Virus record (IMG/VR): IMGVR_UViG_3300044846_005229
Span: 143,986-207,985 of that record
Strand: one strand, 5' to 3'
DNA length: 64,000 bases
Source of the DNA: a virus
Part shown: piece after piece, positions 1 through 64,000 of the stretch
Layout of the letters: each line of letters begins with the position of its first letter
How positions within the stretch are numbered: position 1 is the stretch's first letter
Made by a program: the position numbers and the translations under genes
Notes under the pieces: model-generated
Databases searched by the model: none
Seen by the model: only the letters and a program-made list of their open reading frames with translations
Told to the model about the DNA's origin: nothing

Positions 1-195
1 AAAGTATAACACCAACTCTCTGCGACCGCGAATATTCAGGTTCAAGATGGTGCAAGCCCGATTAAGCTCATCGCCGTCGGCCTGAACTTCCTCCACTTCG
101 CTAGGGGCCAGGGTCCTGAGGGAAGAACTCAGGTGGGAGTCTCCGATGTAACCCGATATGCGACGGCCGGTGTTAAGGGTGACGTGAATCATTGG
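1..195 (-). CDS. small hypothetical protein, truncated at the window edge; paralog of 1046..1279
   Basis: rc translation from ATG at 195 reads MIHVTLNTGRRISGYIGDSHL..., clearly similar to MIYVTLSTGHRISGYIGDPRL of ORF 1046..1279. A -10-like box and a GTCAAC motif lie upstream at about 225-262. Confidence 0.5.
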
Positions 196-280
196 GGTCC
201 GGGGTGGTTGCCCTTGGTTGGTTGACTCTGTAAGTGTAGCATAGGGCCGACACGGTGTCAACCCCCCCCCCCTTGGGCTT

Positions 281-583
281 TCAGCGACACTGACTTAGCG
301 GTGTAGGATCAAAGTGAATATCCCGCTCGATGCGGAGCCCAGCTGGTCCCCGAGTAGCTTCTAGGTCATTCAGGTTGAAGTACCCAAGTTCTCGTGCCTG
401 GCCGATAACCAACCCAAAGCATTGACCCGTCGCAGGGTCCATCTCGGTGAGGTACCATGTCCAATTGCCCCAGGGCGTGAAAAATTTGGCATAGGCGGTA
501 GCCTCCATGCCTTTGCCGTCTTGTGCGTACAGGGCTGGGACCTTGGTGGCGATTGCCATGGTTAGTAGCTTGGTGTTGGCCAT
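281..583 (-). CDS. DUF2958-family protein (about 100 aa)
   Basis: ORF track 100 aa. KFFTPWGNWTWYLTEMDP...FGLVIGQARELGYFNLNDLEATRGPAGLRIERD matches my recollection of the DUF2958 signature. Consensus promoter at 600-620 (attatagcac on plus = TGCTATAAT on minus). Confidence 0.6.
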   Translation of the reverse strand: MANTKLLTMAIATKVPALYAQDGKGMEATAYAKFFTPWGNWTWYLTEMDPATGQCFGLVIGQARELGYFNLNDLEATRGPAGLRIERDIHFDPTPLSQCR

Positions 584-746
584 GGTTGCCCTTGGTTGGT
601 TGACTCAGGTATTATAGCACGGATGGGGATGGTGCCGTTACGATCTGAAACAACAGGCATGGACCACAGGCAGGCAGGCCCCCGCCCGACAAGTTGACTT
701 CGGTATTATAGCACAGGCAGGCAGGGGGCGCAAGCCCCCCCACAGG

Positions 747-932
747 CTAGATATCAGAAGGGGGATTCTCAGTCAGCTCGAAGCTATAGGCCCCAGTGTC
801 GTTATTGCCGTGGCTGGAAGTATACCCTTCCCTAACAAGACGCAGCGCTTCCTCTAGGGCAATTTCGATGTCATCCAGGGTTTGACCGCTGGCAGTCAAT
901 TTCAGGACAAACGGGGCGTTAAGATCGTTCAT
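747..932 (-). CDS. small hypothetical protein (61 aa), start moved to internal ATG
   Basis: The track ORF 747..1064 overlaps its own promoter (atcatagcac at about 962-971). The first ATG downstream of the predicted TSS is MNDLNAPFVLKL... Confidence 0.5.
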   Translation of the reverse strand: MNDLNAPFVLKLTASGQTLDDIEIALEEALRLVREGYTSSHGNNDTGAYSFELTENPPSDI

Positions 933-1045
933 GGCGGTTCGGTGGTTGGTGACAGGGCAATCATAGCACAGGCAGGCATGGAACGCAAGCCCCTTGCCCT
1001 CCGAGCAAACAATCAAACTGGCAAGTTCCCAGTTAGCTCCGACCC

Positions 1046-1279
1046 CTAAACATCTCCACCCCAATTCATAACAATTTCCTGGGCGTTTGCCCCGAAAAAG
1101 CGGAACACACGGGTATGAACCTTACGGTTCAATATAGTGCAACAACCGAATAATTCAACACCGTCTGCCTGAACTTCCACTACTTCACTAGGATTCAGGG
1201 ATTTAAGTTCTGATATCAGGCGGGGGTCCCCGATGTAACCAGATATGCGATGGCCGGTGCTAAGGGTGACGTAGATCAT
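1046..1279 (-). CDS. small hypothetical protein (77 aa), paralog of 1..195
   Basis: ORF track; similarity to the fragment at 1..195; promoter-like aattatagcac at about 1318-1330. Confidence 0.55.
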   Translation of the reverse strand: MIYVTLSTGHRISGYIGDPRLISELKSLNPSEVVEVQADGVELFGCCTILNRKVHTRVFRFFGANAQEIVMNWGGDV

Positions 1280-1345
1280 TGTGGTTCGGGTGGTTGCCGT
1301 TTGGTGCGGTACCCCGTAATTATAGCACGGGAGGCCGGGGGGGGG

Positions 1346-1699
1346 CTAGTCGGACGGTAAAGCGTCAAGCGCCAAATCCCAGATCCAGTGGGTTTCGTCG
1401 CCCAGCGGGTCGCCAGCAAACTCAAAATTGGCTACCGCCGCTTCGGCTAGTTGAGTAGCGGTTTCGTAATCACTTGCGTTTGCTCGCATCCAAATTCTAA
1501 CGCTTTGTTTACTTACCGATGCCAATTTAGTAGGTGAATAGCCCAAATTCCCATGGCGCTGCAATGATAAGGACTCAATTTCTGATTTCCTCTGATTGCG
1601 TTCTCTTGCCGCCGCCATACTGTTTCGTAAATAGCGGTTTTCGGATCTTGCGCTCATTTTTCTAAGGAAGCGAATGGGCCGGGTTTGGTCCCGATGCAC
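1346..1699 (-). CDS. hypothetical protein (117 aa; start uncertain, could be the internal MSARSEN)
   Basis: ORF track; -10 box atcatagcac at about 1702-1711 lies immediately upstream. Confidence 0.45.
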   Translation of the reverse strand: MHRDQTRPIRFLRKMSARSENRYLRNSMAAARERNQRKSEIESLSLQRHGNLGYSPTKLASVSKQSVRIWMRANASDYETATQLAEAAVANFEFAGDPLGDETHWIWDLALDALPSD

Positions 1700-1735
1700 T
1701 AATCATAGCACATTGCCACGGGGTTGGGGCCTTGG

Positions 1736-2720
1736 GTAGGGGCCTTGGGGTTGTTGACTCCTGGGGTGTGGTGGTTGCTGTGGGGTTGCTGTGGGGGTTG
1801 AGTATCTGGGGTTGTTGACTCCCAAGGTGTGGTGGACAGTTTGTAAACTGTCTATTTGCGTTGGGAGTTTGGTACCGAGGGTGTGTTTTCGGAGTTAATG
1901 TGGAACCTCAGGGTGCATTTTCCGGGTAATGTAGAATGCCCCAAATTGAAAACCTGAAATTCAATCCCTGAGATCCATTGCGGGGGAACGGAGTTACTCC
2001 TAAAAAAATTAAAAATTTTAGGACCTAGTGAAAAACGATTCAAAAAATTCTACATTTGAATGCAAATTCTGCACCCTGGGGCTCTTTATATACACTTTTT
2101 CGCGAATATATGTATAATGAGTGTTTACCTTATGTTGTTATAGTTTGTTGTTGATGGGTCCAAGTAGTCAACAACTGGGAGTGGTCCCAACAGTCTCAGT
2201 TAAGTATCGGAATGAGTCTACATCGAGTAGTTTACAGTTGGTATTAGTCCCAACAGTCTCAGTTAAGTATCGGAATGAGACCCAACCGAACAGTCAACAA
2301 CTGGAATACGGTCTCAACAGTCTCGTTTCAGTCCCATAATGAGACCACACCTCAGGGTAAATATGGCAGGTATTTTCGGAGTTAATGTGGAACCTTGGGG
2401 TGCGTTTTGTGAGTAATGTGGAATGTTGAGTGCAGTTTTCGGAGTAATGTGGAAACCACAAAATCAAAAAACCAAAATCCATTCCTTGAAATCGACTGCA
2501 GGGCAACGGAGTTACTCCTAAAATTTTTGAATTTTTTAGGACCTAATGAAAAAACGATCCAAAAGTTCCACATTTGAATGCAAATTCTGCACCCTACTAC
2601 TATATACTCGCGTAAAAATTATTTATAGTACACCCTTATCTAAATATCCATAATCAATAAGTTACCCTTATCTATGTACCAACCAATGAGTAATAGCGGT
2701 AAAGCAACAAAAAAAGGAGG
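1736..2720 (+). repeat. composite repeat module copy A: IR element (about 1911-2076), plus-strand TATAAT (about 2113-2118), 24-nt direct-repeat array (2193-2343), second IR element (about 2380-2595), conserved AT-rich tail
   Basis: About 90% identical over about 950 bp to 5300..6240; partial third copy at 10085..10440. Seen directly in the sequence. Confidence 0.85.
2193..2343 (+). repeat. array of GTCTCAGTTAAGTATCGGAATGAG direct repeats (2 perfect and 1 degenerate terminal copy) with about 35-40 nt intervening segments, downstream of a TATAAT box
   Basis: Repeat starts at about 2193, 2256 and 2320; the promoter-like tgTATAATgag sits about 75 nt upstream. CRISPR-like or iteron-like layout. 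Confidence 0.6.
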
Positions 2721-2810
2721 GTCACCTTTCGGCAGCCCCCATATCAGTAAGTATTTATATTTACTGGGTGAAATTAGACCCCGGAACCAACAACCCCGGC
2801 AGCCCGACCT

Positions 2811-3134
2811 TCAATAGCCAGCAAAGTCGTATCTATCGAAAGGTACTGGATCCCGCTTAATTTCTGATTCGATAATTTTGCGTGATTCGCTGTCCCAATG
2901 GCGCACAGTGACGGACTCTGTAGCAAATCCCCAGTTTTCCTCAGGTTGCCGGGTATAGTGAACCTTGGCATCATCCAGGCTTGCCCATACGAAGGCTTCA
3001 GGATTAGCTACGATCTGCTCCACCGCTTCCATGGTTTGGCAGAGGGTAGTGCCATTGGCACCCCTAACAGTATAACCAGCAATGCGCTTGCCAACTTCAT
3101 CGGTCGTGACATAGCAGTAGTCGATGGTTGCCAT
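2811..3134 (-). CDS. hypothetical protein (107 aa)
   Basis: ORF track; consensus promoter at 3160-3195 (minus-strand GGGGTTGAC, 18 nt, TGCTATAAT). Confidence 0.6.
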   Translation of the reverse strand: MATIDYCYVTTDEVGKRIAGYTVRGANGTTLCQTMEAVEQIVANPEAFVWASLDDAKVHYTRQPEENWGFATESVTVRHWDSESRKIIESEIKRDPVPFDRYDFAGY

Positions 3135-3159
3135 TGGTGCGCCTCGGTTGGTTGACCTA

Positions 3160-3195
3160 GGTATTATAGCATGGGTTCCTGGGCAAGGTCAACCC
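3160..3195 (-). promoter_or_regulatory. representative consensus sigma70-type promoter (-35 TTGAC at about 3188-3192, extended -10 TGcTATAAT at about 3163-3171)
   Basis: The same architecture recurs before most minus-strand genes (e.g. about 610, 1320, 4316, 4811, 5245, 7003, 7035, 7885, 9160, 13995, 17845, 21465, 22035, 25690, 28215, 28730, 33955). Confidence 0.7.
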
Positions 3196-3234
3196 CTTGA
3201 GTTCCCCCCTACGGCAAGCAGATGCCAGGATCAA

Positions 3235-3513
3235 TCAACCTTCGTACAAGGAAACATCATAGCGATGGGAGTAAAAATCCCCTAGCCCCCCACTATCGAC
3301 CACCAACATAAAGTCAAAGTCCGGGTGAGTTAGCACCACTTGTGTGGACTCGCTTTCGTAAATATTCCCATTGGACACACCCACCTGATCAAGGAAATAC
3401 CCTAAACTCTCAATATTGTCCATGTCTGGTATTTCGTAGTCGATTATCCGATAGCTATTCTCACCTTGTTCAAACAAATCTGTGACGGAATCAGGGATTT
3501 CGTAGGTTGCCAT
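3235..3513 (-). CDS. acidic hypothetical protein (92 aa)
   Basis: ORF track; -10 gtagtatagcac at about 3550-3562. Confidence 0.6.
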   Translation of the reverse strand: MATYEIPDSVTDLFEQGENSYRIIDYEIPDMDNIESLGYFLDQVGVSNGNIYESESTQVVLTHPDFDFMLVVDSGGLGDFYSHRYDVSLYEG

Positions 3514-3588
3514 TATTGGTCAGGGTGTTGCTGGTGTGGTCGATGGTAGTATAGCACGGATAGGCGAGTTGCCGGGGACCCCCGAAAG

Positions 3589-4020
3589 TCAATTAAAGCC
3601 GAGGATAAACTTACGTGCCGCTTCCGGCGTATTAAGTTGTCCGCCCATCATCATCATCAAGCCCAAACTGCAACCTACGTGTCCAGCTGTTTCAGGGTGC
3701 TTTTCAAGGTCGCTAAACATCGAGGAGAGGGCATTTTCTGCATCACCACGATCGCAGTATTCAAGGGCGCGTTTCTTGCACCATTCTAAGTGTTCGGATC
3801 GGTTTATTTGGGGGGTGTTGGTGTCGGGTGTTTGACTTTGGATGTTTGTCAATGGCAGTATAGCACGGATGGTCAGGGGACCGTGGTTGCCATTATGGTT
3901 GGTGACGCTTCGTAAAGACAGGCACGGCAAGTTGCCGATGGGCTTTTGGGTTTTGTTGCATTTCGCAACAACAGGCAAGGAAGGGCCACCGGCAGGCAAC
4001 CCCCCCCCCCCCAAGATCAT
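3589..4020 (-). CDS. hypothetical protein (up to 143 aa); N-terminus ambiguous
   Basis: Its ATG overlaps the stop of the upstream gene 4017..4286 (ATGA junction), which suggests coupling. However, a TATACT box at about 3858 and a C13 tract lie inside the N-terminal region. The conserved-looking part begins around RSEHLEWCKKRALEYCDRGD. Confidence 0.4.
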   Translation of the reverse strand: MILGGGGLPAGGPSLPVVAKCNKTQKPIGNLPCLSLRSVTNHNGNHGPLTIRAILPLTNIQSQTPDTNTPQINRSEHLEWCKKRALEYCDRGDAENALSSMFSDLEKHPETAGHVGCSLGLMMMMGGQLNTPEAARKFILGFN

Positions 4021-4286
4021 GCCATGAACTTAGCAATAGCCTCTTCGGCATCGGCACCATCGGCACCATGATTTACCATAAACTCCAACACAAGGCCAGT
4101 ATCACTATCGAATCGCGTCAGAAGGGAATCCAACAGTTCATCTTGACTGACACCACCAGAGGCATTCTGAAGCTCTGACATCCTGCTGTCCATGGCTTCA
4201 TTCCTAAGCTCATCAAGGCTCATCAAATCGACATAACGTTGGCAATGGGCTTCGGCGATCTCACGAATCAAGGATTGGTCGAACAT
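4017..4286 (-). CDS. hypothetical protein (89 aa)
   Basis: ORF track; promoter cggtattatagcac at about 4310-4325. Confidence 0.6.
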   Translation of the reverse strand: MFDQSLIREIAEAHCQRYVDLMSLDELRNEAMDSRMSELQNASGGVSQDELLDSLLTRFDSDTGLVLEFMVNHGADGADAEEAIAKFMA

Positions 4287-4412
4287 GGTTGCGTGTGCGG
4301 TTGGTTGACTTCGGTATTATAGCACAGGGGGGGCCACGGTGCGAGGGATGTTACAGGGGTAACAACAGGCACGGCAAGGGGCCAGGGTTCACAACCCCGA
4401 CCCCCAGGACAG

Positions 4413-4787
4413 TCAACCAAGGGCCACAATGGCATGTAAATTGGTGCGCCACGTTCCAGGCAGCTTCTCACCACGACGACCTACGATCACGGGCAATTCC
4501 CCAACCATCTCAACTACGGTATCAATCTCAAATACTTGCAAGGTGGCCGCCAGCCAGGTTCCAAACCAGCGAGTCCGACCCGTGGCCTTGGCAATGTAAC
4601 GGCAGCCATGGGGGCCTTCCATGGCAAACTCTCCTTCCTCCAAACAAAGATCATGGGGCGCATCAGCCAGGACATCCCAGTGTCCCCACCAGCCTTTACG
4701 GACGCCACCAGGGGCCTTCTCGCAGGGCTCAGCGGTGAATGAACCGATGCGGTTGATGGGTGAGGTGGCGGCGGTTGCGAATGCCAT
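4413..4787 (-). CDS. hypothetical protein (124 aa), start moved to MAFATAATSP
   Basis: Track ORF 4413..4859 overlaps the promoter aaattatagcatg (about 4808-4820). First ATG after the TSS is at 4787. Confidence 0.55.
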   Translation of the reverse strand: MAFATAATSPINRIGSFTAEPCEKAPGGVRKGWWGHWDVLADAPHDLCLEEGEFAMEGPHGCRYIAKATGRTRWFGTWLAATLQVFEIDTVVEMVGELPVIVGRRGEKLPGTWRTNLHAIVALG

Positions 4788-4881
4788 TGTTTCCGGTGGG
4801 TGCGATACCTTGAAATTATAGCATGTTTCCAAGGGGGTCAGGGTGCATCCCAACCACAAAACTGCCTATTAGCAACAAAAC

Positions 4882-5217
4882 TTAACCCATAATGCCCCCA
4901 GGCCAACGTCCTCCCGGCGGGGTGCGCTCTGATGGGGATAGTTCGGGTGTTTCATCATAATAGCTAGGACACAATTTGGCGAGGCGCTCTGCGTCGGAGA
5001 CGCATTGGCAGCATGGATTGTGCCTATTTTCCGCCATATAATTAGCGCCGCGCTTTGTTCTGAATGGTCCGATAACTGCCATGAAGTGTGGGGTATTGGC
5101 TTTGGTAGGGGTAACTACCGATTTGAAAACCTCCAATTTACCTTGGCCGTATGGCAAACCCACATAGAATTTTGCCCGTTGGGGTGTGTTGGTGGTTGAG
5201 GGGGTTGCGGTAGCCAT
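4882..5217 (-). CDS. hypothetical protein (111 aa), Cys-containing C-terminal half
   Basis: ORF track; promoter cgtaattatagcac at about 5243-5256. Confidence 0.55.
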   Translation of the reverse strand: MATATPSTTNTPQRAKFYVGLPYGQGKLEVFKSVVTPTKANTPHFMAVIGPFRTKRGANYMAENRHNPCCQCVSDAERLAKLCPSYYDETPELSPSERTPPGGRWPGGIMG

Positions 5218-5299
5218 CGTTGCGGTGTCGGTTGGTTGGCTTCGTAATTATAGCACATGGACGGGTCTGGATGCGGTTCGGCATGTTGGTGCGGTTCGG

Positions 5300-6240
5300 C
5301 ATGTTGACTCCTGGGGTGTGGTGGACAGTTTGTAAACTGTCTATTTGCGTTGGGGGTTTGACTTTAGGGGCTTGATTCCAGGGTGTATTTTAGGGGTTAA
5401 TGTATAATCCGGGGTGCGTTTTCCGGGTAATGTAGAATGCCTAATTTGAAAAGTCCGAAAGTCAACCGCTGAGATCGATTGCAGGGCAACGAGTTTACTC
5501 CTAAAATTTTTGAATTTTTTAGGACCTAGCGAAAAACCATCCAAAAAATTCTACATTTGAATGCATATTTTGCACCCTGGGGTCTTTATATACACTTTTT
5601 CGCGAATATATGTATAATAAGTGTTTACCTTATGTTGTTGGTGAGTTGAATAGTTGACGACTGGGTGTGATCTCGTCAGTCTCAGTTAAGTATCGGAATG
5701 AGTTCACATCGAGTAGTCTACAGTTGGCATCAGCCCCAACGGTCTCAGTTAAGTATCGGAATGAGACTCCACCAAATAGTAAACAACTGGGGTACGGTCT
5801 CAACAGTCTCGTTTCAGTCCCACAACAAGACTCATCCAAATAGTAAACAACTGGGGTACGGTCTCAACAGTCTCACTTCAATCTCACAATGAGATCACAC
5901 TTCAAGAGTAAGCAGATGGGTGCGTTTTTCCAGTAATGTAGAAACCCAGGGTGCATTTCCCAAGTAATGCAGAAACCCTAAAATCAAAAACCCGAAACTC
6001 AATCCCTGAGATCGACTGCAGCGGAACGGAGTTACTCCTAAAAAAATTAAAAATTTTAGGACCTTTTCAAAAACAGCATGAAAAATTCTACATTTGAATG
6101 CATATTTTGCACCCTACTACTATATACTCGCGTAAAAATTATTTATAGTACACTCTTATCTAAATATCCATAATCAATAAGTTATCCTTATCTATGTACC
6201 AACCAATGAGTAATAGCAGTAAGGCAACAAAAGAAAGGGG
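5300..6240 (+). repeat. composite repeat module copy B (IR element about 5385-5575; TATAAT about 5613-5618; 24-nt repeat array 5679-5893 with 2 perfect and 2 degenerate copies; IR element about 5915-6115)
   Basis: Paralogous to 1736..2720. The intervening segments are homologous between copies and one is internally duplicated. Confidence 0.85.
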
Positions 6241-6279
6241 GGAATCACCCTAAGGCAATCCCTCCCCTAAAAACAGCAC

Positions 6280-6465
6280 CTATGCCCAAATGGTCTCAAC
6301 ACGGGCATCATGCCCTTTCATCTTCATCGCTTCGGCGATTCTCTGAGCCACGTTCCGATCATGGTAATCCGCCCTGGTGGTATAGCCAGGAGCCCCAGAA
6401 CCAGGGGCAATCGAACCAGTGGCAATCGAACCAGGGGCGATGGTGACACGGTGTAGTTGGGCCAT
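6280..6465 (-). CDS. small hypothetical protein (61 aa)
   Basis: ORF track; promoter (tcttagcac ... gtcaaccccccc) at about 6490-6535. Confidence 0.5.
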   Translation of the reverse strand: MAQLHRVTIAPGSIATGSIAPGSGAPGYTTRADYHDRNVAQRIAEAMKMKGHDARVETIWA

Positions 6466-6533
6466 GGTGCGGTTTGGTGCGGTTGGTATGGACGTATCTT
6501 AGCACAGGTCCGAGGGGAACGTCAACCCCCCCC

Positions 6534-6965
6534 TTACCCGTACCACCCATACTGGCGAACCCTCTCCAAATAGGTCTCCCAAACCGACGGATCCATGGCA
6601 CCTGCCGTTGTCTTAAAGTGATGGGAGAAAAACGTAATGGCAAGCTCCATATTGCGCCTACCAACAGGATTAGCAGAATGAATGACCACAGCCGGTGGAA
6701 TAAACCCACCATCAAAACCATTCTCATACACAATTTGCTCAATCCACTTGCAAACATCCATGCCAGTTCCCCTAGCGTCATCCCCGAGATCATGATCCAA
6801 GGATACAACTTCGACATTGCCAGTCTTCAGCAATTCGATAACCTCATCAGGCCAATAGCAACGGACCCACCCATCAGGGGTAGGCCTGATATCATCGAGA
6901 AATACTTTCATTGCCTTGGGTTTAGGTAGACTGTGGGCGTGGTTGCCATTGGGGGTGGTTGCCAT
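6534..6965 (-). CDS. CPR (cyclic-phosphate-processing receiver-like) domain protein
   Basis: MKVFLDDIRPTPDGWVRCYWPDEVIELLKTGNVEVVSLDHDLGDDARGTG resembles the Rec-like CPR domain described in RNA-repair gene neighbourhoods (recalled, not searched). Two tandem TATAAT promoters at about 7003 and about 7035. Confidence 0.5.
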   Translation of the reverse strand: MATTPNGNHAHSLPKPKAMKVFLDDIRPTPDGWVRCYWPDEVIELLKTGNVEVVSLDHDLGDDARGTGMDVCKWIEQIVYENGFDGGFIPPAVVIHSANPVGRRNMELAITFFSHHFKTTAGAMDPSVWETYLERVRQYGWYG

Positions 6966-7102
6966 TGGGGGTGGTCCGGTGGGTGACGGTAGGGGAATTA
7001 TAGCATAGGCCTGGCAGGTTAGTTGGTGGCCCCGTAATTATAGCACAGGGGGGTCAGGCTACGGGTGCCGTTACATTCCGTAACAACAGGTACGGCAAGG
7101 AG

Positions 7103-7216
7103 TCACTGGATGGCAACCCCTGTAAAGAATTGGCCAGGTTGTGGGGTTATGCTTTCGCTCCTGAAGGGTAGCCAGGCGAAGAAGGGCAGCCCTGCGGCTG
7201 ATAATCCTAATTCCAT
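7103..7216 (-). CDS. possible 37-aa hydrophobic peptide (MELGLSAAGLPFFAWLPF...)
   Basis: Small ORF found by manual rc translation, downstream of the TTGACA-17-TACAAT promoter at about 7262-7292. Not in the track (<60 aa). Confidence 0.25.
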   Translation of the reverse strand: MELGLSAAGLPFFAWLPFRSESITPQPGQFFTGVAIQ

Positions 7217-7460
7217 TTCCCACTATTTGCCTTCACGTCTACCTGTATTTTGGGTTGTTTAGCCATTGTAGCATGGGCCTGGCAGTGTCAACTCATGGCG
7301 TTAACTGAGTTTACTGCAACATGGTTGCCGTTGGTTGGTGGCGATTGGGTTTGAACCCATTGTTTGCGGGGGGCTGGTGGGCTGGTGATAGGGGAATTGT
7401 AGCATGGCCCGGCAGGTTGGATGGTTTACTTTGGTAGTATAATACGAACCCGATAGGCAG

Positions 7461-7826
7461 TCAATCCTTAGCGGTAATCTCAGCACCTTCCAGTAGTTTG
7501 GAAGCTAGGTCAGTATCACCCGCCTTAATTGCGTTTTGGATGCGTTCTTTCAAGGTTAGCTCGTATGACCATTTTCGGCCGTTGATGGTGCCCCTGACAT
7601 TGCCCCCGACAGAGCCCTCGACAGAGCCCCCGACAGAGCCCCCGACAGAGCCCCTGACATTGCCCCCGACAGAGCCCCTGACATTGCCCCCGACAGAGCC
7701 TAGGACATCACCCAAGACACCACCCCTGACATTGCCCCCGACAGAGCCCTCGACATCATTTACCCGCCATTCACCGCTGATTCTGGTGAAAGTAACTAGT
7801 TTTTTAATTTCTTCAATGCTTGGCAT
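7461..7826 (-). CDS. Gly/Val-rich octapeptide-repeat protein (GSVGGNVR x about 9), possibly a beta-helical or bactofilin-like fold
   Basis: ORF track; internal 24-nt periodicity visible in the DNA; promoter ggaattatagcatgg ... gtcaaccc at 7875-7915. Confidence 0.55.
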   Translation of the reverse strand: MPSIEEIKKLVTFTRISGEWRVNDVEGSVGGNVRGGVLGDVLGSVGGNVRGSVGGNVRGSVGGSVGGSVEGSVGGNVRGTINGRKWSYELTLKERIQNAIKAGDTDLASKLLEGAEITAKD

Positions 7827-8017
7827 TTCAATTTAGGGGTTTGATGATGTCATGGTGTGTCCGGTGGTTGGTGACAAAGGAATTATAGCATGGGTCCGGC
7901 AGACAGTCAACCCTTAGGGACCTGGGGCCACACCCCAAACAGCAAAAAAAAGGGGGGGGCCGATGCCAACGGCACCAACCCCCCCCCCAAGCAATCGGCC
8001 GATACCGACGGCTCCAA

Positions 8018-8275
8018 TCAGCTAGCCACTGCAAGCAGCCGATCAGCCACTGCACCCTTCGCAGTACGCTTCCCATCGAGATAATACAAGGTATAAACTC
8101 GCCCCGGCTTCACACTGGGGGTTACCGTAACGGTCAGGGCCTTGCCGTTGATGCGGATGGCAGTTTCGGCCTTTGCGCCGGATGCTGTAGCTTGTTGCAC
8201 GGTGTTGGCTTCAGTGGTATCAAGGCGGGCAAGCAGGGTGTCAAACTTACGGATGGTCAGAGGGGGAGTAGCCAT
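8018..8275 (-). CDS. hypothetical protein (85 aa), start moved to MATPPLTIRK
   Basis: Track ORF 8018..8323 begins inside the promoter (TTGACA-17-TATAAT at about 8325-8360 on the minus strand). Confidence 0.55.
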   Translation of the reverse strand: MATPPLTIRKFDTLLARLDTTEANTVQQATASGAKAETAIRINGKALTVTVTPSVKPGRVYTLYYLDGKRTAKGAVADRLLAVAS

Positions 8276-8440
8276 GGTTGTGGGTGGGTTGTGTTGTGGG
8301 GTGAATCCCCGGGACCTTGCCATTATAGCCCAGGTGAGAGACGGTTGTCAATGCTTGACTGGTGGCAAGATCCCCCGAGGGTCACCATATTATGGCATAT
8401 TGCCGGAGTTATTGCAACCTGCTGCGTTGGCGACCAGGGG

Positions 8441-8469
8441 TTGACAACCGCCGGAATCCACGCTATAAT
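8441..8469 (+). promoter_or_regulatory. perfect consensus plus-strand promoter TTGACA-17-TATAAT
   Basis: ttgacaaccgccggaatccacgctataat; it drives the conserved block listed next. Confidence 0.7.
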
Positions 8470-8475
8470 ATGCAC

Positions 8476-8545
8476 ATAACCAAACGAGGGGCGAGGTAGC
8501 CCTGAAGACGAAAAAGGTCGCCACGGAACCTGCTTGCTTATAGTT
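8476..8545 (+). ncRNA. candidate small RNA, copy 1 (conserved block GAGGGGCGAGGTAGCCCTGAAGACGAAAAAGGTCGCCACGG...)
   Basis: A near-identical about 50-nt block recurs at 10020-10075 behind a second consensus plus-strand promoter. No ORF. Followed by an A7G6 tract and a CCGGAGTCA short-repeat region. Confidence 0.45.
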
Positions 8546-8653
8546 ATTACCGGACAGTAAAAAAAGGGGGGTTGACCCTCGGGTTTTATCCCAGAGTCAT
8601 AGCCCCGGAGCCACAACCCCGGAGTCACAACCCCAGAGTCAAACCCCACGCAC

Positions 8654-9106
8654 TCAAGAATTACGGGCAATGACTTTTTTCAGGAAGTCCAAACCATCTT
8701 CATTGGTAACAAAGAAATGGGATCCAGCCTCATCACCTAGCAATAGTTGGCCAGCTGTAGAAGGCAATTTGGAGAATCCTACTTCCCCCGCCATCACTTG
8801 GGCGGTTCCCGCGATACAATGGACCGTACCACATTCGTTGAAGGCTTCTTTACCCGTAGTTTCTTTGCCAAGGTCGATACGAAACATTAAGGGACCCCAT
8901 GCCTGATGCCAATTAGCCATATCAAAGTTTTTCAAATCACGCTCTACAATCCAACGCGCCACATGGTGAAGGTTAGCCCTTTGTTGCTCGGGGGTGAGTT
9001 TGATGCTGAGGTTTTCAGGAATATGGGGCAACGGGGGAAGGCCGGGAGTAGTATCCAGCTTCTGGAGATTTAGGCGAGTAGCTTCAGTTAGGGAAAGGGT
9101 TTTCAT
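8654..9106 (-). CDS. hypothetical protein family X (150 aa; conserved NECGTVHCIAG motif), paralog of 45067..45525
   Basis: About 50% identity to ORF 45067..45570. Start moved to MKTLSLTEATRL, downstream of the promoter atcatagcac at about 9158-9167. Confidence 0.6.
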   Translation of the reverse strand: MKTLSLTEATRLNLQKLDTTPGLPPLPHIPENLSIKLTPEQQRANLHHVARWIVERDLKNFDMANWHQAWGPLMFRIDLGKETTGKEAFNECGTVHCIAGTAQVMAGEVGFSKLPSTAGQLLLGDEAGSHFFVTNEDGLDFLKKVIARNS

Positions 9107-9267
9107 GGTTTTGGAAGGGGGGGTTAGTTGCCTGGTTGGTTGGTTGGTTGACTCTGTAATCATAGCACAGGGCCAGGGGAAGGTCAACCCTTAGGGACCT
9201 AGGGCCACAACCCCGGAGTCAATACCCTGGAGTCATAGCCCCCAATCCCCAATCCCCAATCCCAAAG

Positions 9268-9741
9268 TCATGCCGCAGCAAACTGCTTATTCCGGGAATA
9301 GAAACGCTCACAGCCATACTTGACCGCAATTTCATCCAAACTACCCGGATTGGAGCGGCTCCGGCCCAGCCCTGCAGGCTTCCAGAACCAGCATTTCCGG
9401 CCACTATGCCAGCGGCACCCCAGAGCCTTAAGGTCTTCCTTAACGGGCTTGGTATCACCCGTGACCCATACCCATAGGCCAATCAGGCTGATATCAAGGT
9501 TGGGAATCTTAAGCAATTCCGCAATCTGATCCATGATGGCCTGCTCGGTTTTTTCCGTATAGCGGTAGGTCCGGCCATCGTCCTCTTGACCGTTGCAGGC
9601 TGCCAGGGCCTCGTGGTAGGCGGCATTAAGGGCCTTCATGGTTTCCAGATCGCCACCAAGATCAGGGTGGTGCTTGCGAGCCAGATCACGGTAAGCGCTT
9701 TTGACTTGCTCAACAGTGGTGAGGCCAGTGAAGAATGTCAT
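9268..9741 (-). CDS. J-domain (DnaJ-like) protein
   Basis: YRDLARKHHPDLGGDLETMKALNAAYHEAL carries the HPD motif. Start moved to MTFFTGL after the promoter at about 9770-9812. Confidence 0.65.
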   Translation of the reverse strand: MTFFTGLTTVEQVKSAYRDLARKHHPDLGGDLETMKALNAAYHEALAACNGQEDDGRTYRYTEKTEQAIMDQIAELLKIPNLDISLIGLWVWVTGDTKPVKEDLKALGCRWHSGRKCWFWKPAGLGRSRSNPGSLDEIAVKYGCERFYSRNKQFAAA

Positions 9742-9868
9742 TGCCGGTTCCAGGTGGTGGGTGACTTTGGTAGTGTAGCATGGTTGCCGGTGGGTCGTCA
9801 ACCCCCCCCCTTTTTTAGGGGAAGGTTAAAACCGCTACCTGCTGACCCATGAATTATAGCATGTCCGA

Positions 9869-9975
9869 GGGCCAACTGTGGATGGCCGGAAGTTAGTGCC
9901 CATAGGCTGACAGCGGGTTCGGGGGGCCAACTGTGGATGGCCGGGAGTTAATGCTCATGGGCCGACACATTGCCG
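9869..9975 (+). repeat. two direct copies of an about 45-bp element GGGCCAACTGTGGATGGCCGG(A/G)AGTTA.TGC.CAT.GGC.GACA
   Basis: Seen directly; contains the near-palindrome GGCCA-N9-TGGCC. Lies between a minus-strand promoter (gaattatagcatg, about 9851) and the plus-strand sRNA promoter. Confidence 0.6.
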
Positions 9976-9981
9976 AAGGGG

Positions 9982-10011
9982 TTGACAAGACTAGGGTAGT
10001 CGCCCTATAAT
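9982..10011 (+). promoter_or_regulatory. second consensus plus-strand promoter TTGACA-18-TATAAT
   Basis: gttgacaagactagggtagtcgccctataat. Confidence 0.7.
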
Positions 10012-10019
10012 AAGCAAAC

Positions 10020-10080
10020 AATCAGAGAAGGGGCGGGGTAGCCCTGAAGACGAAAAATGTCGCCACGGCCCCTACTTGCA
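10020..10080 (+). ncRNA. candidate small RNA, copy 2 (AAGGGGCGGGGTAGCCCTGAAGACGAAAAATGTCGCCACGGCCCCT...)
   Basis: Paralog of 8485-8540; contains a potential AGGGGC...GCCCCT closing stem. Confidence 0.45.
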
Positions 10081-10084
10081 ATTA

Positions 10085-10440
10085 AAGAGTTTATGCCATT
10101 GAGTTTATGCCATGGTGCATTTTGCGAGTAATGTAGAAGTCTAGGGTGTGTTTTCGGAGTTAATGTAGAATGCCAAGGGTGCTTTTTCTGGGTAATGTGG
10201 AAACCCCCAAATTGAAAATCGAAAATTCATTCCCTGAGATCCGTTGCAGGGCAACGGAGTTACTCCTAAAATTTTTGAATTTTTTAGGACCTAATGAAAA
10301 AACGATCCAAAAGTTCCACATTTGAATGCAAATTCTGCACCCTACTATCATATATTCGCGAAAAGTATATTTAATAGAAGACTCTTATGTATAGTTCCAT
10401 AACCAATAAGAAATCCTTATCACTGCACCCTCCATTCAAA
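10085..10440 (+). repeat. composite repeat module copy C (partial: one IR element with three GTGC.TTTT..G.GTAATGT.GAA direct repeats, hairpins GGAGTTACTCC and CCTAAAA...TTTTAGG)
   Basis: Homologous to the IR elements of modules A and B; lacks the internal promoter and array. Confidence 0.8.
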
Positions 10441-10441
10441 G

Positions 10442-10663
10442 TCAATCCACAGCCAACTCAAAGTCAACCTCAAAGGGGCCATCCCAATCCTGAGCCCATT
10501 GGGGGGCGCCCATGAAGCGAAGATCGTCCGACTGATGAGAGAATGGTTCAGGAACCGTGTCAACTACACAGACCCAAGTTGGAAGATTCTCCCGACGCAC
10601 GGGGTGGGCAGTGTCCCCGATCCATTCTTGAGCCAGGAAGGTGCAGCGTAGGGTGTGTGCCAT
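10442..10663 (-). CDS. hypothetical protein (73 aa)
   Basis: ORF track; promoter-like tagtttagcatgg ... gtcaaccccc at 10690-10740. Confidence 0.45.
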   Translation of the reverse strand: MAHTLRCTFLAQEWIGDTAHPVRRENLPTWVCVVDTVPEPFSHQSDDLRFMGAPQWAQDWDGPFEVDFELAVD

Positions 10664-10815
10664 TGTGAGGTCGGTGGGTTTCGGTTGGTATGGGCCTAGT
10701 TTAGCATGGTTGCCGTGGGAGCGTCAACCCCCTAGCTTCAAGGATTGGCAAGCATGGGGCCGGGAGTGCGTCAACCTATCGGCAACAACTCCACGGCCCC
10801 CAGCCCTGACAGCAA

Positions 10816-11199
10816 TCAGCGCCGGTACAAATATCCCCCAGCCCAATCAGCCCGCTGATAGCAACTCTCAGGGTCCTCCAACAAATTGTAACGAATTCCT
10901 TTGGCAGGAGACTTCCAATTGGCTGCCTTGTAAACGTCCCCGGTTACCCGATCGATGAAAGCATGAATAGAACGATTGCCGGACGTTGACATTATGATTT
11001 TCAGATACTTGCGCCCTTCCTCCACTGAGAATATCGGGGCATAACCCTTGCCAACCCCATCAGGATTAAACCGCGCCGAGCTATCAGCCAGAACCGCGCA
11101 TAGCTTGAGGGTGGCGGTGAGAACCGGGCTAGGTGCCTTAGGGGTGGTAACCTCAGGGGCGGTAGCTTCGGGATTCGTGGCCAGTTCGGTAGCAATCAT
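10816..11199 (-). CDS. hypothetical protein (127 aa), start moved to MIATELATNPEA
   Basis: ORF track 10816..11298; N-terminal 33 aa judged non-coding (GC-rich, no promoter spacing). Confidence 0.45.
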   Translation of the reverse strand: MIATELATNPEATAPEVTTPKAPSPVLTATLKLCAVLADSSARFNPDGVGKGYAPIFSVEEGRKYLKIIMSTSGNRSIHAFIDRVTGDVYKAANWKSPAKGIRYNLLEDPESCYQRADWAGGYLYRR

Positions 11200-11459
11200 G
11201 GCGGGTCGGGAACGGCGGTGTTTGGTTCCTTGCCATTTTACACCATTGGAACCCGGATCGTCAAGGGGCCACCAGGGGAATTGCCGAGGTATTGTCAAGG
11301 CATCGTCAAGGGGCCATCAGGGTCCGCTAAGGAAGCCATGCGACCAAAAAACACACAAAGTCAAGGGACCCCACCGAGCCGAGGCTCAGAAACCCAGTCA
11401 CTGTCAGGGATTTTCCCTTACTGTGGTTGTCTTCATTTGAGAATGCCCTAGGTGGGTGT

Positions 11460-11720
11460 TCCTAATTGTTGTTACCAAAGTTTCAAACCTGAAAAATTGA
11501 AAAATTTGAATTTATTATATTTTTCTATTATACCAACACACTATAATGTCATAATGCCATAACAGTATAACACTATCGTTATATGAGCATAAAGTCATTT
11601 TGATCTTGGGGGGCACCTTGACACTACATATCATGGCACCGTCTCACAGTAACTTCATTGCGCTAACACTATGCCATCATAACACTATCGTTATACGATT
11701 ATAGAGTCATTAACCCTGGG
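11460..11720. other. AT-rich non-coding region with direct repeats (ATAACACTATCGTTATA(T/C)GA x2, CATAA(C/T) runs); candidate origin or regulatory region
   Basis: Sharp GC drop; no ORFs; repeats seen directly. Confidence 0.4.
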
Positions 11721-11807
11721 GACTAAAGCGTGTCTGGGGGGCATAGGAGTAATGTGGCGCGGTAAGTTGCCAGTGGGCGATGATTATGGTATAGGCAGAC
11801 CCGGCAA

Positions 11808-12116
11808 TCAGGCGGATACCTCTTGTTTGGTTAGCCAGGCTTCTACGGCAGCCAGCGCCGACGGGGGGACCATGCGATGGCCGACGGGCTGCCATGAGTG
11901 ACTGGCCCATCCGCCGGCAGGCTGCTCATGCCATTCAGTCAACCTGCGGAACATATAGAAAACCGCTGTTTCATTAAGCGACAGTAAATCAGGAAAATAC
12001 TGATACTCTACCCGAAAAAGGAGATACCAAGAAAAAGCGTTTCTGGGCCAGGCTTGGACGGTCAAGCCGCTGGCGGGGTCAGTGTAGACGGTTGTAACGG
12101 CAAGGGTGTTGGTCAT
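11808..12116 (-). CDS. hypothetical protein (102 aa)
   Basis: ORF track only. Confidence 0.4.
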   Translation of the reverse strand: MTNTLAVTTVYTDPASGLTVQAWPRNAFSWYLLFRVEYQYFPDLLSLNETAVFYMFRRLTEWHEQPAGGWASHSWQPVGHRMVPPSALAAVEAWLTKQEVSA

Positions 12117-12149
12117 TGGTGGTTGGCTGCAGGGAAAGAAAGGCCAAAG

Positions 12150-12368
12150 TTAAGAATTGAAGTAGTCATATTCGTAATCACCTAAATCTAAATCCTCCAA
12201 GAATTGTTTAAAAAACTCTTCTTCGGTTAGTGGCATCACACTTTCTGGCAGCGTGGCATACGGGTTAGTTGGCCAGCTATTAAGGAGCCGATCTCTAAGC
12301 GCATGGTTGACTTTGCGTTTGCCCATGGGGATTGCGGTTTGTGGAATCTGACTCCCATAGTCTAGCAC
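12150..12368 (-). CDS. hypothetical protein (72 aa)
   Basis: ORF track only. Confidence 0.4.
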   Translation of the reverse strand: MLDYGSQIPQTAIPMGKRKVNHALRDRLLNSWPTNPYATLPESVMPLTEEEFFKQFLEDLDLGDYEYDYFNS

Positions 12369-12417
12369 ACATGGGCCAAACTGACCCGTACTCAGTCCGA
12401 TGCCAATTCATGCCAAT

Positions 12418-12618
12418 TCATGCCAATTCACAAACCGACACACAGTAACCCACACTCTCCACCCTCTCACAAACCATCCTAGCGCATTGCCTCTCAGCCT
12501 TCTCCTTAGATGTCGAAACATACATAACGGAAGCCCACGCATCGGGGTAACTCCCGTAAGCAACTACACTGTAGGTTAAGGTAGGGGCTTCATAGGCAAG
12601 AATTGAATCAGGATTCAT
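12418..12618 (-). CDS. hypothetical protein (66 aa)
   Basis: ORF track; promoter catagtatagcac at about 12635-12650. Confidence 0.45.
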   Translation of the reverse strand: MNPDSILAYEAPTLTYSVVAYGSYPDAWASVMYVSTSKEKAERQCARMVCERVESVGYCVSVCELA

Positions 12619-12715
12619 TGGTTGTGCCGTGGTTGCTGACTTTCATAGTATAGCACACGGGAGACCGAACCGAACCGAACCCCCCCTATGCCAGTTGCTT
12701 AATTGTCCTTAAATC

Positions 12716-13570
12716 TAAGATAAATCAATACCGTGGGTATCATACCACCATTCTTTTGTTTTATCTGGATGTTTATCTTTAATCTTCAAGTATCGTGAAG
12801 TTATTTTACTTTGTCGGTTAACTTCGTCAGCAAAAAATTGATGCTCAATAGTTTCCCCACTTTTGTATAGTTAGCGCAATAATTTACGCAAAACATACTC
12901 CTGTTTTTGGTTTCCAGGTTTATACCCAGACTCTATTATTTTGTAGATGGTTTCCTTTAGAGTTTCCGTTGAACTTTTTACTGGATTCCCTAAAATACTT
13001 TCAATTCTCTCTAAACCAAACCCAACATCAATAAACTGTCCAGATGTATTAACAATGTTACCAATTTCTATTCCATTCTTATAAAATTCAGTGCAGTAAC
13101 CACCGAGTTCACCATCACTCCAAACGCATTCTGAATCGTATCTAATTTCCAGATCAGGATAATCCAAATAAAAATATTTCCAAGAGTTGTACTTATCCGG
13201 GTGCATAGTTACATAATCTATGGAAACTTTTAGTATGTCATTAAAAAAATTTCATCCAAAAATGAATGGTTTGTTGCATCGTCAATTCACCAAAGGAAAA
13301 AAGACCCAACATATTAAAATACAATAAATGAGACCCATCACCAATTTCATCTAAATCCTGTAGGCGGATGCAAGATTGGCTATTAGCGATAGATGTATTA
13401 TCTGGATTTTTAAACTTGTCCTTAAACTGTTGCATTCCAGCAGGACAAAATAGGGTAGTGTCGTCATAAGGCTTCACGCTATCATCCACCTTAAATGAAA
13501 TGTTATTACTCTCGCAATAACTCCGGTATAGATCTATTACTTTAGTCATTTTTAACGTAGGATGAGCCAT
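12716..13570 (-). pseudogene. alanyl-tRNA synthetase N-terminal (catalytic-domain) fragment, disrupted by a +1 frameshift at a T7 run (about 13241-13250) and an in-frame TAA (12871-12873); nothing beyond the first about 300 residues
   Basis: TLFCPAGMQQFKDKF...SQSCIRL...HLLYFNMLGLFSFGE, then DVGFGLERIESIL and QEYVLRKLLR match AlaRS class-II motifs (established knowledge of AlaRS). Homology continues across the stop (R*LYKSGETIEHQFFADEV versus RRAVRHG..ETFFYKLV). AT-rich island. Confidence 0.6.
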
Positions 13571-13959
13571 TGCATTGCAAAGTGAATGGTTATGAGTAAA
13601 TAGTGGTCAGCTAAATTGTATAGGGTATCTTTAATCTTCAAAGTTATCCCCAAATTCTCTTCGCAGAACCCTATACTTTTGAAGCCGCCTTTTTCTTTCT
13701 TGGGCTGCACGTATCTCCTCCCTTTAATTCTCGCTTGATACTCAGCATCAGTTTCTTCACGTTGGAAATACGGTGTTAATCCGATGATGCACCCATCGTA
13801 GTTTTCACACTCTTCAAAATACACATACCCCTTGGTTTTCAATTCTTGAAACCTCTTAATTGCATCATCAATTGAGCCTGCTAAATGAGCAAAATAAATG
13901 CTGCTCCCACTGACTCTAACCATTTTCTTTTCAGTGTCGTTGATGTTGAACTTTTCCAT
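13552..13959 (-). CDS. hypothetical protein (135 aa), start moved to MEKFNINDTEKK
   Basis: Track ORF 13552..13992 begins inside the promoter ttgtagcatagg ... gtcaaccccc (13993-14030). Confidence 0.5.
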   Translation of the reverse strand: MEKFNINDTEKKMVRVSGSSIYFAHLAGSIDDAIKRFQELKTKGYVYFEECENYDGCIIGLTPYFQREETDAEYQARIKGRRYVQPKKEKGGFKSIGFCEENLGITLKIKDTLYNLADHYLLITIHFAMQWLILR

Positions 13960-14307
13960 TGGGGTTACGGTTTGTTCCGGTGATGGACTCATTGTAGCAT
14001 AGGGCCAACGGCAGCGTCAACCCCCTGGCTCCAAACCCGTAGTAAAACACCGGGGCGGAAACATTTGAACGTAACGGCGAACATCAGCCAAATAAATTGA
14101 CCTAGACATAACGGTTATGCCGTTCCCCCCATTTAGTCGAAATTGATAGACCAATCTGATGATGGTGCCGATGCAGGTATTATACGAGGCAGGTTAGGTG
14201 CCATTTGGGTCCGTGTGCCAGTTCTCAGGGTGTCACAAGCAATTTCAAGGGTCCCCACCGTTAATTATGCCGATGTCGGTTACTTGTACCAATTGTAACC
14301 ATGACAA

Positions 14308-14508
14308 TTAAACCCAAGACTCTGAGACTATAATATCAACCACCTTCAAATCATAATCATACCTAACCTGACAAACATCATAAGATACCCCACCAATAAG
14401 AATCATTTCGCCCTTTCGCGGAATAATGCTAGAGACATAATTTATGCCCAAGATGGGGCCACCATGGGTCTTAAACCCTAATTGAAATTGGTTAACGATA
14501 GAGTTCAT
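14308..14508 (-). CDS. hypothetical protein (66 aa), AT-rich island
   Basis: ORF track; 4-nt overlap with the upstream gene. Confidence 0.45.
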   Translation of the reverse strand: MNSIVNQFQLGFKTHGGPILGINYVSSIIPRKGEMILIGGVSYDVCQVRYDYDLKVVDIIVSESWV

Positions 14509-15269
14509 TGGTTGCGATGAGAGTTAATTCTAGTAGTCAGACCAACGACCAGCTGATACATCATGTCACGATGCTTTGTTGTCCATTGTTCATCAGAATA
14601 AGACGTTCCGACCTTATACACTCTCCCAGCACCAAGTTCCTTATTAAGATAATTAAACCATGCGGTGCAAAAATTCAATGCGACCCCTCGCACACATTCC
14701 GGTGATTTACTGCTAAGTAAGTAAACCTTAGAATACTCCTCAGAGAGTGGATAAGGTCTTACATATTTGTACTCGTCGCCACCACCATGCTCGGTTCTCA
14801 TTGGGTTATCCTCTTCGTTCACCAGCTGCTGATACAGACTGTCAACCGAAAGGTCATCCGGTGTAATCTCAGGAAAGACATACTTTGCAAGTTCCCCCTC
14901 AATGAATGCCTCTTTGTTCCAGTTATCCTCCCTTTCTCTGCCTACTTTTTTGTATATTTTTTCCAGCTCAAGTTCCCATTCTTCTTTCTCTTCTGCTCTT
15001 TTTTTAACCTTCTCTCTCCATCGCGGCATCATCTCTTTCGTCATTTCTTCCTTATTGAAATCGGGAAACAAATGAATTGGGTACCTATCTCCAATGCCAA
15101 TAGGCGACTGAGTTTCTTCATCCATCTCATAACCATTGCCGATAGTAAAGAAAATGTGATCAAGAACACTTGCAGCACTAGGGAAGATGCTGTGATATTC
15201 ACCCATTTGATACGAAACAAAATTACAAATTGATTGAATTGCCATGTCAGTTTTCCAATTGCCTCTCAC
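14505..15269 (-). CDS. hypothetical protein (254 aa), AT-rich island
   Basis: ORF track; 4-nt overlaps on both sides (operon-like). Confidence 0.6.
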   Translation of the reverse strand: MRGNWKTDMAIQSICNFVSYQMGEYHSIFPSAASVLDHIFFTIGNGYEMDEETQSPIGIGDRYPIHLFPDFNKEEMTKEMMPRWREKVKKRAEEKEEWELELEKIYKKVGREREDNWNKEAFIEGELAKYVFPEITPDDLSVDSLYQQLVNEEDNPMRTEHGGGDEYKYVRPYPLSEEYSKVYLLSSKSPECVRGVALNFCTAWFNYLNKELGAGRVYKVGTSYSDEQWTTKHRDMMYQLVVGLTTRINSHRNQ

Positions 15270-15625
15270 AAGTACAACCCGGGGTGAAAATGATCATTGC
15301 TATAGGACCTTACTTTCTGATTATCTGACATAAGAAAATAAGTCAAATTATCAATGAGATTTTTAGTAACTCTGGTAATCATCATCTGCCGATTAAGTTT
15401 GTAGTTCAAGTCCTTAAGAAGATCCCTAACAGCAACTGCAGAAAGAGTAACTTCAAAACCCCCTTGCTTACGGACTGATTCTTGCAAGTTGCTATAAACA
15501 AACTCACCTATATCAGTATAAACATAACCAACTTCTAATACAATTCTAAAGTCGGACAAAAATGCAGCCGCTTCTTGACGTTCAAGAAAAACCGTAAGAG
15601 ACGATTCCCGTTTTTTGAAGTTCAT
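15266..15625 (-). CDS. hypothetical protein (119 aa), AT-rich island
   Basis: ORF track. Confidence 0.55.
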   Translation of the reverse strand: MNFKKRESSLTVFLERQEAAAFLSDFRIVLEVGYVYTDIGEFVYSNLQESVRKQGGFEVTLSAVAVRDLLKDLNYKLNRQMMITRVTKNLIDNLTYFLMSDNQKVRSYSNDHFHPGLYL

Positions 15626-15825
15626 TGGTGGTAGGTGGTGGGGGGTGGTTGGTTGGTTGGTCCCGATTGGTTCCGGCTGGTTCCGGTGATAATCCCATTA
15701 TAGCACAATGCCAAGGCAATAGCAACCATCCCACTCAAACGGGGGTAGCAGGCTCAACCCCGCCGGCAGACACAAGCTCCCGCCAGCGTAAATCTGATGC
15801 CTCACCCACAAGATAATCCACACAA

Positions 15826-16041
15826 TCATGCCAATCCCCTTCCATAACTCCATAACTCCATAACTCCATAACTCAACAATCTCTGCAATGCCACAGCTAA
15901 AACCTCAGAAGTCGGCAACGGGCGGCCACTTTCCTTCCGAGACCTTGCCAATAAGGACACATCCCGGCAGGCTTCATTGCAAGCGGCTTCAATTTTGCGC
16001 GATTGGTTGCTGCTGGTGCGGATGGTGGCAGTAGTGTCCAT
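15826..16041 (-). CDS. hypothetical protein (71 aa)
   Basis: ORF track; promoter gcaggtattatacatgac at about 16085-16105, a near-copy of the one at about 14180. Confidence 0.4.
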   Translation of the reverse strand: MDTTATIRTSSNQSRKIEAACNEACRDVSLLARSRKESGRPLPTSEVLAVALQRLLSYGVMELWSYGRGLA

Positions 16042-16131
16042 GGTTGTTTGTAAGTGAGTGGGGTCAGAAGGTGGCCGATGCAGGTATTATACATGACAGG
16101 TTGGCAGCCGCACGGGGCCGATGCCAGCTAG

Positions 16132-16716
16132 TCAACTGGCCAAATCAGCAAACAGCGGCACGAAAACCGGATCATCAATACCTTCAATCAGTTCATAAGT
16201 GGCACACCCGACGGCACACCCGGCGGCATCGGCGGCGGCATCGACGGCGGTCGCTCCGGCGGCGGCGGCGGTGGCTATGGCGGCGGCGGCGGCGGCGGCA
16301 CCTAAGGCACGGCAGCGGCTAGCAACTTCTTTCCATTGGCCTCCGGTAAGACCGTCCACAAACCACCAAAACTTCATAACCGCTTGGTAGTTCTTGCCGA
16401 GGTATTTCTCAGGACTTGTCAAAACATCAGACGGGGCCCCCGGTTGACCGTCATTAATTAGACGCAGAAGAACCGAATGTGCCGCTGAAATATCCAAAAG
16501 TCTAGCAACTTCGCGATCTGCTTTATACTGTGTAATACTACGAAGATCCTCTTCGCTATAACCGCCAATCTTGTATAATGCCTGCCCTTGGGCGCACATA
16601 CAGGTTGTTGGCTCTTTACCGTCGCCAGGCGGCTCTTCGGAGATTAGTCTACGCTTAAAGGGGATATTCCGGGGATCTTCCCAAAAGGCCAGAAGTGTTT
16701 CGGCTGCGGTGTTCAT
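16132..16716 (-). CDS. hypothetical protein (194 aa) with poly-Ala C-terminal tract; N-terminal domain homologous to the central region of 41354..42730
   Basis: SAAHSVLLRLINDG...PEKYLGKNYQAVMKFWWFVDGLTGGQWKE versus SVIHSILLRRFNDL...PERVLGKNWNKVLEFWHFLDSLTQGQCKK. Confidence 0.55.
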   Translation of the reverse strand: MNTAAETLLAFWEDPRNIPFKRRLISEEPPGDGKEPTTCMCAQGQALYKIGGYSEEDLRSITQYKADREVARLLDISAAHSVLLRLINDGQPGAPSDVLTSPEKYLGKNYQAVMKFWWFVDGLTGGQWKEVASRCRALGAAAAAAAIATAAAAGATAVDAAADAAGCAVGCATYELIEGIDDPVFVPLFADLAS

Positions 16717-16787
16717 TGCTGATCTGGTTGTTTACTTAGTAATGGTAACAGAGAGCGGGGTCGTTCGGTTGGCTGGGGCACCAGTTG

Positions 16788-17552
16788 TTAAAGTGTCACT
16801 TCAAACGTTCCGTGAGAATCGTCCTTTGCATTCCTCTTAAGAAAGGGCGCAATTCCTAGCCAATCGTTATGCGTTACCGGGTAGAACACATGAAGATAAC
16901 TACTGATGTGCTCAGGAATTCTACTAGAAAAATACTTATCGGCTTTCACCAATTCGTAAATTTTTGCGTAGGTTTCTTGATCTGGACGAATGATAACCTT
17001 GCTGATGCATTGATCATAATCATATTCACAGCTATAATAAGAAATGTTCTCAATTTTCAAGTCATCTTTATTAAGAACCCAGGGATGTCCTTTAAGATAC
17101 TCCAAAAGTTCAGGAAGATTGAAGTATTTGTTGTTGAACTGAGAGTCAATGTAATTAAACCCACGCGGAAGAGTATAAGGAACAGCATTTGAATCAAAAA
17201 ACATATGGCCAGAACTATAAATCCAAACAAGATTCTCTTCAGAAATGTTACCTTCAAGAATCTCCTCATCACTCATTTCGTGATATTCATAGGTCCAGAA
17301 CGGATTATAAGTTTTAATGAATTCAAAGAATGAGTCCCTAACTAATGCCGGTCTGCATTCTTTAAGAACTTTCAGGCTTTTATCTTTGACCGCATTGATA
17401 ACTTCAACTACTGCGGAAGTCTTACCTGATGGCTCCACCGTGGTAGTCGTCACTTGAAGATAGGCAAGACTCTTATCCACACCGGGAATAATGTAAGATA
17501 CAATCTCCGTAAATGTTGTGTGACGGGTATTTTCAAATGGTGCGAGTTTCAT
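16788..17552 (-). CDS. hypothetical protein family Y (about 254 aa), paralog of 32610..33338; AT-rich
   Basis: Very high identity including a near-identical about 300-nt DNA stretch (compare the identical spurious plus/minus ORFs at 17057..17272 and 32843..33058). Start set at MKLAPFENTRH by analogy with MELTPIKITRH. Confidence 0.65.
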   Translation of the reverse strand: MKLAPFENTRHTTFTEIVSYIIPGVDKSLAYLQVTTTTVEPSGKTSAVVEVINAVKDKSLKVLKECRPALVRDSFFEFIKTYNPFWTYEYHEMSDEEILEGNISEENLVWIYSSGHMFFDSNAVPYTLPRGFNYIDSQFNNKYFNLPELLEYLKGHPWVLNKDDLKIENISYYSCEYDYDQCISKVIIRPDQETYAKIYELVKADKYFSSRIPEHISSYLHVFYPVTHNDWLGIAPFLKRNAKDDSHGTFEVTL

Positions 17553-17578
17553 GGTTGGTTGTGGGGAGCGGTTTAGTG

Positions 17579-17803
17579 TCAATCTGACCTAAGGCTACTA
17601 TAGCACGGTGCTAGAGCAGGGGCAATCCCTTCCCCCACCACATCTAGCAACATATCCCTAAGACGGCTCATTTCTTCACGATCACCAGCCATAAGCCATC
17701 CATAGCAAACATAATTGTTACTATACTCCTCATCCAAAATTGTGAACAGAACTTTAGCCGTCCTCTCTGGGAGAACAATTTTAACACCTTTAGAAACTTC
17801 CAT
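17579..17803 (-). CDS. hypothetical protein (74 aa)
   Basis: ORF track; 4-nt overlap with the downstream gene; promoter cactatagcac ... gtcaaccccc at 17838-17875. Confidence 0.5.
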   Translation of the reverse strand: MEVSKGVKIVLPERTAKVLFTILDEEYSNNYVCYGWLMAGDREEMSRLRDMLLDVVGEGIAPALAPCYSSLRSD

Positions 17804-17894
17804 GAACCCTCCGGGGTTGTGATTTGAGGTTGAACAAGCACACTATAGCACAATGCTAAGGCCCTGTCAACCCCCTTGCCCTACCGGAAGAGTG

Positions 17895-18059
17895 TCAATC
17901 ATTGGCGTTGCCTGTGATGATGGCCCTGATCCTGCCATGCCGCCTTCTTAATTCTCTCCTAGCGTCCTTCTCATTGGCTGCTATTACATAATCATAGCTG
18001 TGGACTCCAGGAACCTCGTTGTTATCGGCAGTAGTGAAATAAAGCAGGAAGGTTTCCAT
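17895..18059 (-). CDS. small basic-tailed protein (54 aa), start moved to METFLLYF
   Basis: Track 17895..18113; -10 tcttagcatgg at about 18082-18092. Confidence 0.4.
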   Translation of the reverse strand: METFLLYFTTADNNEVPGVHSYDYVIAANEKDARRELRRRHGRIRAIITGNAND

Positions 18060-18149
18060 GTTGGTTGTGAGGCGACAGTTGTGATACCATCTTAGCATGG
18101 TGCTGGTGGTCATGTCTATGCGATCAAGTGTTGTTGGCTGTGTAGGATT

Positions 18150-18372
18150 AGTAAGTATTTATACTTAGTGCTTGGCCAGGGTGGGCACCACCCGATGTCG
18201 TTGACTCCTATAAGTTGGTAAGTATTTATACTTAGTGCTGGTTAGGTTAGGGGCCGTCTAGTGTCGTTGACTTCTGGGGGTTTGTAAGTATTTATACTCA
18301 CTGCCGGCTAAGTCGGAGTCCCCCCGGTGTCGTTGGCTCCCCTCAAGTCAGTAAGTATTTATACTCACTGTT
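18150..18372. repeat. 4 tandem about 62-bp units, each ending in the palindromic motif GTAAGTATTTATACT(T/C)A and containing GTGTCGTTGAC
   Basis: Seen directly; single copies of the palindrome AAGTAT-WW-ATACTT also occur at about 2750, 21525, 23130 and 26640, always just upstream of minus-strand genes. Confidence 0.7.
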
Positions 18373-18527
18373 CAAAAACAAAAAACCTATAATTTTCGGA
18401 GGGGGCGTTAGCCCCCGACTGGTTCGGGCGCCGTAGGCGGTAACCCGAAGCTCAATCCCAGGGTCACCAATCCCCAGGGCTACCATTCCCTAGGCCATCA
18501 ATCCCCCGGCCATCGACCCAACAGCAA

Positions 18528-19913
18528 TCACAAAACCTCAGGTAAAACATAGCCTTTAATTTTCGCAACCCGCTTATTCAAAATAGCCCAATCATCCAAA
18601 TCCTTAAACCTAAAGTGAGCAGACCCCTTCAGGAATACCTTAAACTCAAAGAATCCCCAATCTTGCCATACCCCTGGTTCCAATCGGTCTTTGCCACAAA
18701 CAGGGTCCTTAACGGCATCATAATCTTTGCCAGTCAAAGTAGATAGGACCTTAATTAAGTCCGCTACCTTATAGTAATTAGTCTGATAGGATCTAACAGA
18801 TACGGTCCCCCCACTCCAATCTTTCTCCGCAAAGTACGGCAAAATAAACTTCTTCCCAAATAAATACTGCTCATTGGTCTTCCATCCTTCTACACCATGT
18901 CTATTATCGTGATAATGCTTAGTGAAAGCATCGAAAACTTGCTCTACAGTCCTATCCAATCGCTGATCCTGAGTTGCAATAACGATCTCCAACATCCTGT
19001 AGATATTCCTCATTGTAAACGGAACCTTACTTTGTTGCTCCACAAACCTGTTAATATCTTTAAGCAATTCCGTAGTTGCCAATTTCTCCATTCCCATCTT
19101 ACTAAATACAAATTCCCACGCTGATCTTTGCAGGTCTTTTTGAAAGTCATTCCTTGCTTTTGCCTGGCCATTTTCCGTACAAACAAATGCGATATTTGAT
19201 TTGTAAAATCCGCTCAGCACCCTATTTATACCAACTGCAGACTCAATCTGCCTATCATAAATCCTGCAGGCTTCCACGTATCGGTTGACAATATCCCTAA
19301 CAAAATTATACGGAATCAGACCTTCCCCTTCAGCTTCAATTGCATCGGGACCCATAAAGAACCCATTAAACTCAGCATCAGAACCCAAGGCAGGCTTCCT
19401 AAGGGTAACTAATCCTATTGCCACATCCGTAGAACGCTCCGCACCCTTAAAGACCTCACCCAAGTTCTCAACGTGCCCATAGTTTCTAATTAGGGTCCCC
19501 AATTGCCTACGCGCCAAAGAATATTCATTTCGTACAGTCTCCCAATTACATAATGACACAATTTGACACCCTGGCGGTGCAATCTCGAAGGCATAGTTAA
19601 TATGTTTTTCGTCCCCACTGAAAGGGGGATTCATTATGATGAAGTCCACATGGCTTATTGCTTCCGGTTGAACATCCAGGAAGTCGGTGCCAATTAGTTT
19701 ACATTGTTTTGCTGCCAGGATTGCCCTGAGGTTATCATCAATTTCACACGCCAGAACTTCACTAGCCCCATATTGCAAGCAACCTTCTACCAAATTGCCA
19801 GAACCTGCGGATGGCTCCAGAACAACTTTGCCATTCAAGTCGAATGGGGCTAGCATGTAGGATATTACGTGTTCCGGGGTCGGATAATAGTCTTTGTTGT
19901 TATAGGATGGCAT
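18528..19913 (-). CDS. N6-adenine DNA methyltransferase (motif order X-I-IV: TPEHVISYM ... VLEPSAGSGNL ... IMNPPF) with a large C-terminal region
   Basis: NPPF catalytic motif and FxGxG-like AdoMet motif. Start moved to MPSYNNKDYYPTPEHV; the track N-terminal 49 aa are Pro-rich and probably non-coding. Confidence 0.75.
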   Translation of the reverse strand: MPSYNNKDYYPTPEHVISYMLAPFDLNGKVVLEPSAGSGNLVEGCLQYGASEVLACEIDDNLRAILAAKQCKLIGTDFLDVQPEAISHVDFIIMNPPFSGDEKHINYAFEIAPPGCQIVSLCNWETVRNEYSLARRQLGTLIRNYGHVENLGEVFKGAERSTDVAIGLVTLRKPALGSDAEFNGFFMGPDAIEAEGEGLIPYNFVRDIVNRYVEACRIYDRQIESAVGINRVLSGFYKSNIAFVCTENGQAKARNDFQKDLQRSAWEFVFSKMGMEKLATTELLKDINRFVEQQSKVPFTMRNIYRMLEIVIATQDQRLDRTVEQVFDAFTKHYHDNRHGVEGWKTNEQYLFGKKFILPYFAEKDWSGGTVSVRSYQTNYYKVADLIKVLSTLTGKDYDAVKDPVCGKDRLEPGVWQDWGFFEFKVFLKGSAHFRFKDLDDWAILNKRVAKIKGYVLPEVL

Positions 19914-20096
19914 TGGGTTCCGGTGGGTAATGGTGGGATGACCGGTAGTGGGGGTTAGTGGCGGGGGGAATAGCTGGTAATGAGGGGTAATGGGGAAGGG
20001 TGGATAGGCAGGGTACCAGTTAGTTGCGGTGGGAATGATTGATAGCGACGATGGCCACAAGCGGTCAGACCCCCAAAGTCAACCCAAAGTCAAACC

Positions 20097-20390
20097 TCAG
20101 GCAATAACTTCTAACAATTCTAAATCAAAACAATCGTCAGGCTTCAAGTAGCCGGTTACCTTGACAAAGGAGCCTTCCTTCAATTTAAGGATCTGGCTCT
20201 CATATTCTGTCCCCCAAAACTCGCCGCAAGCCCTGAGAACTTTAGTAGGGCGCGGGTTACGGTTGACAGTCAAATGAAAGAAGACAATATAGGTGCCGCA
20301 ACTAGGATTAACAATCAACCTACTAATTTGGCCCGTAAGGGTAAGGCGATTGAAGCAAAAGTCATCATCGTCGTTGCCGGATTGAGTCAT
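20097..20390 (-). CDS. single OB-fold protein, SSB/PriB-like (97 aa)
   Basis: NRLTLTGQISR...YIVFFHLTVNRNP...EFWGTEYESQILKLKEGSFVKVTGYL follows the SSB OB-fold pattern (weak, pattern-level only). C7T9 tract in the 5' region. Confidence 0.35.
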   Translation of the reverse strand: MTQSGNDDDDFCFNRLTLTGQISRLIVNPSCGTYIVFFHLTVNRNPRPTKVLRACGEFWGTEYESQILKLKEGSFVKVTGYLKPDDCFDLELLEVIA

Positions 20391-20518
20391 TTTTTGGTGG
20401 GAATTGTTACCGTATGAAAAAAAAAGGGGGGGTGACCATTTGGTTTGAACCCACTATAGCACGATGCCAGGGCATCGTTAATTCCTGGCCTAAACCAAAC
20501 AGCAATATTAAAGCAAGG

Positions 20519-21442
20519 TCAAACCCAATCCTCAGCTTCTTTCCGAGTCATATAGAAATGAATACCGTTAGTACACTCAATCCGAATATCGTCATCATAA
20601 CTATCTGCAACCACAATCTCGCCTTCCTCGTATTCAAGGGCATTCCAAGTATGGATAGGGGAGTTGCCGGACCCTTCCAAGACTAAAACATGGGACGCCC
20701 TACATTTCCTACCCACCAATGTAGAAGTTCTCTTAGCATCTTCTGGGATCAGGATTTTGATAACCCCTGTATCAACTTTTTTGAACGCAATAAATGACCC
20801 CTCCTCTGGGACTAATTGAAAGGGGGGAAGAGTTGCACCCCGGAGATCAGCACCCTGGAGAATAGCACCCCGGAGAATAGCACCCCGAAGATTAGCATCC
20901 CGGAGATCAGCATCCTGGAGATCAGCACCCCGGAGATCAGCACCCTGGAGAATAGCACCCCGGAGAATAGCACCCCGGAGATCAGCACCCCGAAGATTAG
21001 CATCCCGGAGATCAGCTTCCTGGAGATTAGCACCCCGGAGATCAGCACCCCGAAGATTAGCATCCCGGAGATTAGCACCCTGGAGATCAGCATCCCGGAG
21101 AATAGCACCCCGGAGATCAGCATCCTGGAGATTAGCACCCCGGAGAATAGCACCCCGGAGATCAGCACCCCGGAGATCAGCATCCCGGAGAATAGCACCC
21201 TGGAGAATAGCACCCTGGAGAATAGCACCCCGGAGATCAGCACCCCAGAGAATAGCACCCTGGAGATCAGCACCCCGAAGATTAGCATCCCGGAGATCAG
21301 CATCCTGGAGATTAGCACCCCGGAGATCAGAAAACGGCCCAATAACGTACTCAGACCCGTTGATTAGCATTGTTTTGGAAGACATTGTTTTTGGAGAATG
21401 GGTATTGGTGGGGGGTTGATTGGGAGCGGTTTGCCCTGGCAA
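20519..21442 (-). CDS. pentapeptide-repeat protein (about 40 A(D/N)LRG repeats) with N- and C-terminal non-repeat domains
   Basis: ORF track; 15-nt DNA periodicity. The opposite-strand and alternative-frame ORFs here (20812..21342, 20816..21367) are repeat artefacts. Palindromic AAGTATAAATAC motif at about 21525 and consensus promoter at 21455-21495. Confidence 0.8.
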   Translation of the reverse strand: MPGQTAPNQPPTNTHSPKTMSSKTMLINGSEYVIGPFSDLRGANLQDADLRDANLRGADLQGAILWGADLRGAILQGAILQGAILRDADLRGADLRGAILRGANLQDADLRGAILRDADLQGANLRDANLRGADLRGANLQEADLRDANLRGADLRGAILRGAILQGADLRGADLQDADLRDANLRGAILRGAILQGADLRGATLPPFQLVPEEGSFIAFKKVDTGVIKILIPEDAKRTSTLVGRKCRASHVLVLEGSGNSPIHTWNALEYEEGEIVVADSYDDDIRIECTNGIHFYMTRKEAEDWV

Positions 21443-21561
21443 CGGGCCCCACTATCTCACTATAGCATGGTGCCGGGGCAGTGTCAACCCCCATAGCTTC
21501 AACCCCTAGGTCAGATAAGTATAAATACCTACCCACCCAAACAGTATAAGCACTAAGGCCA

Positions 21562-21987
21562 TCAGTCTATCCTAACAACAATAACCGCACTCTCCAGCAA
21601 GGTACCATCTGGCAACCTGCAAACTACAGAGCTAGTATAAGCCTTGCGCTTGCGATTACCAATCGAAACCACACCTTCCAGCCGATATCCCGTAGGAAAA
21701 CAACCCTGAAGTTGCCTCTCCCCGTACAACGTATAAGACTCAATGAGTCCACCCTCGCTATGGCAAATCGAAACTGCCGGAGCTTTGAATCCGATAATAG
21801 TATCATGGACTCCGACCTTATCACAAATGCCCCGACAATCTTCTAGGTTAGGGGAAATATATTGTTGCCATTGCGATACAGTAAGGGCCAAGGCGTTTTC
21901 TTTCCAGTGGGCTGTAATCGGCGGTTTTTGCTTTCGTGACTTTGGGGGTTTTGTGGTTTTGGGGGTGCGAAGGCTAAATGTTTGCAT
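21562..21987 (-). CDS. hypothetical protein (141 aa), start moved to MQTFSLRTPK
   Basis: Track 21562..22092 spans the promoter (cccataatagcacgg ... gtcaactcc at 22025-22065). Confidence 0.5.
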   Translation of the reverse strand: MQTFSLRTPKTTKPPKSRKQKPPITAHWKENALALTVSQWQQYISPNLEDCRGICDKVGVHDTIIGFKAPAVSICHSEGGLIESYTLYGERQLQGCFPTGYRLEGVVSIGNRKRKAYTSSVVCRLPDGTLLESAVIVVRID

Positions 21988-22154
21988 AGGTGCAGGTTGG
22001 TTGCTGTTTGGATGCTGTTTGGTTATGGGCCCATAATAGCACGGTGTCAATGCAGTGTCAACTCCGCGTAGCTTTAACCAAACGGCAATCATGGTGCCAA
22101 TGCAGTGTCAACCCCCATAGCTTCAACCAAACAGAAAGCATGATGCCGGGGCAG

Positions 22155-22397
22155 TCAACCCCCGGTGGTCTTACCAATTCGGTAGGCAATAATGGCAACA
22201 TCAACAAGAGCTTCACTCAAGGCATCAACATGAACCTCGTGAAAGTCTAATCTATCGCGGCCCCTACTTTTTAAGGTCGGGATACCTAATCTTTTCTTGG
22301 CAATCTGCTCTAGTTTTCTTTCTAAATTCTGAAAAAGGGGATCATCTAATGGATCGGTGTCAGGTGCCGGGTTACTTACCGAGTGAAGTTCTTCCAT
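22155..22397 (-). CDS. hypothetical protein (80 aa)
   Basis: ORF track; GTCAAC-containing upstream region at 22400-22470. Confidence 0.5.
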   Translation of the reverse strand: MEELHSVSNPAPDTDPLDDPLFQNLERKLEQIAKKRLGIPTLKSRGRDRLDFHEVHVDALSEALVDVAIIAYRIGKTTGG

Positions 22398-22472
22398 TGG
22401 TTGTTGGTTGCTGTTTGGTGACTGTTTGGTTATGAGACTATCCTAGCATCGTGCCGTGGCATTGTCAACCCC

Positions 22473-22688
22473 TTATTTTGCCATCCAGTTTTTACAATTC
22501 CAATCCCCTGGGGTTTTGATGAAAGTACCATTTGTGGCAATTCCACTTTTAACAACTAGCTTCCCATTCGGTTTACCCTTGGGTTGATTAGGAATAGAAA
22601 TAACAATGGAACTAGCCCTAATGCCAGAACAATCACCAATATTGAATCCCCTATAACTCCAATACCTGCATGTTTTACATTTTTTCAT
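22473..22688 (-). CDS. small Cys-rich protein (71 aa; CKTC...DCSG...WNC)
   Basis: Track ORF 22473..22814 overlaps the upstream gene; internal start MKKCKTCRYW chosen. AT-rich. Confidence 0.4.
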   Translation of the reverse strand: MKKCKTCRYWSYRGFNIGDCSGIRASSIVISIPNQPKGKPNGKLVVKSGIATNGTFIKTPGDWNCKNWMAK

Positions 22689-22698
22689 TTTTCTGATC

Positions 22699-23037
22699 TC
22701 AAACATCCAAAAGTTCTCTAATCTGTTCGGCAGTGAGCCTTGAAAGGATAAGCCCTTTTTCCTTTTCACTAAGGTTGTCAATTGTGACTTCTTTTTTCTT
22801 CCTGAGAATCTCAAGACAAGTCAAATACTTAGGATTATCGCCGTATGGAAAGGCACTATCTAAATCTTCATCTAAATCTTCTACACCCTCAATACAATCT
22901 TGAACTTCAATATTTGGGTTCTTATCATTATTAACAATTATATCACGATTTTCGTATGCGACAAAATAGGCATCTCCAAAATCGTCCGCCATGACTATTA
23001 CATCGTAAGTAATCTTTACCGAATAAAGTTTTTTCAT
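22699..23037 (-). CDS. acidic hypothetical protein (112 aa), AT-rich
   Basis: ORF track; palindromic AAGTATAAATACTT at about 23128-23143 and consensus promoter at about 23060-23100. Confidence 0.5.
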   Translation of the reverse strand: MKKLYSVKITYDVIVMADDFGDAYFVAYENRDIIVNNDKNPNIEVQDCIEGVEDLDEDLDSAFPYGDNPKYLTCLEILRKKKEVTIDNLSEKEKGLILSRLTAEQIRELLDV

Positions 23038-23142
23038 TGGTTGTTGGTGGCTGTTTGGTTATGAGACTACCCTAGCATGGTGCCGTGGCATTGTCAACCC
23101 CTTAGAATTGTTAACTACTGTGGGTCAAATAAGTATAAATAC

Positions 23143-24570
23143 TTACCCCGAAACCCTGACATCCCTAATCTCTATACCCTCAGCTTCCAGCAACTCCCGG
23201 AGCCTATCTGCCTCCTTAAAATCACGGTTAGCCCTTGCGATATTACGTTTTTCAATTAGTGCTTGAATACCATCGCTTTTTGGTTTTTGAGGTGCGGGAA
23301 CCTCATGAACTAATCCTAAAATTCCGGCCAATTCACATAAGAGCCTCCAACGATTTAGAATTTCCCTATTTTCATCGCCCGCTGATACGATGGGGCGAGC
23401 CAAATAGAACAATTCCCCGATGGCTACAGACGTATTAAGATCATCATTGAGTGCCGAAATGAAACGATCTTGACTATTTTTTAAGTCTGTAGTTAAAATC
23501 AAGGGTTCATTCGTTTGCTGACTATCGCCATGTTGACTAATTCCATGCCGACTAACATCATGCTGACTAGCCCCATGCCAACTATCACCATGCCAACCAA
23601 ACCCCAATGCAGCATTTAATACTTTCCAACCATTGATCGCGGGCACCATTGCTTCCGAATTAAAATCTATCGGCTTTCTATAGTGGGCTTGTAATACGAA
23701 TAATCTAATGGTCATAGGGCTAATTCCTGATCCAATTAGGTCTCTGATGGTTGTGAAATTCCCTAAGGATTTAGCCATTTTCTCTTCCCCAACCGTGACA
23801 AACCCATTATGAAGCCAATACCTGGCTAGTTCAGCCCCATTGGCGGCCTCCGACTGGGCTATCTCGTTTTCGTGGTGAGGAAAGATCAGGTCGGCTCCGC
23901 CCAAATGAATGTCAATCGTGTCGCCCAACTCCCCGCGCACCATAGCCGAACATTCAATGTGCCAGCCGGGACGGCCCCACCCCCATGGTGACGGGTACCC
24001 ATGGTCAATAGGCATTGCCCCTTTCCAAAGAGCAAAATCAAAAGGGTGGCCCTTCTTTGAGTCGCTATTAACCTGTTGTTGGCCAAGGTTGCGACCACTT
24101 AGTTTCCCGTACCCCTTAAACCCCACAACCGAGAAGTACATATCACCACCCATAGAATAAGCAAACCCTTTATCAGCAAGGTCTTGAATCATGGTGCGGA
24201 TTGCATCAAGACTACGGGTAACCCTTGGCATTTTGTCGGCAGGCAGGATGTTCAATGTGCCCATGTCTTCCTCAAAGGCCTTAATATTGCGCTCACTGAC
24301 GGCCCCGATTGTTACTCCTTCGGAGTTGGCTTTGGCTAGAATTTTATCGTCGATATCCGTATAATTTTGAACAAACGTAACCTCATACCCATGCCACATA
24401 AAATTACGCCTTAAGACATCCCACACGATATAACTACGGGCGTGCCCTAAGTGGCATAGATCATAAACGGTAACACCGCAACAATACATCGACACTTTGC
24501 CTGGAACCAGCGGGATAAACTTCTCTTTGGTTTTAGTTAGGGTGTTGGTTAGGGTAATGTCGTTAATCAT
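23143..24570 (-). CDS. cysS: cysteinyl-tRNA synthetase (class I; HIGH = CHLGHARSY, KMSKS = KMAKSLGN) with a low-complexity insertion WHGDSWHGASQHDVSRHGISQHGDSQQ
   Basis: Full-length alignment-level similarity to CysRS (zinc ligands and anticodon-binding region present). The insertion is encoded by about 15-nt tandem DNA repeats (catgYYgactaRYM) at about 23520-23600. Confidence 0.9.
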   Translation of the reverse strand: MINDITLTNTLTKTKEKFIPLVPGKVSMYCCGVTVYDLCHLGHARSYIVWDVLRRNFMWHGYEVTFVQNYTDIDDKILAKANSEGVTIGAVSERNIKAFEEDMGTLNILPADKMPRVTRSLDAIRTMIQDLADKGFAYSMGGDMYFSVVGFKGYGKLSGRNLGQQQVNSDSKKGHPFDFALWKGAMPIDHGYPSPWGWGRPGWHIECSAMVRGELGDTIDIHLGGADLIFPHHENEIAQSEAANGAELARYWLHNGFVTVGEEKMAKSLGNFTTIRDLIGSGISPMTIRLFVLQAHYRKPIDFNSEAMVPAINGWKVLNAALGFGWHGDSWHGASQHDVSRHGISQHGDSQQTNEPLILTTDLKNSQDRFISALNDDLNTSVAIGELFYLARPIVSAGDENREILNRWRLLCELAGILGLVHEVPAPQKPKSDGIQALIEKRNIARANRDFKEADRLRELLEAEGIEIRDVRVSG

Positions 24571-24588
24571 TGTGTTTTGCAGTATCGA

Positions 24589-24852
24589 TCATTTGTTGAT
24601 TTCCTGTTGATTTCCCGTTGATTGTTGGCATGAAAGAGCCACCCATTTCTCTAAATAAAGAATGTCTTCTTCCGTGAGAGGTTCCAATCCTTCGCAGATT
24701 TTCCTCCAATAATCATTTCCTTGGGGGGTTTCAGACCAAAGGAAGGCATACACTAAGGATTCAAGATCGCCATTAAGAACTTTGATGGCGTCTTCCCGAG
24801 TAAGACTCGGAAGTCTTTCAATTTTGGTTTCCAGTTGTTCGTATTTTTTCAT
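24589..24852 (-). CDS. hypothetical protein (87 aa)
   Basis: ORF track. Confidence 0.5.
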   Translation of the reverse strand: MKKYEQLETKIERLPSLTREDAIKVLNGDLESLVYAFLWSETPQGNDYWRKICEGLEPLTEEDILYLEKWVALSCQQSTGNQQEINK

Positions 24853-24956
24853 GGGGGGTCGATAGTTGGGTTTGTGGTTGCTTTGTGGTTTAGGGCCAAT
24901 CGTAGACTCAATGAGGGCTCAATGTGTACCTATTATAGCATGGTTCCGAAGCAAAA

Positions 24957-25646
24957 TCAATCCCTGCCCTTAGCAAGGTACATCCGGTCAAAAATCATAA
25001 ACGGCAATTCATTATTTGCAGTACCTAAACTACCTTCCACAAACTCAATAATAAGGGCCTGCATTACTTTGGCGTACTCCGGGTGAGACTCCACAAACTT
25101 GATTGCCCCTGGTGTTAATGCCGATGCAATCGTGGATAGGGCTTCGGGTTCCAAGGAATTAGCTTCTTTCGGTGTTTGTTGTGGCCCCTGTTCGGGGTCG
25201 GACGGGCTTGGACCCTTATCTAGAATTTCAATTTCCCTAATATTACGTCCTGTAGAACAATAGTTTTCTCCATCATTGTAATAAAGCAATGTTCCCCTAC
25301 CCTCCGGGTAGAACACATACGAGTTAGTGACATATGGGCGAAGCATCCCAGTGTAAACTTCATTATGACAAGTAGTTACTTTAACTACATTATCAACATA
25401 CTTAGAAAGGTCAATCATTGGTTGAGGTTCAAGGGTTGATAGTTGGATTTTCACAATGTCATTGCGATGGGGGGTCCAGCCGTCGTTGTAACAGCCATCT
25501 ATTTTATAGGATAATCCGCTGATAGTGTAAGGATATGATTCGGAGCTATTGGCTAATAATAGGGTATTAAGAAGAATTTCCCCGTTATGAAGCTCAACAT
25601 CAACTTCTTTGCCGACAAATTGTGAGAGGTTTAGTTTCAGTGCCAT
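24957..25646 (-). CDS. hypothetical protein (229 aa), start moved to MALKLNLSQF
   Basis: Promoter cattgtagcatgg at about 25688-25700 overlaps the track start; C6T8 tract immediately 5' of the ATG. Confidence 0.55.
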   Translation of the reverse strand: MALKLNLSQFVGKEVDVELHNGEILLNTLLLANSSESYPYTISGLSYKIDGCYNDGWTPHRNDIVKIQLSTLEPQPMIDLSKYVDNVVKVTTCHNEVYTGMLRPYVTNSYVFYPEGRGTLLYYNDGENYCSTGRNIREIEILDKGPSPSDPEQGPQQTPKEANSLEPEALSTIASALTPGAIKFVESHPEYAKVMQALIIEFVEGSLGTANNELPFMIFDRMYLAKGRD

Positions 25647-25788
25647 AGTAAAAAAAAGGGGGGTGTATTCGGGGCCCCGTGGCCCCATTGTAGCATGGTA
25701 TTAGGGGGAACGTAAACCCGTCTCTGTCCATGCCTAGCGACTTGCTGTAGGGGGGGTTAGCGATGGGCCGTGTCGTTGGCTCAGGGGG

Positions 25789-26508
25789 TCAACTACCACG
25801 CAGCGCTAACCCACGGCTGCCACCAACCTGAGTATTCAATCCCACTCCATTGGCCGCCTGAGCACCCATTTGGGTTCCACTGCGAGTAACACAGGTACTT
25901 TTAGTTGTAGTGATCTTGCCAAAAGAACCATCGACAAAGGAATTAACTGCTTTCAATTCTCTGGCATCTTTGTCGGCTACCGTAAGTCCGGGGGTTTTAA
26001 TGCCAGTGCCATAGCCATCTCTAGTTTCCTTCATATTACGCAAACGACTACCTATCGTAAGAGCAAAACCCTTTCTAAAATCAGCCTTAAATGACCGTGG
26101 CGAATAGGGATTAGCGGCTTTGGCATTATCCGCCAGCTTAGTCATAACCTCCATGATATACTCAAAGTACAATTCAATTTGAATTTGATTGCCTTTAGAA
26201 GCCACAATCTTTAGGGTAATTCCTTCGCGCCTGCCGCCAAATTGAATGAGTCTACCATTGAAGAATTTTGTAATCGAATTCAAAACCCAGGATTCGGCCT
26301 TATCCATGCGCTTACCCCGGAGAAGATCAATAACGACAACACCATCCCTTTCCGGGTCATAATCTGCGTTGATGTCATTGGCAGTAACACCATGCTGCCT
26401 ACAAAGTTTCTCAAGGAATTCCGTCGCATTGGCAGCTTCGTTTGCATTGGAGGATTCCTGCATCTTCATTACCTTAGCAATTTTGGCCTTGATTTCTGAG
26501 GAGATCAT
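25789..26508 (-). CDS. DUF2786-like protein (239 aa)
   Basis: N-terminal KAKIAKVMKMQESSNANEAANATEFLEKLCRQHG resembles the DUF2786 helical N-terminus (recollection). Start moved to MISSEIKAK after the TATAAT at about 26568-26580. Confidence 0.4.
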   Translation of the reverse strand: MISSEIKAKIAKVMKMQESSNANEAANATEFLEKLCRQHGVTANDINADYDPERDGVVVIDLLRGKRMDKAESWVLNSITKFFNGRLIQFGGRREGITLKIVASKGNQIQIELYFEYIMEVMTKLADNAKAANPYSPRSFKADFRKGFALTIGSRLRNMKETRDGYGTGIKTPGLTVADKDARELKAVNSFVDGSFGKITTTKSTCVTRSGTQMGAQAANGVGLNTQVGGSRGLALRGS

Positions 26509-26649
26509 TTTGATTGTCGGGGAAAGGGAACGGATGGGAACGGGGCACCAAAGCAGCGCCCTCACCCCGTTATTATACCATGCTGGGGAGACCTTGGCAA
26601 GATGCTATCGGGAGTCGTTGACTGTTACGGGTGAGATAAGTATTTATAC

Positions 26650-26952
26650 TCAGTGCCGTTTCTTTGAGTTCCTACCACTGTACCCACTGACTGGGATTGG
26701 GTTACCGTTTAGTTCCCTTTCATCTGCTAAATGCCACGCTATGGCCTCTGCTATTGCGGCTAATTTTTTACGTGCTGGTTTAGTGTAGAGGTGTAATCCT
26801 TCCGTTTCTTTGTTATTTGGGTCTCCTTCAATTTCGGATGTCAATTGGACAAGTTCCTGCTTAGAGTATCTTTTGTAGTATGTGTTTGAAGTTGGTACCA
26901 TGTTAAGGGAAAAAGAAAGGGCCATCGCCATGTAGCAACGACCCCATAGCAA
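26650..26952 (-). CDS. hypothetical protein (about 100 aa; start uncertain)
   Basis: ORF track; palindromic AAGTATTTATACT at about 26636-26650 just downstream. Confidence 0.4.
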   Translation of the reverse strand: MLWGRCYMAMALSFSLNMVPTSNTYYKRYSKQELVQLTSEIEGDPNNKETEGLHLYTKPARKKLAAIAEAIAWHLADERELNGNPIPVSGYSGRNSKKRH

Positions 26953-28209
26953 TCACTGATTAGCCCTGATTTGAACAGGCATCACCAGATAGGTGTATCT
27001 TGCCGTATCAATAGAACCAATCGGGAAAAAAACTGCCGGTGTTGTCGGGGCGTTCATTTGAATTTGAACTTTATCCGCACCCATAACCTTAGTTTTCAGG
27101 ACTTCAATCAGGTAACGCACATTAAATGCGATTGTGATTTCCGGACTATTACCAATGACCGTCAAACTCTCATTAAATGACATCATTCCTTCGGCTTGAG
27201 CACTAATTGTGGCCCCAACCTCAGTAAACTCAAACTTGACTACATTATTATGGGCATTAGCCACAATGGCAGCTTGCTCAAGTGTAGTCAGCAGAGAAAG
27301 ACGATCAAAGACAGCAACCGACTTGAAATTATCAGGAATCAACTGCCGATAGTTAGGGTATTGCCCATCTACCAATCGGAATTGAACCTTATAGTTACCA
27401 TACACTACGGTAACATCTTGCTTGGATACAGTGAAGGAAACCGGACTAAACTTAGGCTTAGCACCGATAATCTTAGCAATCTCTGCAAGGATCTTAGCGG
27501 GCATCGTAAAGTTAAATTCCGTTTCCCCGGTATCAACAATATCATCCAAAGTCAAAACCGACAACCTATGCCCATCCGTAGCAGCAAAAGACAAAGAATT
27601 GCCAGCAAGTTGCAGGTTGATCCCGGTAAGGAGCACCTTAGCTTGGTCCGAACTTGCCGAAAACAGGGTACTACCCAGGCCACCAACAAACTCAGCAGGT
27701 TGCACGCCGAACGTTATTGGATCGGTAGTAATACTGGCTGTGACTGGCAAACTCGGAAAATCGTCGGCAGGGATCGTATTGATCTTAACTGTCGCACCTT
27801 TATCTGCAGAAACCAACAACTTATCGTCAGAATCACCAGGATCAAAACTAAGGGTGACCGCCGAAGTCTTGGGCACCCCGTTTACGATATCCTTAAGGGT
27901 GAACACCGAAGCAGTAATTGAACCTGGAGACTCCACCGATGCAGCAATATCGACTGATACTTGTTTGATGAAACCGGAATTATTTCCTAGGTCAAATACC
28001 GTGGCCACTAACTTGCCTGAAGCACCATCAGCGGTAAGCAACACATTGAAGAGAACAGGGTGCTTAGCCCGCTTATCATAGTTCCGTGCCAGATCTTTAA
28101 GAGCCTGGCTGAGATCGGATTGGGCAACTACGGCTTTCATGTGACAGGGGGGTAGATGGTTTGGGAATGATGGACTCTGGGAGACAGCGGGCCAAAACCC
28201 GCTACTCAC
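26953..28209 (-). CDS. DnaN-like DNA polymerase sliding clamp (beta-clamp family); alternative start at 28140 (MKAVVAQ)
   Basis: MKAVVAQSDLSQALKDLARNY...HPVLFNVLLTADGASGKLVATVFDLGN parallels the DnaN N-terminus; three-domain length. Promoter -10 at about 28215-28220 and TTGAC at about 28240, so the upstream ATG at 28209 would be leaderless. Confidence 0.6.
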   Translation of the reverse strand: MSSGFWPAVSQSPSFPNHLPPCHMKAVVAQSDLSQALKDLARNYDKRAKHPVLFNVLLTADGASGKLVATVFDLGNNSGFIKQVSVDIAASVESPGSITASVFTLKDIVNGVPKTSAVTLSFDPGDSDDKLLVSADKGATVKINTIPADDFPSLPVTASITTDPITFGVQPAEFVGGLGSTLFSASSDQAKVLLTGINLQLAGNSLSFAATDGHRLSVLTLDDIVDTGETEFNFTMPAKILAEIAKIIGAKPKFSPVSFTVSKQDVTVVYGNYKVQFRLVDGQYPNYRQLIPDNFKSVAVFDRLSLLTTLEQAAIVANAHNNVVKFEFTEVGATISAQAEGMMSFNESLTVIGNSPEITIAFNVRYLIEVLKTKVMGADKVQIQMNAPTTPAVFFPIGSIDTARYTYLVMPVQIRANQ

Positions 28210-28379
28210 AAGGTAATTATAGGGGACAGGGGGCCAAATGTCAACCCCCTTGCCCTGGGTATCGGTGTTGGTATTGCTGGCATTGCTGGTATTGCTGGAA
28301 TTCGATCAACTCCTAGCCGACTCTTAGCCAACTCGTGGTCAACTATCAATCGGCCATTAGAATTAACGCATGGCCACAA

Positions 28380-28670
28380 TCAAACCGCTAGCATAGCCGC
28401 AAAACGAGCTGCTTGTTTCTGGCTACGGGCCTGCGCTTGACGGCGGTATTGGGCCTTTGCGGTTGCAGCCAAGGTAGTAGCTTCAAGCAAGTTGACTGCA
28501 AGGGAGGCAGCACCGACGGCATCCGCTCCGATGGCATTGGCCCACTTGAGCAAGGAAGCTCGATTCATGGCAACTGTGGGCCAGCCTGGCACATTATACA
28601 CCCCGTTAGCTATGACTTCGAGTGGTTGGTTGATGATATCCTGGATTTGAGCGATCGTGGTGATTTTCAT
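28380..28670 (-). CDS. hypothetical protein (96 aa), start moved to MKITTIAQIQ
   Basis: Promoter cattatagggtgg ... gtcaaccccc at 28725-28760. Confidence 0.5.
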   Translation of the reverse strand: MKITTIAQIQDIINQPLEVIANGVYNVPGWPTVAMNRASLLKWANAIGADAVGAASLAVNLLEATTLAATAKAQYRRQAQARSQKQAARFAAMLAV

Positions 28671-28780
28671 GGTTGTTGCGGGGGAGGTTCTAGCAATTGG
28701 TTGGAACCGGCGCTTTGCCGATGGGTGCATTATAGGGTGGATTCCCCGAGGTGTCAACCCCCATGCCCTGGGCATCGATG

Positions 28781-29197
28781 TCAACTCCCAATCTGACCGC
28801 TAGCATGTTGGTCGATATGGTAGTTTGCTGTTTGGTAACCTTCTCGCCATTGTGGTGACTGTTTATAATAATAGCTAAAGGTCGCTTTCCTTTTGCCTTC
28901 AAACCGTCTCCGGTACCCTTTTTCATACTCCTTGTTGTCGGCCACATCTTCCACAAAACCAAAGTCTATGATATTATGGTTGATTACTTCGCCACAGTAA
29001 TACTCACCGCCAGAAACCAAACGCAATTTGCCATCTCCAGTTACAAAACCCTTATGGGTGCCATCACTGGGCATACCAAAGCCAGGTCCGGGTACGAGGG
29101 TATATGTGACCTTGATAAAACTACCAGGCAACTTAGAATCTTCCCAATGGGTAATCCATTTGCCGCCAGAAATGTGGATTGTTTGGGTGGGGGACAT
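28781..29197 (-). CDS. hypothetical protein (138 aa)
   Basis: ORF track; 4-nt overlap with the downstream gene. Confidence 0.55.
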   Translation of the reverse strand: MSPTQTIHISGGKWITHWEDSKLPGSFIKVTYTLVPGPGFGMPSDGTHKGFVTGDGKLRLVSGGEYYCGEVINHNIIDFGFVEDVADNKEYEKGYRRRFEGKRKATFSYYYKQSPQWREGYQTANYHIDQHASGQIGS

Positions 29198-29284
29198 TTT
29201 GCTAGGGGTTGCAGGGACAGTGGTAGACTTTACTTTAGCACAGATTGGGCAGGAATGTCAAGTACCTGGGCCCCATTCGAGTCA

Positions 29285-29473
29285 CTAGCTCAATTCTTCG
29301 AACTCCCCTGATCCGTCAAAGATGCAAATCTCTAGCGAACTACACAAAAGTAAAATCGCAGCAAAAAGGAACTCACCATGCGCAGCAAGCAGGGCTACCC
29401 CAAATCCGAGCCCATTGAACATCGTTAAAAAGCCACAGATACATGAGATAAAATTCTGCACCATTTGTAGCAT
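29285..29473 (-). CDS. small hydrophobic (membrane) peptide (62 aa)
   Basis: ORF track; strongly hydrophobic. Confidence 0.35.
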   Translation of the reverse strand: MLQMVQNFISCICGFLTMFNGLGFGVALLAAHGEFLFAAILLLCSSLEICIFDGSGEFEELS

Positions 29474-29521
29474 ACCAAGCTAATGCTCTGGTGGTTTTTT
29501 GATTCATTGGGGGGATAGGGT

Positions 29522-29767
29522 TCAGGGTGCAAGTCGAAGGTAGTTAACCACATGGTTAACGAAGTAGTCATCGGTATGTCCGTTCCCGTTAATCAGAACA
29601 CACTCACGAAGTCCATTCCGAATTTCACTGTGAGTTACAGTGCCGTTATCGAGAAGATCAATCAGTTCTCCAGCGATGGATACGCAAAGTTCGTTTTCTT
29701 CACGAGCACTGAGGCACTGGATGCTGCCGAAGGGGGTTTCAGTCATTGAAAAGAATTCGTTTTTCAT
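29522..29767 (-). CDS. hypothetical protein (81 aa)
   Basis: ORF track. Confidence 0.5.
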   Translation of the reverse strand: MKNEFFSMTETPFGSIQCLSAREENELCVSIAGELIDLLDNGTVTHSEIRNGLRECVLINGNGHTDDYFVNHVVNYLRLAP

Positions 29768-29831
29768 GGTCCTATCCTAGCATAGGGCGAACGCCACAGG
29801 GTGCCATAGGGTGCCGCAGCATACCAGTTAG

Positions 29832-30146
29832 TCAGGTGTCCATTAGCCTATCGACTTCCTCGGGAACATTGACCAACCAAGCCAAACGAAATCCGGCACT
29901 AAATCGGTCTGAAATGTAAATGAGATTGTTCCCAATATTTTCAATTGATTTATAGCCGTAAGTCTCATGGCCGCTCCGATAATCATTTTCACTTCGTTGG
30001 TGATAGGACTTCATTCTTTGAAGGTATTTGCGATACTTTCTGATTTTTGAGCAAGTTACCTTGATGTCCTGGTCATTCATATCGCAATTATTGAAAACCT
30101 CTTTGAAAATAAGGTTCCAATACTTTCGGCGGATTCGGCGTTTCAT
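29832..30146 (-). CDS. hypothetical protein (104 aa), AT-rich
   Basis: ORF track. Confidence 0.5.
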   Translation of the reverse strand: MKRRIRRKYWNLIFKEVFNNCDMNDQDIKVTCSKIRKYRKYLQRMKSYHQRSENDYRSGHETYGYKSIENIGNNLIYISDRFSAGFRLAWLVNVPEEVDRLMDT

Positions 30147-30151
30147 TTTGG

Positions 30152-30433
30152 TTAGATATATGAAAAGTAAGGATTGATAACCGAATTAACAAGGTCTAAA
30201 TGCTCTTTTACTCTTTCTCTTTCGTGTTTAAGGTCTTCTATGCTATTCCATACCCCATCAGTATGCTGATTTACCCATTGATTATACCTTCGTCGTACTG
30301 CTTCGTGTCCACCATCAGGCTCATTAGTTTCTGGGTTGTAAGACAAACAAATGAAAGTTACCCAAGTTGGTGTTTGCCAAAGAGGAATTTGCGGCCCATC
30401 TTTGCCATTATGCAAAGTAAGATTGAGACTCAT
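30152..30433 (-). CDS. hypothetical protein (93 aa), start moved to MSLNLTLHNG
   Basis: Avoids the 70-nt overlap with 30435..30632. Confidence 0.45.
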   Translation of the reverse strand: MSLNLTLHNGKDGPQIPLWQTPTWVTFICLSYNPETNEPDGGHEAVRRRYNQWVNQHTDGVWNSIEDLKHERERVKEHLDLVNSVINPYFSYI

Positions 30434-30434
30434 T

Positions 30435-30632
30435 TCAGGAGTCTTCCTGATAACGAAATACTTTGGCAAACTCTTCTGCAGCTTTAAATGCTGTTTCTGC
30501 AACAAACTTTAAGACTGACCTTCGTTCTTCTTCAGTAGTGGATGTGGCATTAGTCATTGAAACTGAACTCAACCACTTAATATAGAGCGTCTGACCCAAA
30601 TCAACAAAGCGGTTTTGAGAAAATTCAGTCAT
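30435..30632 (-). CDS. hypothetical protein (65 aa)
   Basis: ORF track; about 60-bp promoter repeat at 30655-30720 (ggataataggttgaacgtgtccattatagcaagaag...), also present at 31140-31205. Confidence 0.45.
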   Translation of the reverse strand: MTEFSQNRFVDLGQTLYIKWLSSVSMTNATSTTEEERRSVLKFVAETAFKAAEEFAKVFRYQEDS

Positions 30633-30775
30633 TGGTTTTTGTGTATGAGGGGGGGGTTTGGGGATAATAGGTTGAACGTGTCCATTATAGCAAGAAGCGT
30701 GTTACTCCGGGGCAATGTGCAAGTTTACCGGGTGTCATAACCACGCCGGGGTTTCAATGAGTTCTTTAACATTTA

Positions 30776-31120
30776 TTACTCCACCCAAAGGTCTAATTTA
30801 TTGCAAATTTCCACTTTCGCCGCATCCATTTCAATTCTAATGTTCTCAGCAAGGCCACTAAGAATGTTTCCGACGCTCTGGAATTTTTCAGCAAAAAGTT
30901 CTTCTGCACGGAATTCAGCACTTTTGTCAAGTTTATCGTGCCAGGCCATAAAAACCTCCTCAACCGGAAGTTCAACACCATTAACCATAAGGGTTACATC
31001 GTATTCGTCAGGGTTGGGAATTTCAATCTGCTTTTCCATCGTAACTGCCATAGCCGAAAGCAAAAAGTGACCAAATACATCACCATCCATACTAACAATG
31101 CGGTTTCTGTGGACTTTCAT
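30776..31120 (-). CDS. hypothetical protein (114 aa), start moved to MKVHRNRIVSMDGD
   Basis: ORF track; duplicated promoter element upstream. Confidence 0.5.
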   Translation of the reverse strand: MKVHRNRIVSMDGDVFGHFLLSAMAVTMEKQIEIPNPDEYDVTLMVNGVELPVEEVFMAWHDKLDKSAEFRAEELFAEKFQSVGNILSGLAENIRIEMDAAKVEICNKLDLWVE

Positions 31121-31217
31121 TGGGGTTTTTCTGGGGGGGTTGTTTTGGGGATAATAGGTTGAACTTGTCAATTATAACAAGAAGAGTGTTACTCAGGGGG
31201 GGCAACGTGCCAGTTGG

Positions 31218-31478
31218 TCAATCGTCCCCATCTTCTTGAAACTCCAGTGAGCGATCCTCAACGATTTCGTGGAAATCCTCCTGACTCATAATCTTTTTGT
31301 CCGCAAGAAACTCAAGAAGGTTAGCTAGAATCTTTTGGGTAACTTCCAAACGAGTTTCAATTGTTACTTTTGCCCCATAGGAAAATCTATTCGTGGAATC
31401 ATAGGCTTTTTTATCAATAAGGCACTCAATTTCAGTTCCAAAATGGGAACCCCATTCTACCCGGCTCTTGAATCTCAT
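31218..31478 (-). CDS. hypothetical protein (86 aa), start moved to MRFKSRVEW
   Basis: The earlier ATGs fall inside the -10 box (atcatagcat at about 31509-31518). Confidence 0.45.
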   Translation of the reverse strand: MRFKSRVEWGSHFGTEIECLIDKKAYDSTNRFSYGAKVTIETRLEVTQKILANLLEFLADKKIMSQEDFHEIVEDRSLEFQEDGDD

Positions 31479-31571
31479 AATTGTGTAGTTCCTTTGTGGG
31501 TACGAAGTAATCATAGCATACGGCGCACCACCCCCGAAGGGGCAGTGTGCCAGTTGGTCAAGCGTCTTCAA

Positions 31572-32384
31572 TCACTTAAAGATATTATCGGAAAGTGAAA
31601 GAACGTTAGCGCCGTTAATTAGGATCTTCTGAATGCTACCATTCTTCATCGCTTCACGAAGAACTTCAAGGCGTTGATACTCAAGAGATTGTGCCGTCAC
31701 AGTAGATGCTAGTGCCCTGTTTTCCTCTGCTTTGAGTTGTGCAGTCTGCGTCTTAACTTGCTGTTCTTTATTTGCAGATTGTGCGGCAACAACACGATTT
31801 ACGGACGCAACCAAATCATCAGGAAGATCTGCCTTACCAACAATAATAGAATCGATGGTAATTTTACCTTCAAGACCATTTTTCTTCAAGGCATCAGAAA
31901 GATTGGCTTTAATTGTGTCTTGAATTTGCTCAAGGCTACTATTTACCGCAAGTGCAGAGAATTCATCTACAGATTGGTTTACGGCAGAAGTAATCAGGCG
32001 AGCAATATAACTACTCATAAGTTGAACTTGGTTACCATCACCAATCGCGTGATTGGTCATATCATAACCAGTATAAAACTCATAGAGAGAAGTAGGATTG
32101 ATACTGTAGGTTACAGTCACATCCATTTCCTTCATGATGGTGTTATCTTTAGTCTTGGGGCGGAGATCATTTGCCGTCACCGTAATCTTACGTGTATTGA
32201 AGACTTTGATGCTACCAAAGCCATCATATTTAATTCCGGGTGTAAGAACTTCATTCTTCACCTGGCCATCAAAACCTACGAATAGGCCATTTTCACCAGT
32301 GCTAATTGTGGTGAATTGTCCTGCCGTAAGTGCAAGAGCAAGAGCACCAACACCGACGCCAATACCAATTTTTGCGAGAGACAT
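31572..32384 (-). CDS. SPFH/band-7 (prohibitin/HflC-like) membrane protein
   Basis: N-terminal TM helix followed by an SPFH domain (FTTISTGENGLFVGFDGQVKNEVLTPGIKYDG..., coiled-coil C-terminus). Confidence 0.75.
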   Translation of the reverse strand: MSLAKIGIGVGVGALALALTAGQFTTISTGENGLFVGFDGQVKNEVLTPGIKYDGFGSIKVFNTRKITVTANDLRPKTKDNTIMKEMDVTVTYSINPTSLYEFYTGYDMTNHAIGDGNQVQLMSSYIARLITSAVNQSVDEFSALAVNSSLEQIQDTIKANLSDALKKNGLEGKITIDSIIVGKADLPDDLVASVNRVVAAQSANKEQQVKTQTAQLKAEENRALASTVTAQSLEYQRLEVLREAMKNGSIQKILINGANVLSLSDNIFK

Positions 32385-32422
32385 GATTAAGGGGGGGTAG
32401 TTAAGGGGGGGGTAAAGAACAA

Positions 32423-32584
32423 TTAGTCAGATGTTACGCCTGCGTATATAAACGCAATCGCAACAAAGAGTAGAAAAGCGAGAGGAATCATCTTAAGAAA
32501 GAACAACACTGGTAGTCCTCTCAAAAGAAGAATGTAGAGTAGAGAAGCTACTCCGATAGAGACACCTATAATTCGGATTACCAT
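32423..32584 (-). CDS. possible 53-aa two-TM membrane peptide immediately upstream of the SPFH gene
   Basis: Manual rc translation MVIRIIGVSIGVASLLYILLLRGLPVLFFLKMIPLAFLLFVAIAFIYAGVTSD. Below the track size cutoff. Confidence 0.35.
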   Translation of the reverse strand: MVIRIIGVSIGVASLLYILLLRGLPVLFFLKMIPLAFLLFVAIAFIYAGVTSD

Positions 32585-32609
32585 TTTCAATTGTAAGTGC
32601 AGAGTTGAG

Positions 32610-33338
32610 TCATACGGCCGCGTTCATAAGAAAGGGAGCAATTCCCAGCCAATCGTTATGCTTTTCACGGTTGAACAGATAAAGATAACTGCTGATGTTC
32701 TCAGGAATTCTACAAGAGAAAAACTTATCAGTTTTCACCAATTCATAGATTTTTGCATAGGTTTCTTGGTCTGGACAAATAAGGACACTGATATATTTAT
32801 CTCTACCATCGCTGCAATTATAATAAGGAACATCCTCAATCTTCAGATCTTCTTTATTAAGAACCCAGGGATGTCCTTTAAGATACTCCAAAAGTTCAGG
32901 AAGATTGAAGTATTTGTTGTTGAACTGAGAGTCAATGTAATTAAACCCACGCGGAAGAGTATAAGGAACAGCATTTGAATCAAAAAACATATGGCCAGAA
33001 CTATAAATCCAAACAAGATTCTTTTCGGAAATGTTACCTTCAAGAATCTCTTCATCACTCATATTGTGATATTCATAGTCCCAAAATGGGTTATTAGTTT
33101 TAATTCGTTCAAAGAATGAATCTTTAACAAAAGTAGGTCTGCATTGTTTAAGAACTTTCAGGTCCCTATCTTTGACCGCATTGATAACTTCAACTACTAC
33201 GGAAGTCTTGCCGGATGGTTGCACTGTGGAAGATGTTACTTTAAGATAAGCAAGATTCTCATTTACGCCTGGAATAATATAATCTACAATCTCCGTAGAT
33301 GTTTCGTGGCGAGTGATTTTAATTGGGGTGAGTTCCAT
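32610..33338 (-). CDS. hypothetical protein family Y, paralog of 16788..17552; AT-rich
   Basis: Near-identical C-terminal about 100 aa and DNA; start set at MELTPIKITRHE. Confidence 0.65.
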   Translation of the reverse strand: MELTPIKITRHETSTEIVDYIIPGVNENLAYLKVTSSTVQPSGKTSVVVEVINAVKDRDLKVLKQCRPTFVKDSFFERIKTNNPFWDYEYHNMSDEEILEGNISEKNLVWIYSSGHMFFDSNAVPYTLPRGFNYIDSQFNNKYFNLPELLEYLKGHPWVLNKEDLKIEDVPYYNCSDGRDKYISVLICPDQETYAKIYELVKTDKFFSCRIPENISSYLYLFNREKHNDWLGIAPFLMNAAV

Positions 33339-33418
33339 GGTTTGGTTTGGTTTGGATAGTTTTCTTGAGTAAGCCCAGTATAGCAGAATGCACATCGCGC
33401 AAGGCGAAGCAGAGACAG

Positions 33419-33625
33419 TTAGCCAAGTGTCATAGCCACAATAGCCCCAACCATCTTCACAATTGAATCAGCATTGGATTCTTCTGGTGCTAAAATGACG
33501 GATGTTCTGTCGTTGGCAAGTACCAAATCGCCGTCAAAATTGAAAGACAGGTATAAGCCAGGGATCAAACAAAGTTCCCCATGGTGATCCCCGTGATTCA
33601 AAAAGTGCTCAATTTTGTCTTTCAT
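33419..33625 (-). CDS. hypothetical protein (68 aa), start at MKDKIEHFLN
   Basis: The track ORF begins with a non-ATG codon and a poly-C tract (G13-15 on plus) that I judge to be 5' leader. Confidence 0.45.
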   Translation of the reverse strand: MKDKIEHFLNHGDHHGELCLIPGLYLSFNFDGDLVLANDRTSVILAPEESNADSIVKMVGAIVAMTLG

Positions 33626-33676
33626 TGCTGATTTGGACGGGTAGTGGTGGGGGGGGGGGGGGCAGTGGTAGAACAA

Positions 33677-33916
33677 TTAGATGGGATCATAAGCATCATC
33701 AACCACACCCATATACCGGTCAAATTCGTCCATGAAAGCAGTAACGTCAGCCTCGCAAGAAGAATCAGGATTCACCCAATCAAGTTCAACTTTCCGACTG
33801 ACATTTTCTGAAAAAATCAAATCAAACTTAGCTTCCCAAGATAGGTTAGAGTCGAAGATCTTCCTAGCCTCACTGTAGATTAAATGAAGCTCATCGTAGG
33901 TTGGTTGGTTTGTCAT
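33677..33916 (-). CDS. acidic hypothetical protein (79 aa)
   Basis: ORF track; consensus promoter at 33945-33990. Confidence 0.5.
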   Translation of the reverse strand: MTNQPTYDELHLIYSEARKIFDSNLSWEAKFDLIFSENVSRKVELDWVNPDSSCEADVTAFMDEFDRYMGVVDDAYDPI

Positions 33917-33998
33917 TGGTTTTGGTAGAGAATGGTTGTTGGCGGGTAGTGAACCGATCTTAGCACAGTGCCGGGGTCAGTGTCAACCCCTCATATCT

Positions 33999-34680
33999 TT
34001 AACCCGGCAGCAAGCACGGTGCCGAAGCATCGTCAACCCATAGGGTTTCCAAATCATAGACAGAACTTGGTTTGCCTTCTTCCAAGGTAACTCCAAGGTT
34101 CCCCGTATAGTAGTTACTGGTTACCCTAGCCACTGTGCCTATGGGCTTTACTGTCTTTTTCTTTTGCCTCCTGTAAACAGTTTGCCCCTTCAAATATGAA
34201 TATCCATTAGGATCACATCTGACAGGGCTATCACTTACTTTGGTGTACCCTTCGATATTGACCCCCCCCCTTAGTCTCACCATCGGCACGATTTGTTTGT
34301 TTATTACCCTTTCTGCACCCATAGGGCCGATCACCATTACCCTTCCTGAAATTACAGCCCGCGCACATTGGCTGAAGATTATTAAGGCCGTTACCACCCC
34401 CTTTGGACTTAGGGATAATATGATCAACAGTCAACGGATAAAGATCATCAGTATAAACATCCCAGTGTCTCCCACCACGGCCTTTACCCAATACTAACCT
34501 AGAGCCAACTTTGCCGCAAGTTACGCAAGTACACCCTTTGTTTGCAAAAACTCTTAGGCGCGGATGGAAACTAAATGATGGCAAACTTAATTTCTCAATT
34601 GGTTCCTCTCGAATGACCGTATAGTTAAAAATCTGGGTCTTTGCAATCCGGTTAACCCCTGTGGCCACGGCACCCATCAC
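33999..34680 (-). CDS. HNH endonuclease ([10 protein letters not shown]...[14 protein letters not shown]) whose reading frame switches at a G9/C9 homopolymer (about 34262-34270) into ORF 33999..34427
   Basis: The HNH motif lies in ORF 34231..34680; a well-composed C-terminal extension continues in the other frame immediately after the C9 run. Either a slippage/phase-variable site or an assembly error. Confidence 0.6.
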
Positions 34681-34808
34681 TTCACCCCCAACTTAATCAG
34701 CAGGCAAGTACGGCGAGCCCTAGCAGCCTTGGCCGCCTGTGGCTTACGTTTGCCCTTGGATTTACGACCCTTCTCACGGGGTCCTAGTTTGCTGTGGTTG
34801 CTGGTCAT
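34677..34808 (-). CDS. highly basic 43-aa peptide ([21 protein letters not shown]), translationally coupled (ATGA overlap) to the HNH gene
   Basis: Internal start MTSNHSK after the promoter gtattatagtatg ... gtcaaccccc at 34833-34870. Confidence 0.35.
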
Positions 34809-34934
34809 GGCCTTGGCGGTCCGATACTTGTGTATTATAGTATGTGGGGGCGGCTTTGTCAACCCCCTTGCCTTGACTTTGCCTTGACACCGTGGCCACA
34901 ATTTGTGTTAGATCCTGCCGAGGCAAAACCACAA

Positions 34935-35684
34935 TTACATTTTCATCGTGGCATCCAGACGCAAGCCCCCAGAGAAGATAACCTTAGCCATTGTGTCAGG
35001 CAGCGTCCCCAGTAGGTGCAGAGAGTCTAAAGTGGAAAACATAAACATTTTGTTAAGCTCTTCCCTTACCCTTTCCCTGGAGACGCAAGCTAGCATTTCT
35101 ACTGCCAAGTCACTGCGCAATACAGCATAAGTTTCATCATCGGGGACGAATCCTTTGGTAATTTGGAACCTGAACCCTCTTAGAACTCTGAGGCCGTCTT
35201 CTCTGATCCGGTCAGCAGGGTTCCCAACGAAACGAAGAATTTTATTCTTAACGTCGGAAACTCCCCCGAAAGGGTCAATCAGAGAGCCATCAATAGCTTT
35301 GGCGATTGCCCCACTGGTAAAGTCTCTTCTGGCCAAATCATCAAGTAAAGTCCCCGGCACCACCCAATCAGGACGGCGACCATCGGTGTAGGGGCCATCT
35401 TTGCGGGCTAGTACAAAGTCAGCGACGGTGGTGCGGGCTTCTAGCACATGGCCCTTTGGGACCCGCGCACGGATGGTTAGAAACTCACGGCGAGATTCGA
35501 AAATCTGGAAACCTTGCTCGGCAAGCTGAGCTTCCATTGCTAAGAAAGCGCTATCTGCCGTGGCGAAGACACCCTCGGGTGCAACAACGGAAAAATCAAT
35601 GTCCTTGGATGGAATCCCGAGCAAACTGTCACGGACGCACCCACCAACCTCAAAAAATTCAAATTTTTCTGCTTGGCTTGTCAC
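34935..35684 (-). CDS. class II tRNA nucleotidyltransferase (CCA-adding-enzyme-family) head/neck domain protein, only 249 aa
   Basis: GGCVRDSLLGIPSKDIDF, RRDFTSGAIA and DGSLIDPFGGVSDVKNKILRFVGNPADRIREDGLRVLRGFRF match the Pol-beta-superfamily CCA-enzyme head and neck motifs. Confidence 0.8.
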   Translation of the reverse strand: MTSQAEKFEFFEVGGCVRDSLLGIPSKDIDFSVVAPEGVFATADSAFLAMEAQLAEQGFQIFESRREFLTIRARVPKGHVLEARTTVADFVLARKDGPYTDGRRPDWVVPGTLLDDLARRDFTSGAIAKAIDGSLIDPFGGVSDVKNKILRFVGNPADRIREDGLRVLRGFRFQITKGFVPDDETYAVLRSDLAVEMLACVSRERVREELNKMFMFSTLDSLHLLGTLPDTMAKVIFSGGLRLDATMKM

Positions 35685-35819
35685 TTTATACTCCGGGGTT
35701 GGTTACGGGTATTTTAGCGTACGGGTTGGCAAGCTGTCAAGGGGTGGTGCTTATGGGGTAGCCGAGGGTGGCCGATGCGGTTGTTTACGCCTACCTTAAT
35801 ACATTAAGTTTTGTTACTG

Positions 35820-36053
35820 TCATAACCCCGTGTCAAAGTGACGTTTACAAACCTTGAGTAACACTGATTCCCCCAAATATCTATCACTGTGTTCCAAAAA
35901 TGCACTCATTGCTTCCCCTTCAGAATTATAACCACCATAGGAATTTAAACGTTCACCAAACATATTCCTATCGTCAGGATCTACAAGGCGCCCTTCATCT
36001 GTCAATTCGCGCCAAATGTAGGAAGTTGTTATTTTGGTAGGTTGTTTTATCAT
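35820..36053 (-). CDS. hypothetical protein (77 aa)
   Basis: ORF track. Confidence 0.5.
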   Translation of the reverse strand: MIKQPTKITTSYIWRELTDEGRLVDPDDRNMFGERLNSYGGYNSEGEAMSAFLEHSDRYLGESVLLKVCKRHFDTGL

Positions 36054-36077
36054 GGGGGGTTAATATACCGAGTACAA

Positions 36078-36836
36078 TCATATCTTAGGCAATTCAACTA
36101 CTTTGCTGATAGGTTCTGGGGGTACCATGGCATCAGCCCCACCATCGGCCCCACCAATCATCTTACCGTTATCAGCCATAGCCGCCATGGCATTCACACC
36201 ATAACTATGAGCAGTTTGGATAAAATGGGCTTCAACTTCTGCCTTGGCTCCTTCAACCATTTCCTCAGTTGCTTCTCTAAAGGATTCCACTGCAAAGTTA
36301 AGGTTTTTAGGTAGATTACTAGCTTGAGACTTCAAATTAGCTACAATTCCCTTCAGTTTAACTTTACTGATAGACTTATCATTTAGTATCTCTTCCAGTT
36401 GGCCTGCAATGGCATTGATTCCTTGCATAGCCTTATCAAGTTCAACCCCAAACTCCTTATCGAAACTATCTTTCCGGCTCTTTTCTGGGTGTTTAATCCC
36501 AGGAATAGCAACCAGTGGGCCCTCAGAAAGGCGATTCAAAGTAATTAGGGTAGCTTGACTTCTACCTGCTCCGGAGCCAAATCTCCCCCATTGGGCTTCA
36601 CTCATTGAGAACTCAACAACTTGACCCTTAGGAAATACCCAATCCCTATGCAAATCCCTTTCCAACTCCGCAGTTTGGATGGTTACCGATATGTAATGCC
36701 CATGGCTCAAGTCAGACCCGAACAAATTAACTCCGGGTGAACATTGCGGGCGAGTAACTGTGATCACCCCGTAAGCAGGATGACTGTAAACTTGGTTGTT
36801 GTCTTTGGTGGTGATGGTGGGGAGTTGATTGCTCAT
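36078..36836 (-). CDS. hypothetical protein (252 aa), start moved to MSNQLPTITT
   Basis: The track N-terminus is a Gln-rich low-complexity stretch (CAG/CAA repeats). Confidence 0.5.
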   Translation of the reverse strand: MSNQLPTITTKDNNQVYSHPAYGVITVTRPQCSPGVNLFGSDLSHGHYISVTIQTAELERDLHRDWVFPKGQVVEFSMSEAQWGRFGSGAGRSQATLITLNRLSEGPLVAIPGIKHPEKSRKDSFDKEFGVELDKAMQGINAIAGQLEEILNDKSISKVKLKGIVANLKSQASNLPKNLNFAVESFREATEEMVEGAKAEVEAHFIQTAHSYGVNAMAAMADNGKMIGGADGGADAMVPPEPISKVVELPKI

Positions 36837-36930
36837 TGTTTTTGTTGGGGTTGTTGTTGCTGGGGGTTGTTGCTGTCGCTGCTGTTGTCGCTGTCGGGTT
36901 ATATGGAAAGGGCCCATATCCACTATCTAA

Positions 36931-37386
36931 TCAACGATTGGCGGTGATTTTGGGACGACTAAAAATGGTAGCAACATAAATGCGCCCCCTTTTAGCCATA
37001 GCCGATACTGCTTTGTTGCGATTAAATACCGAAACTTTCTTAACCGTGGGTTCCATATTAGCCTTGGCAGCATCTTCTAGGGCCTTCAGTTTGGCTTTGG
37101 CAACTTCCACCGTTTGGGTAGCCTTTTGGATCTTAGCATTGCCAGAAAAATCGTATTCCTTGTCATCCCGCAGAATGAAATTACCATAAATTGTCTCAAT
37201 TTTCTTAAGTTTGGCGGCATTCAGTTTTCCCACAATGGAAGCCTTAACAGCATTCTTACGCTCAGTCAGAACAGCAATACGTTCTTCCAGCGAAGATAAG
37301 CGACGGACAAGATTCTCGGTGGTTTGGGTTTGGATTGTGGTTTGGATTGTGGTTTGAGCGATGGCTATGGCTTCGGTGTGTGTCAA
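36931..37386 (-). CDS. coiled-coil protein (151 aa)
   Basis: ORF track; heptad-like K/A/E-rich sequence. Confidence 0.5.
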   Translation of the reverse strand: MTHTEAIAIAQTTIQTTIQTQTTENLVRRLSSLEERIAVLTERKNAVKASIVGKLNAAKLKKIETIYGNFILRDDKEYDFSGNAKIQKATQTVEVAKAKLKALEDAAKANMEPTVKKVSVFNRNKAVSAMAKRGRIYVATIFSRPKITANR

Positions 37387-37487
37387 CTGAACCCATTATA
37401 GATGATGCCTGCCCCCTTGTCAACCCCCTAACCAAAACGCAACTAACACCAAGCATCTTGCTACGGGGGCAGCGGCGACAATGACTA

Positions 37488-37787
37488 CTAAACTAACTTG
37501 GCTTGAATTTTATCTAATTTCTCCAGTAGGATACTCATGGACTTGGCTTCCCCCACTGCAAGGTCTAATTGCCCCCTGGTCACATAAGTAGCAATACGCT
37601 CACTTTGTTTTGTGCGGAATACTGGGCAAAAAGACTCAGCACATTGTGCTAAGATGCCCCATTCTTCATTACTTAATTCAATCGAACGCTTGATCGGGTT
37701 ATCTACACCATTGTCAAAATCCCCGTAATCATTAAACTTTTTTCCGAACTCGAAAGTAACCAATGGGTATTCAATTGGTGTGGTCAT
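37488..37787 (-). CDS. hypothetical protein (99 aa)
   Basis: ORF track; 4-nt overlap with the upstream gene. Confidence 0.5.
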   Translation of the reverse strand: MTTPIEYPLVTFEFGKKFNDYGDFDNGVDNPIKRSIELSNEEWGILAQCAESFCPVFRTKQSERIATYVTRGQLDLAVGEAKSMSILLEKLDKIQAKLV

Positions 37788-38023
37788 TTGGTGTTATGCA
37801 ATTTATGAAGTTTATTCAGAAAGAGGAAACCAGCGTATTTATGGAAAACTTCAACAGGTCTCCAATCATTGAAGTATTCAGATGACAGAAACCATTTGCC
37901 ACTTTCCGATTTATATACTCTGCCACACTCTGACATTGTATTTGAACTGCGGTAAACGACCAGAGACGGTTTATTTACTGAGATGTAGAGGGGGGATTGG
38001 TATTTTGTTTGGGGTTTGTCCAT
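37784..38023 (-). CDS. hypothetical protein (79 aa)
   Basis: ORF track. Confidence 0.45.
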   Translation of the reverse strand: MDKPQTKYQSPLYISVNKPSLVVYRSSNTMSECGRVYKSESGKWFLSSEYFNDWRPVEVFHKYAGFLFLNKLHKLHNTK

Positions 38024-38073
38024 GGTGGAGGCGGAAAGGGGATGAGGATGGGCTTAAATAAATGTGGAAACAA

Positions 38074-38796
38074 TCAACTAAAGATATCCACTGTTTCTTT
38101 TTTCTTAATCTGCCAGTAAGTGTCTCGTGTAGCATTATACGCAGTTAAAATACCTGAGAATACAGCCCCGGTATCAATCCCGATACGGTCATTAGTTATG
38201 TCCGGATCTTTACCTACGATAGTATGACCATGGACAACTCTCTTTATTTTGGCGGTCCATTCATGCAGTTCAGGTCCCAGGCTAAGGAATGGTTCACGTA
38301 TCCATAGTAGGTTGTCGGCCTTTTTAGTTTTAATTTGTTCAAAGGGATCATGCCCAGGAAACACTCCAGCATGAATAAACATTGTGTCCCCCACAGTCAT
38401 GTAGATAGGTAGTTGTTTGATCCATTCATAGTGATTGGCCTTCATGTCTTCAAACTGTTTAAGATTGCCGCCATTCTTCACCCAAAGCGTCAAAGAATTG
38501 TATCCCCACGAGGTTTCGGATCCTACAACAACATCCATAAACATACGCTCATGGTTACCCCTCAGCACATTGAAACTTTCTAGTCCTGCACTTTCGGGGT
38601 CATCCATAAGCTCCTTGACTTTGTTAAGGACCTTCATATCTTCCCCGCCACGATCTATCAAGTCCCCCAGCAGAATCACTCGCGCCCTGGTTCCATTAAG
38701 CCACTTTAATGCGGCAGCTAAAACATCATAACGAGCGTGGATGTCACCAATGGCTACTACATCACCGGCATTTACTTTTTTCCTTAGTTTAGTCAT
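38074..38796 (-). CDS. calcineurin-like metallophosphoesterase (PPP/lambda-phosphatase-type: GDIHARYD ... GDLIDRGGED ... GNHE)
   Basis: Canonical metallophosphatase motifs I-III; directly downstream of the P-loop kinase gene. Confidence 0.8.
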   Translation of the reverse strand: MTKLRKKVNAGDVVAIGDIHARYDVLAAALKWLNGTRARVILLGDLIDRGGEDMKVLNKVKELMDDPESAGLESFNVLRGNHERMFMDVVVGSETSWGYNSLTLWVKNGGNLKQFEDMKANHYEWIKQLPIYMTVGDTMFIHAGVFPGHDPFEQIKTKKADNLLWIREPFLSLGPELHEWTAKIKRVVHGHTIVGKDPDITNDRIGIDTGAVFSGILTAYNATRDTYWQIKKKETVDIFS

Positions 38797-38891
38797 TTTA
38801 CTTCGGGGGTTTTACTTTGGGGTTAATACTTCGGTATTTACCCTGTGGATATCCTATGGGTAATCTTGCGGGGTCACCATACGGGACCATA

Positions 38892-39389
38892 CTACGGACC
38901 CTTGCGGCAACCAACATATTCTACCATAGAAAAACCTTCCGTGTCAACCCCCCTTAAGGACGCTTGCAAGGCAGAGTGCATCTTTTCAATAACCAACTCA
39001 GGTACATTGCGACCCCTAGCTGCATTTTGCTTAAGACAAATTTCCAGGGGTGGATTCACTATGATGGCTCTAATGTTAGGGTACCCATAACTCTGGAGCA
39101 AAGCAATTGCATCCTTGCGGTATTTTGCCCTATAATGGGTGCCATCCATAATTAACACCTTACCAACATTTTCCTCTATCAGGTTTTCAATACGATCTTG
39201 AATAACCATCCATTCGCCCTGAATATTGGCATCCCCATATAATTCTGCTCGGATTTGGTCCCCGGAGAGGATTACTGCGTTTTCACGTTCAGCAAGCCTA
39301 GCAGCATAGGTGGATTTACCGGAGCCAGGGGCCCCTACCATGATGTAGGCGTAGTTGTGGTTGCAGGTGAGGGTGTTTATAGGGACCAT
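38892..39389 (-). CDS. P-loop nucleotide/polynucleotide kinase-like protein (GAPGSGKST Walker A), about 165 aa
   Basis: IMVGAPGSGKSTYAARLAERENAVILSGDQIRAELYGD resembles the Pnk/zeta-toxin-type AAA kinase fold. ATG directly preceded by a C11T11 tract; start moved from the track position. Confidence 0.65.
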   Translation of the reverse strand: MVPINTLTCNHNYAYIMVGAPGSGKSTYAARLAERENAVILSGDQIRAELYGDANIQGEWMVIQDRIENLIEENVGKVLIMDGTHYRAKYRKDAIALLQSYGYPNIRAIIVNPPLEICLKQNAARGRNVPELVIEKMHSALQASLRGVDTEGFSMVEYVGCRKGP

Positions 39390-39499
39390 AAAAAAAAAAA
39401 GGGGGGGGGGGTTCAAGGACCAGGAGTGTAGGGGTTCAAGGACCAAGGATGCCATAACCACATCAATTACACTTAGTATAGCATACCGCCAACCAAAGG

Positions 39500-39742
39500 T
39501 CAACGCCCGAAAGTCAAAAACCTATATCTATCCAACCAATCCTTTAGCAAATCATCATCTTCGACTACTTGGGAGTTTTGATTTACAAAATCTTCAACTA
39601 CCCACGCAACTTCTTTGAATTGCAATTCATTGCAATCCGGTTTGAATGAGACTTTGAGATTGGGGTATTTGGGTAGTATGGCCGCTAGTTGTGACTTTAG
39701 ACTTGATGGTGTGCTCATTTTGCAACTGCCGGGATTCAACAA
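39500..39742 (-). CDS. hypothetical protein (80 aa)
   Basis: ORF track. Confidence 0.45.
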   Translation of the reverse strand: MLNPGSCKMSTPSSLKSQLAAILPKYPNLKVSFKPDCNELQFKEVAWVVEDFVNQNSQVVEDDDLLKDWLDRYRFLTFGR

Positions 39743-39757
39743 ACTTACCCATTATCC

Positions 39758-39988
39758 TCAAAGGTCAGTCTCTAAGGCAATTTCCCCCAAGTTAAACCTT
39801 TCCATAATGTCCAAATAACCTGCATTCAAGATACCTTGAATAAGGTCACCGTCATCTAGTTCCTTCAGATTTGCAGTCAAGGCTTCGCAATAAACACGAA
39901 TAAGTTCCTTAACTGGTGCATTTTCTGCAACACGGGACACCAAAATGTCGATCAGTTCGTTGCGATTTTCAATCGATTTAGGAGCCAT
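39758..39988 (-). CDS. hypothetical protein (about 76 aa), start at MAPKSIENRN
   Basis: The track start is a TTG; the N-terminal NRPNRPNRLNKLN is encoded by ggtctgtt tandem repeats. Confidence 0.45.
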   Translation of the reverse strand: MAPKSIENRNELIDILVSRVAENAPVKELIRVYCEALTANLKELDDGDLIQGILNAGYLDIMERFNLGEIALETDL

Positions 39989-40110
39989 TTTTTGTCTGTT
40001 TAGTTTGTTTAGTCTGTTCGGTCTGTTCGGTCTGTTTAGTCCGTTTGGTCCATCAATGTAATTATACAATTACCTTAATATAACCAAGATGTAACCCCCA
40101 GGGATTACAA

Positions 40111-40199
40111 AGGAAGAAGGGGGATTCGAACCCCCGGAGCCGCGAAAGCGACTCTGCAGTTTTCAAGACTGCTGCTATCAGCCACTCAGCCACTCTTCC
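40111..40199 (-). tRNA. tRNA-Ser(UGA), type II (long variable arm)
   Basis: Manual fold: acceptor GGAAGAG/TTCTTCC, D-arm, anticodon loop CUUGAAA, variable hairpin, T-loop GGGGGTTCGAATCCCCC. Confidence 0.75.
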
Positions 40200-40236
40200 A
40201 GTGGTTCATCTAATGGGCCTTCAATTGGGCCAGAAC

Positions 40237-41097
40237 CTATGACTTTATCTCACCTTGTTCTAATTCACTTGGGGTTTCTTTCTTTGGCCCCTTTGAAATT
40301 TTACGATTAGATTTGTAGCCGCACTTGCTTAATTTGTCTAGGAACAAAAATAGTCTATCTAACCAAGTTAGAGTGGGCAAGGTAGCTTTCGGTCCGAACA
40401 TCGGGGTTTTTCTGCCTTTCCAATTTAGGCCGATTCCGGCTTCACTTTCGATATGAATGACCACGATTTCCGGTAGTAACTCTCTTTTTTCTCGTGGCCA
40501 CTTTTTGCAATGCAAAACATCTGTGCGATCCGCAAATCCGTGCTTGCTCGGGTATTGACTTACCCCTGAACCTACTGGATTCCACATTTGGAAGTAACCG
40601 ATTGGCTCATAGCCCCCTTGCCAAGTTTTGTATTCAGCAATTCTGACCCCGACCGGATACCTGTCTAAATGGATAAAAATCCAAGAATCTTGAATGGGAG
40701 ATGGCTTATCTACAAACTTTATCCAATCTTCATAACCAGGGCACATCAAACGGTCGGCACCATAGATCTTTTCCTTATCTAGGGGTAAATTCTCTAGAAT
40801 TGATCGTGTTTGAGGGGGCAAGTAGATATCTGAGTCCAGGTGCAGAACCCATCCATCTAGGCTTAGTTTTTCTAACCCTGCATTTATTCCTTTGCCTTTA
40901 TTAAAGGAGTCACCGTTCTCATAAAAAACATCCGTTTGAACACACTCTACATTGTAGTATTCGCATAGCTTCTTAGTATCGTTATCCTTAGTATCGGTAA
41001 CGACTACGAGTTTATCAAATTGATTTCGGGTGCTGGGCAAGGTATGGGCCAGGAAGTCAGAGTAGTTGACGCAAATAATGACGGCTTCGAGTTTCAC
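40237..41097 (-). CDS. putative GT-A-fold glycosyltransferase (286 aa; DSD motif)
   Basis: VIICVNYSDFLAHTL...KLVVVTDTKDNDT...GINAGLEKL...LHLDSDIYLPP follows the nucleotide-sugar transferase GT-A pattern (pattern-level only). Confidence 0.45.
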   Translation of the reverse strand: MKLEAVIICVNYSDFLAHTLPSTRNQFDKLVVVTDTKDNDTKKLCEYYNVECVQTDVFYENGDSFNKGKGINAGLEKLSLDGWVLHLDSDIYLPPQTRSILENLPLDKEKIYGADRLMCPGYEDWIKFVDKPSPIQDSWIFIHLDRYPVGVRIAEYKTWQGGYEPIGYFQMWNPVGSGVSQYPSKHGFADRTDVLHCKKWPREKRELLPEIVVIHIESEAGIGLNWKGRKTPMFGPKATLPTLTWLDRLFLFLDKLSKCGYKSNRKISKGPKKETPSELEQGEIKS

Positions 41098-41146
41098 GGT
41101 TGGACGGGGGGGTAAGCCTACCTTAAATTTTACCCCCCCCCGTTCA

Positions 41147-41350
41147 TTAACCTTTCAAATTAGATTTGGCAAGGTCTAATGCGATCCAGTTTTTCAGGGT
41201 TTGAAGACTGCGAATTTTTGCCTGAAGGTGTGATAATCCTTCTTCGGAAAAAGACTCAGGACATAACTCTCGTTCAGCAATTAGTTCCCCTGCGTACATT
41301 TCAAGAGCTTCGATGGCTAGCTCTTTATCTTGTTTGGAAATTAGTGACAT
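41147..41350 (-). CDS. hypothetical protein (67 aa)
   Basis: ORF track. Confidence 0.45.
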   Translation of the reverse strand: MSLISKQDKELAIEALEMYAGELIAERELCPESFSEEGLSHLQAKIRSLQTLKNWIALDLAKSNLKG

Positions 41351-41353
41351 GGC

Positions 41354-42730
41354 CTATGAGTTGAAACCTTTGGGTGCGTTGAATCTTGGCTTGGACTTCT
41401 CTTTCTTGGAGCTAACAGCCCATTCAGACCCTTCTTTCGAAGATGAATTATCTGTCTCGCAAAATCTCTTTGCCCCCACGTAGAAAGTTTCTTTTAACTT
41501 TTGGGTAAGCTCATAGAACTTGGCGTCTGCCTCTGTATTTGAACCTAGTTTTGGTACTCTAAATCGCAAAGTTCCAAAAAACCTACCCTTGCCGACCTCG
41601 TAAGTTTCTTGAATTTTGTTGTATGCTTTTCCACTTACAATGTCATCTTCCGTCAGCTCTAAAAGACCCTCAATCATCTCTTTCGTTGGAGCTTGCTTAA
41701 CATTGGTGTCTTTGGACAAATTGCTGAAGATAAGATTGTCGGTAATACGGTAGAATCTGTTCAAATTACCTAACAAAGACCGCTTGTATTCTCGGACATT
41801 CCGTTGAACTTTCCTTAGGGTGTTACCCTTGGTAGGATCATAACCGATGATTTTACAAAAGTATAGGTCTTCATAACTTTGACCTTTTTCCAGGGTCTGA
41901 ATCTCATTCGTTGCACAAGCGAGTAAGACTTGAAGGTCCAGTGAGCCCATGTGACTACGGAGGTTAGAACGGGGGTAGTCATAAGGGGCAATCCATCCAA
42001 AATACGCACGAGAGTAATCACCTACCACTATTGCTTTTTCGGTTGAACACGGTGAGTCATTAGGGTATTTCGCCAACCGATCATAGCCAGGCAGGATTTT
42101 GGGCGCATGTTGGTTGTTAGAGTAAGTAACCTTAAATGACGGGAACACTTTAGCTACCTCTTCCTCAGTTTGTCTTTCTATAAGAGCAGGGTCTAACGGT
42201 GTTGAAGAATCCATAGTATAGTACAAGTCCGGAATAATAACATCTAAGGTTTCAGTTCGGAGTTTCAGGTCTCTCTTTCTTAATTCGTACTCTTTTGTTA
42301 TATTATTAATTGTCAATTCCTCCTGCAATTTTTTACATTGCCCCTGAGTAAGGGAATCTAAAAAGTGCCAAAATTCTAAAACTTTATTCCAATTCTTTCC
42401 GAGAACTCTCTCAGGTTCATTGAGTACGATGGCCGGGTTTAGGCTTGAAAGGTCGTTGAACCTTCGTAGAAGAATTGAGTGAATAACACTAATTCCTAGG
42501 GCCTTAGCTGTGATTTTATCTAGATTAGGGATACCTATAGAGAGATGCCCCTTCGCTAGAAAAGCCTGAAAGTCCATCACTCCCATGCCCTTAGAGAGCA
42601 TAATCGCTTCACTCTGGGCACAAGGGCTGAGACATCTTTCTTCTCTCACCAGTTCGTAACCCTTACCGGGCATACCCCCAGGCTGAGACCATTTTTTAGT
42701 TAGTTTGTTTATTAGTCCGGTGTTTGCCAT
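41354..42730 (-). CDS. large hypothetical protein (458 aa) sharing a domain with 16132..16716
   Basis: ORF track; internal paralogy noted above. Confidence 0.65.
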   Translation of the reverse strand: MANTGLINKLTKKWSQPGGMPGKGYELVREERCLSPCAQSEAIMLSKGMGVMDFQAFLAKGHLSIGIPNLDKITAKALGISVIHSILLRRFNDLSSLNPAIVLNEPERVLGKNWNKVLEFWHFLDSLTQGQCKKLQEELTINNITKEYELRKRDLKLRTETLDVIIPDLYYTMDSSTPLDPALIERQTEEEVAKVFPSFKVTYSNNQHAPKILPGYDRLAKYPNDSPCSTEKAIVVGDYSRAYFGWIAPYDYPRSNLRSHMGSLDLQVLLACATNEIQTLEKGQSYEDLYFCKIIGYDPTKGNTLRKVQRNVREYKRSLLGNLNRFYRITDNLIFSNLSKDTNVKQAPTKEMIEGLLELTEDDIVSGKAYNKIQETYEVGKGRFFGTLRFRVPKLGSNTEADAKFYELTQKLKETFYVGAKRFCETDNSSSKEGSEWAVSSKKEKSKPRFNAPKGFNS

Positions 42731-42816
42731 TTTTTTTATAGTTGTTGGTGTAGGTTGTTAATGAAAAGGATACAAATTTTGGTTACAAACCATGGTCATT
42801 ATTACCCAAAGTCAAA

Positions 42817-42906
42817 TAGGCGCGTAGGGAATCGAACCCTAACTAGCCGGTAATCTGCCGGAGAGGTCTTCATAAGGGACCCTGTGCTACCGTACACCAC
42901 ACGCCC
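42817..42906 (-). tRNA. type II tRNA (long variable arm) with anticodon loop reading CUUAUGA (apparent UAU) and a C31:A39 mismatch; identity uncertain
   Basis: Manual fold: acceptor GGGCGTG/CGCGCCT (two G:U pairs), T-loop TAGGGTTCGATTCCCTA, variable hairpin CCGG-N7-CCGG. Anticodon assignment is not secure. Confidence 0.5.
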
Positions 42907-43110
42907 GAATTTCCAGGAGTTAAACAATCGTGTTAATTACCCCGTTAGTTTCCAATTAGTTTTAATTAGGTGAAAAATCGCCCCTGGCTTTGTTAGAGCC
43001 ATTGTTTAATGGTGTTTGGTTATGGACGTATCCATGGAACCATGTAGTGTATTATCAATGGGGCATTTCCTAAACGTTAATCGTTTCTACAGCGGCCAAC
43101 TTAAATCAAG

Positions 43111-43260
43111 TCAACCAGCAACATCCTGATCGTAAAGATCAAGAGCCTCTAGAACTTCTACCCCCGTCTCAGCAGCATCTAGCCGAAGAAGCAAATCTGC
43201 AGCAGCAGGATTACTTTCAGACAGTACAGCTGCCTTAGCAGCAATCAGAGCATTAGCCAT
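43111..43260 (-). CDS. possible 49-aa Ala-rich peptide between two tRNAs
   Basis: Manual rc translation MANALIAAKAAVLSESNPAAADLLLRLDAAETGVEVLEALDLYDQDVAG. Confidence 0.3.
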   Translation of the reverse strand: MANALIAAKAAVLSESNPAAADLLLRLDAAETGVEVLEALDLYDQDVAG

Positions 43261-43319
43261 TTTTGTTTGTTTTTGTGAGCTTTGTTTAACACTTGGTATG
43301 GCTGCATCTCAGCAACCAA

Positions 43320-43391
43320 CACCCTGAGAGGGATTTGAACCCCCGACCGACGACTTAGAAGGTCGCTGCTCTTCCACTGAGCTACCAGGGC
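43320..43391 (-). tRNA. tRNA-Arg(UCU)
   Basis: Manual fold: GCCCTGG-TA-GCTCAGTGGAAGAGC-A-GCGAC-CTTCTAA-GTCGT-CGGTC-GGGGGTTCAAATCCCTC-TCAGGGT. Confidence 0.75.
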
Positions 43392-43510
43392 TTGATATTT
43401 GGTTGATGGCTGCGGGTGGAAGCACCCCCGGCATCTACACCTATTATAGCACGTTTTTGGGCAAAGTCAATGGGTGTTGCCGAACGCTGCCGGTCACTAC
43501 CCGATACCAA

Positions 43511-43795
43511 TCAAATAGTATAATAATGAATTAAACTGAACGATCCAGGGAATTTTCGGGTAGCATCATCCAAGGCAGCAATCTCCTGTATCTTCCCGTA
43601 GGCCCTATCCATGTTTTCCTGAGAATCCCAAAATAACAAGACCGTAACCTGACCGCCTCTAACTGAGTCTATTTGCTTTCTGATGAACCCTTGCTGTTGT
43701 CTTAGCCATGGTTCCCAAACTTTACCGTATGTGTCAAGAAAATCTGTGATGGATTGCGATGGTATAACTTGAAATGTTAAACTTTCGATTTTCAC
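43511..43795 (-). CDS. hypothetical protein (94 aa)
   Basis: ORF track. Confidence 0.5.
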   Translation of the reverse strand: MKIESLTFQVIPSQSITDFLDTYGKVWEPWLRQQQGFIRKQIDSVRGGQVTVLLFWDSQENMDRAYGKIQEIAALDDATRKFPGSFSLIHYYTI

Positions 43796-43825
43796 TTTGG
43801 GTGTAGGTGTGTTGTTTTTCTTAAC

Positions 43826-44137
43826 TTATTTGCCATCACTATCAGATCGCTTCCATTCTGTCCAATGATCTACTGGGCACCTCATGTTCGCCATTGTCGT
43901 TTTTAGTGGCATATAGCACCCACATCGCTCACAAATTGAACTCTTTTCGTTAAACGCCCCACAAGTATTACTTTCGCAAATTGCTAACCTATCCTTTGCA
44001 ACTTGGCGAGGAGCAATTGTAGGGTCGGCCAGCAATCTAGCAGCGGTATCTCTAATAGAAGCACCGAAGCTACGGCGGCAACACTCGGGGTTTTCGTTGG
44101 TGTTTTCTAAGTTTTTTAAGTTTTTTAAGTTTTCCAT
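43826..44137 (-). CDS. Cys-rich (zinc-ribbon-like) protein, start at MENLKNLKNL
   Basis: CESNTCGAF...ICERCGCYMPL...RCP. ORF track. Confidence 0.5.
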   Translation of the reverse strand: MENLKNLKNLENTNENPECCRRSFGASIRDTAARLLADPTIAPRQVAKDRLAICESNTCGAFNEKSSICERCGCYMPLKTTMANMRCPVDHWTEWKRSDSDGK

Positions 44138-44198
44138 AGTTGCCCTGGGTTGCCCCAATTGTTTAACATGATTACTTCCCGGTTAAATACTACCCCGA

Positions 44199-44660
44199 TC
44201 AATCTGTAAAAGAATCCAACGTGGTTAAATGGGTATGTAAAGTCGATTCTTTGTGGAACCTGTAGACCGACGAGAATTCACCCGTTTGCTGAAAATGCCT
44301 TAGTTCATCTAGCACCACCCTAACTACGGGGCAATCAGAAACCCATGCTTTCATCCAAAAAGTTTGGAACTTTTCCAGGTACTCCCACTTTTGGTCGTGA
44401 GGGGTCCAGACTTTTGTGTACTTTGGCGGGTTCCCCCTCCAAGGCTCACCATAAGAGGAGGGGTCATCAATAGCCAGTCCTTCAATAACATCGTGTGAAT
44501 CCCTTAGAAACCTGAAAAAATAAAAGTCACCTTCAGGGATTTTCCAAGTTACATTGACTATTAGGAATGGAATATCGGGGTAGTTGCCTTTGGATTTTGT
44601 AACTCTCTCAATTACCCTTAGGCTAGTTATTTGAGTGTCCATGATGTCATTCACCCTCAT
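44199..44660 (-). CDS. hypothetical protein (153 aa), start moved to MRVNDIMDT
   Basis: ORF track. Confidence 0.5.
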   Translation of the reverse strand: MRVNDIMDTQITSLRVIERVTKSKGNYPDIPFLIVNVTWKIPEGDFYFFRFLRDSHDVIEGLAIDDPSSYGEPWRGNPPKYTKVWTPHDQKWEYLEKFQTFWMKAWVSDCPVVRVVLDELRHFQQTGEFSSVYRFHKESTLHTHLTTLDSFTD

Positions 44661-44931
44661 CGCCATCCTGTTCTGAATCTTCGGGCACCATACCCAAGAG
44701 CAAGCAATCAAAAAACGCAACTACATCAAAGCGATTAGACGGGTCCACACCGACTTTACGGCAGACTTCAATCGCTGCCTCTTCGAAGGGTAAGTAAGGG
44801 TTTGCCAATCCAAAGGTTCTGAGACGTTGTAGGAAGCAGTCTCGGATTGCAGAATATAAGGATGGTAACTCGGACTCGTCAAGTTCGACTGTGCGTTCAA
44901 TGGCTGTTGGGGCTTTGTATGTGATTTGCAT
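44647..44931 (-). CDS. acidic-tailed hypothetical protein (94 aa)
   Basis: ORF track. Confidence 0.5.
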   Translation of the reverse strand: MQITYKAPTAIERTVELDESELPSLYSAIRDCFLQRLRTFGLANPYLPFEEAAIEVCRKVGVDPSNRFDVVAFFDCLLLGMVPEDSEQDGDEGE

Positions 44932-45066
44932 TTTTGGTCTTTAAGTAGGAAACGAATGTTTGCGTTTGTTGCCAGGGTTAAGTCTTTTGGCATTAAGATG
45001 GTGCCACCCCTCTCGATAAATCGGACAGATTTGAGGAAGGCATGAGGGCGGAGGTTTACAGTCATT

Positions 45067-45525
45067 TTAAGAATTCCTGGCAATAACTTCTTTCAGAAAC
45101 TCCAAGCCTTCTTCATTGCTATCATGGAAATAAGATTCAGCTTCTTCGCCCAGCAAATAGTAGCCAGCACAATCAGGCCAGTCTGAGAATCCTACTTCAC
45201 CCGCCATTACTTGGGCAAATCCTGCGATGCAATGGACAGTACCGCATTCGTTAAAGGCTTCTTTGCCCTCAATGGGTTTGCCAGTTAGCGTGCGGCCCCA
45301 CCGTGGACCCCATGCCTGATGGTAAAGCGCCATATCAAAGTTATCCAAATCACGCTCTACAATCCAAATCGCCACATGGAGAAGGTTAGCCTCTTGTTGC
45401 TCGGGTGTGAGCAGAATGTCTAGGCTCTCAGGGATATGGGGCAGTGGGGGGAGGCCAGATGTGATACCCAGGTTCTGGAGGTTAAGGCGAGTGGTTTCAG
45501 TCAGGGAAAGAGTGGTAGTTGTCAT
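45067..45525 (-). CDS. hypothetical protein family X, paralog of 8654..9106
   Basis: TTLSLTETTRLNLQNLGITSGLPPLPHIPESL...NECGTVHCIAGFAQVMAGEVGF. Start moved to MTTTTLSL. Confidence 0.6.
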   Translation of the reverse strand: MTTTTLSLTETTRLNLQNLGITSGLPPLPHIPESLDILLTPEQQEANLLHVAIWIVERDLDNFDMALYHQAWGPRWGRTLTGKPIEGKEAFNECGTVHCIAGFAQVMAGEVGFSDWPDCAGYYLLGEEAESYFHDSNEEGLEFLKEVIARNS

Positions 45526-45604
45526 TTTTGTGTTTGTGGATAATGTGGGTTTATTGATGGTGTTAGACAAAGTGGTAAGAAAACTATTTCCCCCCTTTTT
45601 TATC

Positions 45605-46069
45605 TTAAAACGTTACGACCCTGAAGGGCCTTACACTAAATTTAAAAAGTTTAGGGACAACATCATCATAATTTTGGCGGACATTCACTGCATGTGCGTC
45701 CAAGAAACTAAATTCAGATGAACTCCAATAGCGGTGGTTGCCACCGAAGAACTGAGGAATTTGTTTGTGTGCCAGGAGCAGAAGATCTTTTGACGGAATG
45801 AACCATTCTGGATCGAATTTTCTGTCCCACTCGTTCTCGTCCCAGACCCTACTCATTATGGTACCCCAATCAGACTCAAACTCTTTTTCCTTGGAGCAAA
45901 CGACAATAGCGTGATTGTCACCCTTAACCAAGACGATGCTTCCATCTTCAAGTACGTCCCCTACGCAAGCATCGGAAACTTTTTTGTAGTTGCGTAGGTC
46001 TTGCCTTAAGGTTTCTAGATGTCTCTCGGCTTCTTGAATTTTTTGAGTGATGCCAGTCAAACGATCCAT
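45605..46069 (-). CDS. hypothetical protein (154 aa)
   Basis: ORF track. Confidence 0.55.
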   Translation of the reverse strand: MDRLTGITQKIQEAERHLETLRQDLRNYKKVSDACVGDVLEDGSIVLVKGDNHAIVVCSKEKEFESDWGTIMSRVWDENEWDRKFDPEWFIPSKDLLLLAHKQIPQFFGGNHRYWSSSEFSFLDAHAVNVRQNYDDVVPKLFKFSVRPFRVVTF

Positions 46070-46168
46070 GTTACTGTTTGGGTGATTTTCCTAGGGAAAA
46101 AGATGGGGAGCCAAATGGTTTTAATCTCTACTAAAGCAATGGTCAGCAGTGGCACCATACCACAAAAC

Positions 46169-46498
46169 TCAAGGAAAGGCAATGCGGTAAGACATAATGA
46201 CCCACTTCTGGATTTGGATAATTGCTTCATCTGATAGGGGCTTACCGTACAGTTGATAACTATCACGCTCATATTCCCAAAAGTCAAAACCTTGAGGGGT
46301 GGTATCCCAGTGGAAAGTTTGAGTTAACAGGGACACTTCAAATCCCGTTGGATTATCTAAAATCGACATGAGGGACTCCCTATCGAACCCCTTTGGCAAG
46401 GTGTGAGACAGCTCTTCCGCTCTTTCTGCTTCCGTTGCCACCTTAAGTTCGCTCTCAAGTTGGGCGATTTGAAGCTTGATTTGTTCTGATTTTTTCAT
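46169..46498 (-). CDS. hypothetical protein (109 aa)
   Basis: ORF track. Confidence 0.5.
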   Translation of the reverse strand: MKKSEQIKLQIAQLESELKVATEAERAEELSHTLPKGFDRESLMSILDNPTGFEVSLLTQTFHWDTTPQGFDFWEYERDSYQLYGKPLSDEAIIQIQKWVIMSYRIAFP

Positions 46499-46602
46499 GG
46501 GTCTTTGGGGTTGGTTTCGGCTGGTTGGTTACCAATGATAGTATAGCACAAGGTTAAAACCAAGTCAAGGGGGCCAACCCTAAGGTCAACCCCCCAAAGG
46601 AT

Positions 46603-47433
46603 TCAGACAGCCGCCATTTCCAAGGCTACCCGCATCGCCCGCTGATTGATAGATACACCTTGGCCAAAATTAGCATAGTTAAAACAACCGTCGTTAGTCT
46701 TACGGACTTCGTGACTAGAAAATTCTGTCACGCTATTGAGCGCATCATATAGGGTGTGCCCCTCGTTGCCTTTACCATTATAGAAAAGGTCGTTAAGCCT
46801 CTCAATGTTGCGAATCTTGTCACCCTCCTTCTTATTGTAGGTAGCTTCCATGAAGCGGGTGAATTGTGCCCCGGTGCAAGTGGCATTGGCAATGGTTTCT
46901 ACGTTTTGGGCATAACGTGCCATGTCTTCATTGACGAGATCCATTACCATACTAGACCCAATAACAAGCTCGTTTACGCCCCTATTATGTCGGAATTTTT
47001 GACCAATATCCCTGTAGGCCATGGTGAACGTATTAGCACAGATAACGCGAACTGCTGATGAACCGATAGCCACCGATGCGTTGGCTGTGTGGCCGTTTAG
47101 TAGTGTAATAAAGGCATTGTAATTCTCACCAATAACTTGGAATCCTTGGCTAATGCGAGCCTGGACGAATACCTTAGCCCCGTTCTGAAGGTGCCCCATG
47201 TTTTCCACTGTAAGAATACCTTCTTCCACCAAGGGGCTAACTTTATTTAGAAGGACTTCGTTTTGAACAGATTCGTAGCCCGTGGTAACATACCCGAGGC
47301 GATAATCATTGTCATCACGGTGAACAGCAACCGTGGAAGGATCAACTTCCCACTCCCCTTTGAAATTCATGGATGCGACGGCCCGATTAGAAACGGTCCA
47401 GTCTAGGTTGTCAGTGATGGCGAAAGCAGTCAT
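46603..47433 (-). CDS. DUF932-like (phage/plasmid-related) protein
   Basis: TDNLDWTVS..., LLNGHTANASVAIGSSAVRVICANTFTMAYRD resemble the DUF932 signature (recollection). Confidence 0.45.
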   Translation of the reverse strand: MTAFAITDNLDWTVSNRAVASMNFKGEWEVDPSTVAVHRDDNDYRLGYVTTGYESVQNEVLLNKVSPLVEEGILTVENMGHLQNGAKVFVQARISQGFQVIGENYNAFITLLNGHTANASVAIGSSAVRVICANTFTMAYRDIGQKFRHNRGVNELVIGSSMVMDLVNEDMARYAQNVETIANATCTGAQFTRFMEATYNKKEGDKIRNIERLNDLFYNGKGNEGHTLYDALNSVTEFSSHEVRKTNDGCFNYANFGQGVSINQRAMRVALEMAAV

Positions 47434-47640
47434 GGTTGGTTTCGGCTCGTTGGTTGCGGTTGGGTGGTTACTGGGTTATTCTAGCAGGGTTGGTCCCGGT
47501 TGTCAATGCCTGCCGGGGGGGGTGAAGGCTAACTGGGAACCAATCTCAAGGTAGTTTAGCGTGGTATGGGGTAATTGTCAATGCCTGCTAGGAGCTACGG
47601 GTTAGGGGTCGTGGGGGGTGCTAAGTTAGCGCAAAGTAAA

Positions 47641-48081
47641 TCAACAGTCATAGTCATAACCATAGGCAGAGGAAAACCTATACTCGTCGCCATCTTCCCC
47701 GTCGATTTCATCCTTAAAGCCATACTTGATTGCTGTTGCTTTGAAAAGTGGCAAACCATATTGAGCGTAATTATCATCTGGCCAATCTTCAAGTCCTTCC
47801 TCAAGAACCCAATTCCACATCTTGACGACATTGAACATTAACCCTGAGCTAATCCCACGCTGATTTAGTGCCTTCTCAAAGCCAAAGGCAACATCTTTTT
47901 CAAGCTGTGCAAGAACATTCTCCCGTGTGTACGGAATAGCTTCATGAGTTGCGCCCTCTTGAAGGGTTAATCCAAAGTCCTTAAGCTGCTCTTGTGGGAT
48001 AAACTGGGCAAGTCTATAAATATCGCGTCCGTCGAGGGTTTCCGATTTGTAAAGCTTTTGGACCTGTTCAAGAGTTTTCAT
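47641..48081 (-). CDS. hypothetical protein (146 aa), start moved to MKTLEQVQKL
   Basis: The track N-terminal 71 aa cover the promoter (TTGACA-17-TCAATG at about 48105-48140) and a GC-rich spacer. Confidence 0.5.
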   Translation of the reverse strand: MKTLEQVQKLYKSETLDGRDIYRLAQFIPQEQLKDFGLTLQEGATHEAIPYTRENVLAQLEKDVAFGFEKALNQRGISSGLMFNVVKMWNWVLEEGLEDWPDDNYAQYGLPLFKATAIKYGFKDEIDGEDGDEYRFSSAYGYDYDC

Positions 48082-48221
48082 GGTTGAAGAAATTGGTTGT
48101 AGGGCCATTGAAGCATGGTGCGTCGGGGATGTCAATGCCCCCAGGTGCGATTGTTTGGTGTGCCGCCTAACGGCGCCCAAACCCGGTCGGGGGCTTGCGC
48201 CCCCTCCCGAAAATTCCGGGT

Positions 48222-48998
48222 CTATATCAGGGGGTGGAGCCTGCCATCGTGGCCAAAATACCGGAGCACCTTGGTTTCCACATCGTACAGACAAAGTTTG
48301 GTATCTTCAGGGTCGATTTCGCTATGGGAAGACCCACCCATTTGACCGTCGAGGACGATGTTTTTCTCGCTGATGTAAACATTATGATAATGTCCAGCGA
48401 CCCGGACCCATTCCTTATCATCATCTTCCAGCCACCATGGGAGGCGATCAGACGTAACTTTGCCATCTTCCAGGGTAACCTTATAGAAAGGACCATAAAT
48501 CATGGTATTCAGTTCCTTGCGGGTAATAGCATTGGGCATTACTTGGTGGGTGCCATTATATTTCGGGATGGGCAATCTGCGGGGGAAACAAGCGTGAGCG
48601 CACCGGTATTCGGTCCCTTCCGCATCCCTAAATACAAAGCCATAAGGCATCGAGTCAAGCCAAGGCAATACTTCACCGACTAAGTCAATTCCGCCTCTCT
48701 CAAAGTCATCTAAGGTAGTTCGCAAGTCTTGGAAAACCTTGACCTTGTTTCCCTTGAGGCATCGAACCAGTTTATTTTGGTGATTGCTTTGTAGGATAAT
48801 AGTGCCAGGAATTTCCCTTTGAATTTGCCTCACTGCATGGTAAACTCCGACAGAATCCGAGGTTTCGCACCTTGAATCAAAAAGGTCCCCCAGTAGAATC
48901 GGGGTCAATCCTTCCGACAAGCAGTGCCCTAGGGCCGCTTCCAGGGGGGGCAACTGGGAATGGATGTCACCAATGATGGCGTAACGAATGTGTGTCAT
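48222..48998 (-). CDS. second metallophosphoesterase (IIGDIHSQ ... GDLFDSR ... SNHQ)
   Basis: Metallophosphatase motifs I-III with substitutions; paralogous fold to 38074..38796. Confidence 0.7.
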   Translation of the reverse strand: MTHIRYAIIGDIHSQLPPLEAALGHCLSEGLTPILLGDLFDSRCETSDSVGVYHAVRQIQREIPGTIILQSNHQNKLVRCLKGNKVKVFQDLRTTLDDFERGGIDLVGEVLPWLDSMPYGFVFRDAEGTEYRCAHACFPRRLPIPKYNGTHQVMPNAITRKELNTMIYGPFYKVTLEDGKVTSDRLPWWLEDDDKEWVRVAGHYHNVYISEKNIVLDGQMGGSSHSEIDPEDTKLCLYDVETKVLRYFGHDGRLHPLI

Positions 48999-49152
48999 GG
49001 GCCCATTGTAGCATGTTTGATGGGGGTTGTCTTTCAGGGTATGACTGCCGGGGTATGACTGCCGGGGTCATCACTAGAGAAAGTCTGAGTCGGTACTAGA
49101 TCCCCGTCCTAGCCATTGGGGGGGTATCACTGAGGGCATTATATCCCGTGAT

Positions 49153-49614
49153 TTAATAGTCCCAGTACTCATGGTTTAAAAAGTCTAGTAAAAGTTGGAT
49201 GATATTTCTTTTGCGTTTTTTGCTCTGTGGAGTAAACCTACCAAATTTCTCAAGTTCTTCGACAGATGCTTCCTGAAGCCAATAATGGAAAGAATCCATT
49301 TCCATGGAGCAAATTTCATTGAAGGCTAGGTCGGTGGCTTTCTTTGGGGGTTTGATGGACCGTGCGTAGTGGCTATTTGAATTATAAGTGTCAAAAACGC
49401 TAATTTCTTGAACTGGCTCAACCTTAACTTTTTCTTTCCCTCTTTTTGTAGGTAGAGATTTTAGTTCTAGTTCCTTTTCCAAGGCACCTATGAAGTTATT
49501 ATACTTAATGTTTTCATCAACGCGACTCAAGAAACGACTGTATTCATCGTCCATTTCATCTTCTGATTGGGAATGCTTTCTGAAATAATCAGGATCTATG
49601 ATTGACATTTTCAT
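49153..49614 (-). CDS. hypothetical protein (153 aa), AT-rich
   Basis: ORF track. Confidence 0.5.
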   Translation of the reverse strand: MKMSIIDPDYFRKHSQSEDEMDDEYSRFLSRVDENIKYNNFIGALEKELELKSLPTKRGKEKVKVEPVQEISVFDTYNSNSHYARSIKPPKKATDLAFNEICSMEMDSFHYWLQEASVEELEKFGRFTPQSKKRKRNIIQLLLDFLNHEYWDY

Positions 49615-49867
49615 CTAGTACGGCCTGAACAGCAAGGGAAAGATTATCCATTGGTCGGAAACTCCATCGGGATCAGAACTTGGCAATTATTTCGCCGGAT
49701 AAACATCAGGGGGATACAACTGATTGATTGCGTCTCTAATTAGGAGAGCAGCGCTTTAAGGTTGTGATAGGCATTTTGCTGTGGGGGTTGTTTGGAACTG
49801 TTATCAGTGCCACTCTAGCATGGTTGCTGCTAGGTGTCAACTCTTAACCAAGTTATAAATGTAGTGA

Positions 49868-49980
49868 ATGGGACCAGTAGGATTTGAACCTACACCTCTC
49901 CTTTAACGTAGGAATTTAATTGCTGATGTATCTTTGACAAGATAACTTTCTTTAGCGCTCTGTCGTTGAGCTATGGTCCC
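49868..49980 (-). tRNA. tRNA-like gene with canonical acceptor, D and T arms and a candidate anticodon arm (TTCCT-ACGTTAA-AGGAG, GUU?), interrupted by an about 41-nt insertion between the D and anticodon arms
   Basis: GGGACCA-TA-GCTC-AACGACA-GAGC-G-[CTAAAGAAAGTTATCTTGTCAAAGATACATCAGCAATTAAA]-TTCCTACGTTAAAGGAG-AGGT-GTAGGTTCAAATCCTAC-TGGTCCC-A. The insertion contains its own hairpin TATCTT-GTCA-AAGATA. Confidence 0.5.
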
Positions 49981-50456
49981 TTGTTTGCTTCGCAAATAGC
50001 TTGTTGAAACATGGTTTAGCTAGATAGTTGGTTTTCCGATTTTGAAGGGGATGGTTGCTGAACTATCTACGTTTGCCGAAGGCAAAGTCGAAGAGGCAAG
50101 ATTCGAACTTGCGTATGGCGGTTCCTTTAGCGCATTTGGTGTTGCTGAGCTACCTAAAGCATAACTAGATAGTCCTTTTGCATTACCGCCGCCTTACCAC
50201 TTGGCTACTCTTCGTTTTGGGTGTCTGGGTGTCTTAACCGTTAAAGGTCAACAAGGTGAGTTTTGCTGGATTTGAACCATTCCCCTTTGTTGCCCTGGTG
50301 AACTACCAGGGAAGCTAACTTTATTTAAACAAGATGGTTGGTTTTTCTGTTACAAAGAAAGGTTAGATTGCTGAACCATCTTACGGGATTGCCTTACTTA
50401 CCGCCCATTAACCCTATTTCCATCAGGCGAATACCATACCCACAGAGTCATACCTT

Positions 50457-51929
50457 TCAGTATATACCGCGTCCCGCATCAGGGACAATGGGGGTAATTG
50501 CATTGCCGGTAAGAACTGCGGTCAGGATTGACGGAGAGCAACCGCTAACGAGAGCGGTACCGGAATCATGGACCTTCATCGGGACGTTATCTGAGGAATT
50601 GACATTCCAGAAGATGACATCAGGCAAGCTATAACCAGCTTGGGCATACTTGATTCGAATTGCTTCGTAGTTAGTGACTTTTTTTCCGCTATACCCCCAA
50701 CCAGAACCAGTGCCACCCATGACAACACAGTCATCAAACTGCATGTCTGAGACAATAATCAGTTTGCGGGGCATGTCTGACTCTGGAATGTTGTTCCGAA
50801 CTGCAGTATCCAGAATAAGGTCAAACGTCTTTTGGATGTCAGTGTTACCACCCCAATCTGCTCGGCTCAGGTTTCTAACCTTGCTGGAGAGACTATTGCC
50901 AGTCACAGTTTGTAGGGAGGGGTTACCCGAAAATGTTAGAAACTTGTTTTTCCAGATGCCAGTATTACGCTCTGCGATATACATCGCCAGAGAGATGGAT
51001 ACTGCCATCGGACGACCCTCCATGGAACCGCTAACATCGGCAACAACAAGCCCATTCAATTCCTTGCCTTCCATGTAGTTGGGTAGAGCCTGCCAGAGGA
51101 GTTCAAGAGTATCGTTTGATTCGTTGTTATAGAGACACTTCTCAACGATGTCATACGGGTACAAAGTACCGGCATTGATTTTTGCCTCGCCTTTCTTGAC
51201 TGCATCGAGGTAAGACTGGTAGCGAGCACCATCATGGTTAGCAAAAGCTTTCCGATACATGAAGCCTGCACGAGAAGGCAACTTGCTATACTCAATGGCG
51301 TCCCACTCACGGGCACACATTGGTTGTTCTACGATATTGATTTGGGTGCGAAGCGCAGTCAGGGCCTTGCGGTATTGACGCTCATTCCAACCCATTGCCT
51401 TAGCGATAAGACGGCCAACCCGCTTGGATTCCTTGCTAGAAGCGTTAATGGAAGGTAGCCATTTTGCTAGTAGTGACACTGGGTTTCCAACTTCGGTGTT
51501 CAGGTCAGTATTAAGCTGCGTCTTAATTGCTTCTAGGGCGATGACCCAAACTAGCGTCCCTTCGAGGGCCACAACATCGTCCCAGCGACCGTACTGCGGG
51601 ATCAGGCCTACCAGCTTAGCTCCAATGGTCGCATCATTGCGAACCAGCTCCTTGAAGACTTCCCGGAAGATTTTTCGTTCTCCTTGCCCAATCCCCCTAA
51701 TATCACGTGCCCAAAACAGGATCCGGGTCGCAGTTTCAGGATCTTCGGCATAGGCTGACTTAAAGAGTTTAATGGCTGCATCAACATTATCACGGCAAGC
51801 TGCGATTTTACCGAAAAGGTCTAGGTTCTTTTGGCCCGTGGACCTATAGGCCTTTGCGCCGTTTGCAGTTGTGGTGATATTGGAGTTGGTATCCAGTTGG
51901 TTCTCAAGTGCATTCAAAAAGGTTGTCAT
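50457..51929 (-). CDS. vWA-domain protein with a large N-terminal helical (TROVE/DUF2828-like) domain; Ro60/Rsr-like architecture
   Basis: MIDAS motif VVADVSGSMEG plus downstream vWA strands; N-terminal about 330-aa helical region. Start moved to MTTFLNALEN. Confidence 0.65.
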   Translation of the reverse strand: MTTFLNALENQLDTNSNITTTANGAKAYRSTGQKNLDLFGKIAACRDNVDAAIKLFKSAYAEDPETATRILFWARDIRGIGQGERKIFREVFKELVRNDATIGAKLVGLIPQYGRWDDVVALEGTLVWVIALEAIKTQLNTDLNTEVGNPVSLLAKWLPSINASSKESKRVGRLIAKAMGWNERQYRKALTALRTQINIVEQPMCAREWDAIEYSKLPSRAGFMYRKAFANHDGARYQSYLDAVKKGEAKINAGTLYPYDIVEKCLYNNESNDTLELLWQALPNYMEGKELNGLVVADVSGSMEGRPMAVSISLAMYIAERNTGIWKNKFLTFSGNPSLQTVTGNSLSSKVRNLSRADWGGNTDIQKTFDLILDTAVRNNIPESDMPRKLIIVSDMQFDDCVVMGGTGSGWGYSGKKVTNYEAIRIKYAQAGYSLPDVIFWNVNSSDNVPMKVHDSGTALVSGCSPSILTAVLTGNAITPIVPDAGRGIY

Positions 51930-52079
51930 TTTTCTTCTCTCAAGTTGATTGTTTTGTGTTTGTGTTTCGGATACAAATAATAGCTGTATCAACTTTGCCC
52001 CTAGGAGTTAATTTTAGGGGTGGTGGTGGGGGGCACTGACGGCCCCGATATTGGGCAGTTTGTAACTTAGCTGGGTCAA

Positions 52080-52280
52080 TCAGCGCAGGTTGTCCACACC
52101 GGCAATTTCTCCTTGGAGACGTTCTACGGCTTCACGGGCCATATCTTCCCAGAAGGAAGGATTGAGGGCTAGGTTAATGCCTTTTTCAATCCAATCGGTC
52201 GTCTCTGCGCTGTGGATAGCTTCCCTTCCGGTTTTGGTAAATCGACCTCGGGATTCGTTCCAGATTTGTTCAAAATTCAT
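52080..52280 (-). CDS. hypothetical protein (66 aa), start moved to MNFEQIWNES
   Basis: Promoter gctagtatagcatgg ... gtcaatgcc at 52310-52355. Confidence 0.45.
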   Translation of the reverse strand: MNFEQIWNESRGRFTKTGREAIHSAETTDWIEKGINLALNPSFWEDMAREAVERLQGEIAGVDNLR

Positions 52281-52369
52281 GATTGTTACTAGGGACTCAA
52301 TGTTTAAGCATTCATTGCTAGTATAGCATGGGTGACCCAAAAGTCAATGCCTGCGAGGGAATCCTACGA

Positions 52370-52912
52370 TTAGTACCCTAAATCGGGAGGAGCTTTGCCC
52401 CCAACTACAGCCGGTGAAAACCTAACTACGGTTACCTCCCCCATGTCCCCCAAATCTTCGGCAAACTTGTTCAAGCTAGCGAGAACCCTATCGGGGTTTC
52501 CACCTGCCAAACCACACCCAATCATTGGGAATCCGATTTTAACGGGAATTCTTGTTTCAGGGGGTAAACCCTGGCGACATACCTTAGCATATAACCTATT
52601 GAGAAATGTCTCAAAGGCTTCGTACTCAAATATGTCTTTGCCACGCCCAAATGTAAACTGGGTATAGGCGTTAATAATCGTAAAGCCACAACCATTTGCC
52701 CCCACAACGTCAACTTCGGAAAAGGTCCCGAGTTTATTCCGGGTGCCATACTTTGTCTGTCTATCGGCGATAGCCACCTCTGGCCACCTCTTCACAATTT
52801 GACCGGCGATACCGCTAGCCATCGTATGGAAGCAATTGGCACCATGACAAATAATGTCGAAGTCACCATTGTCTGCCATTGTGAGTAGGTTGTTGTCAAT
52901 AATTGTTAACAT
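52370..52912 (-). CDS. Macro-domain (ADP-ribose-binding/hydrolase) protein
   Basis: DFDIICHGANCFHTMASGIAGQI matches the N.AAN..L.GGGGV.GAI signature, and IGFPMIGCGLAGGNPDRVLASLNKF the C-terminal Macro motif. Confidence 0.7.
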   Translation of the reverse strand: MLTIIDNNLLTMADNGDFDIICHGANCFHTMASGIAGQIVKRWPEVAIADRQTKYGTRNKLGTFSEVDVVGANGCGFTIINAYTQFTFGRGKDIFEYEAFETFLNRLYAKVCRQGLPPETRIPVKIGFPMIGCGLAGGNPDRVLASLNKFAEDLGDMGEVTVVRFSPAVVGGKAPPDLGY

Positions 52913-52965
52913 CCGATTAGGTCCAATTTGGGTGGGGAATTTGTGAGATGGCGATACCCTACCAC

Positions 52966-53793
52966 TCAAAGTGGCGGGTGGTTAAGTTTATTGAGCACAT
53001 ATTCAAGTCTGGTGGGCTTTAGATCAAGGGGGATGTTATCTAAATTACCTGATGCGCCCGTACAATCGCCTTCTACTCCTGTGCAGTCCCCAATTAAGTT
53101 AGAGCAGTCCCCAATTAAGTTAATTACCCTCCCGTATAAACCAGTGCAATTGCCGGTTAGGCCAGAAATAAATCCCCTCAGATTGGAGCAATCACCAAAT
53201 AAATCCGGGTTAATGGTCCCTAAAGCCCCCGATAGGTCACCTGTTAATTTAGGGTTAATCATCCCTTTAACACCACTCAAGTCCCCGGTTAAGTCTTTAT
53301 TAAGAGTACCGGATAAGCGTCCCCATGGGTCAATACCTAAACCCATATTACCGTACAAATTAGAAACATCCCCCTCCAATGATGGCAAGATTCTTCCCCT
53401 AAGATCGGAGTTTATCTCACCTGTCAAATAACTCACATCTCCAATAAGCCTAGGATTGATCGTTCCACTGAGGTTAGAACAATCACCGAAGAGGAAAGGG
53501 CTTAGTTCGTCATAGGAGAGGCTCGGGTTTAACCCCTTTTGTACAGCCCCCTCACCATCTAACCAAAAAAATCTTTCGCTAGATTCAAAGAAGTCATGTA
53601 TCTTGCTTCTCATTTCTAAGATTTCCGGCTCCAGGGGTATTTGAGGGGTTGCTTCAAATAAGGGTACAAGCTTGCCAACCGCTTCATCCCATGCGTAAGG
53701 TGTACGGATATTGTCACCTAGCTTAAACCTGACTTCATTTAAGTCATAATAAAAGTCTAGCAGAACATTAAGATTGTCTTGTAACTGAGTCAT
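52966..53793 (-). CDS. repeat protein with about 14 tandem 11-residue G(D/N).S.L.G.I(N) units (LRR or beta-helix-like); possible fibre or adhesin
   Basis: ORF track; repeats visible at protein and DNA level; start moved to MTQLQDNLNV. Confidence 0.5.
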   Translation of the reverse strand: MTQLQDNLNVLLDFYYDLNEVRFKLGDNIRTPYAWDEAVGKLVPLFEATPQIPLEPEILEMRSKIHDFFESSERFFWLDGEGAVQKGLNPSLSYDELSPFLFGDCSNLSGTINPRLIGDVSYLTGEINSDLRGRILPSLEGDVSNLYGNMGLGIDPWGRLSGTLNKDLTGDLSGVKGMINPKLTGDLSGALGTINPDLFGDCSNLRGFISGLTGNCTGLYGRVINLIGDCSNLIGDCTGVEGDCTGASGNLDNIPLDLKPTRLEYVLNKLNHPPL

Positions 53794-53822
53794 ATGTTGG
53801 GAGTTTGTTGGTTTGTCAATCA

Positions 53823-53895
53823 AGGGGGCAAGGAATCGAACCCCCCCCCCCCCATCAGGCAGCAATACCCTGCGATGCCAACCATCGGTATGCCC
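53823..53895 (-). tRNA. degenerate tRNA-like remnant (T-loop GGTTCGATTCC, partial acceptor), disrupted by a C13/G13 homopolymer
   Basis: Manual inspection; T-stem and acceptor pairing incomplete. Overlapped by the C-terminus of ORF 53855..54097. Confidence 0.3.
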
Positions 53896-54093
53896 CAAGG
53901 CCGGAAGGAGAATCAGGTTCGGATGCTACGAGTTGACGAAGGGTACCAATCTGGGCCTTGCGGTTGCCTTCATAAATCACAAATACTGAAGCAAAACCGG
54001 AAACATCGTTAGTTCCGAAAAAGGCGCCGGGGGCTTGCATGGTGGTACGAATTGGGATGATGTTGTTGGTGGCGGTAGTAGCGGCGGAGGAGG

Positions 54094-54387
54094 TCATTGT
54101 GGGTTGGTAGTTTCTGAAGGGTTGAGAAGTTCAAACTTCAATTCATTGACATCATTAAGGGCACTCATTGCAGATCGAACGTAGGTATTAGAATTAGCCA
54201 ACCCCCAAGTAAGACCAGTGGCAACTTGTTCAATGGAATAACTACAAGCACCGTCTCGGTTAATTGCCCTTTCAGCCTCATCACAAGCTTCACGCATCGT
54301 TTTAATTGATAGGTGCAGATTGCGAATGATCCTTTCTTCTTGTTGTTGAAGTTGCCGCTCAATGATTATTTTGACTTTGGGATCCAT
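54094..54387 (-). CDS. hypothetical protein (97 aa), start moved to MDPKVKIIIE
   Basis: ORF track. Confidence 0.5.
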   Translation of the reverse strand: MDPKVKIIIERQLQQQEERIIRNLHLSIKTMREACDEAERAINRDGACSYSIEQVATGLTWGLANSNTYVRSAMSALNDVNELKFELLNPSETTNPQ

Positions 54388-54483
54388 TTTGATGGGTGTG
54401 TTTTTGAACAGGTGATGTAGTCGCGGGGTCAATACCATTGTAGGGTATGCCCACCCAATAATCAAGGGCGGTAAACCGACCAT

Positions 54484-54588
54484 TGCCCCTGGTTGAGGGT
54501 TCGGAGGAACTTAGCTGTATCCTCAATACATACCATTTAGTTGGATTCCCGATAAATGGCATTTAGTTGGATTCCCGATAAATGCGAT
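54484..54588. repeat. three tandem about 25-bp repeats CATTTAGTTGGATTCCCGATAAATG
   Basis: Seen directly; intergenic between 54589..54984 and 54094..54387. Confidence 0.7.
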
Positions 54589-54984
54589 TTAGCTGGATTC
54601 CCTATATTTGCTCCCGTTTGCTCTAAACTTGCGGCTGAGGCGTTCAAATTCCTTGCGATCCTTTTCATCTTGACTGGCTTTTAGCTTCTTGGCGTTTTCC
54701 CTCTTGATTCTCTCAGCTTCTTGCCATGTGGCTACGCGGGCTTCAAATTCTTCGTCCGTTTCTTCTGCATAGTGCCATGCTGTAAATTCCAAATCGCCGA
54801 TTAGGTAATCGTCACCCCATACCCGTACTAATAAATTAATTTTATCGTGGCCTTCGCTCTTGGCTTGTTGCAGTTTAGAAATGACTTCATCAATGTCGAT
54901 GTCATCACCATAGGTTAACAGATTAGGCAAATCTGTAAATTTGTAAATCTGCGTAAGTTTTTCAGTTGGTTTTTTAGTCATTTT
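54589..54984 (-). CDS. hypothetical protein (131 aa), start moved to MTKKPTEKLT
   Basis: ORF track. Confidence 0.5.
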   Translation of the reverse strand, partial: KMTKKPTEKLTQIYKFTDLPNLLTYGDDIDIDEVISKLQQAKSEGHDKINLLVRVWGDDYLIGDLEFTAWHYAEETDEEFEARVATWQEAERIKRENAKKLKASQDEKDRKEFERLSRKFRANGSKYRESS

Positions 54985-55013
54985 GCTATGGGAGATAGGG
55001 GGGTGGTTATGCT

Positions 55014-55238
55014 TTATTTGACTTTGCGAATGATGAGGGTAACCCCAAAACTGCAGCCGCATCCAATCATTTGATCCGACTCTATGCCCACAAGTTCATA
55101 ATCCGAATCGTCTTCGGGATCATCGGTGCAGACTAGCACATGGGCGGCGAGGCTATGGCTAGCAATCGTCCCATCCGGTTTCATACCAATGTCATCCAGA
55201 ATAAGGGAATATTCTCGGTTAAAGTCTTTTAGTTCCAT
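55014..55238 (-). CDS. hypothetical protein (74 aa; C-terminal CGCSFG), start at MELKDFNREY
   Basis: ORF track. Confidence 0.45.
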   Translation of the reverse strand: MELKDFNREYSLILDDIGMKPDGTIASHSLAAHVLVCTDDPEDDSDYELVGIESDQMIGCGCSFGVTLIIRKVK

Positions 55239-55277
55239 GTTATGTGGTTCAGGTTGAACTAGGCAAAGTCTAAACAA

Positions 55278-55730
55278 TCAAATCCCCATCGAAAGGTGCG
55301 CTTCATCGCGAATCCCCTCAAGGATGACCCCAAGTTTGTTGGCGCCATCTCCGGTCACAACATCAACACCCCAATAAGTGTCTCCCCAAGTGTTGCCTTC
55401 GATTAGCTTTGCGTTCCCTGTTTGTGCTAGGAGGTTTTTTAGATCTGGGTTCTGAAATTTAATGCGTAGTAACTCTTCCATAACTTTGTCTTTTCTAAGT
55501 TCCCACCCTATAGGGTCAAAGTCCTTTAAAATGCCGTTGCGGTTCCCGGCGGCTTTAGCCTCGCTTGGAGACTGCATCTTTGCGATTTGGTGGCGAGTTT
55601 CGGAGTCCTGAGTCTTAGCTGCTTGAAAGGCGTGTTCGACTGTGGGGTATTTGATCCCTTCGTATTCTAGAACGCTCTCATAAAAGTTTGACAGAAAGCT
55701 GAATTGGCCTGAGAATTTGGTAATGGTCAT
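55278..55730 (-). CDS. NADAR-domain (YbiA/DUF1768) protein
   Basis: FSFLSNFYESVLEYEGIKYPTVEHAFQAAK ... EGNTWGDTYWGV matches the NADAR signature. Start moved to MTITKFSG, giving an ATGA overlap with the upstream gene. Confidence 0.75.
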   Translation of the reverse strand: MTITKFSGQFSFLSNFYESVLEYEGIKYPTVEHAFQAAKTQDSETRHQIAKMQSPSEAKAAGNRNGILKDFDPIGWELRKDKVMEELLRIKFQNPDLKNLLAQTGNAKLIEGNTWGDTYWGVDVVTGDGANKLGVILEGIRDEAHLSMGI

Positions 55731-56077
55731 TTGTCTCCGAATTCGATAAACAGATTCATTTCCCAATAGTCAAATTGATCTTGGATGGCGTCCTTCGCTT
55801 CGTTGTATTCTTCCTCGGTAAGGCAGCCGGGGTTCTGATATAGGACCTTCATTCTTTCTAAAGAATTTTGCAGGCCCCGGATATATTCAGATTTGTACTT
55901 GCGTTTTTGGTATTCTTCCAAAGATTCCTTGACGCCGTCAGGCCAATAAATGGTGTCGGTTCGGGAGTCAAATCCTGGTAAGTCTCTGCTGAGGGCTTTG
56001 GAATTTTTAGCGGCTTGCTGATTGCACCATTCTTGTGCCCAGGAGAGTGGGCGAGTTGAGTCTGCTTCGAGTATCAT
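55727..56077 (-). CDS. hypothetical protein (116 aa), operon partner upstream of NADAR
   Basis: ORF track; 4-nt overlaps at both ends. Confidence 0.55.
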   Translation of the reverse strand: MILEADSTRPLSWAQEWCNQQAAKNSKALSRDLPGFDSRTDTIYWPDGVKESLEEYQKRKYKSEYIRGLQNSLERMKVLYQNPGCLTEEEYNEAKDAIQDQFDYWEMNLFIEFGDK

Positions 56078-56298
56078 TCTTTACCGTGAGGGTTGTAGTC
56101 TTTGTCGAGATTACATGTGACCCAGTTGATTTCATCTCGCATACTATACATTCTTCCGGACACAAAACCTCTCAGAAAAGTCTCAAAGGTTGAACCCAAA
56201 CGAATGTCATCTTCGGGGGTTTGTCCCCACATGGTGCGGAAGGCTTCGATTGCTTCCGGCGTGGTTCCGGGCGGATATAGGTAGGTAGTGACTGTCAT
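56074..56298 (-). CDS. hypothetical protein (74 aa), start moved to MTVTTYLYPP
   Basis: 4-nt overlaps with neighbouring genes. Confidence 0.45.
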   Translation of the reverse strand: MTVTTYLYPPGTTPEAIEAFRTMWGQTPEDDIRLGSTFETFLRGFVSGRMYSMRDEINWVTCNLDKDYNPHGKE

Positions 56299-56519
56299 GT
56301 GTTGTGAATGTTGGGGCGATGAATGTAGCAGGTAAGAGCAAGGAGTGTGATGCCGTATGACACCGGGATAGAATTCACAGGGGTTGACATGACCCCTACG
56401 GCCAAGGAAATACAAGCAATCAAACAATGGAAAGCAAAAATAATTGCTAGCTCCAGAGTGGAATTTCTTTGCCTATAACGGCGAATGTGCCAGTTTGCGT
56501 AGCGAATTAGGGGGAGCAT
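56295..56519 (-). CDS. small membrane protein (74 aa)
   Basis: ORF track; two hydrophobic segments. Confidence 0.4.
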   Translation of the reverse strand: MLPLIRYANWHIRRYRQRNSTLELAIIFAFHCLIACISLAVGVMSTPVNSIPVSYGITLLALTCYIHRPNIHNT

Positions 56520-56575
56520 TTTATTTCAGGGATAAACTTTTGGGCATCAGCCAACGGGTCCTTTGGGCACTGGCA

Positions 56576-57667
56576 TCAGCCACTCTTCTTCCCCTTAGAT
56601 AGCAACCACTCATTACTAATGGCCTTAAAGGAAAACTCAGAGTCATTGGACTTGAATACTAAGCCCTCACGTTTAACGTTAGGATTCATGGACGGGCCAT
56701 CGGCGTACGCTAGTAGCTCATCTAGGTTGGCGAAACTATCGGTTACACACATTGCGGGGTGTAGGACAGGGGCATGGGTTAAATCAGCGCCTAATGGAAC
56801 CAGGTACTTGTCCAAGAGGTTCATTCTGGCCCCTGGCTTCATGTAGGTCTGGTTGTCGATATCGAAGATGTCGAACAGATATAGCCGTTGTCCCTTGATT
56901 CCTTCCTGATTGCCCTGGATGCCTTCTCCAAGGGTTTCCGACTGCAAGGCAATACTGTGACCAGTCTTCCCATTGTATGCAAGCATAGCATCGATAATGC
57001 CCTGGTCCCTAGCAGCCTTCCAGAAACTATTGCCTTCGGTTTCCTTGAGATCAAGGTTACGGCTGCAAACCCCAATGTCACCGTCTTTGACGTAAATCGT
57101 ACATGAAGATCCGTCGAGCTTCAGGGTAACTTCGTAGGTCTCATTCCTGTGGGTCTCAAAGATTTCGCTAGCGATATTCTGACAACGTTCCTGGTCTGTC
57201 TTCACAAGGAAGCTCGGGAAGTTGCCTTTTGCAATGCCAGCCAAACAAGCCGGTACAGGAGCCTCCCATTTCTGAATGCCGAGAATTTCGGTTACGTCGT
57301 CTCCTTCCTGAAGGCCCCTCTCAAATGCGGTGACATAGTAACTGAAGTCTACATAGAGCTTTAGAGAAATAGGCAACAGCAACCCTTGGCTGAGTTGCCC
57401 ACGGAGCTTAACGGTCTTGAGACGTTCGCCCTTCACGCCGTTATACTCACGGGGCTCTTTCCCATTAGAAAGGAAGGGCGCCAACTCGTGAGGAATAAAT
57501 GAGTCGGGTTCTGCGTAAATTACCAAATCCCCTACTTCATACTTCCCCACAGAATCCACAACCCACCAGCCATTCACACGGTAGGCACAGATTCTATCGG
57601 CTTCAGGGATGGGGCGAATCTCAGCAATGCGCTGGACAGATGCAAGTTTGCGTTCGATGTTTGCCAT
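56576..57667 (-). CDS. ATP-dependent RNA (or DNA) ligase-family protein, nucleotidyltransferase motif I KLDGSS, with an N-terminal OB-like extension
   Basis: KxDG adenylyltransferase motif in VTLKLDGSSCTIYVK. N-terminal IAEIRPIPEADRI...VNGWWVV...KYEVGDLVIYAEPDSFIP resembles Rnl-family ligases with an N-terminal domain (pattern-level). Confidence 0.65.
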   Translation of the reverse strand: MANIERKLASVQRIAEIRPIPEADRICAYRVNGWWVVDSVGKYEVGDLVIYAEPDSFIPHELAPFLSNGKEPREYNGVKGERLKTVKLRGQLSQGLLLPISLKLYVDFSYYVTAFERGLQEGDDVTEILGIQKWEAPVPACLAGIAKGNFPSFLVKTDQERCQNIASEIFETHRNETYEVTLKLDGSSCTIYVKDGDIGVCSRNLDLKETEGNSFWKAARDQGIIDAMLAYNGKTGHSIALQSETLGEGIQGNQEGIKGQRLYLFDIFDIDNQTYMKPGARMNLLDKYLVPLGADLTHAPVLHPAMCVTDSFANLDELLAYADGPSMNPNVKREGLVFKSNDSEFSFKAISNEWLLSKGKKSG

Positions 57668-57729
57668 GTTGACTTCGGGGTTTGACTTTGGGTGTTAAGT
57701 GGGTGAAAATTTACGAACTAAGTTTATTT

Positions 57730-57999
57730 TCAGATAGGGTTCCTTGGCACTCTACGAATTTCACTATAATGGCCATCATAGCAAACTTCAAAATAGACGT
57801 AGTCCTTTGACCATGCTAGGAACTCCCTACCGCAACTAAACCCGAACCCGAACCCCATTACCTCACCACTCCCCATACTGACGGGGTTATTCATTTCCCG
57901 GTCTGACAGGGAGATTTTCTCAATGTCGTCCAACGTCTCCCCAAATTCAGAAAGAGCTTGTTTGAACCAGTCAAGGTTAGTAATTGTTGATGATTCCAT
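57730..57999 (-). CDS. hypothetical protein (89 aa), start at MESSTITNL
   Basis: ORF track. Confidence 0.45.
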   Translation of the reverse strand: MESSTITNLDWFKQALSEFGETLDDIEKISLSDREMNNPVSMGSGEVMGFGFGFSCGREFLAWSKDYVYFEVCYDGHYSEIRRVPRNPI

Positions 58000-58032
58000 T
58001 GATCTCCTAGAAGTAAATGTCATTGTGGGGTT

Positions 58033-58353
58033 TTACGCCTGGGGGCCATACATAGGGCTAAGAAATGCGCCTAAGTTGCCATCCGGCTGGACTACATCCG
58101 CTACCTTCATAATTGCCCTATGGCAGTCCCGTCTTTGACGAATTCCGCCTAGTTTGTATGCAGATAGGGCGTAAGATTGGGCTAATTCTAGGAACGAATC
58201 CCGGATACCTGGTGGTAACTTTTCAATTTTGTTTCGGGTTTCCTCGGGAATACCCAACCAAAGTGCTTCTAGGTCGGCTTCCGTTTTAGGGTCGGGGATG
58301 GAAATCAGGATGTTGGTCATTGGGGGTGATGGGGATGTGGTGGGATGATGCAA
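58033..58353 (-). CDS. hypothetical protein (106 aa)
   Basis: ORF track. Confidence 0.5.
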   Translation of the reverse strand: MHHPTTSPSPPMTNILISIPDPKTEADLEALWLGIPEETRNKIEKLPPGIRDSFLELAQSYALSAYKLGGIRQRRDCHRAIMKVADVVQPDGNLGAFLSPMYGPQA

Positions 58354-58378
58354 TCATCATAGCACGTTTTCCTGGAGT

Positions 58379-58747
58379 TTATGCCTGGCTAGCCTTAGCA
58401 GCTTCCACAACCTGACGCAACCGGAACACTGTTGCGCGGTCTGGCAAGAGCCTACTGTGCCAATCGTAATTGAGGTCGAAATTAATAATATCCTCCCAAG
58501 TGTAACCATAGGCGAACGGAAAATTACCAACCCAAAGCCTTAAGTCCCCTAACAGGATTGTGCAGACCACTCTACTATTATAACTCCGCTCCAAAATAAG
58601 GCCCGTATCAGGATCATCCAGAAGTTGATTTATTTTTTGAGAGTGAGTTTTAGAAGTCCTATAGTTGCGTATGTATGTTCCAAAATGTGTCCAATAGAGA
58701 ATTTTATCCCTAATACTAGATTCGATAGCAATGTCAGAGATTTTCAT
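58379..58747 (-). CDS. hypothetical protein (122 aa)
   Basis: ORF track; upstream palindrome GAGCGGTTAACCGGCC at about 58838-58855. Confidence 0.5.
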   Translation of the reverse strand: MKISDIAIESSIRDKILYWTHFGTYIRNYRTSKTHSQKINQLLDDPDTGLILERSYNSRVVCTILLGDLRLWVGNFPFAYGYTWEDIINFDLNYDWHSRLLPDRATVFRLRQVVEAAKASQA

Positions 58748-58855
58748 TGTTTGTCTTTTGGTGTTTGTTTTGGTGGGGTTTACGCGGTAAACCTAGCATT
58801 TTCGCCATGCAAAAACAAGGGTGCGAACCGAACCGGCTAGGCCGGTTAACCGCTC

Positions 58856-59749
58856 TCACGCCAATAGTTCCTGGCGGACTTCTTCCCTTAACGCTGCGAT
58901 TTTGCCAAGAGCAGAAGTGTAAGCAGAACGAGAAGTTTTCACGGGTGAAATACCCGACACCACCCTATAAATATCATCAAGGTCGCTAAGCACTTCTCCA
59001 GCATTTTTCAGATTTGGCTTAGTTCTGTGCTTCGCAATGAATAGTTTTACTCCGGTTTCTACTCGCTTCTGGAGCCGTTCCTTTTCGTGCTTGCACTGCT
59101 CTAACGTACCGATGAAAGCATTGGCACGAGAATAATCCATATCGTTAAACCCTAGGTAAATACCATCGATCTGTGCGAATCGAATCCCAGATTGGGTACT
59201 TCCACCCAGAGTGTAGGTTAGCTCACGGGATTCACAATAAGCCTTAAACTCTCGAACCGAAATTGCAAGGCGATCTAGAGAGTATAAGTGTGCCTTAGAG
59301 ACCATTCCGGGTGCGTTCCATAGGCTCCGGATATCAGGATCTCCAGAATTCGTTCTAATCTCAGTCAGTTCGACTGTTACAGGCTCTCTTTCGAATTTGT
59401 CCTCAGTATAAACTGGAGTCCAGGTTTTGAGGAAACGTCTATAGGAGAACTCCTGGTCAAGATCCGAAAAAGAATAACAATCGCTGTACTCGCTGTCTTC
59501 TGTAGCTCCGACTAAAAGCGAACTCTTTTCCGACGTATAGGATTCAACAGATTTAATCTCCCCCTGTTCATCCACGTAATGTGAAATTACGCCAGGGATT
59601 TTTCGGACGCTTTTGATGCTTAATGGGTCTGAAACAACGAAAGTATTTGCACTTACTGGGACCCCGTCTACTTCCAGGCTGCGATAGTCTCTAGTAACAA
59701 GGTAGCTCCCCTCATTAACAAGGTGGATGGCTTTTAGGTTTACGGTCAT
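58856..59749 (-). CDS. hypothetical protein (297 aa), start moved to MTVNLKAIHL
   Basis: Upstream TATACT (about 59810) and palindrome GGGCGGTTAACCGCCC (about 59843-59858). Confidence 0.55.
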   Translation of the reverse strand: MTVNLKAIHLVNEGSYLVTRDYRSLEVDGVPVSANTFVVSDPLSIKSVRKIPGVISHYVDEQGEIKSVESYTSEKSSLLVGATEDSEYSDCYSFSDLDQEFSYRRFLKTWTPVYTEDKFEREPVTVELTEIRTNSGDPDIRSLWNAPGMVSKAHLYSLDRLAISVREFKAYCESRELTYTLGGSTQSGIRFAQIDGIYLGFNDMDYSRANAFIGTLEQCKHEKERLQKRVETGVKLFIAKHRTKPNLKNAGEVLSDLDDIYRVVSGISPVKTSRSAYTSALGKIAALREEVRQELLA

Positions 59750-59890
59750 TGGTTTCGGGTTGGTGTTGTCGGGAGCCCTTGTCCACAATGGTCGGGGCTT
59801 TTCTTCGGAGTTTCCCCAAGTATAGGGCTTTTTCTTTGCTAAGCAAAGGGCGGTTAACCGCCCTCAGGGCAACGCGAAGAGTTGGGGGAT

Positions 59891-60202
59891 TTATTCAACG
59901 TCTAATTTGTATATATTGTTTAAAATAACGCTAACATCAATTTCTTCTTCTGGCTCATCTTCCCCGTCAACCCGAAAGTAATCATAGTAATTCTCTAGAT
60001 ATGTGGCCAAGTCTTCCAGTGCCTCTTCCATCGTATGGAATCCAAACCATTTCGACTCATGGTGTCTTCTCGCAAGGTTCGAAGAAGGATTCAACTGCCA
60101 AGTCCACCGTTCCCACCATTCACCCTCATCTCTTTTCGGAGCGTTGGAAATTGTGAAGGTGTAACCGGGTGGAAAAATATCGTAGAAGCGGTTTAGGTTC
60201 AT
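59891..60202 (-). CDS. hypothetical protein (103 aa)
   Basis: ORF track. Confidence 0.5.
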   Translation of the reverse strand: MNLNRFYDIFPPGYTFTISNAPKRDEGEWWERWTWQLNPSSNLARRHHESKWFGFHTMEEALEDLATYLENYYDYFRVDGEDEPEEEIDVSVILNNIYKLDVE

Positions 60203-60220
60203 TGTTTGTCTTCAGTTACC

Positions 60221-60535
60221 TTACGAGTCAATTACAGGATACAGCAGTTTTAAGGTGTTTTCCGCGCCCCAACTTTGTATTAGGGGCCCACACTTACGTT
60301 CTGTCAGTTTCCGTTTGTCCCTGTTGTAAACCTTAAAGCATTGCACCATAGCGTAACCTGGTGCGCCGGGATGAGGGAAGTATTCCTCAACAATTTCAAA
60401 AAGTTCAAAGTCCAGGTCATCATTTTTAGTAAAGTAGCATATATGTTTCGTCTTTAATGGAGGATCATTAGTGTTTACAAAATAAACATGTGTTTGCTCT
60501 TCGTTATTCTCTGTAACTTGTTTACGGTCAGTCAT
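60221..60535 (-). CDS. hypothetical protein (104 aa)
   Basis: ORF track; upstream TACAAT/TATACT plus palindrome GGGCGGTTAACCGTCC (about 60600-60615). Confidence 0.5.
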   Translation of the reverse strand: MTDRKQVTENNEEQTHVYFVNTNDPPLKTKHICYFTKNDDLDFELFEIVEEYFPHPGAPGYAMVQCFKVYNRDKRKLTERKCGPLIQSWGAENTLKLLYPVIDS

Positions 60536-60658
60536 TGTTAGCGATCAGAAAAGTCGGGAGTATCCAAATAAGTATAGCGGCATTGTAGACCTATGGCAAG
60601 GGCGGTTAACCGTCCTGATCCCCTCTTTTACTTTCTGGGGCCGACCGCAGACCCAAAC

Positions 60659-60871
60659 TTATTGTAAGTCTTGACATCGACTCAAGGTCTTCACGACATC
60701 TTTTAGTTCTAAAATTTCCAGTGAGTCTACCCGTGTGCCACCCCACTCATTAATGTAAACTTTGTGGTGATCCCCGTCATTGTAACAACGGATCGTGGAT
60801 TCCCCCGTCTTTAACCAGTGGGCAGTGTCTTCGAGCCACTCTCCGAATTTTTGCCCCAGGGTTTCAAACAT
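60659..60871 (-). CDS. hypothetical protein (70 aa)
   Basis: ORF track. Confidence 0.5.
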   Translation of the reverse strand: MFETLGQKFGEWLEDTAHWLKTGESTIRCYNDGDHHKVYINEWGGTRVDSLEILELKDVVKTLSRCQDLQ

Positions 60872-60879
60872 AATGGCAA

Positions 60880-61089
60880 CTAGAAGGAATCCAAATCAAT
60901 ACAATCGTCTAAAATCAGTTCCTCAGGTAACAACCCCTTAGCAACAACCTCCTGATGGTCTATGCAACGATCAAAAGCCAAGGGCCTTGCCTTGTAACAA
61001 TCCCATAACAACAGATTCCGAAACCATTCACCCGGTCGCATGTCTAGTTTGGTTGCGATTTCAGGCGTTATCTTCTGGATTGGTATCAC
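60880..61089 (-). CDS. hypothetical protein (69 aa)
   Basis: ORF track; 4-nt overlap with the upstream gene. Confidence 0.5.
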   Translation of the reverse strand: MIPIQKITPEIATKLDMRPGEWFRNLLLWDCYKARPLAFDRCIDHQEVVAKGLLPEELILDDCIDLDSF

Positions 61090-61478
61090 AATGACTGGTT
61101 CAAGAATTTTCTCAGTAGGTCAACCCACAGATTGTCCTTAGGGTCATTAAAGTCAAAGTCAATCTCAACATAACCTAATTTACTACTGGGTAGTATAGCG
61201 TGAAACCATCCTGTTTTTTCTGGGGAAATGTCCAAGCTGGGTTGGAGCCCCGGCAGAAACCATTCCAGGACTAATCCGCCCTCAAACATCTTTATAAATA
61301 AGGTCGGGTAATCCAGCCCAGGAAAATTTTCTTTGTAAAAGTCAAAGAACCAACCTTCAAACCAATCTAGCAACTCGACTGTTGGGGCTTTCCCCTCGCC
61401 ATCCCGCCACCCATCTCGCAATGAGCGGACCCTAAGTAGGTTGGCTTTGAATTTGCTTTCGGTTTTTGCTTCAATCAT
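61086..61478 (-). CDS. hypothetical protein (130 aa)
   Basis: ORF track. Confidence 0.5.
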   Translation of the reverse strand: MIEAKTESKFKANLLRVRSLRDGWRDGEGKAPTVELLDWFEGWFFDFYKENFPGLDYPTLFIKMFEGGLVLEWFLPGLQPSLDISPEKTGWFHAILPSSKLGYVEIDFDFNDPKDNLWVDLLRKFLNQSL

Positions 61479-61653
61479 AGTAGTTTAAGGGGAAGCCAGA
61501 TTCAATCGTCAAGAAATGCAGCCAAAACCAGGGCCAAGTGATGTGGCCGGTAAGTTCCAGACCGATAAACAAAACAGTAAGCAAACCAGAGAATCCAATC
61601 CCTGAAGAAGATGATGATGACATTTGTGTGCGGCGGCGAGAACGGTAGGACAT
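61471..61653 (-). CDS. small membrane protein (60 aa, poly-Ser then TM)
   Basis: ORF track. Confidence 0.35.
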   Translation of the reverse strand: MSYRSRRRTQMSSSSSSGIGFSGLLTVLFIGLELTGHITWPWFWLHFLTIESGFPLNYYD

Positions 61654-61687
61654 TTGGTGTTCTAAGAGGTAAAATCATTTGAAGTTT

Positions 61688-62025
61688 TCAAGTTTTCGGA
61701 CAGGGAGATAATTTGATTTTATCACCGGTGTCCTGCCCCAACCCCAACCTCTTCACTGCTTGAATGATTTCTGCAGTTTTATCGTTGACTTCGGAAAGGC
61801 TGAACCGGCCATCAAACAAGATATCTTGAATCGCGGACTCTAGACTACCCCAAGTTGGGAGGCTACGTGTACTAAGAAAGGACTTTTTTGGGCCCAATCG
61901 TTGTACTCCTGGATAGTTAAATCTGTTTCATTTTTGTAGGGGGAACCCAGATAATTGCCTGAATACTTGAGTAATAACTCGCTCATGTCAAGGGCAATTC
62001 GTTGTAAATCTCTCGTTTTTGTCAT
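61688..62025 (-). CDS. two overlapping ORFs (61840..62025 and 61688..61897) that may be one about 125-aa gene split at a T6/A6 run near 61884-61889
   Basis: 58-nt out-of-frame overlap centred on a homopolymer; both halves have protein-like composition. Confidence 0.3.
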
Positions 62026-62031
62026 CGATTA

Positions 62032-62241
62032 TTACCAACCCTTGAGGGCATCATTTACCCCTTTAATGAAACGTTGGTAATTAGCCTCAGTTTCGGATTC
62101 TGAATCAAAATTCACTTCGACTTTTTCTCCATCTGATAATACGACCCAAACAAACCCTTTCAGGCTGCTGGTGCAGAAGTGATGGGAAACTCTCTTAACA
62201 TCTTTCGCTGATACTGCTTTATTTCCGATTGTGATTAGCAT
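62032..62241 (-). CDS. hypothetical protein (69 aa)
   Basis: ORF track. Confidence 0.5.
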   Translation of the reverse strand: MLITIGNKAVSAKDVKRVSHHFCTSSLKGFVWVVLSDGEKVEVNFDSESETEANYQRFIKGVNDALKGW

Positions 62242-62330
62242 GGTTTTGTGTTTTAGTTAGTTAGTTAAGTGAAGCTTTTTGTCCGTCGGTCTGTTGGTGG
62301 CTAGTCTTCGGTGTTGTTTGGGGGACCGTT

Positions 62331-62666
62331 TTAGGCAACATCACCATTGGTAACATTCCCGATGTCATTAACTTTAAGGCAATTGCCTTGGCATGGGCAT
62401 TCATAGATTTCATTTTCCATGGGTCGCCCAGCTCTGAGGTCACCTATGTAACAACAAGCTTCTCCCATTATGGTTGCCATTTCTGGCATCAACTCATCGT
62501 GATAATCTCCTAAGCAATCTTGAGCGGCTTTACAGGAAGGCAACCAGGACCAAAGATCGAAAGCTCTGTCTTGTCTTTCCTCCAATTGTTTGGAGAACCT
62601 AATTAAATCGTTTTCGAGTGACATTTTGATTGGGTGTAGGGTAGCTAAGGGGGTATGGACCCACAC
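62331..62666 (-). CDS. Cys-containing hypothetical protein (111 aa)
   Basis: ORF track. Confidence 0.5.
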   Translation of the reverse strand: MWVHTPLATLHPIKMSLENDLIRFSKQLEERQDRAFDLWSWLPSCKAAQDCLGDYHDELMPEMATIMGEACCYIGDLRAGRPMENEIYECPCQGNCLKVNDIGNVTNGDVA

Positions 62667-62732
62667 CCAGTATAGGAGACCCTAAGGCAAGTGACTAGTG
62701 GTGAAAACCGAACATGCCACCCTGGCCCATAC

Positions 62733-63029
62733 CTAACTATATTTAGCGGGGGGCACCAGATTTGTCAAATCTGCAGGCAGTAGTTCTATCATATAGATTG
62801 AATTCCGGAGGATAAACGGATTCAGCACAATTGCATTACCTTTTTCATCTTGCAAGGTATATGAGTTATCTTCCTTATGGCATCCATCCCCTAGCTCTTC
62901 CAACTCTGTGGTTAAGACTTCGTACCTCTCCCTGGAATAAGGCTCGTGTCTTGTTGCGATGATTCCGAAATCTTTTGTAATAATTTTTACTCTCATTTTG
63001 CTTGTGGGTGTGGATTCAGTTGTTGTCAA
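62733..63029 (-). CDS. hypothetical protein (98 aa)
   Basis: ORF track; 4-nt overlap with the upstream gene. Confidence 0.5.
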   Translation of the reverse strand: MTTTESTPTSKMRVKIITKDFGIIATRHEPYSRERYEVLTTELEELGDGCHKEDNSYTLQDEKGNAIVLNPFILRNSIYMIELLPADLTNLVPPAKYS

Positions 63030-63874
63030 TCTTCGTCGTTATCGCTGCCATCGGTATCGTACCAGCTATCGTCCCCATCGGTATCATCCTCGATGTCATC
63101 ATCCCCATCGGCATCATCATCACCACCGGTACCGTACCAGCCATCGTCCCCATCGGTATCTTCCTCGATATCGTCATCATCACTACCGGCATCATCATCA
63201 TCATCAGCATCCCTAAGTCTCAAAACTCTGGCTGATCTATAATTGAAGGTCTTGTTGGGGTCCCCACCTAATTTTTTCATCCTGTTATATTGAGCTTCAA
63301 TCTCACCAAATTCTACCATTTTAGCCAACAAGTATAGCCTCTCACAAGAGGAAATAAAAGTAGTGGCCGACCCGCAGAGGTAAGTCAAACGGGCTTCTTC
63401 CATAATTTTTTCTTTATCATCGGGGTTATCATCGAGCCAAACAAGCATCTTTTTATATGCGTCTTTGCTATTCTTGTGCCATATCTTACTAGATGTTTTT
63501 TCCTTCCCTTTCCAAGACGGCGATGGAACTTCTAGCCAATCTGGATATTCCCCTATGAAGCGACTTCGGACGATTCTGGTGATGCTTTGAGTATGCCTGG
63601 CCCCGGAAATTACCCTAATCTCTTCAATCAAGTCCTTGGCATCTTGAAATTCCTTGAATAGCTTTTTAAGACTCCTCATTGCATTAGGGTAGTTATCACT
63701 CCCCATTGCTTCGGTGAAGGCATCAAGCTTTTCTTTGTACCGGGCAAGGAGTTTAAATCTGGATTGTATTACCCTGATAGCATTAATTAGAAGCTTAGTG
63801 TCGGTTAGCTTCATTAGTTCGTCTTGAACTTCAAGGAGATAAGTCCTTGAGTATTTCATATTTTGTAACGTCAT
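63026..63874 (-). CDS. hypothetical protein (282 aa) with a strongly acidic, repetitive C-terminal tail (about 70 aa D/E-rich)
   Basis: ORF track. The tail is encoded by 3-nt-periodic repeats that generate several spurious overlapping ORFs on both strands (62946..63242 etc.). Confidence 0.6.
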   Translation of the reverse strand: MTLQNMKYSRTYLLEVQDELMKLTDTKLLINAIRVIQSRFKLLARYKEKLDAFTEAMGSDNYPNAMRSLKKLFKEFQDAKDLIEEIRVISGARHTQSITRIVRSRFIGEYPDWLEVPSPSWKGKEKTSSKIWHKNSKDAYKKMLVWLDDNPDDKEKIMEEARLTYLCGSATTFISSCERLYLLAKMVEFGEIEAQYNRMKKLGGDPNKTFNYRSARVLRLRDADDDDDAGSDDDDIEEDTDGDDGWYGTGGDDDADGDDDIEDDTDGDDSWYDTDGSDNDED

Positions 63875-64000
63875 TTTGTTTCGTAGTAGTTTTTGTTTAA
63901 GGGGATTTTACTGCTTAGATTTTACCCCTTGCTATTGGGTTAATTGCTGTTGGGCCGAATAGGATACAGGCTGACTCTCGCCTGAGTAAGATGTTCGTCA

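What the first reader, a model, noticed from the sequence alone, without database searches (positions are those of the whole stretch)
38074..39389. Split Pnkp-like end-healing pair: P-loop kinase gene immediately followed by a calcineurin-type phosphoesterase gene
The gene order kinase (GAPGSGKST) then metallophosphoesterase (GDxH / GDxxDR / GNHE) mirrors the domain order of bacterial Pnkp RNA-repair enzymes (kinase, phosphoesterase, ligase), here as separate genes. Together with the RNA ligase at 56576-57667 it would provide 5'-kinase, 2',3'-phosphatase and sealing activities, the classic countermeasure against host anticodon nucleases (as in T4 Pnkp/Rnl1; established knowledge). This assignment is an inference from motifs only.
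Basis: partly seen in the sequence, partly recalled or inferred. Interest (0 to 1): 0.75.

Follow-up and report, generated by a model that had tools for sequence, protein, structure and literature searches.

The report
Phage polynucleotide kinase plus phosphoesterase pair
Two neighbouring genes of an uncultivated large phage encode a polynucleotide 5'-kinase and a metal-dependent phosphoesterase that very probably prepare broken RNA (or nicked nucleic acid) ends for the phage's own RNA ligase; this is a split version of a known repair enzyme and is not a new kind of system.

Summary
On the minus strand, a 165-aa P-loop kinase (38892-39389) is followed after 95 nt by a 240-aa binuclear metallophosphoesterase, MPE1 (38074-38796).

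The kinase is a polynucleotide kinase. Its best sequence and fold match is the kinase domain of Clostridium thermocellum Pnkp, and all catalytic residues are invariant.

MPE1 is a lambda-phosphatase-type enzyme by sequence. Its best fold match, by a small margin, is the Pnkp phosphatase domain.

The two genes are adjacent in 39 of 39 informative related viral contigs. In more distant phages the order is reversed. One viral contig fuses kinase, MPE and ligase into a single 745-aa protein.

The ligase at 56576-57667 is an Rnl5 nick-sealing RNA ligase. It sits on the same contig as the pair in at least five relatives.

Pnkp is its top family hit, and in distant phages it lies directly after the kinase.

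Function is inferred, not shown, and tRNA repair is not separated from DNA/RNA nick repair. Published jumbo-phage surveys already note calcineurin-like phosphatases in phage RNA repair.

A conserved array of tRNA-like genes with a shared structured insertion lies nearby and remains unexplained.

The parts
38892..39389 (-). 5'-OH polynucleotide kinase (stand-alone, 165 aa; the ORF extends to a TTG at 39503)
38074..38796 (-). MPE1: binuclear metallophosphoesterase of the lambda-phosphatase type (240 aa), directly downstream of the kinase
38797..38891 (-). 95-nt spacer between kinase and MPE1
   Evidence: No terminator-like site on the coding strand. A promoter-like hexamer pair (11 of 12 matches) lies at 38947-38918, but the number of such sites in the region is at chance level. 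In relatives the spacer runs from a 4-bp overlap to about 190 bp.
48222..48998 (-). MPE2: second, paralogous metallophosphoesterase (258 aa) with Pnkp/PrpE-like motifs
   Evidence: Motifs GDIHSQ, GDLFDSR, SNHQNK, AHA, GHYH and LDG are conserved in 11 homologues. The top PDB profile hit is the CthPnkp phosphatase, 5.2e-7; one weak further hit is RLPH2 at 2e-3. The top NCBIfam hit is bacter_Pnkp, 4.2e-8. It also hits phrog_8238. hhalign against MPE1 gives probability 96% and 25% identity. It lies directly downstream of the kinase in L054, L055, L056 and L058.
56576..57667 (-). [quoted passage not shown]
   Evidence: Pfam PHA02142 OB domain plus RNA_ligase. Naegleria gruberi RNA ligase 5cot matches at E 7.5e-85 over the full length, with the KxDG nucleophile motif aligned. 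It shares a contig with the kinase-MPE1 pair in at least 5 related viral contigs.
34935..35684 (-). Context: short (249 aa) tRNA nucleotidyltransferase (CCA-adding type) without an HD domain
   Evidence: Pfam PolyA_pol head domain 4e-17. phrog_24229 tRNA nucleotidyltransferase 1.3e-51. NCBIfam CCA tRNA nucleotidyltransferase 3e-35, matching only the N-terminal half of the models.
52370..52969 (-). Context: macro-domain protein; in relatives it lies next to MPE2
   Evidence: phrog_335 'phosphatase' 1.3e-43. Weak Pfam Macro hit. Macro-MPE2 adjacency is seen in L015, L045, L093 and L127.
55278..55766 (-). Context: NADAR-domain protein, about 0.8 kb downstream of the ligase
   Evidence: Pfam NADAR 2.8e-25, and a weak hit to Phage_30_3.
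50457..51992 (-). Context: DUF2828/DUF7788 protein with a vWA-like DVSGSM motif, called 'RNA-binding protein' in PHROGs
   Evidence: Pfam DUF7788 4.5e-48 and DUF2828 2e-34. phrog_850 6e-145. No significant PDB sequence hit, even with a profile.
50088..50214 (-). Context, unexplained: tRNA-like gene (127 nt) with a conserved structured insertion inside the anticodon arm
   Evidence: Rfam tRNA model 47.6 bits, with 62 nt in place of the 7-nt loop. Own covariance model R1 scores 80.9 bits. Conserved in 9 contigs (A7).
49869..49980 (-). Context, unexplained: tRNA-like gene (112 nt) with the same insertion between nt 28 and 29 of the anticodon stem
   Evidence: Rfam tRNA 47.8 bits. R1 scores 108 bits. 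The insert hairpin has compensatory changes.
40111..40199 (-). Context: tRNA-Ser(UGA), 0.7 kb upstream of the kinase
   Evidence: ARAGORN and Rfam. Two further tRNA genes lie at 42817-42906 and 43320-43391.

Best explanation
The two genes are a co-inherited nucleic-acid end-healing module of a large uncultivated phage, probably a freshwater cyanophage-like virus. It is functionally equivalent to the kinase and phosphatase domains of bacterial Pnkp, but encoded as separate proteins.

Proposed mechanism:
- The kinase uses an NTP to phosphorylate 5'-OH polynucleotide ends. D44 acts as general base, R47 positions the acceptor, K25/S26 with Mg2+ and the lid arginines R125/R127 hold the gamma-phosphate.
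- MPE1, a Mn2+-type binuclear phosphoesterase, opens 2',3'-cyclic phosphate ends and/or removes 3' (or 2') phosphates to give 3'-OH. The paralogous MPE2, and in relatives a stand-alone HAD phosphatase, probably share this work.
- The resulting 3'-OH and 5'-PO4 ends are sealed by the phage Rnl5 ligase.
- The most likely substrates are tRNAs or other RNAs cut by metal-independent host ribonucleases during infection.

Shown here: family and fold assignments, conservation of the catalytic residues, conserved gene linkage, and co-occurrence with the ligase.
Inferred: the enzymatic activities, the division of labour between MPE1 and MPE2, the RNA substrate, and the anti-defence role.
For: Kinase:
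- CthPnk is the best match by sequence and by fold, followed by Pnkp1, T4 Pnk, PSTK and mammalian PNKP.
- The catalytic residues defined in PMC3902929 are invariant in 42 homologues.

MPE1:
- All nine residues essential in CthPnkp phosphatase (PMC3675462) are conserved.
- Its nearest sequence relative, lambda phosphatase, itself hydrolyses nucleoside 2',3'-cyclic phosphates (PMC2190708).

Linkage:
- MPE1 lies directly downstream of the kinase in all 39 informative IMG/VR loci whose kinase is at least 50% identical, and in the long metagenome contigs.
- The order is inverted, MPE1 upstream and MPE2 downstream, in 4 of the 5 loci whose kinase is 39-44% identical.
- Kinases at 26-38% identity lie within 10 kb of an Rnl5-like ligase in 15 of 34 loci.
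- A fused kinase-MPE-ligase protein exists in L086, and both window proteins hit phrog_8238 collinearly.
- The closest isolate homologues of the kinase are annotated polynucleotide kinases next to RNA ligase genes.
- The closest cellular homologues, about 30% identical, include Capnocytophaga, the genus of the solved Pnkp1 (4xrp); the domain make-up of those loci was not examined.

Ligase and context:
- The ligase is Rnl5. It is on the same contig as the pair in at least 5 relatives.
- The window also holds tRNA genes, a CCA-adding enzyme, CysRS, and macro and NADAR proteins.

Literature: a jumbo-phage survey states that polynucleotide kinases and phosphoesterases, in a few phages calcineurin-like ones, accompany ATP-grasp RNA ligases (PMC7824862).
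Against: - No activity was measured.
- The N-terminal beta-hairpin that distinguishes CthPnkp phosphatase from lambda-PP is not seen in the model.
- MPE1 is frameshifted in the closest relatives, in three assemblies, while the kinase stays intact.
- The ligase is 17 kb away, and 69 of 80 phage Rnl5 loci have no kinase-, MPE- or HAD-phosphatase-type gene within 10 kb.
- Synechococcus phage S-CBWM1 has MPE1 and MPE2 homologues but no detectable kinase.
- In relatives the pair is followed by a 5'-3' exonuclease, which fits DNA transactions as well.
- Rnl5 enzymes seal nicks in duplexes and have no demonstrated role in tRNA repair (PMC5397189).
Confidence: 0.55

Rival explanations
1. The pair heals ends of DNA or RNA-DNA hybrid nicks rather than broken tRNA. 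It would be a 5'-kinase and 3'-phosphatase for replication or repair intermediates, working with the 5'-3' exonuclease and with Rnl5, which seals nicks whose 3'-OH strand is RNA.
For: In most relatives with a kinase at least 50% identical, the order kinase-MPE1-5'-3' exonuclease (PF02739/PF01367) is conserved. A HAD_PNKP phosphatase and a thymidylate kinase lie a few kb further on. Rnl5 ligases seal nicked duplexes, and DraRnl contributes to recovery from ionising radiation (PMC5397189). CthPnk and T4 Pnk phosphorylate DNA as well as RNA (PMC3902929). The window also carries a sliding clamp.
Against: In this window the exonuclease and the HAD gene are absent. The neighbours here are tRNA genes, a CCA-adding enzyme, and macro and NADAR proteins. 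The kinase's nearest relatives belong to RNA repair systems: Pnkp, Pnkp1, and phage Pnk next to RNA ligases.
Confidence: 0.2
2. MPE1 is not an end-healing enzyme. It would be a lambda-phosphatase/PrpA-type protein phosphatase, or an ApaH-type hydrolase of dinucleoside polyphosphates, Np4-capped RNA or signalling nucleotides, and its position next to the kinase would be synteny without a shared pathway.
For: The best sequence matches are NinI-like phosphatase (phrog_246, 2e-42), ApaH (58 bits), PrpA (51 bits) and lambda-PP. S-CBWM1 carries the homologue without a kinase. MPE1 is frameshifted in the nearest relatives while the kinase is intact. The physiological substrate of lambda phosphatase is unknown (PMC3675462).
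Against: Adjacency holds in 39 of 39 informative loci, sometimes with a 4-bp overlap, and survives inversion of the gene order in distant phages. Kinase-MPE fusions exist. The fold search puts the Pnkp phosphatase first.
Confidence: 0.12
3. The healing and sealing enzymes process the phage's own insertion-bearing tRNA-like transcripts. The conserved insertion would be cut out, and the exon ends healed by kinase and MPE and joined by Rnl5. This would be a heal-and-seal tRNA splicing pathway in a bacterial virus.
For: There are 2-4 tRNA-like genes per contig, with different tRNA bodies, sharing the same structured insertion of about 40-55 nt in the anticodon arm. Of 16 contigs with the exact insert motif, 15 also carry the kinase-MPE pair. 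The genes lie 7-11 kb from the pair.
Against: No splicing endonuclease or ribozyme was found (Pfam scans). The co-occurrence may simply reflect one phage clade. For one class, no clean 7-nt anticodon loop results from any simple excision. Their position next to the DUF2828 'RNA-binding protein' gene fits a stable RNA partner as well.
Confidence: 0.08

Closest known systems
[quoted passage not shown]
   Different: Here there are three separate genes instead of one polypeptide of about 850 aa. The ligase is Rnl5 with an N-terminal OB domain, not the Pnkp-type ligase domain. No Hen1 methyltransferase was found in the window. There are two paralogous MPEs. MPE1 is nearer to lambda phosphatase by sequence. 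Scores are far below the family cut-off: 59.9 and 37.2 bits against 750.
Pnkp1-Rnl-Hen1 system of Capnocytophaga gingivalis (PDB 4xrp; PMC4411300)
   Different: In Pnkp1 the kinase and phosphatase are still fused, and the complex needs Hen1. Here they are separate genes and no Hen1 is seen.
Phage T4 Pnkp plus Rnl1 (tRNA repair after PrrC cleavage), and the Pnk-HAD genes next to RNA ligases in Streptomyces and Bacillus phages
   Same: The logic is the same: 5'-kinase, 3'-phosphatase and ligase encoded by a phage. The kinase fold and the Asp/Arg acceptor-site pair are the same. The isolate homologues of the kinase are such genes.
   Different: The T4-type phosphatase is a DxDxT (HAD) domain fused to the kinase. 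Here the phosphatase is a separate binuclear metalloenzyme and no HAD gene is in the window. The ligase is Rnl5, not Rnl1 or Rnl2.
Bacteriophage lambda phosphatase (NinI; PDB 1g5b) and enterobacterial PrpA/PrpB
   Same: This is the closest sequence family of MPE1, with the same motifs and the shared W..NGG and W.RE segments. [quoted passage not shown]
   Different: MPE1 is tied to a polynucleotide kinase gene. It has an extra C-terminal beta-strand (residues 226-231), as CthPnkp does. Lambda phosphatase has no known nucleic-acid role.
Rnl5 nick-sealing RNA ligases (Deinococcus DraRnl, Naegleria NgrRnl)
   Same: The window ligase matches NgrRnl over its full length at E 7.5e-85, with OB and nucleotidyltransferase domains.
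   Different: The physiological partners of Rnl5 are largely unknown. In Deinococcus the 5'-OH kinase belongs to a separate operon (PMC5397189).

Membership tests
5'-OH polynucleotide kinase clade of P-loop kinases (CthPnk / T4 Pnk type) | P-loop GxxGxGKS/T with catalytic Lys and Ser | tested here: met
   GAPGSGKST at residues 19-27. K25 and S26 are invariant in 42 homologues.
5'-OH polynucleotide kinase clade of P-loop kinases (CthPnk / T4 Pnk type) | General-base Asp and its partner Arg in the acceptor site (CthPnk D38/R41, T4 D35/R38), plus Thr contacting the first phosphodiester | tested here: met
   D44, R47 and T84 align with D38, R41 and T80. D44 and R47 are invariant and T84 is nearly so. 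Residue roles come from PMC3902929.
5'-OH polynucleotide kinase clade of P-loop kinases (CthPnk / T4 Pnk type) | Lid arginines on the gamma-phosphate (CthPnk R120, R123) | tested here: met
   R125 and R127 are aligned and invariant. CthPnk R116, which stacks on the nucleobase, is Q121 here.
5'-OH polynucleotide kinase clade of P-loop kinases (CthPnk / T4 Pnk type) | Nearest structural neighbours are polynucleotide kinases, not nucleotide kinases | tested here: met
5'-OH polynucleotide kinase clade of P-loop kinases (CthPnk / T4 Pnk type) | Phosphoryl transfer from NTP to a 5'-OH polynucleotide | not testable with these tools
   Needs an enzyme assay.
Bacterial Pnkp (TIGR04075 equivalog) | Single polypeptide with kinase, metallophosphoesterase and ligase domains, scoring above the curated cut-off | tested here: not met
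   The genes are separate. Scores are 59.9 bits (kinase), 37.2 bits (MPE1) and 31.8 bits (MPE2) against a cut-off of 750.
Bacterial Pnkp (TIGR04075 equivalog) | Phosphatase active-site set: Asp187, His189, Asp233, Arg237, Asn263, His264, His323, His376, Asp392 | tested here: met
   MPE1 has D18, H20, D45, R49, N81, H82, H142, H191 and D208, invariant or nearly so in 40 homologues.
Bacterial Pnkp (TIGR04075 equivalog) | Embellishments that set the Pnkp phosphatase apart from lambda phosphatase: beta3-beta4 hairpin, Cth-loop with helix alpha7, C-terminal beta13 | tested here: inconclusive
   The AF2 model of MPE1 shows an extra C-terminal strand at 226-231. It shows no N-terminal hairpin. The Cth-loop could not be judged. 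MPE2 was not modelled.
Bacterial Pnkp (TIGR04075 equivalog) | Partner Hen1 2'-O-methyltransferase encoded alongside | tested here: not met
   No Hen1-like protein was found among the window ORFs scanned with Pfam and PHROGs. Small ORFs and DNA outside the window were not covered.
Lambda phosphatase / NinI-like metallophosphoesterases (phrog_246) | Family HMM match over the catalytic domain, with GDxHG, GDxxDRG, GNHE, H and GH motifs | tested here: met
   phrog_246 at 1.9e-42, covering residues 14-237. Lambda-PP is the best PDB sequence hit, full length.
Lambda phosphatase / NinI-like metallophosphoesterases (phrog_246) | Protein Ser/Thr/Tyr phosphatase activity as the physiological function | not testable with these tools
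   It is unknown even for lambda phosphatase itself (PMC3675462).
Rnl5 RNA ligases | N-terminal OB domain fused to a C-terminal nucleotidyltransferase domain with the KxDG lysine nucleophile | tested here: met
   PF21189 plus PF09414. NgrRnl matches at 7.5e-85 over residues 6-355, with the motif KLDGSS aligned. K183, D185 and G186 are invariant in A3.
T4-type Pnkp / Rnl1 tRNA repair pathway | Kinase fused to a DxDxT (HAD) 3'-phosphatase, with an Rnl1-type ligase | tested here: not met
   tBLASTn finds no HAD_PNKP homologue in the window. The ligase is Rnl5. Relatives do carry a separate HAD_PNKP gene.

The most novel reading that the evidence does not exclude
The kinase-MPE1 pair may be one arm of a larger, so far undescribed phage RNA-processing system. 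The other parts, kept together in this phage clade, would be:
- MPE2, macro, NADAR, the Rnl5 ligase and a truncated CCA-adding enzyme;
- a DUF2828/vWA 'RNA-binding protein';
- an array of 2-4 tRNA-like RNAs that share a structured insertion in the anticodon arm.

Two readings are open. In the first, the insertion-bearing RNAs are precursors whose insertion is excised, and the exons are healed and sealed by these enzymes: heal-and-seal tRNA splicing in a bacterial virus. In the second, they are non-permuted Y-RNA-like cofactors of the DUF2828 protein, making the region a viral counterpart of the bacterial rsr-yrlA-rtcBA RNA repair operon built from different parts.
Probability: 0.15. Interest if true: 0.8.

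Novelty: new variant of a known kind. Interest (0 to 1): 0.42.

Why it matters
If the prediction holds, this phage clade carries out Pnkp-type end healing with unfused proteins and two paralogous metallophosphoesterases. It would pass the healed ends to an Rnl5 ligase.

That would give Rnl5 ligases, whose physiological partners are largely unknown, a defined healing partner. It would also give lambda-type phosphatases, whose natural substrates are unknown, a plausible nucleic-acid role.

The separate small proteins would be convenient reagents and convenient subjects for biochemistry.

Because phage RNA repair with kinase, phosphoesterase and ligase is an established concept, the finding extends a known theme and does not open a new one. 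The unexplained tRNA-like RNAs nearby are the part that could change this assessment.

Tried and rejected
- Near-identity DNA search of 36-42 kb against GenBank phages: no match. No cultured relative is available.
- Single-protein search of viral contigs with the kinase: nothing. The alignment-based search worked.
- Defence-system membership (PADLOC): no meaningful hit for kinase, MPE1, MPE2, ligase, DUF2828 or macro.
- Promoter and terminator scan around the pair: counts are at chance level, so no operon claim is made from it.
- Search for HAD_PNKP and the 5'-3' exonuclease in the window: absent.
- Search for a Tpt1/KptA-like or other informative domain among ten small ORFs between 44 and 59 kb: only NADAR was found.
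- Test of whether MPE1 or MPE2 is closer to the fused phage Pnkp of L086: no difference, 33 against 30 bits.
- Test of 'TROVE/Ro60-like' for the DUF2828 protein by PDB sequence search, with the single sequence and a profile: no significant hit. The label stays an annotation-level lead.
- Rfam search for YrlA or a known self-cleaving ribozyme in the tRNA-like region: none.
- ARAGORN with introns: it does not call the 112-nt gene, and it calls the 127-nt gene an implausible tRNA-His(AUG).
- Literature search for DUF2828: uninformative.
- Burroughs and Aravind 2016 (PMC5062991) is not held in the library and could not be read.
Full report
**1. What is in the sequence.**
All genes in this part of the window are on the minus strand.
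- The kinase ORF runs 38892..39503 from a TTG. The ATG at 39389 gives a 165-aa protein, and homologues start at or near that position. It carries GAPGSGKST.
- After a 95-nt spacer comes a 240-aa ORF, 38074..38796, with GDIH, GDLIDR, GNHE, HAG, GH and IDTG.
So is the ORF at 56576..57667 (minus strand).

**2. The kinase.**
- Pfam gives only the generic AAA_33 family, 5e-23.
- The best NCBIfam hit is the kinase segment of bacterial Pnkp (1.4e-16), followed by PSTK. Adenylate kinase models match only the P-loop region, at 1e-3 to 1e-6.
- Against solved structures the best hits are the four entries of the Clostridium thermocellum Pnkp kinase domain: 2.7e-12 with the single sequence and 7.6e-18 with a 42-sequence profile. 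PSTK, Pnkp1 and T4 Pnk follow.
- The residues shown to be essential in CthPnk are K21, S22, the general base D38 and R41. Also important are the lid arginines R120 and R123 and the phosphodiester contact T80 (PMC3902929). They align with K25, S26, D44, R47, R125, R127 and T84, and these are invariant or nearly so across 42 homologues. Only R116, which stacks on the nucleobase, is replaced, by Q121.

**3. The adjacent phosphoesterase (MPE1).**
- By sequence it belongs to the lambda-phosphatase group. Scores are phrog_246 'NinI-like' 1.9e-42, and ApaH 58, PrpA 51 and Pnkp 37 bits in NCBIfam. With a 40-sequence profile, lambda-PP scores 58 bits, a Shewanella phosphatase 50 and the CthPnkp phosphatase 44.
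- All nine residues essential in CthPnkp phosphatase (PMC3675462) are conserved. They are equally conserved in lambda phosphatase.
- Two of these runners-up, 2qjc and lambda-PP, together with the Shigella homologue of ApaH (2dfj), are the neighbours reported for CthPnkp itself.
- The model has an extra C-terminal strand (226-231), as CthPnkp does, but not the N-terminal hairpin of CthPnkp.
- MPE1 is therefore a lambda-type binuclear phosphoesterase with a complete active site. The sequence alone does not say whether it acts on RNA ends. Lambda phosphatase does cleave nucleoside 2',3'-cyclic phosphates in vitro (PMC2190708).

**4. Genomic linkage, the strongest evidence.**
- Both proteins have many metagenomic homologues at 50-90% identity. 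No cultured phage has a close one. The GTDB species genomes have nothing above about 30% identity, and the best of those include Capnocytophaga, the genus of the solved Pnkp1; the domain make-up of those loci was not examined. The family is viral.
- In long contigs (88-280 kb) the kinase is followed by the MPE after 4 nt.
- Among 80 IMG/VR loci retrieved with the kinase alignment, 41 have a kinase at least 50% identical. All 39 with enough downstream DNA have MPE1 directly downstream, from a 4-bp overlap to about 190 bp.
- Of the five loci with kinases 39-44% identical, four have MPE1 directly upstream instead. The linkage survives a rearrangement.
- Of 34 loci with kinases 26-38% identical, 15 have a homologue of the window's ligase within 10 kb, and some of these also have an MPE.
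- One contig (L086) encodes a 745-aa kinase-MPE-ligase fusion. Both window proteins hit the corresponding phage profile, phrog_8238, in collinear order.
- The isolate homologues of the kinase, about 35% identical, are annotated polynucleotide kinases next to RNA ligases in Streptomyces and Bacillus phages.

**5.
- The ORF 48222..48998 (258 aa) is a diverged paralogue of MPE1: hhalign probability 96%, 25% identity.
- Its motifs are GDIHSQ, GDLFDSR, SNHQNK, AHA, GHYH and LDG.
- Its top PDB hit is the CthPnkp phosphatase (profile E 5e-7); the only other hit is a weak match to RLPH2 (2e-3). The match runs through the NH..KL.R.L.G..V....L.RTL segment. Its top NCBIfam hit is bacterial Pnkp, 4e-8, followed by PrpE.
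- In the four distant loci above, MPE2 lies directly downstream of the kinase, giving MPE1-kinase-MPE2.
- In one compact relative (L045/L098) the order within about 10 kb is ligase, macro, MPE2, DUF932, kinase, MPE1, 5'-3' exonuclease, HAD_PNKP.
- The 'split Pnkp' picture is therefore right in spirit, but the system has two phosphoesterases. The one next to the kinase in this window is the less Pnkp-specific of the two by sequence. Against the fused phage Pnkp of L086 the two score alike.

**6. The ligase.**
- It matches Naegleria gruberi RNA ligase at E 7.5e-85 over its full length, and has the N-terminal OB domain. It is an Rnl5 nick-sealing ligase, not Rnl1.
- It lies on the same contig as the kinase-MPE pair in at least five relatives, 6 to about 20 kb away. 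This is a lower bound, because the ligase search was cut at the best 80 loci.
- Conversely, 69 of 80 phage Rnl5 loci have no kinase-, MPE- or HAD-phosphatase-type gene within 10 kb. The nearest isolate, Synechococcus phage S-CREM1 (60% identity), has none nearby.
- The association is real in this clade but is not a general property of Rnl5.

**7. Context in the window.**

| Feature | Coordinates |
|---|---|
| tRNA-Ser(UGA) | 40111-40199 |
| Atypical 90-nt tRNA-Ile(UAU)-like gene | 42817-42906 |
| tRNA-Arg(UCU) | 43320-43391 |
| 249-aa CCA-adding-type nucleotidyltransferase without HD domain | 34935-35684 |
| Cysteinyl-tRNA synthetase | 23143-24570 |
| Sliding clamp | 26953-28209 |
| Macro-domain protein | 52370-52969 |
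| NADAR protein | 55278-55766 |
| DUF2828/DUF7788 protein, 'RNA-binding protein' in PHROGs | 50457-51992 |

- The 5'-3' exonuclease and the stand-alone HAD_PNKP phosphatase seen in relatives are not in this window.
- A pentapeptide-repeat protein, and best isolate hits to Synechococcus phages for MPE1 and the ligase, suggest a cyanobacterial host. This is an inference.

**8. Mechanism and its status.**
- The best-supported reading is an end-healing module. The kinase converts 5'-OH to 5'-phosphate. MPE1, probably with MPE2, converts 2',3'-cyclic or 3'-phosphate ends to 3'-OH. The Rnl5 ligase seals the ends.
- The substrate is not settled. The tRNA-centred neighbourhood, and the RNA-repair affiliation of the kinase's relatives, favour RNA cut by host ribonucleases. 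The conserved exonuclease neighbour in relatives, and the reported role of DraRnl in radiation recovery (PMC5397189), keep a DNA or RNA-DNA nick role open.
- MPE1 is frameshifted by a 1-nt deletion in the nearest relatives, in three independent assemblies, while the kinase is intact. MPE1 can therefore be lost, perhaps because MPE2 covers for it.
- Nothing here measures activity.

**9. Comparison with what is known.**
- The system works like Pnkp but fails the membership test for Pnkp: no fusion, scores far below the cut-off, no Hen1, a different ligase type.
- It is closest in logic to Pnkp1-Rnl-Hen1, where the ligase is already separate, and to T4 Pnkp/Rnl1, which uses a different phosphatase fold.
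- A comparative study of jumbo phages already states that polynucleotide kinases and phosphoesterases accompany ATP-grasp RNA ligases, and that in a small number of phages the phosphatase is calcineurin-like (PMC7824862).
- I therefore rate it a new variant of a known kind. What is new is that the proteins are fully unfused, that there are two paralogous MPEs, and that the partner is an Rnl5 ligase. The interest is moderate.

**10. An unexplained feature nearby.**
- Just downstream of the DUF2828 gene lie two tRNA-like genes, 50088-50214 (127 nt) and 49869-49980 (112 nt). They score 47-48 bits with the Rfam tRNA model but carry 54-62 nt in place of part of the anticodon arm.
- Related contigs have 2-4 such genes in the same place.
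- Different tRNA bodies are involved: at least four acceptor-stem classes, with apparent anticodons GUU, UUU and UCC. All share the same insertion, a hairpin UAUCU/AGAUA with compensatory changes, followed by CAGCAAU.
- In most copies, covariation of nt 27-28 with nt 42-43 places the insertion between nt 28 and 29. In the other class it lies inside the loop.
- No known ribozyme or YrlA model matches.
- The exact motif occurs in 16 IMG/VR contigs, and 15 of them also carry the kinase-MPE pair. That may only reflect one clade.
- These RNAs could be introns needing heal-and-seal enzymes, RNA partners of the DUF2828 protein, or decoys. I could not decide between these.

Noticed in passing
window 50088-50214 and 49869-49980 (minus strand); also L093 19588-20912, L095 17697-18442, L043 2655-3360, L004 673-1378: An array of 2-4 tRNA-like genes (112-127 nt) lies downstream of the DUF2828 gene. 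Different tRNA bodies share one conserved structured insertion in the anticodon arm: a hairpin UAUCU/AGAUA followed by CAGCAAU. There is no Rfam ribozyme or YrlA match. The motif is confined to the phage clade that carries the kinase-MPE pair (15 of 16 contigs).
   Followed up: partly
window 48222-48998 (minus strand): A second metallophosphoesterase (MPE2), paralogous to the one in the finding. Pnkp is its best-matching known family. In L054, L055, L056 and L058 it lies directly downstream of the kinase, and in several relatives it lies next to a macro-domain gene.
   Followed up: yes
L001 10575-11278, L002 and L003 (closest relatives; kinase 89% identical): The MPE1 gene carries a 1-nt deletion in the NGG codons that splits it into 112- and 122-aa ORFs. 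This is seen in three assemblies, and the kinase is intact. It could be pseudogenisation or recoding.
   Followed up: partly
L086 9989-12226; L055 8996-11121: L086 is a viral contig with a 745-aa fused kinase-MPE-ligase (bacterial Pnkp architecture). L055 is a high-GC viral contig with the three-gene cluster MPE1-kinase-MPE2.
   Followed up: partly
window 50457-51992 (minus strand): A 511-aa DUF2828/DUF7788 protein (phrog_850 'RNA-binding protein', 6e-145) with a vWA-like DVSGSM motif. It may be Ro60/TROVE-like, but it has no significant sequence match to any solved structure, even with a profile.
   Followed up: partly
window 34935-35684 (minus strand): The CCA-adding-type tRNA nucleotidyltransferase is only 249 aa and lacks the HD phosphohydrolase domain of the bacterial CCA-repair enzymes. 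One of the MPEs might supply the 3'-end phosphoesterase step. This is speculation.
   Followed up: no
window 23143-24570 (minus strand): A phage-encoded class I cysteinyl-tRNA synthetase: catalytic domain at 1.7e-119, plus DALR and anticodon-binding domains.
   Followed up: no
window 52370-52969 and 55278-55766 (minus strand): Macro-domain ('phosphatase', phrog_335) and NADAR-domain proteins lie between the ligase and MPE2. These are ADP-ribose-linked enzymes of the kind associated with NAD-dependent RNA repair in phage surveys.
   Followed up: no
window 42817-42906 (minus strand): A 90-nt tRNA-Ile(UAU)-like gene with a 20-nt extra arm in the variable region and a mismatched anticodon stem (Rfam 35.9 bits). 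This is atypical for tRNA-Ile.
   Followed up: no
L004 9301-12262, L007, L013 and most relatives: In relatives the pair is followed by a 5'-3' exonuclease (FEN-like) and, 2-4 kb further on, a stand-alone 133-aa HAD_PNKP phosphatase and a thymidylate kinase. None of these is present in the 64-kb window.
   Followed up: partly
window 20519-21442, 18528-20060, 31572-32384 (minus strand): A pentapeptide-repeat protein with a DUF5758 domain, a DUF4942 methyltransferase-like protein and an SPFH/Band 7 protein. The pentapeptide repeats and the SPFH protein, which is shared with Synechococcus phage S-CREM1, hint at a cyanobacterial host.
   Followed up: no
window 38947-38918 (minus strand): A promoter-like site (TTGACA, 18 nt, TAGAAT with an upstream TG; 11 of 12 matches) lies inside the 3' end of the kinase gene, upstream of MPE1. 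The number of such sites in the region is at chance level.
   Followed up: no

Follow-up and report, generated by a model that had tools for sequence, protein, structure and literature searches.

Two tRNA-like RNAs, W1 and W2, which lie downstream of a Ro60-like protein gene in the 64,000-nucleotide stretch of viral DNA that we analysed (the window), are probably Y-RNA-like mimics of tRNA that keep their elements in the canonical tRNA order and are partners of that protein. Judged from its sequence, the window appears to come from a large phage, with almost all long ORFs in one orientation and with genes for CysRS and a sliding clamp. In the literature we found no description of the topology, motif or array of W1 and W2, beyond the guess that, beside a Ro60-like phage protein, 'some tRNA genes ... 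are possibly Y RNAs' (PMC11482910).

W1 (49869..49980, minus strand; 112 nt) was delimited with the Rfam tRNA model, a family covariance model (R1) and a minimum free energy (MFE) fold. The Rfam tRNA model (RF00005) matches it with 47.8 bits against a gathering threshold of 29 (E=3.9e-7, computed for the whole window) and places 54 nt in an anticodon arm for which it expects 13; R1 matches it with 104.2 bits (E~1e-19). The initial annotation had described a tRNA-like gene with an insertion of about 41 nt, and all of its features are present, although the gene reads on the minus strand and the strings quoted were the reverse complement of the RNA. ARAGORN, one of the checks that had been suggested, called three ordinary tRNAs in the window (40111-43391) and neither W1 nor W2; RF00005, on the other hand, is well above threshold on W1, so that the sub-threshold covariance scores that had been named as counter-evidence did not materialise.

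From its 5' end, W1 is made up of a 7-bp acceptor stem, a D arm, a 2-bp closing stem (CU/AG), the inserted module, a residual hairpin, a variable region and a T arm, and it ends with discriminator A and no encoded CCA. The 5' part reads GGGACCA UA GCUC-AACGACA-GAGC G CU; then comes the module, in the order AAAGAAAGU UAUCUU-GUCA-AAGAUA CAU CAGCAAUUAAAUU, and then the 3' part, CCU-ACGUUAA-AGG AG AGGU GUAGG-UUCAAAU-CCUAC UGGUCCC A. The acceptor (GGGACCA/UGGUCCC), the D arm (GCUC-AACGACA-GAGC) and the T arm (GUAGG-UUCAAAU-CCUAC) are as originally reported, and so are the inner hairpin UAUCUU-GUCA-AAGAUA and the small hairpin with the loop ACGUUAA. Within the conserved module (49913..49953, minus strand), an A-rich linker, AAAGAAAG, is followed by the hairpin (49929-49944) and by CAU-CAGCAAUUAAAUU, with CAGCAA at 49920-49925. 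When W1 is folded in isolation, the MFE structure has the proposed shape (z=-3.8 against 200 shuffles).

The extra nucleotides, about 41 of them, split the 5' strand of the anticodon stem of W1. The insertion was initially placed after position 26; we place it after position 28 (28/29), because the comparative data fit this register. In W1 itself, CU-module-CCU pairs perfectly with AGGAG, and in the orthologue from the related locus L002, CG-module-CCU pairs with AGGCG, where a register after 26 would give an A-C mismatch. The accompanying remarks that the position is noncanonical and the insert too short for a group I intron hold for the 28/29 site as well, 41 nt being far below group I/II size. 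As to the nucleotides of the tRNA elbow, W1 keeps U8, A14 and the T loop, and its D loop (AACGACA) is without GG. The elbow set (U8, A14, G18-G19 and the T-loop GUUCRANYC) is kept in W2 and in at least 90% of the family, and since more than 90% of the family has the G18-G19 pair that is missing from its D loop, W1 may be a weakened copy.

W2 (50088..50214, minus strand; 127 nt) scores 47.6 bits with the Rfam tRNA model and 72.1 bits with R1. Its 5-bp anticodon stem, GCGGU/ACCGC, is intact and encloses 62 nt, with the module, instead of a 7-nt loop; the module hairpin is CUAUCUA...UAGGUAG, and CAGCAA lies at 50142-50147. Orthologues of W2 are present in five related loci (L001, L002, L003, L006 and L025), and the module hairpin covaries. 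A 'degenerate tRNA-like stretch' noted earlier at about 50085-50330 is indeed tRNA-like but resolves into two things, namely the bona fide W2 gene and the remnant of a third one. Of this third gene, the remnant (50215..50330, minus strand) has kept the conserved leader hairpin CCCUGGUAGUUCACCAGGG together with 11 nt from the start of the acceptor (AGGGGAAUGGU, the 5' acceptor of the L001a type); unrelated sequence follows. Since the alignment shows an intact 118-nt gene at this position in L001 and L025, we interpret it as a deletion remnant.

A search with the protein sequence recovered 27 IMG/VR contigs at 41-93% identity, and 25 of the 27 loci fetched in this way have one to five tRNA-like genes downstream of the protein gene on the same strand; at 61% protein identity or more there are always one to five long tRNA-model matches (110-128 nt) in this position. 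Contigs fetched by the RNA motif alone have the protein gene directly upstream in all three testable cases, from an exact-pattern scan of viral contigs that was too specific and mostly re-found known contigs. The position of the RNAs relative to the protein gene is conserved down to 57% protein identity. The cultured relatives are Synechococcus phages B3 and B23 (Kyanoviridae; 57% identity), where the depositors labelled such RNAs 'tRNA-OTHER / tRNA-Undet-???'. The relatives were found at the protein level, and nucleotide searches of the region against cultured phages gave no match.

The comparison of homologous loci, which had been recommended from the outset, finds one and the same module, identically placed, in 71 genes of related cyanophage contigs, built on about eight unrelated tRNA bodies (acceptors GGGACC, GGGGAAG, GCCGAAG, GCCGAGA, ACCAGAA, AGGGGAA, AGAUGGG and CGAAGAG). 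Common to the family are an A-rich linker, a hairpin of 6-7 bp, 1-4 nt and an invariant C-GCAAUU; the hairpin consensus is UAUCUWG...CWAGAUA, after which comes the invariant CAGCAAUU. The family covariance model gives the 71 members 64-111 bits and ordinary tRNAs at most 52 bits, and in the window it finds exactly two members, W1 (104 bits) and W2 (72 bits). The RNAs have a common structure that is maintained by covariation, and a fixed position beside the protein gene. Over 44 distinct sequences, 95.9% of alignment cells pair, compared with 70.9% after shuffling and 41-50% with slid partners, and both sides change in 19 of the 24 pairs of the family stems, numbers that are somewhat inflated because the alignment was fitted to the model. 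Pairing is kept through compensatory changes in the acceptor (99.7%), the D stem (93%) and the T stem (99.5%); in the module hairpin 98.9% of cells pair, and three of its six pairs covary (UA<->CG in two, AU<->UA in one).

It is this covariation that effectively refutes the reading of W1 and W2 as decaying tRNA pseudogenes with chance insertions, which we consider barely credible. ARAGORN's rejection of W1 and W2, the lack of G18-G19 and U33 in W1, the adjoining truncated third copy and the 'tRNA-Undet' call of the B23 depositors would all suit such decay. However, the sequence of the module is invariant and its structure covaries over about eight bodies and 44 distinct sequences, the acceptor, D and T stems keep pairing by compensatory changes, and the gene-relative position is conserved to 57% identity.

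Very unlikely, if somewhat less so, is that these genes encode decoding tRNAs with a new small intron at a noncanonical site, with a phage system that cuts at the hairpin or CAGCAA and rejoins the halves, e.g. by means of an RNA ligase. W1 without its module is a cloverleaf of 71 nt whose anticodon stem has 5 perfect pairs, the L002-type gene would give CGCCU-CUUUUAA-AGGCG, i.e. a normal tRNA-Lys(UUU) arm (a similar ordinary tRNA-Lys is present in L034), and an RNA ligase (56576-57667) and a phosphoesterase (48222-48998) are encoded nearby in the same window. The loop that splicing would restore is, however, not conserved: orthologues with the same body have AUUGGGA, AUAAAA (6 nt), AUUACAA or ACUUGAAA (8 nt) as their loops, or no hairpin, and in the lineage of W1 the loop changes from CUUUUAA through CGUUUAA to ACGUUAA with loss of U33, such that C33 in W1, like G33 in L025b, stands in place of the universal U33. 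The residual hairpin is absent in L010a, W2 and L018a, and in W2 and two other families the module replaces the loop. No part of the molecule is as conserved as the insert, which exceeds the 'exon' loop in this respect. Its motif is found, too, in hairpins that stand alone and in the leader of an mRNA, which offer nothing to be spliced. No body has a module-free twin within 4-5 mismatches in any locus, and a recent mobile insertion into real tRNAs was rejected on the same grounds. No Rfam intron family matches at E<=10, the 41-nt insert is far too short for group I/II introns, and no bulge-helix-bulge is evident by eye at the W1 junctions. Judged as canonical decoding tRNAs, the RNAs have the cloverleaf of the tRNA model and lack an anticodon arm with a 7-nt loop, U33, purine 37 and a conserved anticodon. 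Among the four readings initially offered, a tRNA-derived regulatory RNA thus comes closest to ours, while the intervening element finds no support, with a loop that is not conserved and no twins. Self-cleaving ribozymes (hammerhead, twister, pistol, hatchet and HDV-like theta) were also considered and rejected, as there was no Rfam match at E<=10 and no core motif on reading.

The protein gene upstream of the RNAs (50457..51929, minus strand) was characterised by Pfam, PHROG and its predicted fold. It encodes a 490-aa ORF, for which the mechanical ORF extends to a TTG at 51992 and the likely start is the ATG at 51929; W2 and W1 lie 243 and 477 nt downstream of the gene on the same strand. Pfam assigns DUF2828, DUF7788 and a weak vWA domain to the ORF, and PHROG 850 is an 'RNA-binding protein'; there was no TROVE (PF05731) match at E<=0.01, and phmmer and a 12-sequence profile run against the PDB reached neither Ro60 nor any other solved structure by sequence. 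An AlphaFold model of moderate confidence (36 homologues, pLDDT 65) has about 17 helices in an all-alpha repeat, then an alpha/beta vWA domain, and its best structural matches are all Ro60, from Xenopus, Deinococcus and phage phiLo (264-283 residues, TM about 0.4). With Foldseek, full-length alignments were obtained to phage phiLo Ro60 (9l5y, E=8.5e-7) and to Ro60/pre-5S rRNA (9nep, E=1.6e-3). By its predicted fold, the upstream protein is therefore Ro60-like, of the DUF2828 type and not of the Pfam TROVE type. The protein family, labelled 'Ro-like RNA binding protein' by mycobacteriophage annotators, has members in about 700 sequenced phages, which infect very different hosts and include Felixounavirus-type coliphages. 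The DUF2828 gene typically lies inside or beside tRNA arrays in phages, and in Listeria phage LP-048 RtcB is encoded beside the homologue.

The motif of the module recurs around the protein gene in stand-alone hairpins. Those between the tRNA-like genes are 45-65 nt long and follow the pattern 5'-(U/A)AGRUxxUU-CAGCAAU...A-rich-AAxxAYCU(A/U)-3', which is a circular permutation of the internal module: in both, an A-rich strand enters the same helix and CAGCAAU leaves it. A hairpin model seeded on clade hairpins only (R2) finds three hairpins in the 64-kb window and nothing outside 50.0-52.0 kb. 'Spacer A', which separates the protein gene from the RNA genes (50331..50382, minus strand), has the form AAGAUGGUU-CAGCAAUC...AAAACC-AACCAUCUU, is conserved in L001 and L025 and scores 55.4 bits, with a near-identical copy from L001 in the seed. 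'Spacer B', between W2 and W1 (50021..50069, minus strand), reads UAGAUAGUU-CAGCAAC...AAAACC-AACUAUCUA; its score of 47.6 bits holds by construction, its own sequence being in the seed, its fold has z=-3.6, and more than ten covarying variants of its stem occur in related loci. The third hairpin, AAGUUGAU-ACAGCUAUU...AAAACA-AUCAACUU (51942..51995, minus strand), lies in the mRNA leader of the protein gene and ends 12 nt before the ATG; it scores 34.6 bits (E~1e-4) and was not in the seed, which did hold the leader hairpins of two related loci. Equivalent leader hairpins are present in L024, L025, L018, L026, L027, B23, Bacillus PK-3 and Vibrio ValKK3. We also considered pairing of the spacer halves across a tRNA-like gene as an extended acceptor stem and rejected it, as covariation holds within each spacer and not across; strand specificity and compensatory stem changes argue against a DNA-level signal such as a promoter.

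In distant phages, RNAs that resemble YrlA lie directly downstream of the protein gene. The Rfam YrlA model (RF02553) matches Klebsiella phage KP2025 there with 40.1 and 34.3 bits and Mycobacterium phage UPIE with 39.8 bits, matches that have E about 1e-5 and are below the gathering threshold of 69 bits; in our window the same model has no match at E<=10 between 49000 and 51200. The KP2025 and UPIE RNAs start with a stem and CAGCAAUUAAC and finish with an A-rich strand and the stem, and this terminal stem bears the motif CAGCAAUUA that is common to the module of the clade. In the Rfam alignment of these distant RNAs, CAGCAA sits on the 'CgaA' (CGAA) positions of the model, to which Chen et al. 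2014 assign the putative Ro60-recognition motif (PMC4201824), and stand-alone CAGCAA hairpins flank the RNAs. In eight distant loci taken together, we counted 21 cases of hairpin-closed CAGCAA on the strand of the gene and 6 on the opposite strand, compared with 3.2±1.8 (maximum 8) in dinucleotide shuffles. The clade-trained hairpin model scores 30.4 and 28.3 bits on KP2025, and the other three of its five matches in distant loci are marginal (E about 0.4).

When W1 and the RNAs L002, L011a and L010b are opened in silico at the module loop and their acceptor ends are joined, they become collinear with the YrlA-like RNAs, almost without gaps, in the order stem strand - CAGCAAUUA - variable region - T arm - acceptor - D arm - A-rich - stem strand. 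Since the terminal stem of the YrlA-like RNAs has its counterpart in the helix that W1 and W2 carry in place of the anticodon arm, we regard W1 and W2 as a circular permutation of YrlA. A permuted tRNA was among the initial suggestions and survives in an inverted sense only, since W1 has the normal tRNA order and it is its YrlA relatives that are permuted.

The main alternative, itself unlikely, to a partnership with the Ro60-like protein is that the helix with CAGCAA is a signal for processing or stability, or is bound by another protein (a host RNase or another phage protein), with the tRNA-like RNAs acting as decoys or scaffolds; linkage to DUF2828 would then reflect only shared residence in tRNA islands. 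Hairpins do occur between ordinary tRNAs in B23, L024, Bacillus PK-3 and a FelixO1-like phage, and with the DUF2828 gene located within tRNA arrays in many phages, co-location alone is confounded. Nonetheless, by R2 the window's three ordinary tRNAs (40111-43391) have no such hairpin, and UPIE, with no tRNA match at E<=0.01 in its 7.4-kb locus, has three copies of the motif right after the gene. The motif persists in phages whose hosts are cyanobacteria, Firmicutes, Actinobacteria and Proteobacteria, and such a spread favours a phage-encoded over a host-specific partner, and the copies in the leader, before the gene itself, fit autoregulation.

Taking W1 and W2 as partners of the Ro60-like protein, we propose the following scheme. 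Both RNAs retain an acceptor stem, a D arm and a T arm, together with most nucleotides of the elbow. Because of this tRNA body, W1 and W2 would be expected to be handled like tRNA: RNase P and 3' tRNA-processing enzymes would release them from the transcript, and proteins that bind tRNA would recognise them. In place of the anticodon arm there is a helix that an A-rich strand enters and CAGCAAUU leaves, a putative binding site of the Ro60-like protein, for which the stand-alone hairpins may be YrlB-like minimal ligands. The leader hairpin suggests that the protein also binds its own message and is autoregulated. By analogy with Ro60 and Y RNA, the RNP could tether the ring protein to a tRNA-recognising partner, or to one that degrades or repairs RNA, during infection. 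The analysis shows the RNA family with its covarying structure and its fixed place beside the gene, the Ro60-like fold of the protein and the co-distribution of motif and protein; protein binding, processing by tRNA enzymes, autoregulation and a biological role for the W1/W2 system are what we infer. As to that role, there are precedents in the Salmonella rsr-yrlBA-rtcBA locus (PMC7790460), in the Ro60 of phage phiLo, which recruits host PNPase (PMC12135203), and in Bas63 gp130, a protein described as Ro60-like, encoded in the same genomic position, upstream of 'tRNAs', and reported to counter the anti-phage defence Ppl (PMC11482910). Together with the RNA ligase and the phosphoesterase encoded near W1 and W2 and with RtcB beside the Listeria phage homologue, they point to RNA repair, RNA turnover or counter-defence, with no preference among the three.

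If W1 and W2 are such partners, they would provide a natural, circularly permuted control for establishing which tRNA-handling factors a Ro RNP recruits: with real tRNA ends, they could be processed, CCA-tailed and perhaps charged, and would nevertheless present the putative Ro-binding helix where a tRNA has its anticodon. Ro60 and Y RNAs are conserved from bacteria to humans, and we know of no explanation for the mimicry of tRNA by bacterial Y RNAs. The DUF2828 'Ro-like' proteins would gain candidate partner RNAs with a simple signature (the helix plus CAGCAA), and the 'tRNA-Undet/tRNA-OTHER' calls in cyanophage genomes would be explained. Our reading also calls for caution with the tRNA counts of large phages, which would include non-decoding mimics.

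Several known RNAs invite comparison. Like intron-containing tRNAs (with bacterial group I introns or with archaeal and eukaryal bulge-helix-bulge introns), the phage RNAs match the tRNA model with extra sequence in the anticodon arm, the removal of which restores a cloverleaf in some members; they differ in that the inserts are 41-55 nt long, have no group I core, lie in the 5' strand of the stem at 28/29 or replace the whole loop, and leave a restored loop that is not conserved. The stand-alone hairpins resemble the Class I RNAs of dictyostelid amoebae (RF01414; Kjellin et al. 2021, PMC7919456), which are abundant and functionally unexplained, in having a short terminal stem with an unpaired motif: CCUUACAGCAA in Dictyostelium and (U)UACAGCAA or UUCAGCAA in the phages, with the near-invariant C6, C9, A10 and A11 of Class I RNAs corresponding to four of the five invariant phage bases (C-GCAA). 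RF01414 gives the KP2025 hairpins 25.0 and 22.6 bits, below its gathering threshold of 41.5, and has no match at E<=10 to the hairpins of the window. Class I RNAs are, however, eukaryotic, are transcribed from Pol-dependent genes with their own promoter element, and are reported to bind the RRM protein Rnp1A/CIBP, with no known link to a Ro-like protein; among the four proteins pulled down with them is DDB_G0281243, which has no known function. The resemblance may be convergent or due to chance. It is a decidedly long shot, put forward here as speculation, that a helix with unpaired (UA)CAGCAA is an ancient mark by which Ro60-like proteins of the DUF2828 branch recognise their RNAs, and that it unites partner RNAs across kingdoms in one family comprising the phage stand-alone hairpins, the YrlA-like RNAs, the unpermuted tRNA mimics and the dictyostelid Class I RNAs.

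Closer parallels are found among bacterial Y RNAs: their genes share a strand with Ro60 and are less than 4 kb away from it, and the RNAs mimic tRNA and have a recognition motif near their 5' end (PMC4201824). Deinococcus radiodurans Yrn1 shares with W1 and W2 the D-like and T-like arms in normal tRNA order from the 5' end and a Ro60 orthologue as partner (PMC4201824), but its Ro-binding helix is at the acceptor position and its anticodon-like arm is kept, whereas W1 and W2 have the reverse, with a true acceptor stem. YrlA (RF02553; PMC4201824) ends in its Ro-binding stem and has a loop-closed acceptor, while W1 and W2 end at the acceptor stem and have the presumed Ro-binding helix inside, loop-closed, at the anticodon position. 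The motif is CAGCAAUU in W1 and W2 and GNCGAA in YrlA, where the putative Ro60-recognition motif near the 5' end was given as GNCGAAN0-1G by Chen et al. 2014 (PMC4201824). The partner is of the DUF2828 type and not Pfam TROVE, and W1 and W2 are detected by the tRNA model and not by the Rfam YrlA model; they thus depart from YrlA in three features that define it, i.e. the terminal Ro stem, GNCGAA and the match to the Rfam model. Unlike YrlA, the phage RNAs also form arrays of as many as five members, the bodies of which differ. What W1 and W2 share with YrlA is a gene of about 110-130 nt that neighbours, in the same orientation, a Ro60-type gene for a ring and a vWA domain, a T arm, a D arm, a 7-bp acceptor-like stem and most of the conserved tertiary nucleotides. 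They also share a helix flanked by a short single-stranded motif (GNCGAA in YrlA, CAGCAA in the phages) as the putative protein site, the presence nearby of shorter, motif-only RNAs (YrlB and the stand-alone hairpins, respectively) and, read around the circle, the same order of elements.

In Synechococcus phage B23 (L028, 5750-5790) and in the phage locus L024 (6355-6395), the RNA array is directly preceded by a strong promoter of the sigma70 type (GGGGG-TTGACA-N17-TAAGAT), with a G-run/C-run inverted repeat flanking it. The array of the window lacks a strong promoter of this B23/L024 type and has only a weak TTGTCC-18-TATACT element (50488-50459), so that the protein gene and the array may share a transcript. 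Directly after the tRNA-like RNA at 49869-49980(-) lies a promoter-like TTGACA-17-TAGAGT (10/12; 49812-49845, minus strand). This element overlaps a small hairpin, CUAGCA-GCAACCA-UGCUAG, which holds a further CAGCAA and may have arisen by chance or be a degenerate motif copy.

At related loci an additional 0.7-1.5 kb lies before the remaining array and follows either the protein gene itself or the first RNA of the array (L024, 5600-6340; L001, 5974-7440). The insert of L024 consists of an ORF of 246 aa that repeats K-x-LG-x-GIFS-like motifs and may encode a homing endonuclease. No insert of the L024/L001 kind is present in the window, where an RNA gene at the junction is truncated.

The window also encodes a full-length class I cysteinyl-tRNA synthetase (23143-24570, minus strand; PF01406, E=1.7e-119) that also has DALR and anticodon-binding domains. 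Aminoacyl-tRNA synthetases are seldom encoded by phages; the genome carrying this one looks like that of a phage. ARAGORN additionally called a 90-nt 'tRNA-Ile(tat)' at 42817-42906(-), whose variable arm is long (CCGGC-AGAUUA-CCGG...) and whose anticodon loop reads as 9 nt (CCUUAUGAA); it scores under the Rfam tRNA gathering cut-off. A UAU or UUA triplet on a type-II-shaped tRNA is unusual, and this RNA could be a suppressor or a further mimic.

Further RNAs were matched at other phage loci. Within the phage tRNA arrays of the related contigs L010 (305-390) and L014 (323-406 and 7029-7112), the selenocysteine tRNA model gives 47-48.4 bits, at or barely over gathering. The wcaG RNA motif (RF01761, 57-79 bits) sits a few kb downstream in the related contigs L014 (9093-9189), L017 (9287-9392), L018 (7285-7387) and L022 (4635-4736), consistent with a cyanophage origin of the clade. 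In Listeria phage LP-048 (L046), a ROOL RNA (RF03087; 1469-2020; 90 bits, slightly below the gathering score of 99.1) lies within a group of tRNAs and precedes the DUF2828 gene by about 1 kb, with three CAGCAA hairpins between the two and RtcB 1.3 kb downstream.

The arrays also contain reduced relatives (L024, 6920-7006; L020, 5729-5813; L014, 5924-6009; L018, 4344; L024, 7250-7313). Some keep the acceptor, the module and the T arm, with a simple hairpin in place of the D arm and CUGCA in place of CAGCA. Others form stand-alone hairpins, in which the loop contains just CAGCAAUC and a T arm; these resemble M. smegmatis YrlB.

The Rfam model of Dictyostelium Class I RNA (RF01414) weakly matched two stand-alone CAGCAA hairpins of Klebsiella phage KP2025 (L048; 4530-4583 and 4614-4667; compare 50021-50069 and 50331-50382 in the window), at 25.0 and 22.6 bits, both below the gathering score of 41.5. 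Pull-down partners of Class I RNAs include the uncharacterised protein DDB_G0281243. Class I RNAs have a terminal stem and a CCUUACAGCAA motif, and share both with the stand-alone CAGCAA hairpins of the phages.

Follow-up and report, generated by a model that had tools for sequence, protein, structure and literature searches.

The locus considered here lies in a 64-kb stretch of DNA (hereafter the window) from a jumbo phage that has not been cultivated, has a genome of about 279 kb and is probably a cyanophage; NADAR and Macro belong to its accessory arm, in which RNA-repair genes are abundant. It comprises an RNA ligase gene, a four-gene operon that ends with a NADAR gene, five small genes and a Macro-domain gene, as follows:

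52370..52912, minus strand, Macro-domain gene (180 aa; Poa1p/Adpp-like 'phosphatase' family)
52966..55238, minus strand, variable spacer between NADAR and Macro (five small genes of 74, 130, 129, 80 and 275 aa)
55278..55730, minus strand, NADAR gene (150 aa from ATG; YbiA-type active site; last gene of the operon)
55727..56077, minus strand, p116 (an ATGA overlap couples its translation to that of NADAR)
56074..56298, minus strand, p74a (74 aa; ATGA overlap at each end; from gene calls on identical contigs)
56295..56519, minus strand, p74b (74 aa; first gene of the operon)
56576..57667, minus strand, ATP-dependent RNA ligase (N-terminal OB fold; immediately upstream of the operon)

The tight operon described in the earlier note, with NADAR as its last gene and an RNA ligase upstream, is borne out by the ATGA start/stop overlaps that can be read in the sequence at positions 55727-55730, 56074-56077 and 56295-56298; 56 nt separate the stop codon of the ligase gene from the start of p74b. 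The ligase itself is recognized through its PHA02142 OB-fold and RNA_ligase domains in Pfam (1e-23 each) and through PHROG 968 'RNA ligase' (3e-82), and the block ligase-p74b-p74a-p116-NADAR is retained in related phages. Each of the 20 p116 homologues found in a database search is at least 55% identical to the query and belongs to this lineage, and p116 is kept in one sister contig that lacks NADAR. The protein has a conserved core of about 80 amino acids that looks helical by eye. p74a is conserved in three lineage contigs (L008, L010, L012); among the loci fetched, both p74a and p74b matched close relatives only. p74b carries one clear hydrophobic segment (approximately residues 21-44) and, judged from its sequence, is probably a membrane protein. 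The earlier note had singled out these partners as places to look for toxin or antitoxin folds; no such signature emerged for any of the three in Pfam, PHROG, PADLOC or NCBIfam, searches in which p116 had no match at all, while p74a matched no family and p74b had no significant family match in Pfam. The operon partners are lineage-restricted and give no functional clue.

The NADAR open reading frame scores well above the cut-off of Pfam family PF08719 (89.9 bits versus 35.1; E=2.8e-25). E. coli YbiA (2b3w; E=1.2e-17) is its best match in the PDB, where the Phytophthora protein PnNADAR (8bau) is also found (E=5e-6), and its YbiA-like core begins at about residue 9 of the 150-residue chain. The active site consists of E32, K39, E111, D117 and W120, a set that is invariant or nearly so in an alignment of 108 homologues, with E32, K39, E111 and D117 being strictly invariant. 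E32, K39 and E111 pair with PnNADAR residues E43, K50 and E125, whose catalytic roles are known (PMC11543638). A Glu (E111) at the position of PnNADAR E125, together with a score just over the cut-off of NCBIfam TIGR02464 (76.9 versus 73.7), places the protein in the YbiA subfamily. A full-length comparison with the NADAR protein of HdH2 gave 46% identity (E=2e-40), and the HdH2 gene is 98% identical at the nucleotide level to that of phage IrisVonRoten (= Bas32). The protein of the window is a stand-alone NADAR and has a homologue among the validated AdfN enzymes.

The longest open reading frame of the Macro gene spans positions 52370-52969 on the minus strand; the ATG at 52912 is the likely start codon, to judge from how the gene was called on identical contigs and from how long homologous proteins are. 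Its score against Pfam PF01661 (Macro) lies marginally under the cut-off (20.7 bits versus 22), and its affiliation rests on a match to PHROG 335 'phosphatase' (E=1.3e-43), on profile searches and on a structure model. A profile of the family detects macrodomains in the PDB with E-values down to 2e-12, among them SCO6735 (5e3b; 6e-12) and M. tuberculosis DarG (2e-8), and the AlphaFold model (pLDDT 88, pTM 0.84) was matched by Foldseek with a probability of 1.0 to the macrodomains of Poa1p, TARG1 and DarG. Positions N26, G34-I35-A36 and P129..G132-C-G134-L-A136-G-G138 are nearly or fully invariant among 49 homologues. At the level of the structure model, the macrodomain fold with both of its Gly-rich ADP-ribose-binding loops is confirmed. 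The claim of the earlier note that both domains are encoded here therefore holds, for NADAR through Pfam and for Macro through model and profiles, and the catalytic or ligand-binding motifs are intact in both proteins.

That the two genes form a module, as the earlier note had proposed, stands only in part. Two genes placed at random along the roughly 279 kb of the genome would fall within 3.4 kb of each other about 2% of the time. In two sister contigs (L008, L010), with NADAR proteins 79-88% identical to that of the window, the entire spacer is missing and Macro follows NADAR directly; their proximity is thus probably not accidental. The spacer proteins have no family match in Pfam, PHROG, PADLOC or NCBIfam; the one of 275 aa carries 'GDxSxLxG' repeats of about 11 residues and is missing from a third contig (L012). 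The spacer lies outside the functional pair. In the window, five small genes intervene. The partnership is not obligate, since one sister group possesses Macro without NADAR; furthermore, this type of Macro occurs within 10 kb of a distant NADAR gene in at most two of 78 loci (one in a repeat scan). The pairing of NADAR and Macro is a loose one and does not constitute an obligate module.

The genomic surroundings of its relatives are informative with respect to Macro. Among the 80 nearest viral Macro loci, a same-strand NadV/Namat gene is present in 47 (within 2 kb in 44), both NatV and NadV in 41, and Adps in four; after deduplication, NadV/Namat is found in 39 of 67 loci and the combination of NatV and NadV in 35 of 67. 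Conversely, this type of Macro lies within 3 kb in 42 of 80 loci centered on NadV, and NatV-Macro-NadV is the commonest arrangement for the family. Since its nearest relatives reside mostly in such NAD+ salvage operons, the substrate of Macro would be a soluble NAD+ breakdown product. The window contains neither NadV, NatV, Adps nor Namat, so that Macro has no local partner pathway, and salvage genes are also absent from the matches listed for the lineage contigs. A riboflavin or NAD+ metabolic context had been named in the earlier note as an argument against its own proposal; no riboflavin genes (including RibA/RibD) were detected by Pfam in the window ORFs scanned, and a NAD+ salvage context surrounds the relatives of Macro rather than the gene in the window.

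We suggest, with a probability of about one half, that NADAR and Macro are two separate ADP-ribose-processing hydrolases that form a loose counter-defence toolkit rather than an obligate two-part module. NADAR would be an orphan AdfN-type N-glycosidase. Its most likely reaction is the release of ADP-ribose from the guanine bases of phage DNA or RNA, which would neutralize DarT1-like or other guanine-specific ADP-ribosyltransferase defences. Macro would be an enzyme of the Adpp/Poa1p type that most likely acts on a soluble product of NAD+ breakdown by taking the 1''-phosphate off ADP-ribose-1''-phosphate, such as is made by RES-type NADases, and it is probably no eraser of ADP-ribose on DNA. 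The two genes may have been kept close in this lineage against NAD+/ADP-ribose-based immunity of the putative host, with p116, p74a and p74b as lineage-specific genes upstream. Two intact enzymes homologous to proteins of demonstrated activity probably aid the phage in resisting NAD+-based bacterial defences. It should be noted that the T4 NADAR protein and YbiA, while active in vitro, did not relieve the toxicity of DarT1 inside cells in one study (PMC11125620); hence, homology is no guarantee of an anti-DarT1 function.

The earlier note had regarded both proteins as erasers of ADP-ribose, an assessment that fits NADAR, given its 46% identity to the anti-DarT1 enzyme AdfN(Bas32). If it also applied to Macro, both proteins would act on macromolecules, NADAR on guanine modified by DarT1 and Macro on thymine (DarT2/DarG) or on proteins, and the pair would shield phage DNA against both DarT classes. 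We consider this unlikely, as Macro belongs to the Adpp/Poa1p family and is not DarG-like: the family-invariant T84-Q85 lie opposite the 'T-K' of a 'T-K-K' segment of M. tuberculosis DarG in an HMM alignment, and the aligned DarG residue is, as we assume from the chain numbering, the catalytic K80. Macro hence has a Gln at the presumed position of the catalytic Lys (DarG K80, TARG1 K84), and an invariant Ala occupies the putative position of TARG1 Asp125. Moreover, Macro is one 180-aa domain without a DarT-binding domain, PADLOC reports no DarG match for either Macro or NADAR, and the dominant neighbors of the Macro family are NAD+ salvage genes. Speaking for an eraser are the structural matches of the model to the DarG and TARG1 macrodomains and the profile matches to DarG and SCO6735. 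The latter protein, which counts among the Macro family's nearest sequence relatives of solved structure, has been reported to hydrolyze thymidine-linked ADP-ribose (PMC11833690), so that a DNA-directed activity of Macro may exist, and chimalliviruses are described as encoding a phage DarG2-like macro antitoxin (PMC13309987).

The salvage operons of the Macro relatives invite the proposal that both enzymes funnel soluble or released NAD+-derived molecules to plain ADP-ribose, from which a NadV/NatV (NARP2-type) pathway with genes in another part of the genome would rebuild NAD+, Macro by removing the 1''-phosphate and NADAR by opening cyclic ADPR or base-linked or histidine-linked ADPR. One locus (L097) indeed contains a NatV-NADAR-Macro-NadV operon, a second NadV locus (L212) has a NADAR gene within 3 kb, and NatV-Macro-NadV is the prevailing setting of this Macro family; in addition, Iyer et al. 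predicted that NADAR acts on N-glycosidic ADPr derivatives and noted its presence in NAD+ salvage neighborhoods (PMC9503650). The link between NADAR and NadV is nevertheless restricted to two of 80 NadV loci and three of 78 NADAR loci, and salvage genes are missing from the window and from the matches listed for the lineage contigs. Furthermore, all demonstrated NADAR activities are, to our knowledge, directed at base-linked ADP-ribose in nucleic acids, the action of YbiA on riboflavin-pathway intermediates aside. We therefore view a joint role in salvage as improbable.

The genes for RNA repair that dominate the neighborhood suggest a different context. Besides the RNA ligase directly upstream of the operon, they include a P-loop kinase and a metallophosphoesterase beside tRNA genes, a CCA-adding-like nucleotidyltransferase, a cREC cyclic-phosphate domain inside the window, and a DUF2828/vWA protein with two tRNA-like RNAs; further upstream lie DUF4326, just past the window end, and, in relatives only, a T4 Rnl1-like ligase. 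The vWA protein is possibly TROVE-like. Macro, possibly with cREC, might accordingly clear ADP-ribose 1''-2'' cyclic phosphate or 1''-phosphate released by a NAD+-dependent 2'-phosphotransferase during tRNA repair, as Poa1p does in yeast tRNA splicing, with NADAR serving the adjacent ligase by processing RNA adducts or ADP-ribose by-products; such a link has been proposed (PMC9503650). When minus-strand ORFs with a length of 110 aa or more were scanned with Pfam, no KptA/Tpt1, sirtuin or other ADP-ribosyltransferase was among the families listed (25 of 32 families in one of these scans). Repair by a T4-type kinase/phosphatase and an ATP-dependent ligase leaves no 2'-phosphate to be removed. 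At the loci fetched for distant relatives, moreover, an RNA ligase accompanies NADAR in one of 78 cases, and on the Macro side this link is secondary to that with NAD+ salvage. A housekeeping function in RNA repair is, in our view, likewise improbable.

It is very improbable that NADAR is a YbiA-like damage-control N-glycosidase for riboflavin-pathway intermediates unrelated to defence, as its score for TIGR02464 ('riboflavin biosynthesis intermediates N-glycosidase'), its top PDB match and its YbiA-type Glu might suggest, given that it is a stand-alone phage gene in a window without RibA/RibD or other riboflavin genes, that YbiA itself hydrolyzes ADPr-guanine in vitro (PMC11125620), and that its 46%-identical phage homologue possesses anti-DarT1 activity (PMC11825919).

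Our preferred reading, a loose toolkit of two separate hydrolases, can be set against systems that have already been studied. AdfN(Bas32), the orphan NADAR of the T5-like phage IrisVonRoten, is an anti-DarTG1 factor; it neutralizes the DarT1 toxin, and phage growth is recovered in its presence (Johannesman et al. 2025, PMC11825919). The NADAR protein of the window resembles it in being a stand-alone protein of about 150 aa without an N-terminal extension, and in possessing the same 'LIEGNTWGDTYWG' active-site motif and the same E..K pair; it differs in belonging to another type of phage with probably another host, in its position as the last gene of an overlapped operon that follows an RNA ligase gene, and in that its activity is a predicted one. 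E. coli YbiA is its closest solved sequence relative and has the same type of catalytic Glu, whereas the phage gene lacks the riboflavin or LexA-operon context.

DarTG systems employ antitoxins of the same two folds, DarG1 being a NADAR protein and DarG2 a macrodomain protein, and guanine-ADPr hydrolase chemistry is common to NADARs. NADAR was rejected as a DarG1, since it has a Glu where DarG1 has a diagnostic Asp, lacks a basic N-terminal extension, and has neither an adjacent DarT1 nor a PADLOC match. Similarly, Macro was rejected as a DarG2, being a single domain without the DarT-binding domain of DarG2, an adjacent DarT2 or a PADLOC match, and it would also differ from DarG2 and TARG1 by the Gln at the presumed catalytic Lys position. 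No ADP-ribosyltransferase toxin was found in the window, and the neighbors gave no ART or DarT match in Pfam, PHROG or PADLOC.

Yeast Poa1p (PDB 6lfq/6lfr), which acts in tRNA splicing as an ADP-ribose 1''-phosphate phosphatase, is the best Foldseek match of Macro (E=8e-9, TM-score of about 0.7). H23 of Poa1p pairs with H23 of Macro and both contain the NC motif; in contrast, overall identity is approximately 21%, Poa1p residues S30 and F152 are replaced by T30 and A136, and the window offers no 2'-phosphotransferase context. For Adpp of Vibrio phage Gary, ADPR-1''P phosphatase activity has been demonstrated; the enzyme belongs to the NARP1-AP pathway, by which the phage counters aRES (bioRxiv 10.64898/2026.01.28.702374). 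Macro is 29% identical to Gary Adpp (E=1e-14), with the motifs HxxNCF, GIA, KLG, (Y)xQ and IGCGLAGG in common; both are members of PHROG 335, and Poa1p is the top structural match of both. Gary Adpp is encoded between Adps and Namat, whereas the close relatives of Macro are found mostly in NatV-Macro-NadV (NARP2-like) operons, and an assignment of Macro as the Adpp of an Adps-Adpp-Namat operon was dismissed because the window contains neither Adps nor Namat.

Finally, Iyer, Burroughs and Aravind (2021, 2022) have described that large phages encode Macro and NADAR together, as part of a Macro-NADAR-SLOG-Nudix-DUF4326-cREC network, and have predicted that they serve in counter-defence (PMC7824862, PMC9503650). 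The jumbo phage studied here conforms to this network with its Macro, NADAR, cREC, RNA ligases, kinase/phosphoesterase pair, vWA protein and, beyond the window, DUF4326; there is no categorical difference, and the partner genes are lineage-specific. Because such gene pairs in large phages have thus already been described, the locus adds one more example to a known kind and does not represent a system of its own.

The earlier note had proposed that the Macro and NADAR proteins encoded in the window are two erasers that together form a candidate anti-ADP-ribosylation module, plausibly against host defences such as DarTG-like toxins. Both domains are indeed encoded and their catalytic and ligand-binding motifs are intact, but the eraser reading stands only for NADAR, while Macro is Adpp/Poa1p-like and its family often has NatV and NadV genes as neighbours. 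The genes concerned are:

52370-52912, minus strand, Macro, 180 amino acids counted from the likely ATG; PHROG 335 'phosphatase', 1e-43
55278-55730, minus strand, NADAR, 150 amino acids; Pfam NADAR, E=2.8e-25
55727-56077, minus strand, partner gene p116
56074-56298, minus strand, partner gene p74a
56295-56519, minus strand, partner gene p74b
56576-57667, minus strand, OB-fold RNA ligase

The window NADAR passes the cut-off of the NCBIfam model TIGR02464 and matches E. coli YbiA (1e-17) and the Phytophthora NADAR (5e-6) in sequence. Residues E43, K50 and E125 of PnNADAR, which contact the distal ribose and the pyrophosphate and are important to catalysis (PMC11543638), align with its residues E32, K39 and E111; in an alignment of 108 homologues, these three residues and D117 are invariant, and W120 is nearly so. 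The diagnostic position is occupied by a YbiA-type Glu, in contrast to the Asp of DarG1 antitoxins and the His of T4-like phage NADARs. An N-terminal extension, a DarT neighbour and a PADLOC match to DarG are all absent, the sole PADLOC match being PDC-M42C (1e-10). The NADAR of the T5-like phage HdH2 is 46% identical to the window protein over the full length (E=2e-40) and has an identical active-site motif; its gene, in turn, shares 98% nucleotide identity with the counterpart in IrisVonRoten, which is the BASEL phage Bas32. AdfN(Bas32), an orphan phage NADAR with specificity for guanine adducts, neutralises DarT1 in E. coli, and with it DarTG1-sensitive phages grow again (PMC11825919); guanine ADP-ribose in RNA is also removed by NADARs (PMC11833690). 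In another study, however, T4 NADAR and YbiA were active in vitro, yet they did not rescue cells from DarT1 toxicity (PMC11125620). Clustering of the neighbours of distant NADAR genes yielded only heterogeneous nucleotide-metabolism or T5-specific genes. Judged by its sequence, the window NADAR would most likely erase guanine ADP-ribosylation in the manner of AdfN.

Macro falls 1.3 bits short of the Pfam cut-off; it is recognized through PHROG 335, through a confident structure model (pLDDT 88) that Foldseek matches with a probability of 1.0 to the Poa1p, TARG1 and DarG macrodomains, with Poa1p as the best structural match, and through a family profile that matches solved macrodomains to 2e-12. 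The ADP-ribose-binding motifs (N26, G34-I35-A36 and P129-x-I-G-C-G-L-A-G-G138) are invariant or nearly so among 49 homologues. With Adpp of Vibrio phage Gary, the query sequence of which was taken from the supplement of a preprint (bioRxiv 10.64898/2026.01.28.702374), the window Macro shares motifs and 29% identity (E=1e-14), and either protein retrieves about 2,600-2,700 similarly distributed phage records. By turning ADPR-1''-phosphate, which the aRES defence NADase produces, into ADPR, Adpp lets the phage rebuild NAD+ (bioRxiv 10.64898/2026.01.28.702374). PADLOC gave neither a DarG nor any other informative match for Macro. In an HMM alignment, the segment of M. tuberculosis DarG that contains the catalytic Lys, which we infer from the chain numbering to be K80, aligns with T84-Q85, a pair invariant in the Macro family. 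F152 of Poa1p corresponds to the invariant A136, presumably also the position of Asp125 in TARG1. Rather than a DNA eraser, the window Macro would most likely be an Adpp/Poa1p-type phosphatase acting on ADPR-1''-phosphate.

The 80 IMG/VR loci with the Macro closest to that of the window comprise 67 distinct sequences with identities of 40-52%, except for one close relative at 91%. A NadV/Namat-like gene (NadV being NAMPT-like) lies on the same strand in 47 of the 80, at less than 2 kb in 44 and at less than 300 nt in 20; a gene for a NatV-like NMNAT-Nudix protein is present in 45, both NatV and NadV occur in 41, and Adps in only four. The usual order is NatV-Macro-NadV (loci L092-L171 and L182-L261; for example L103, 2025-5328, and L117, 8963-11905), and in the reverse query, 42 of 80 NadV-centred loci have a window-type Macro within 3 kb. 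These neighbours are strong contextual evidence that the substrates of the Macro family are soluble products of NAD+ breakdown. The broad phage group of the window includes some of these loci; the Band_7 protein of L103, for example, matches that of the window at 4e-124. The 64-kb window itself contains no NadV, NatV or Adps, and no NadV appeared on contigs of its lineage among the matches listed in pattern-based scans, with a single protein or an alignment as the query. The Adpp phosphatase has been published only from Adps-Namat (NARP1) operons (bioRxiv 10.64898/2026.01.28.702374). In these aquatic viral contigs, linkage of Macro to NadV/NatV seems to be more frequent, and since the family resides mainly in NatV-Macro-NadV and not in Adps-Namat operons, phosphatase-assisted NAD+ rebuilding may extend to the NadV/NatV route. 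In our view, this operon setting is the most useful by-product of the analysis. In phage Gary (NC_055913, 104340-112813), the Adps-Adpp-Namat operon has genes for two RNA ligases, an ATPase and a phosphoesterase on its flanks, so that NAD+ reconstitution and RNA-repair genes are neighbours there too.

Nearly all genes of the window are borne on its minus strand, and its GC content is about 45%. Identical copies of its proteins are encoded by metagenome contigs as long as 279 kb, and the cultured phages closest to it are the Synechococcus phages B3 and B23 (57% identity for the DUF2828 protein, 44% for Macro) and S-CREM1 (60% for the RNA ligase); on these grounds, the window is assigned to an uncultivated jumbo phage, which, as far as the host can be inferred, is probably a cyanophage. 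When the stretch at 49-58 kb was compared by megablast with 50,697 phage records, no match emerged, and walks past the window ends met only short contigs with small unmatched genes, among which no NAD+ genes were seen.

The overlapped four-gene operon directly behind the RNA ligase, already described in the earlier note, was confirmed: p74b, p74a, p116 and NADAR are coupled through three ATGA overlaps, and the operon starts 56 nt past the RNA ligase stop codon. Promoter and terminator scans of 49.5-58.2 kb found sites no more numerous than in shuffled sequence and hence cannot set the operon boundaries. The suspicion that the partners are toxins or antitoxins found no backing, as p74b, p74a and p116 have neither a family match nor such a signature. 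p116 has only 20 homologues, all within the lineage, and PADLOC gave no DarG or other informative match for the NADAR partners and spacer genes. As the neighbours of NADAR and Macro include no detected ADP-ribosyltransferase, the reading as a toxin-antitoxin module was rejected. Five small genes stand between NADAR and Macro. At 52966-53793 (minus strand), a protein of 275-310 amino acids consists mostly of repeats of about 11 residues (L-x-G-D-x-S-x-L-x-G-x) and resembles no known family; the window and the related locus L002 both encode it, and L012, syntenic in other respects, lacks it.

The lineage has conserved the block RNA ligase-p74b-p74a-p116-NADAR. On contigs with a 79-88% identical NADAR, a Macro 47% identical to that of the window follows NADAR immediately; in the window and its closest relatives, Macro lies further downstream, just ahead of a small gene and then the DUF2828 gene; a third syntenic group lacks NADAR and keeps Macro, p116-like and p74a-like genes. 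As the two genes are adjacent in some contigs, and apart or without NADAR in others, they are a loose toolkit, repeatedly close yet separable, rather than the obligate two-part system that a paired module would imply. One phage lineage thus keeps them close while the surroundings are shuffled. Outside the lineage, at most two of 78 NADAR loci have a window-type Macro within 10 kb, and NADAR is near about six of 78 Macro loci, approximately the chance level for genomes as big as those of large phages. On two unrelated contigs, NADAR is located inside or beside a NatV-Macro-NadV operon: one (L097, 8452-11986; the same contig as L184) has a four-gene operon in the order NatV-NADAR-Macro-NadV, with overlapping start and stop codons where NatV meets NADAR and where NADAR meets Macro, and in the other, a second NadV locus (L212), NADAR lies within 3 kb.

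An RNA-repair role for NADAR and Macro has to be weighed against these assignments, as the strand that they share with the RNA ligase is rich in RNA-repair and tRNA-related genes, among them a Band_7 gene, tRNA genes and the following:

Between 1346 and 8670, minus strand, one ORF with a cREC 'cyclic-phosphate processing receiver' domain (E=2e-26)
23143-24570, minus strand, class I cysteinyl-tRNA synthetase (E=2e-119), placed by size elimination alone
34935-35684, CCA-adding-like nucleotidyltransferase, PolyA_pol head-domain
38074-38796, minus strand, metallophosphoesterase
38892-39503, minus strand, adjacent AAA_33/Zeta-like P-loop kinase
40111-40199, tRNA-Ser next to these two
49869-49980 and 50088-50214, minus strand, tRNA-like RNAs (Rfam tRNA, 47.8 and 47.6 bits)
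50457-51992, same strand, DUF2828/DUF7788 vWA gene, with the tRNA-like RNAs directly downstream

Two metallophosphoesterases are encoded in the window; together with the adjoining P-loop kinase, one of them resembles a polynucleotide kinase-phosphatase that is split into two proteins and would heal RNA ends. Both tRNA-like RNAs have complete acceptor, D and T arms, with an insertion of 54 or 62 nt in place of the anticodon stem-loop, and neither is called by ARAGORN; they may be tRNAs with introns or else mimics of tRNA, similar to Y RNAs, that partner a Ro/TROVE-like protein, possibly the DUF2828 protein. A comparison of the latter with the PDB found no sequence-level link to Ro60. ARAGORN calls a 90-nt tRNA-Ile (anticodon TAT) at 42817-42906 (minus strand), a doubtful call since it is absent from the Rfam report at the gathering threshold. 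A pentapeptide-repeat protein (E=1e-65) with a C-terminal DUF5758 fusion is encoded at 20519-21442 (minus strand). A DUF4326 gene is located immediately past the window end (about 64015-64371, mapped from L002, 1360-1716), and relatives have a T4 Rnl1-like RNA ligase further upstream (L008, 1218-2096). DUF4326, often fused to Macro, NADAR or SLOG, has been predicted by others to process ADP-ribose-linked phosphates. Iyer, Burroughs and Aravind described the same gene set in large phages, including the co-occurrence of Macro and NADAR, and a possible NAD+-dependent RNA-repair branch has been proposed for such phages (PMC7824862, PMC9503650). However, neither KptA/Tpt1 nor a sirtuin nor any other ADP-ribosyltransferase appeared for the window among the matches listed, and for NADAR and Macro the case for RNA repair is weaker as a result.

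A bolder proposal, which we consider unlikely, is that an extended NAD+ reconstitution route of the NARP2 type starts with this pair; in it, Macro would dephosphorylate ADPR-1''P, NADAR would open N-glycosidic ADP-ribose species (cyclic, base- or amino-acid-linked), and plain ADP-ribose would be returned to NAD+ by the NatV Nudix domain and NadV. If true, NADAR would gain a role in soluble signals or salvage that is not yet demonstrated, and the published NARP1-AP pathway would have a counterpart that uses NadV/NatV.

The preferred assignments, an AdfN-type NADAR and an Adpp/Poa1p-type Macro, leave current concepts unchanged, and their value lies mainly in the annotation and in the candidate genes. 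Recent published precedents exist for all elements; with the window, two recently characterised classes of counter-defence enzymes, the AdfN-type NADARs and the Adpp-type Macro phosphatases, each gain a member from an aquatic jumbo phage.
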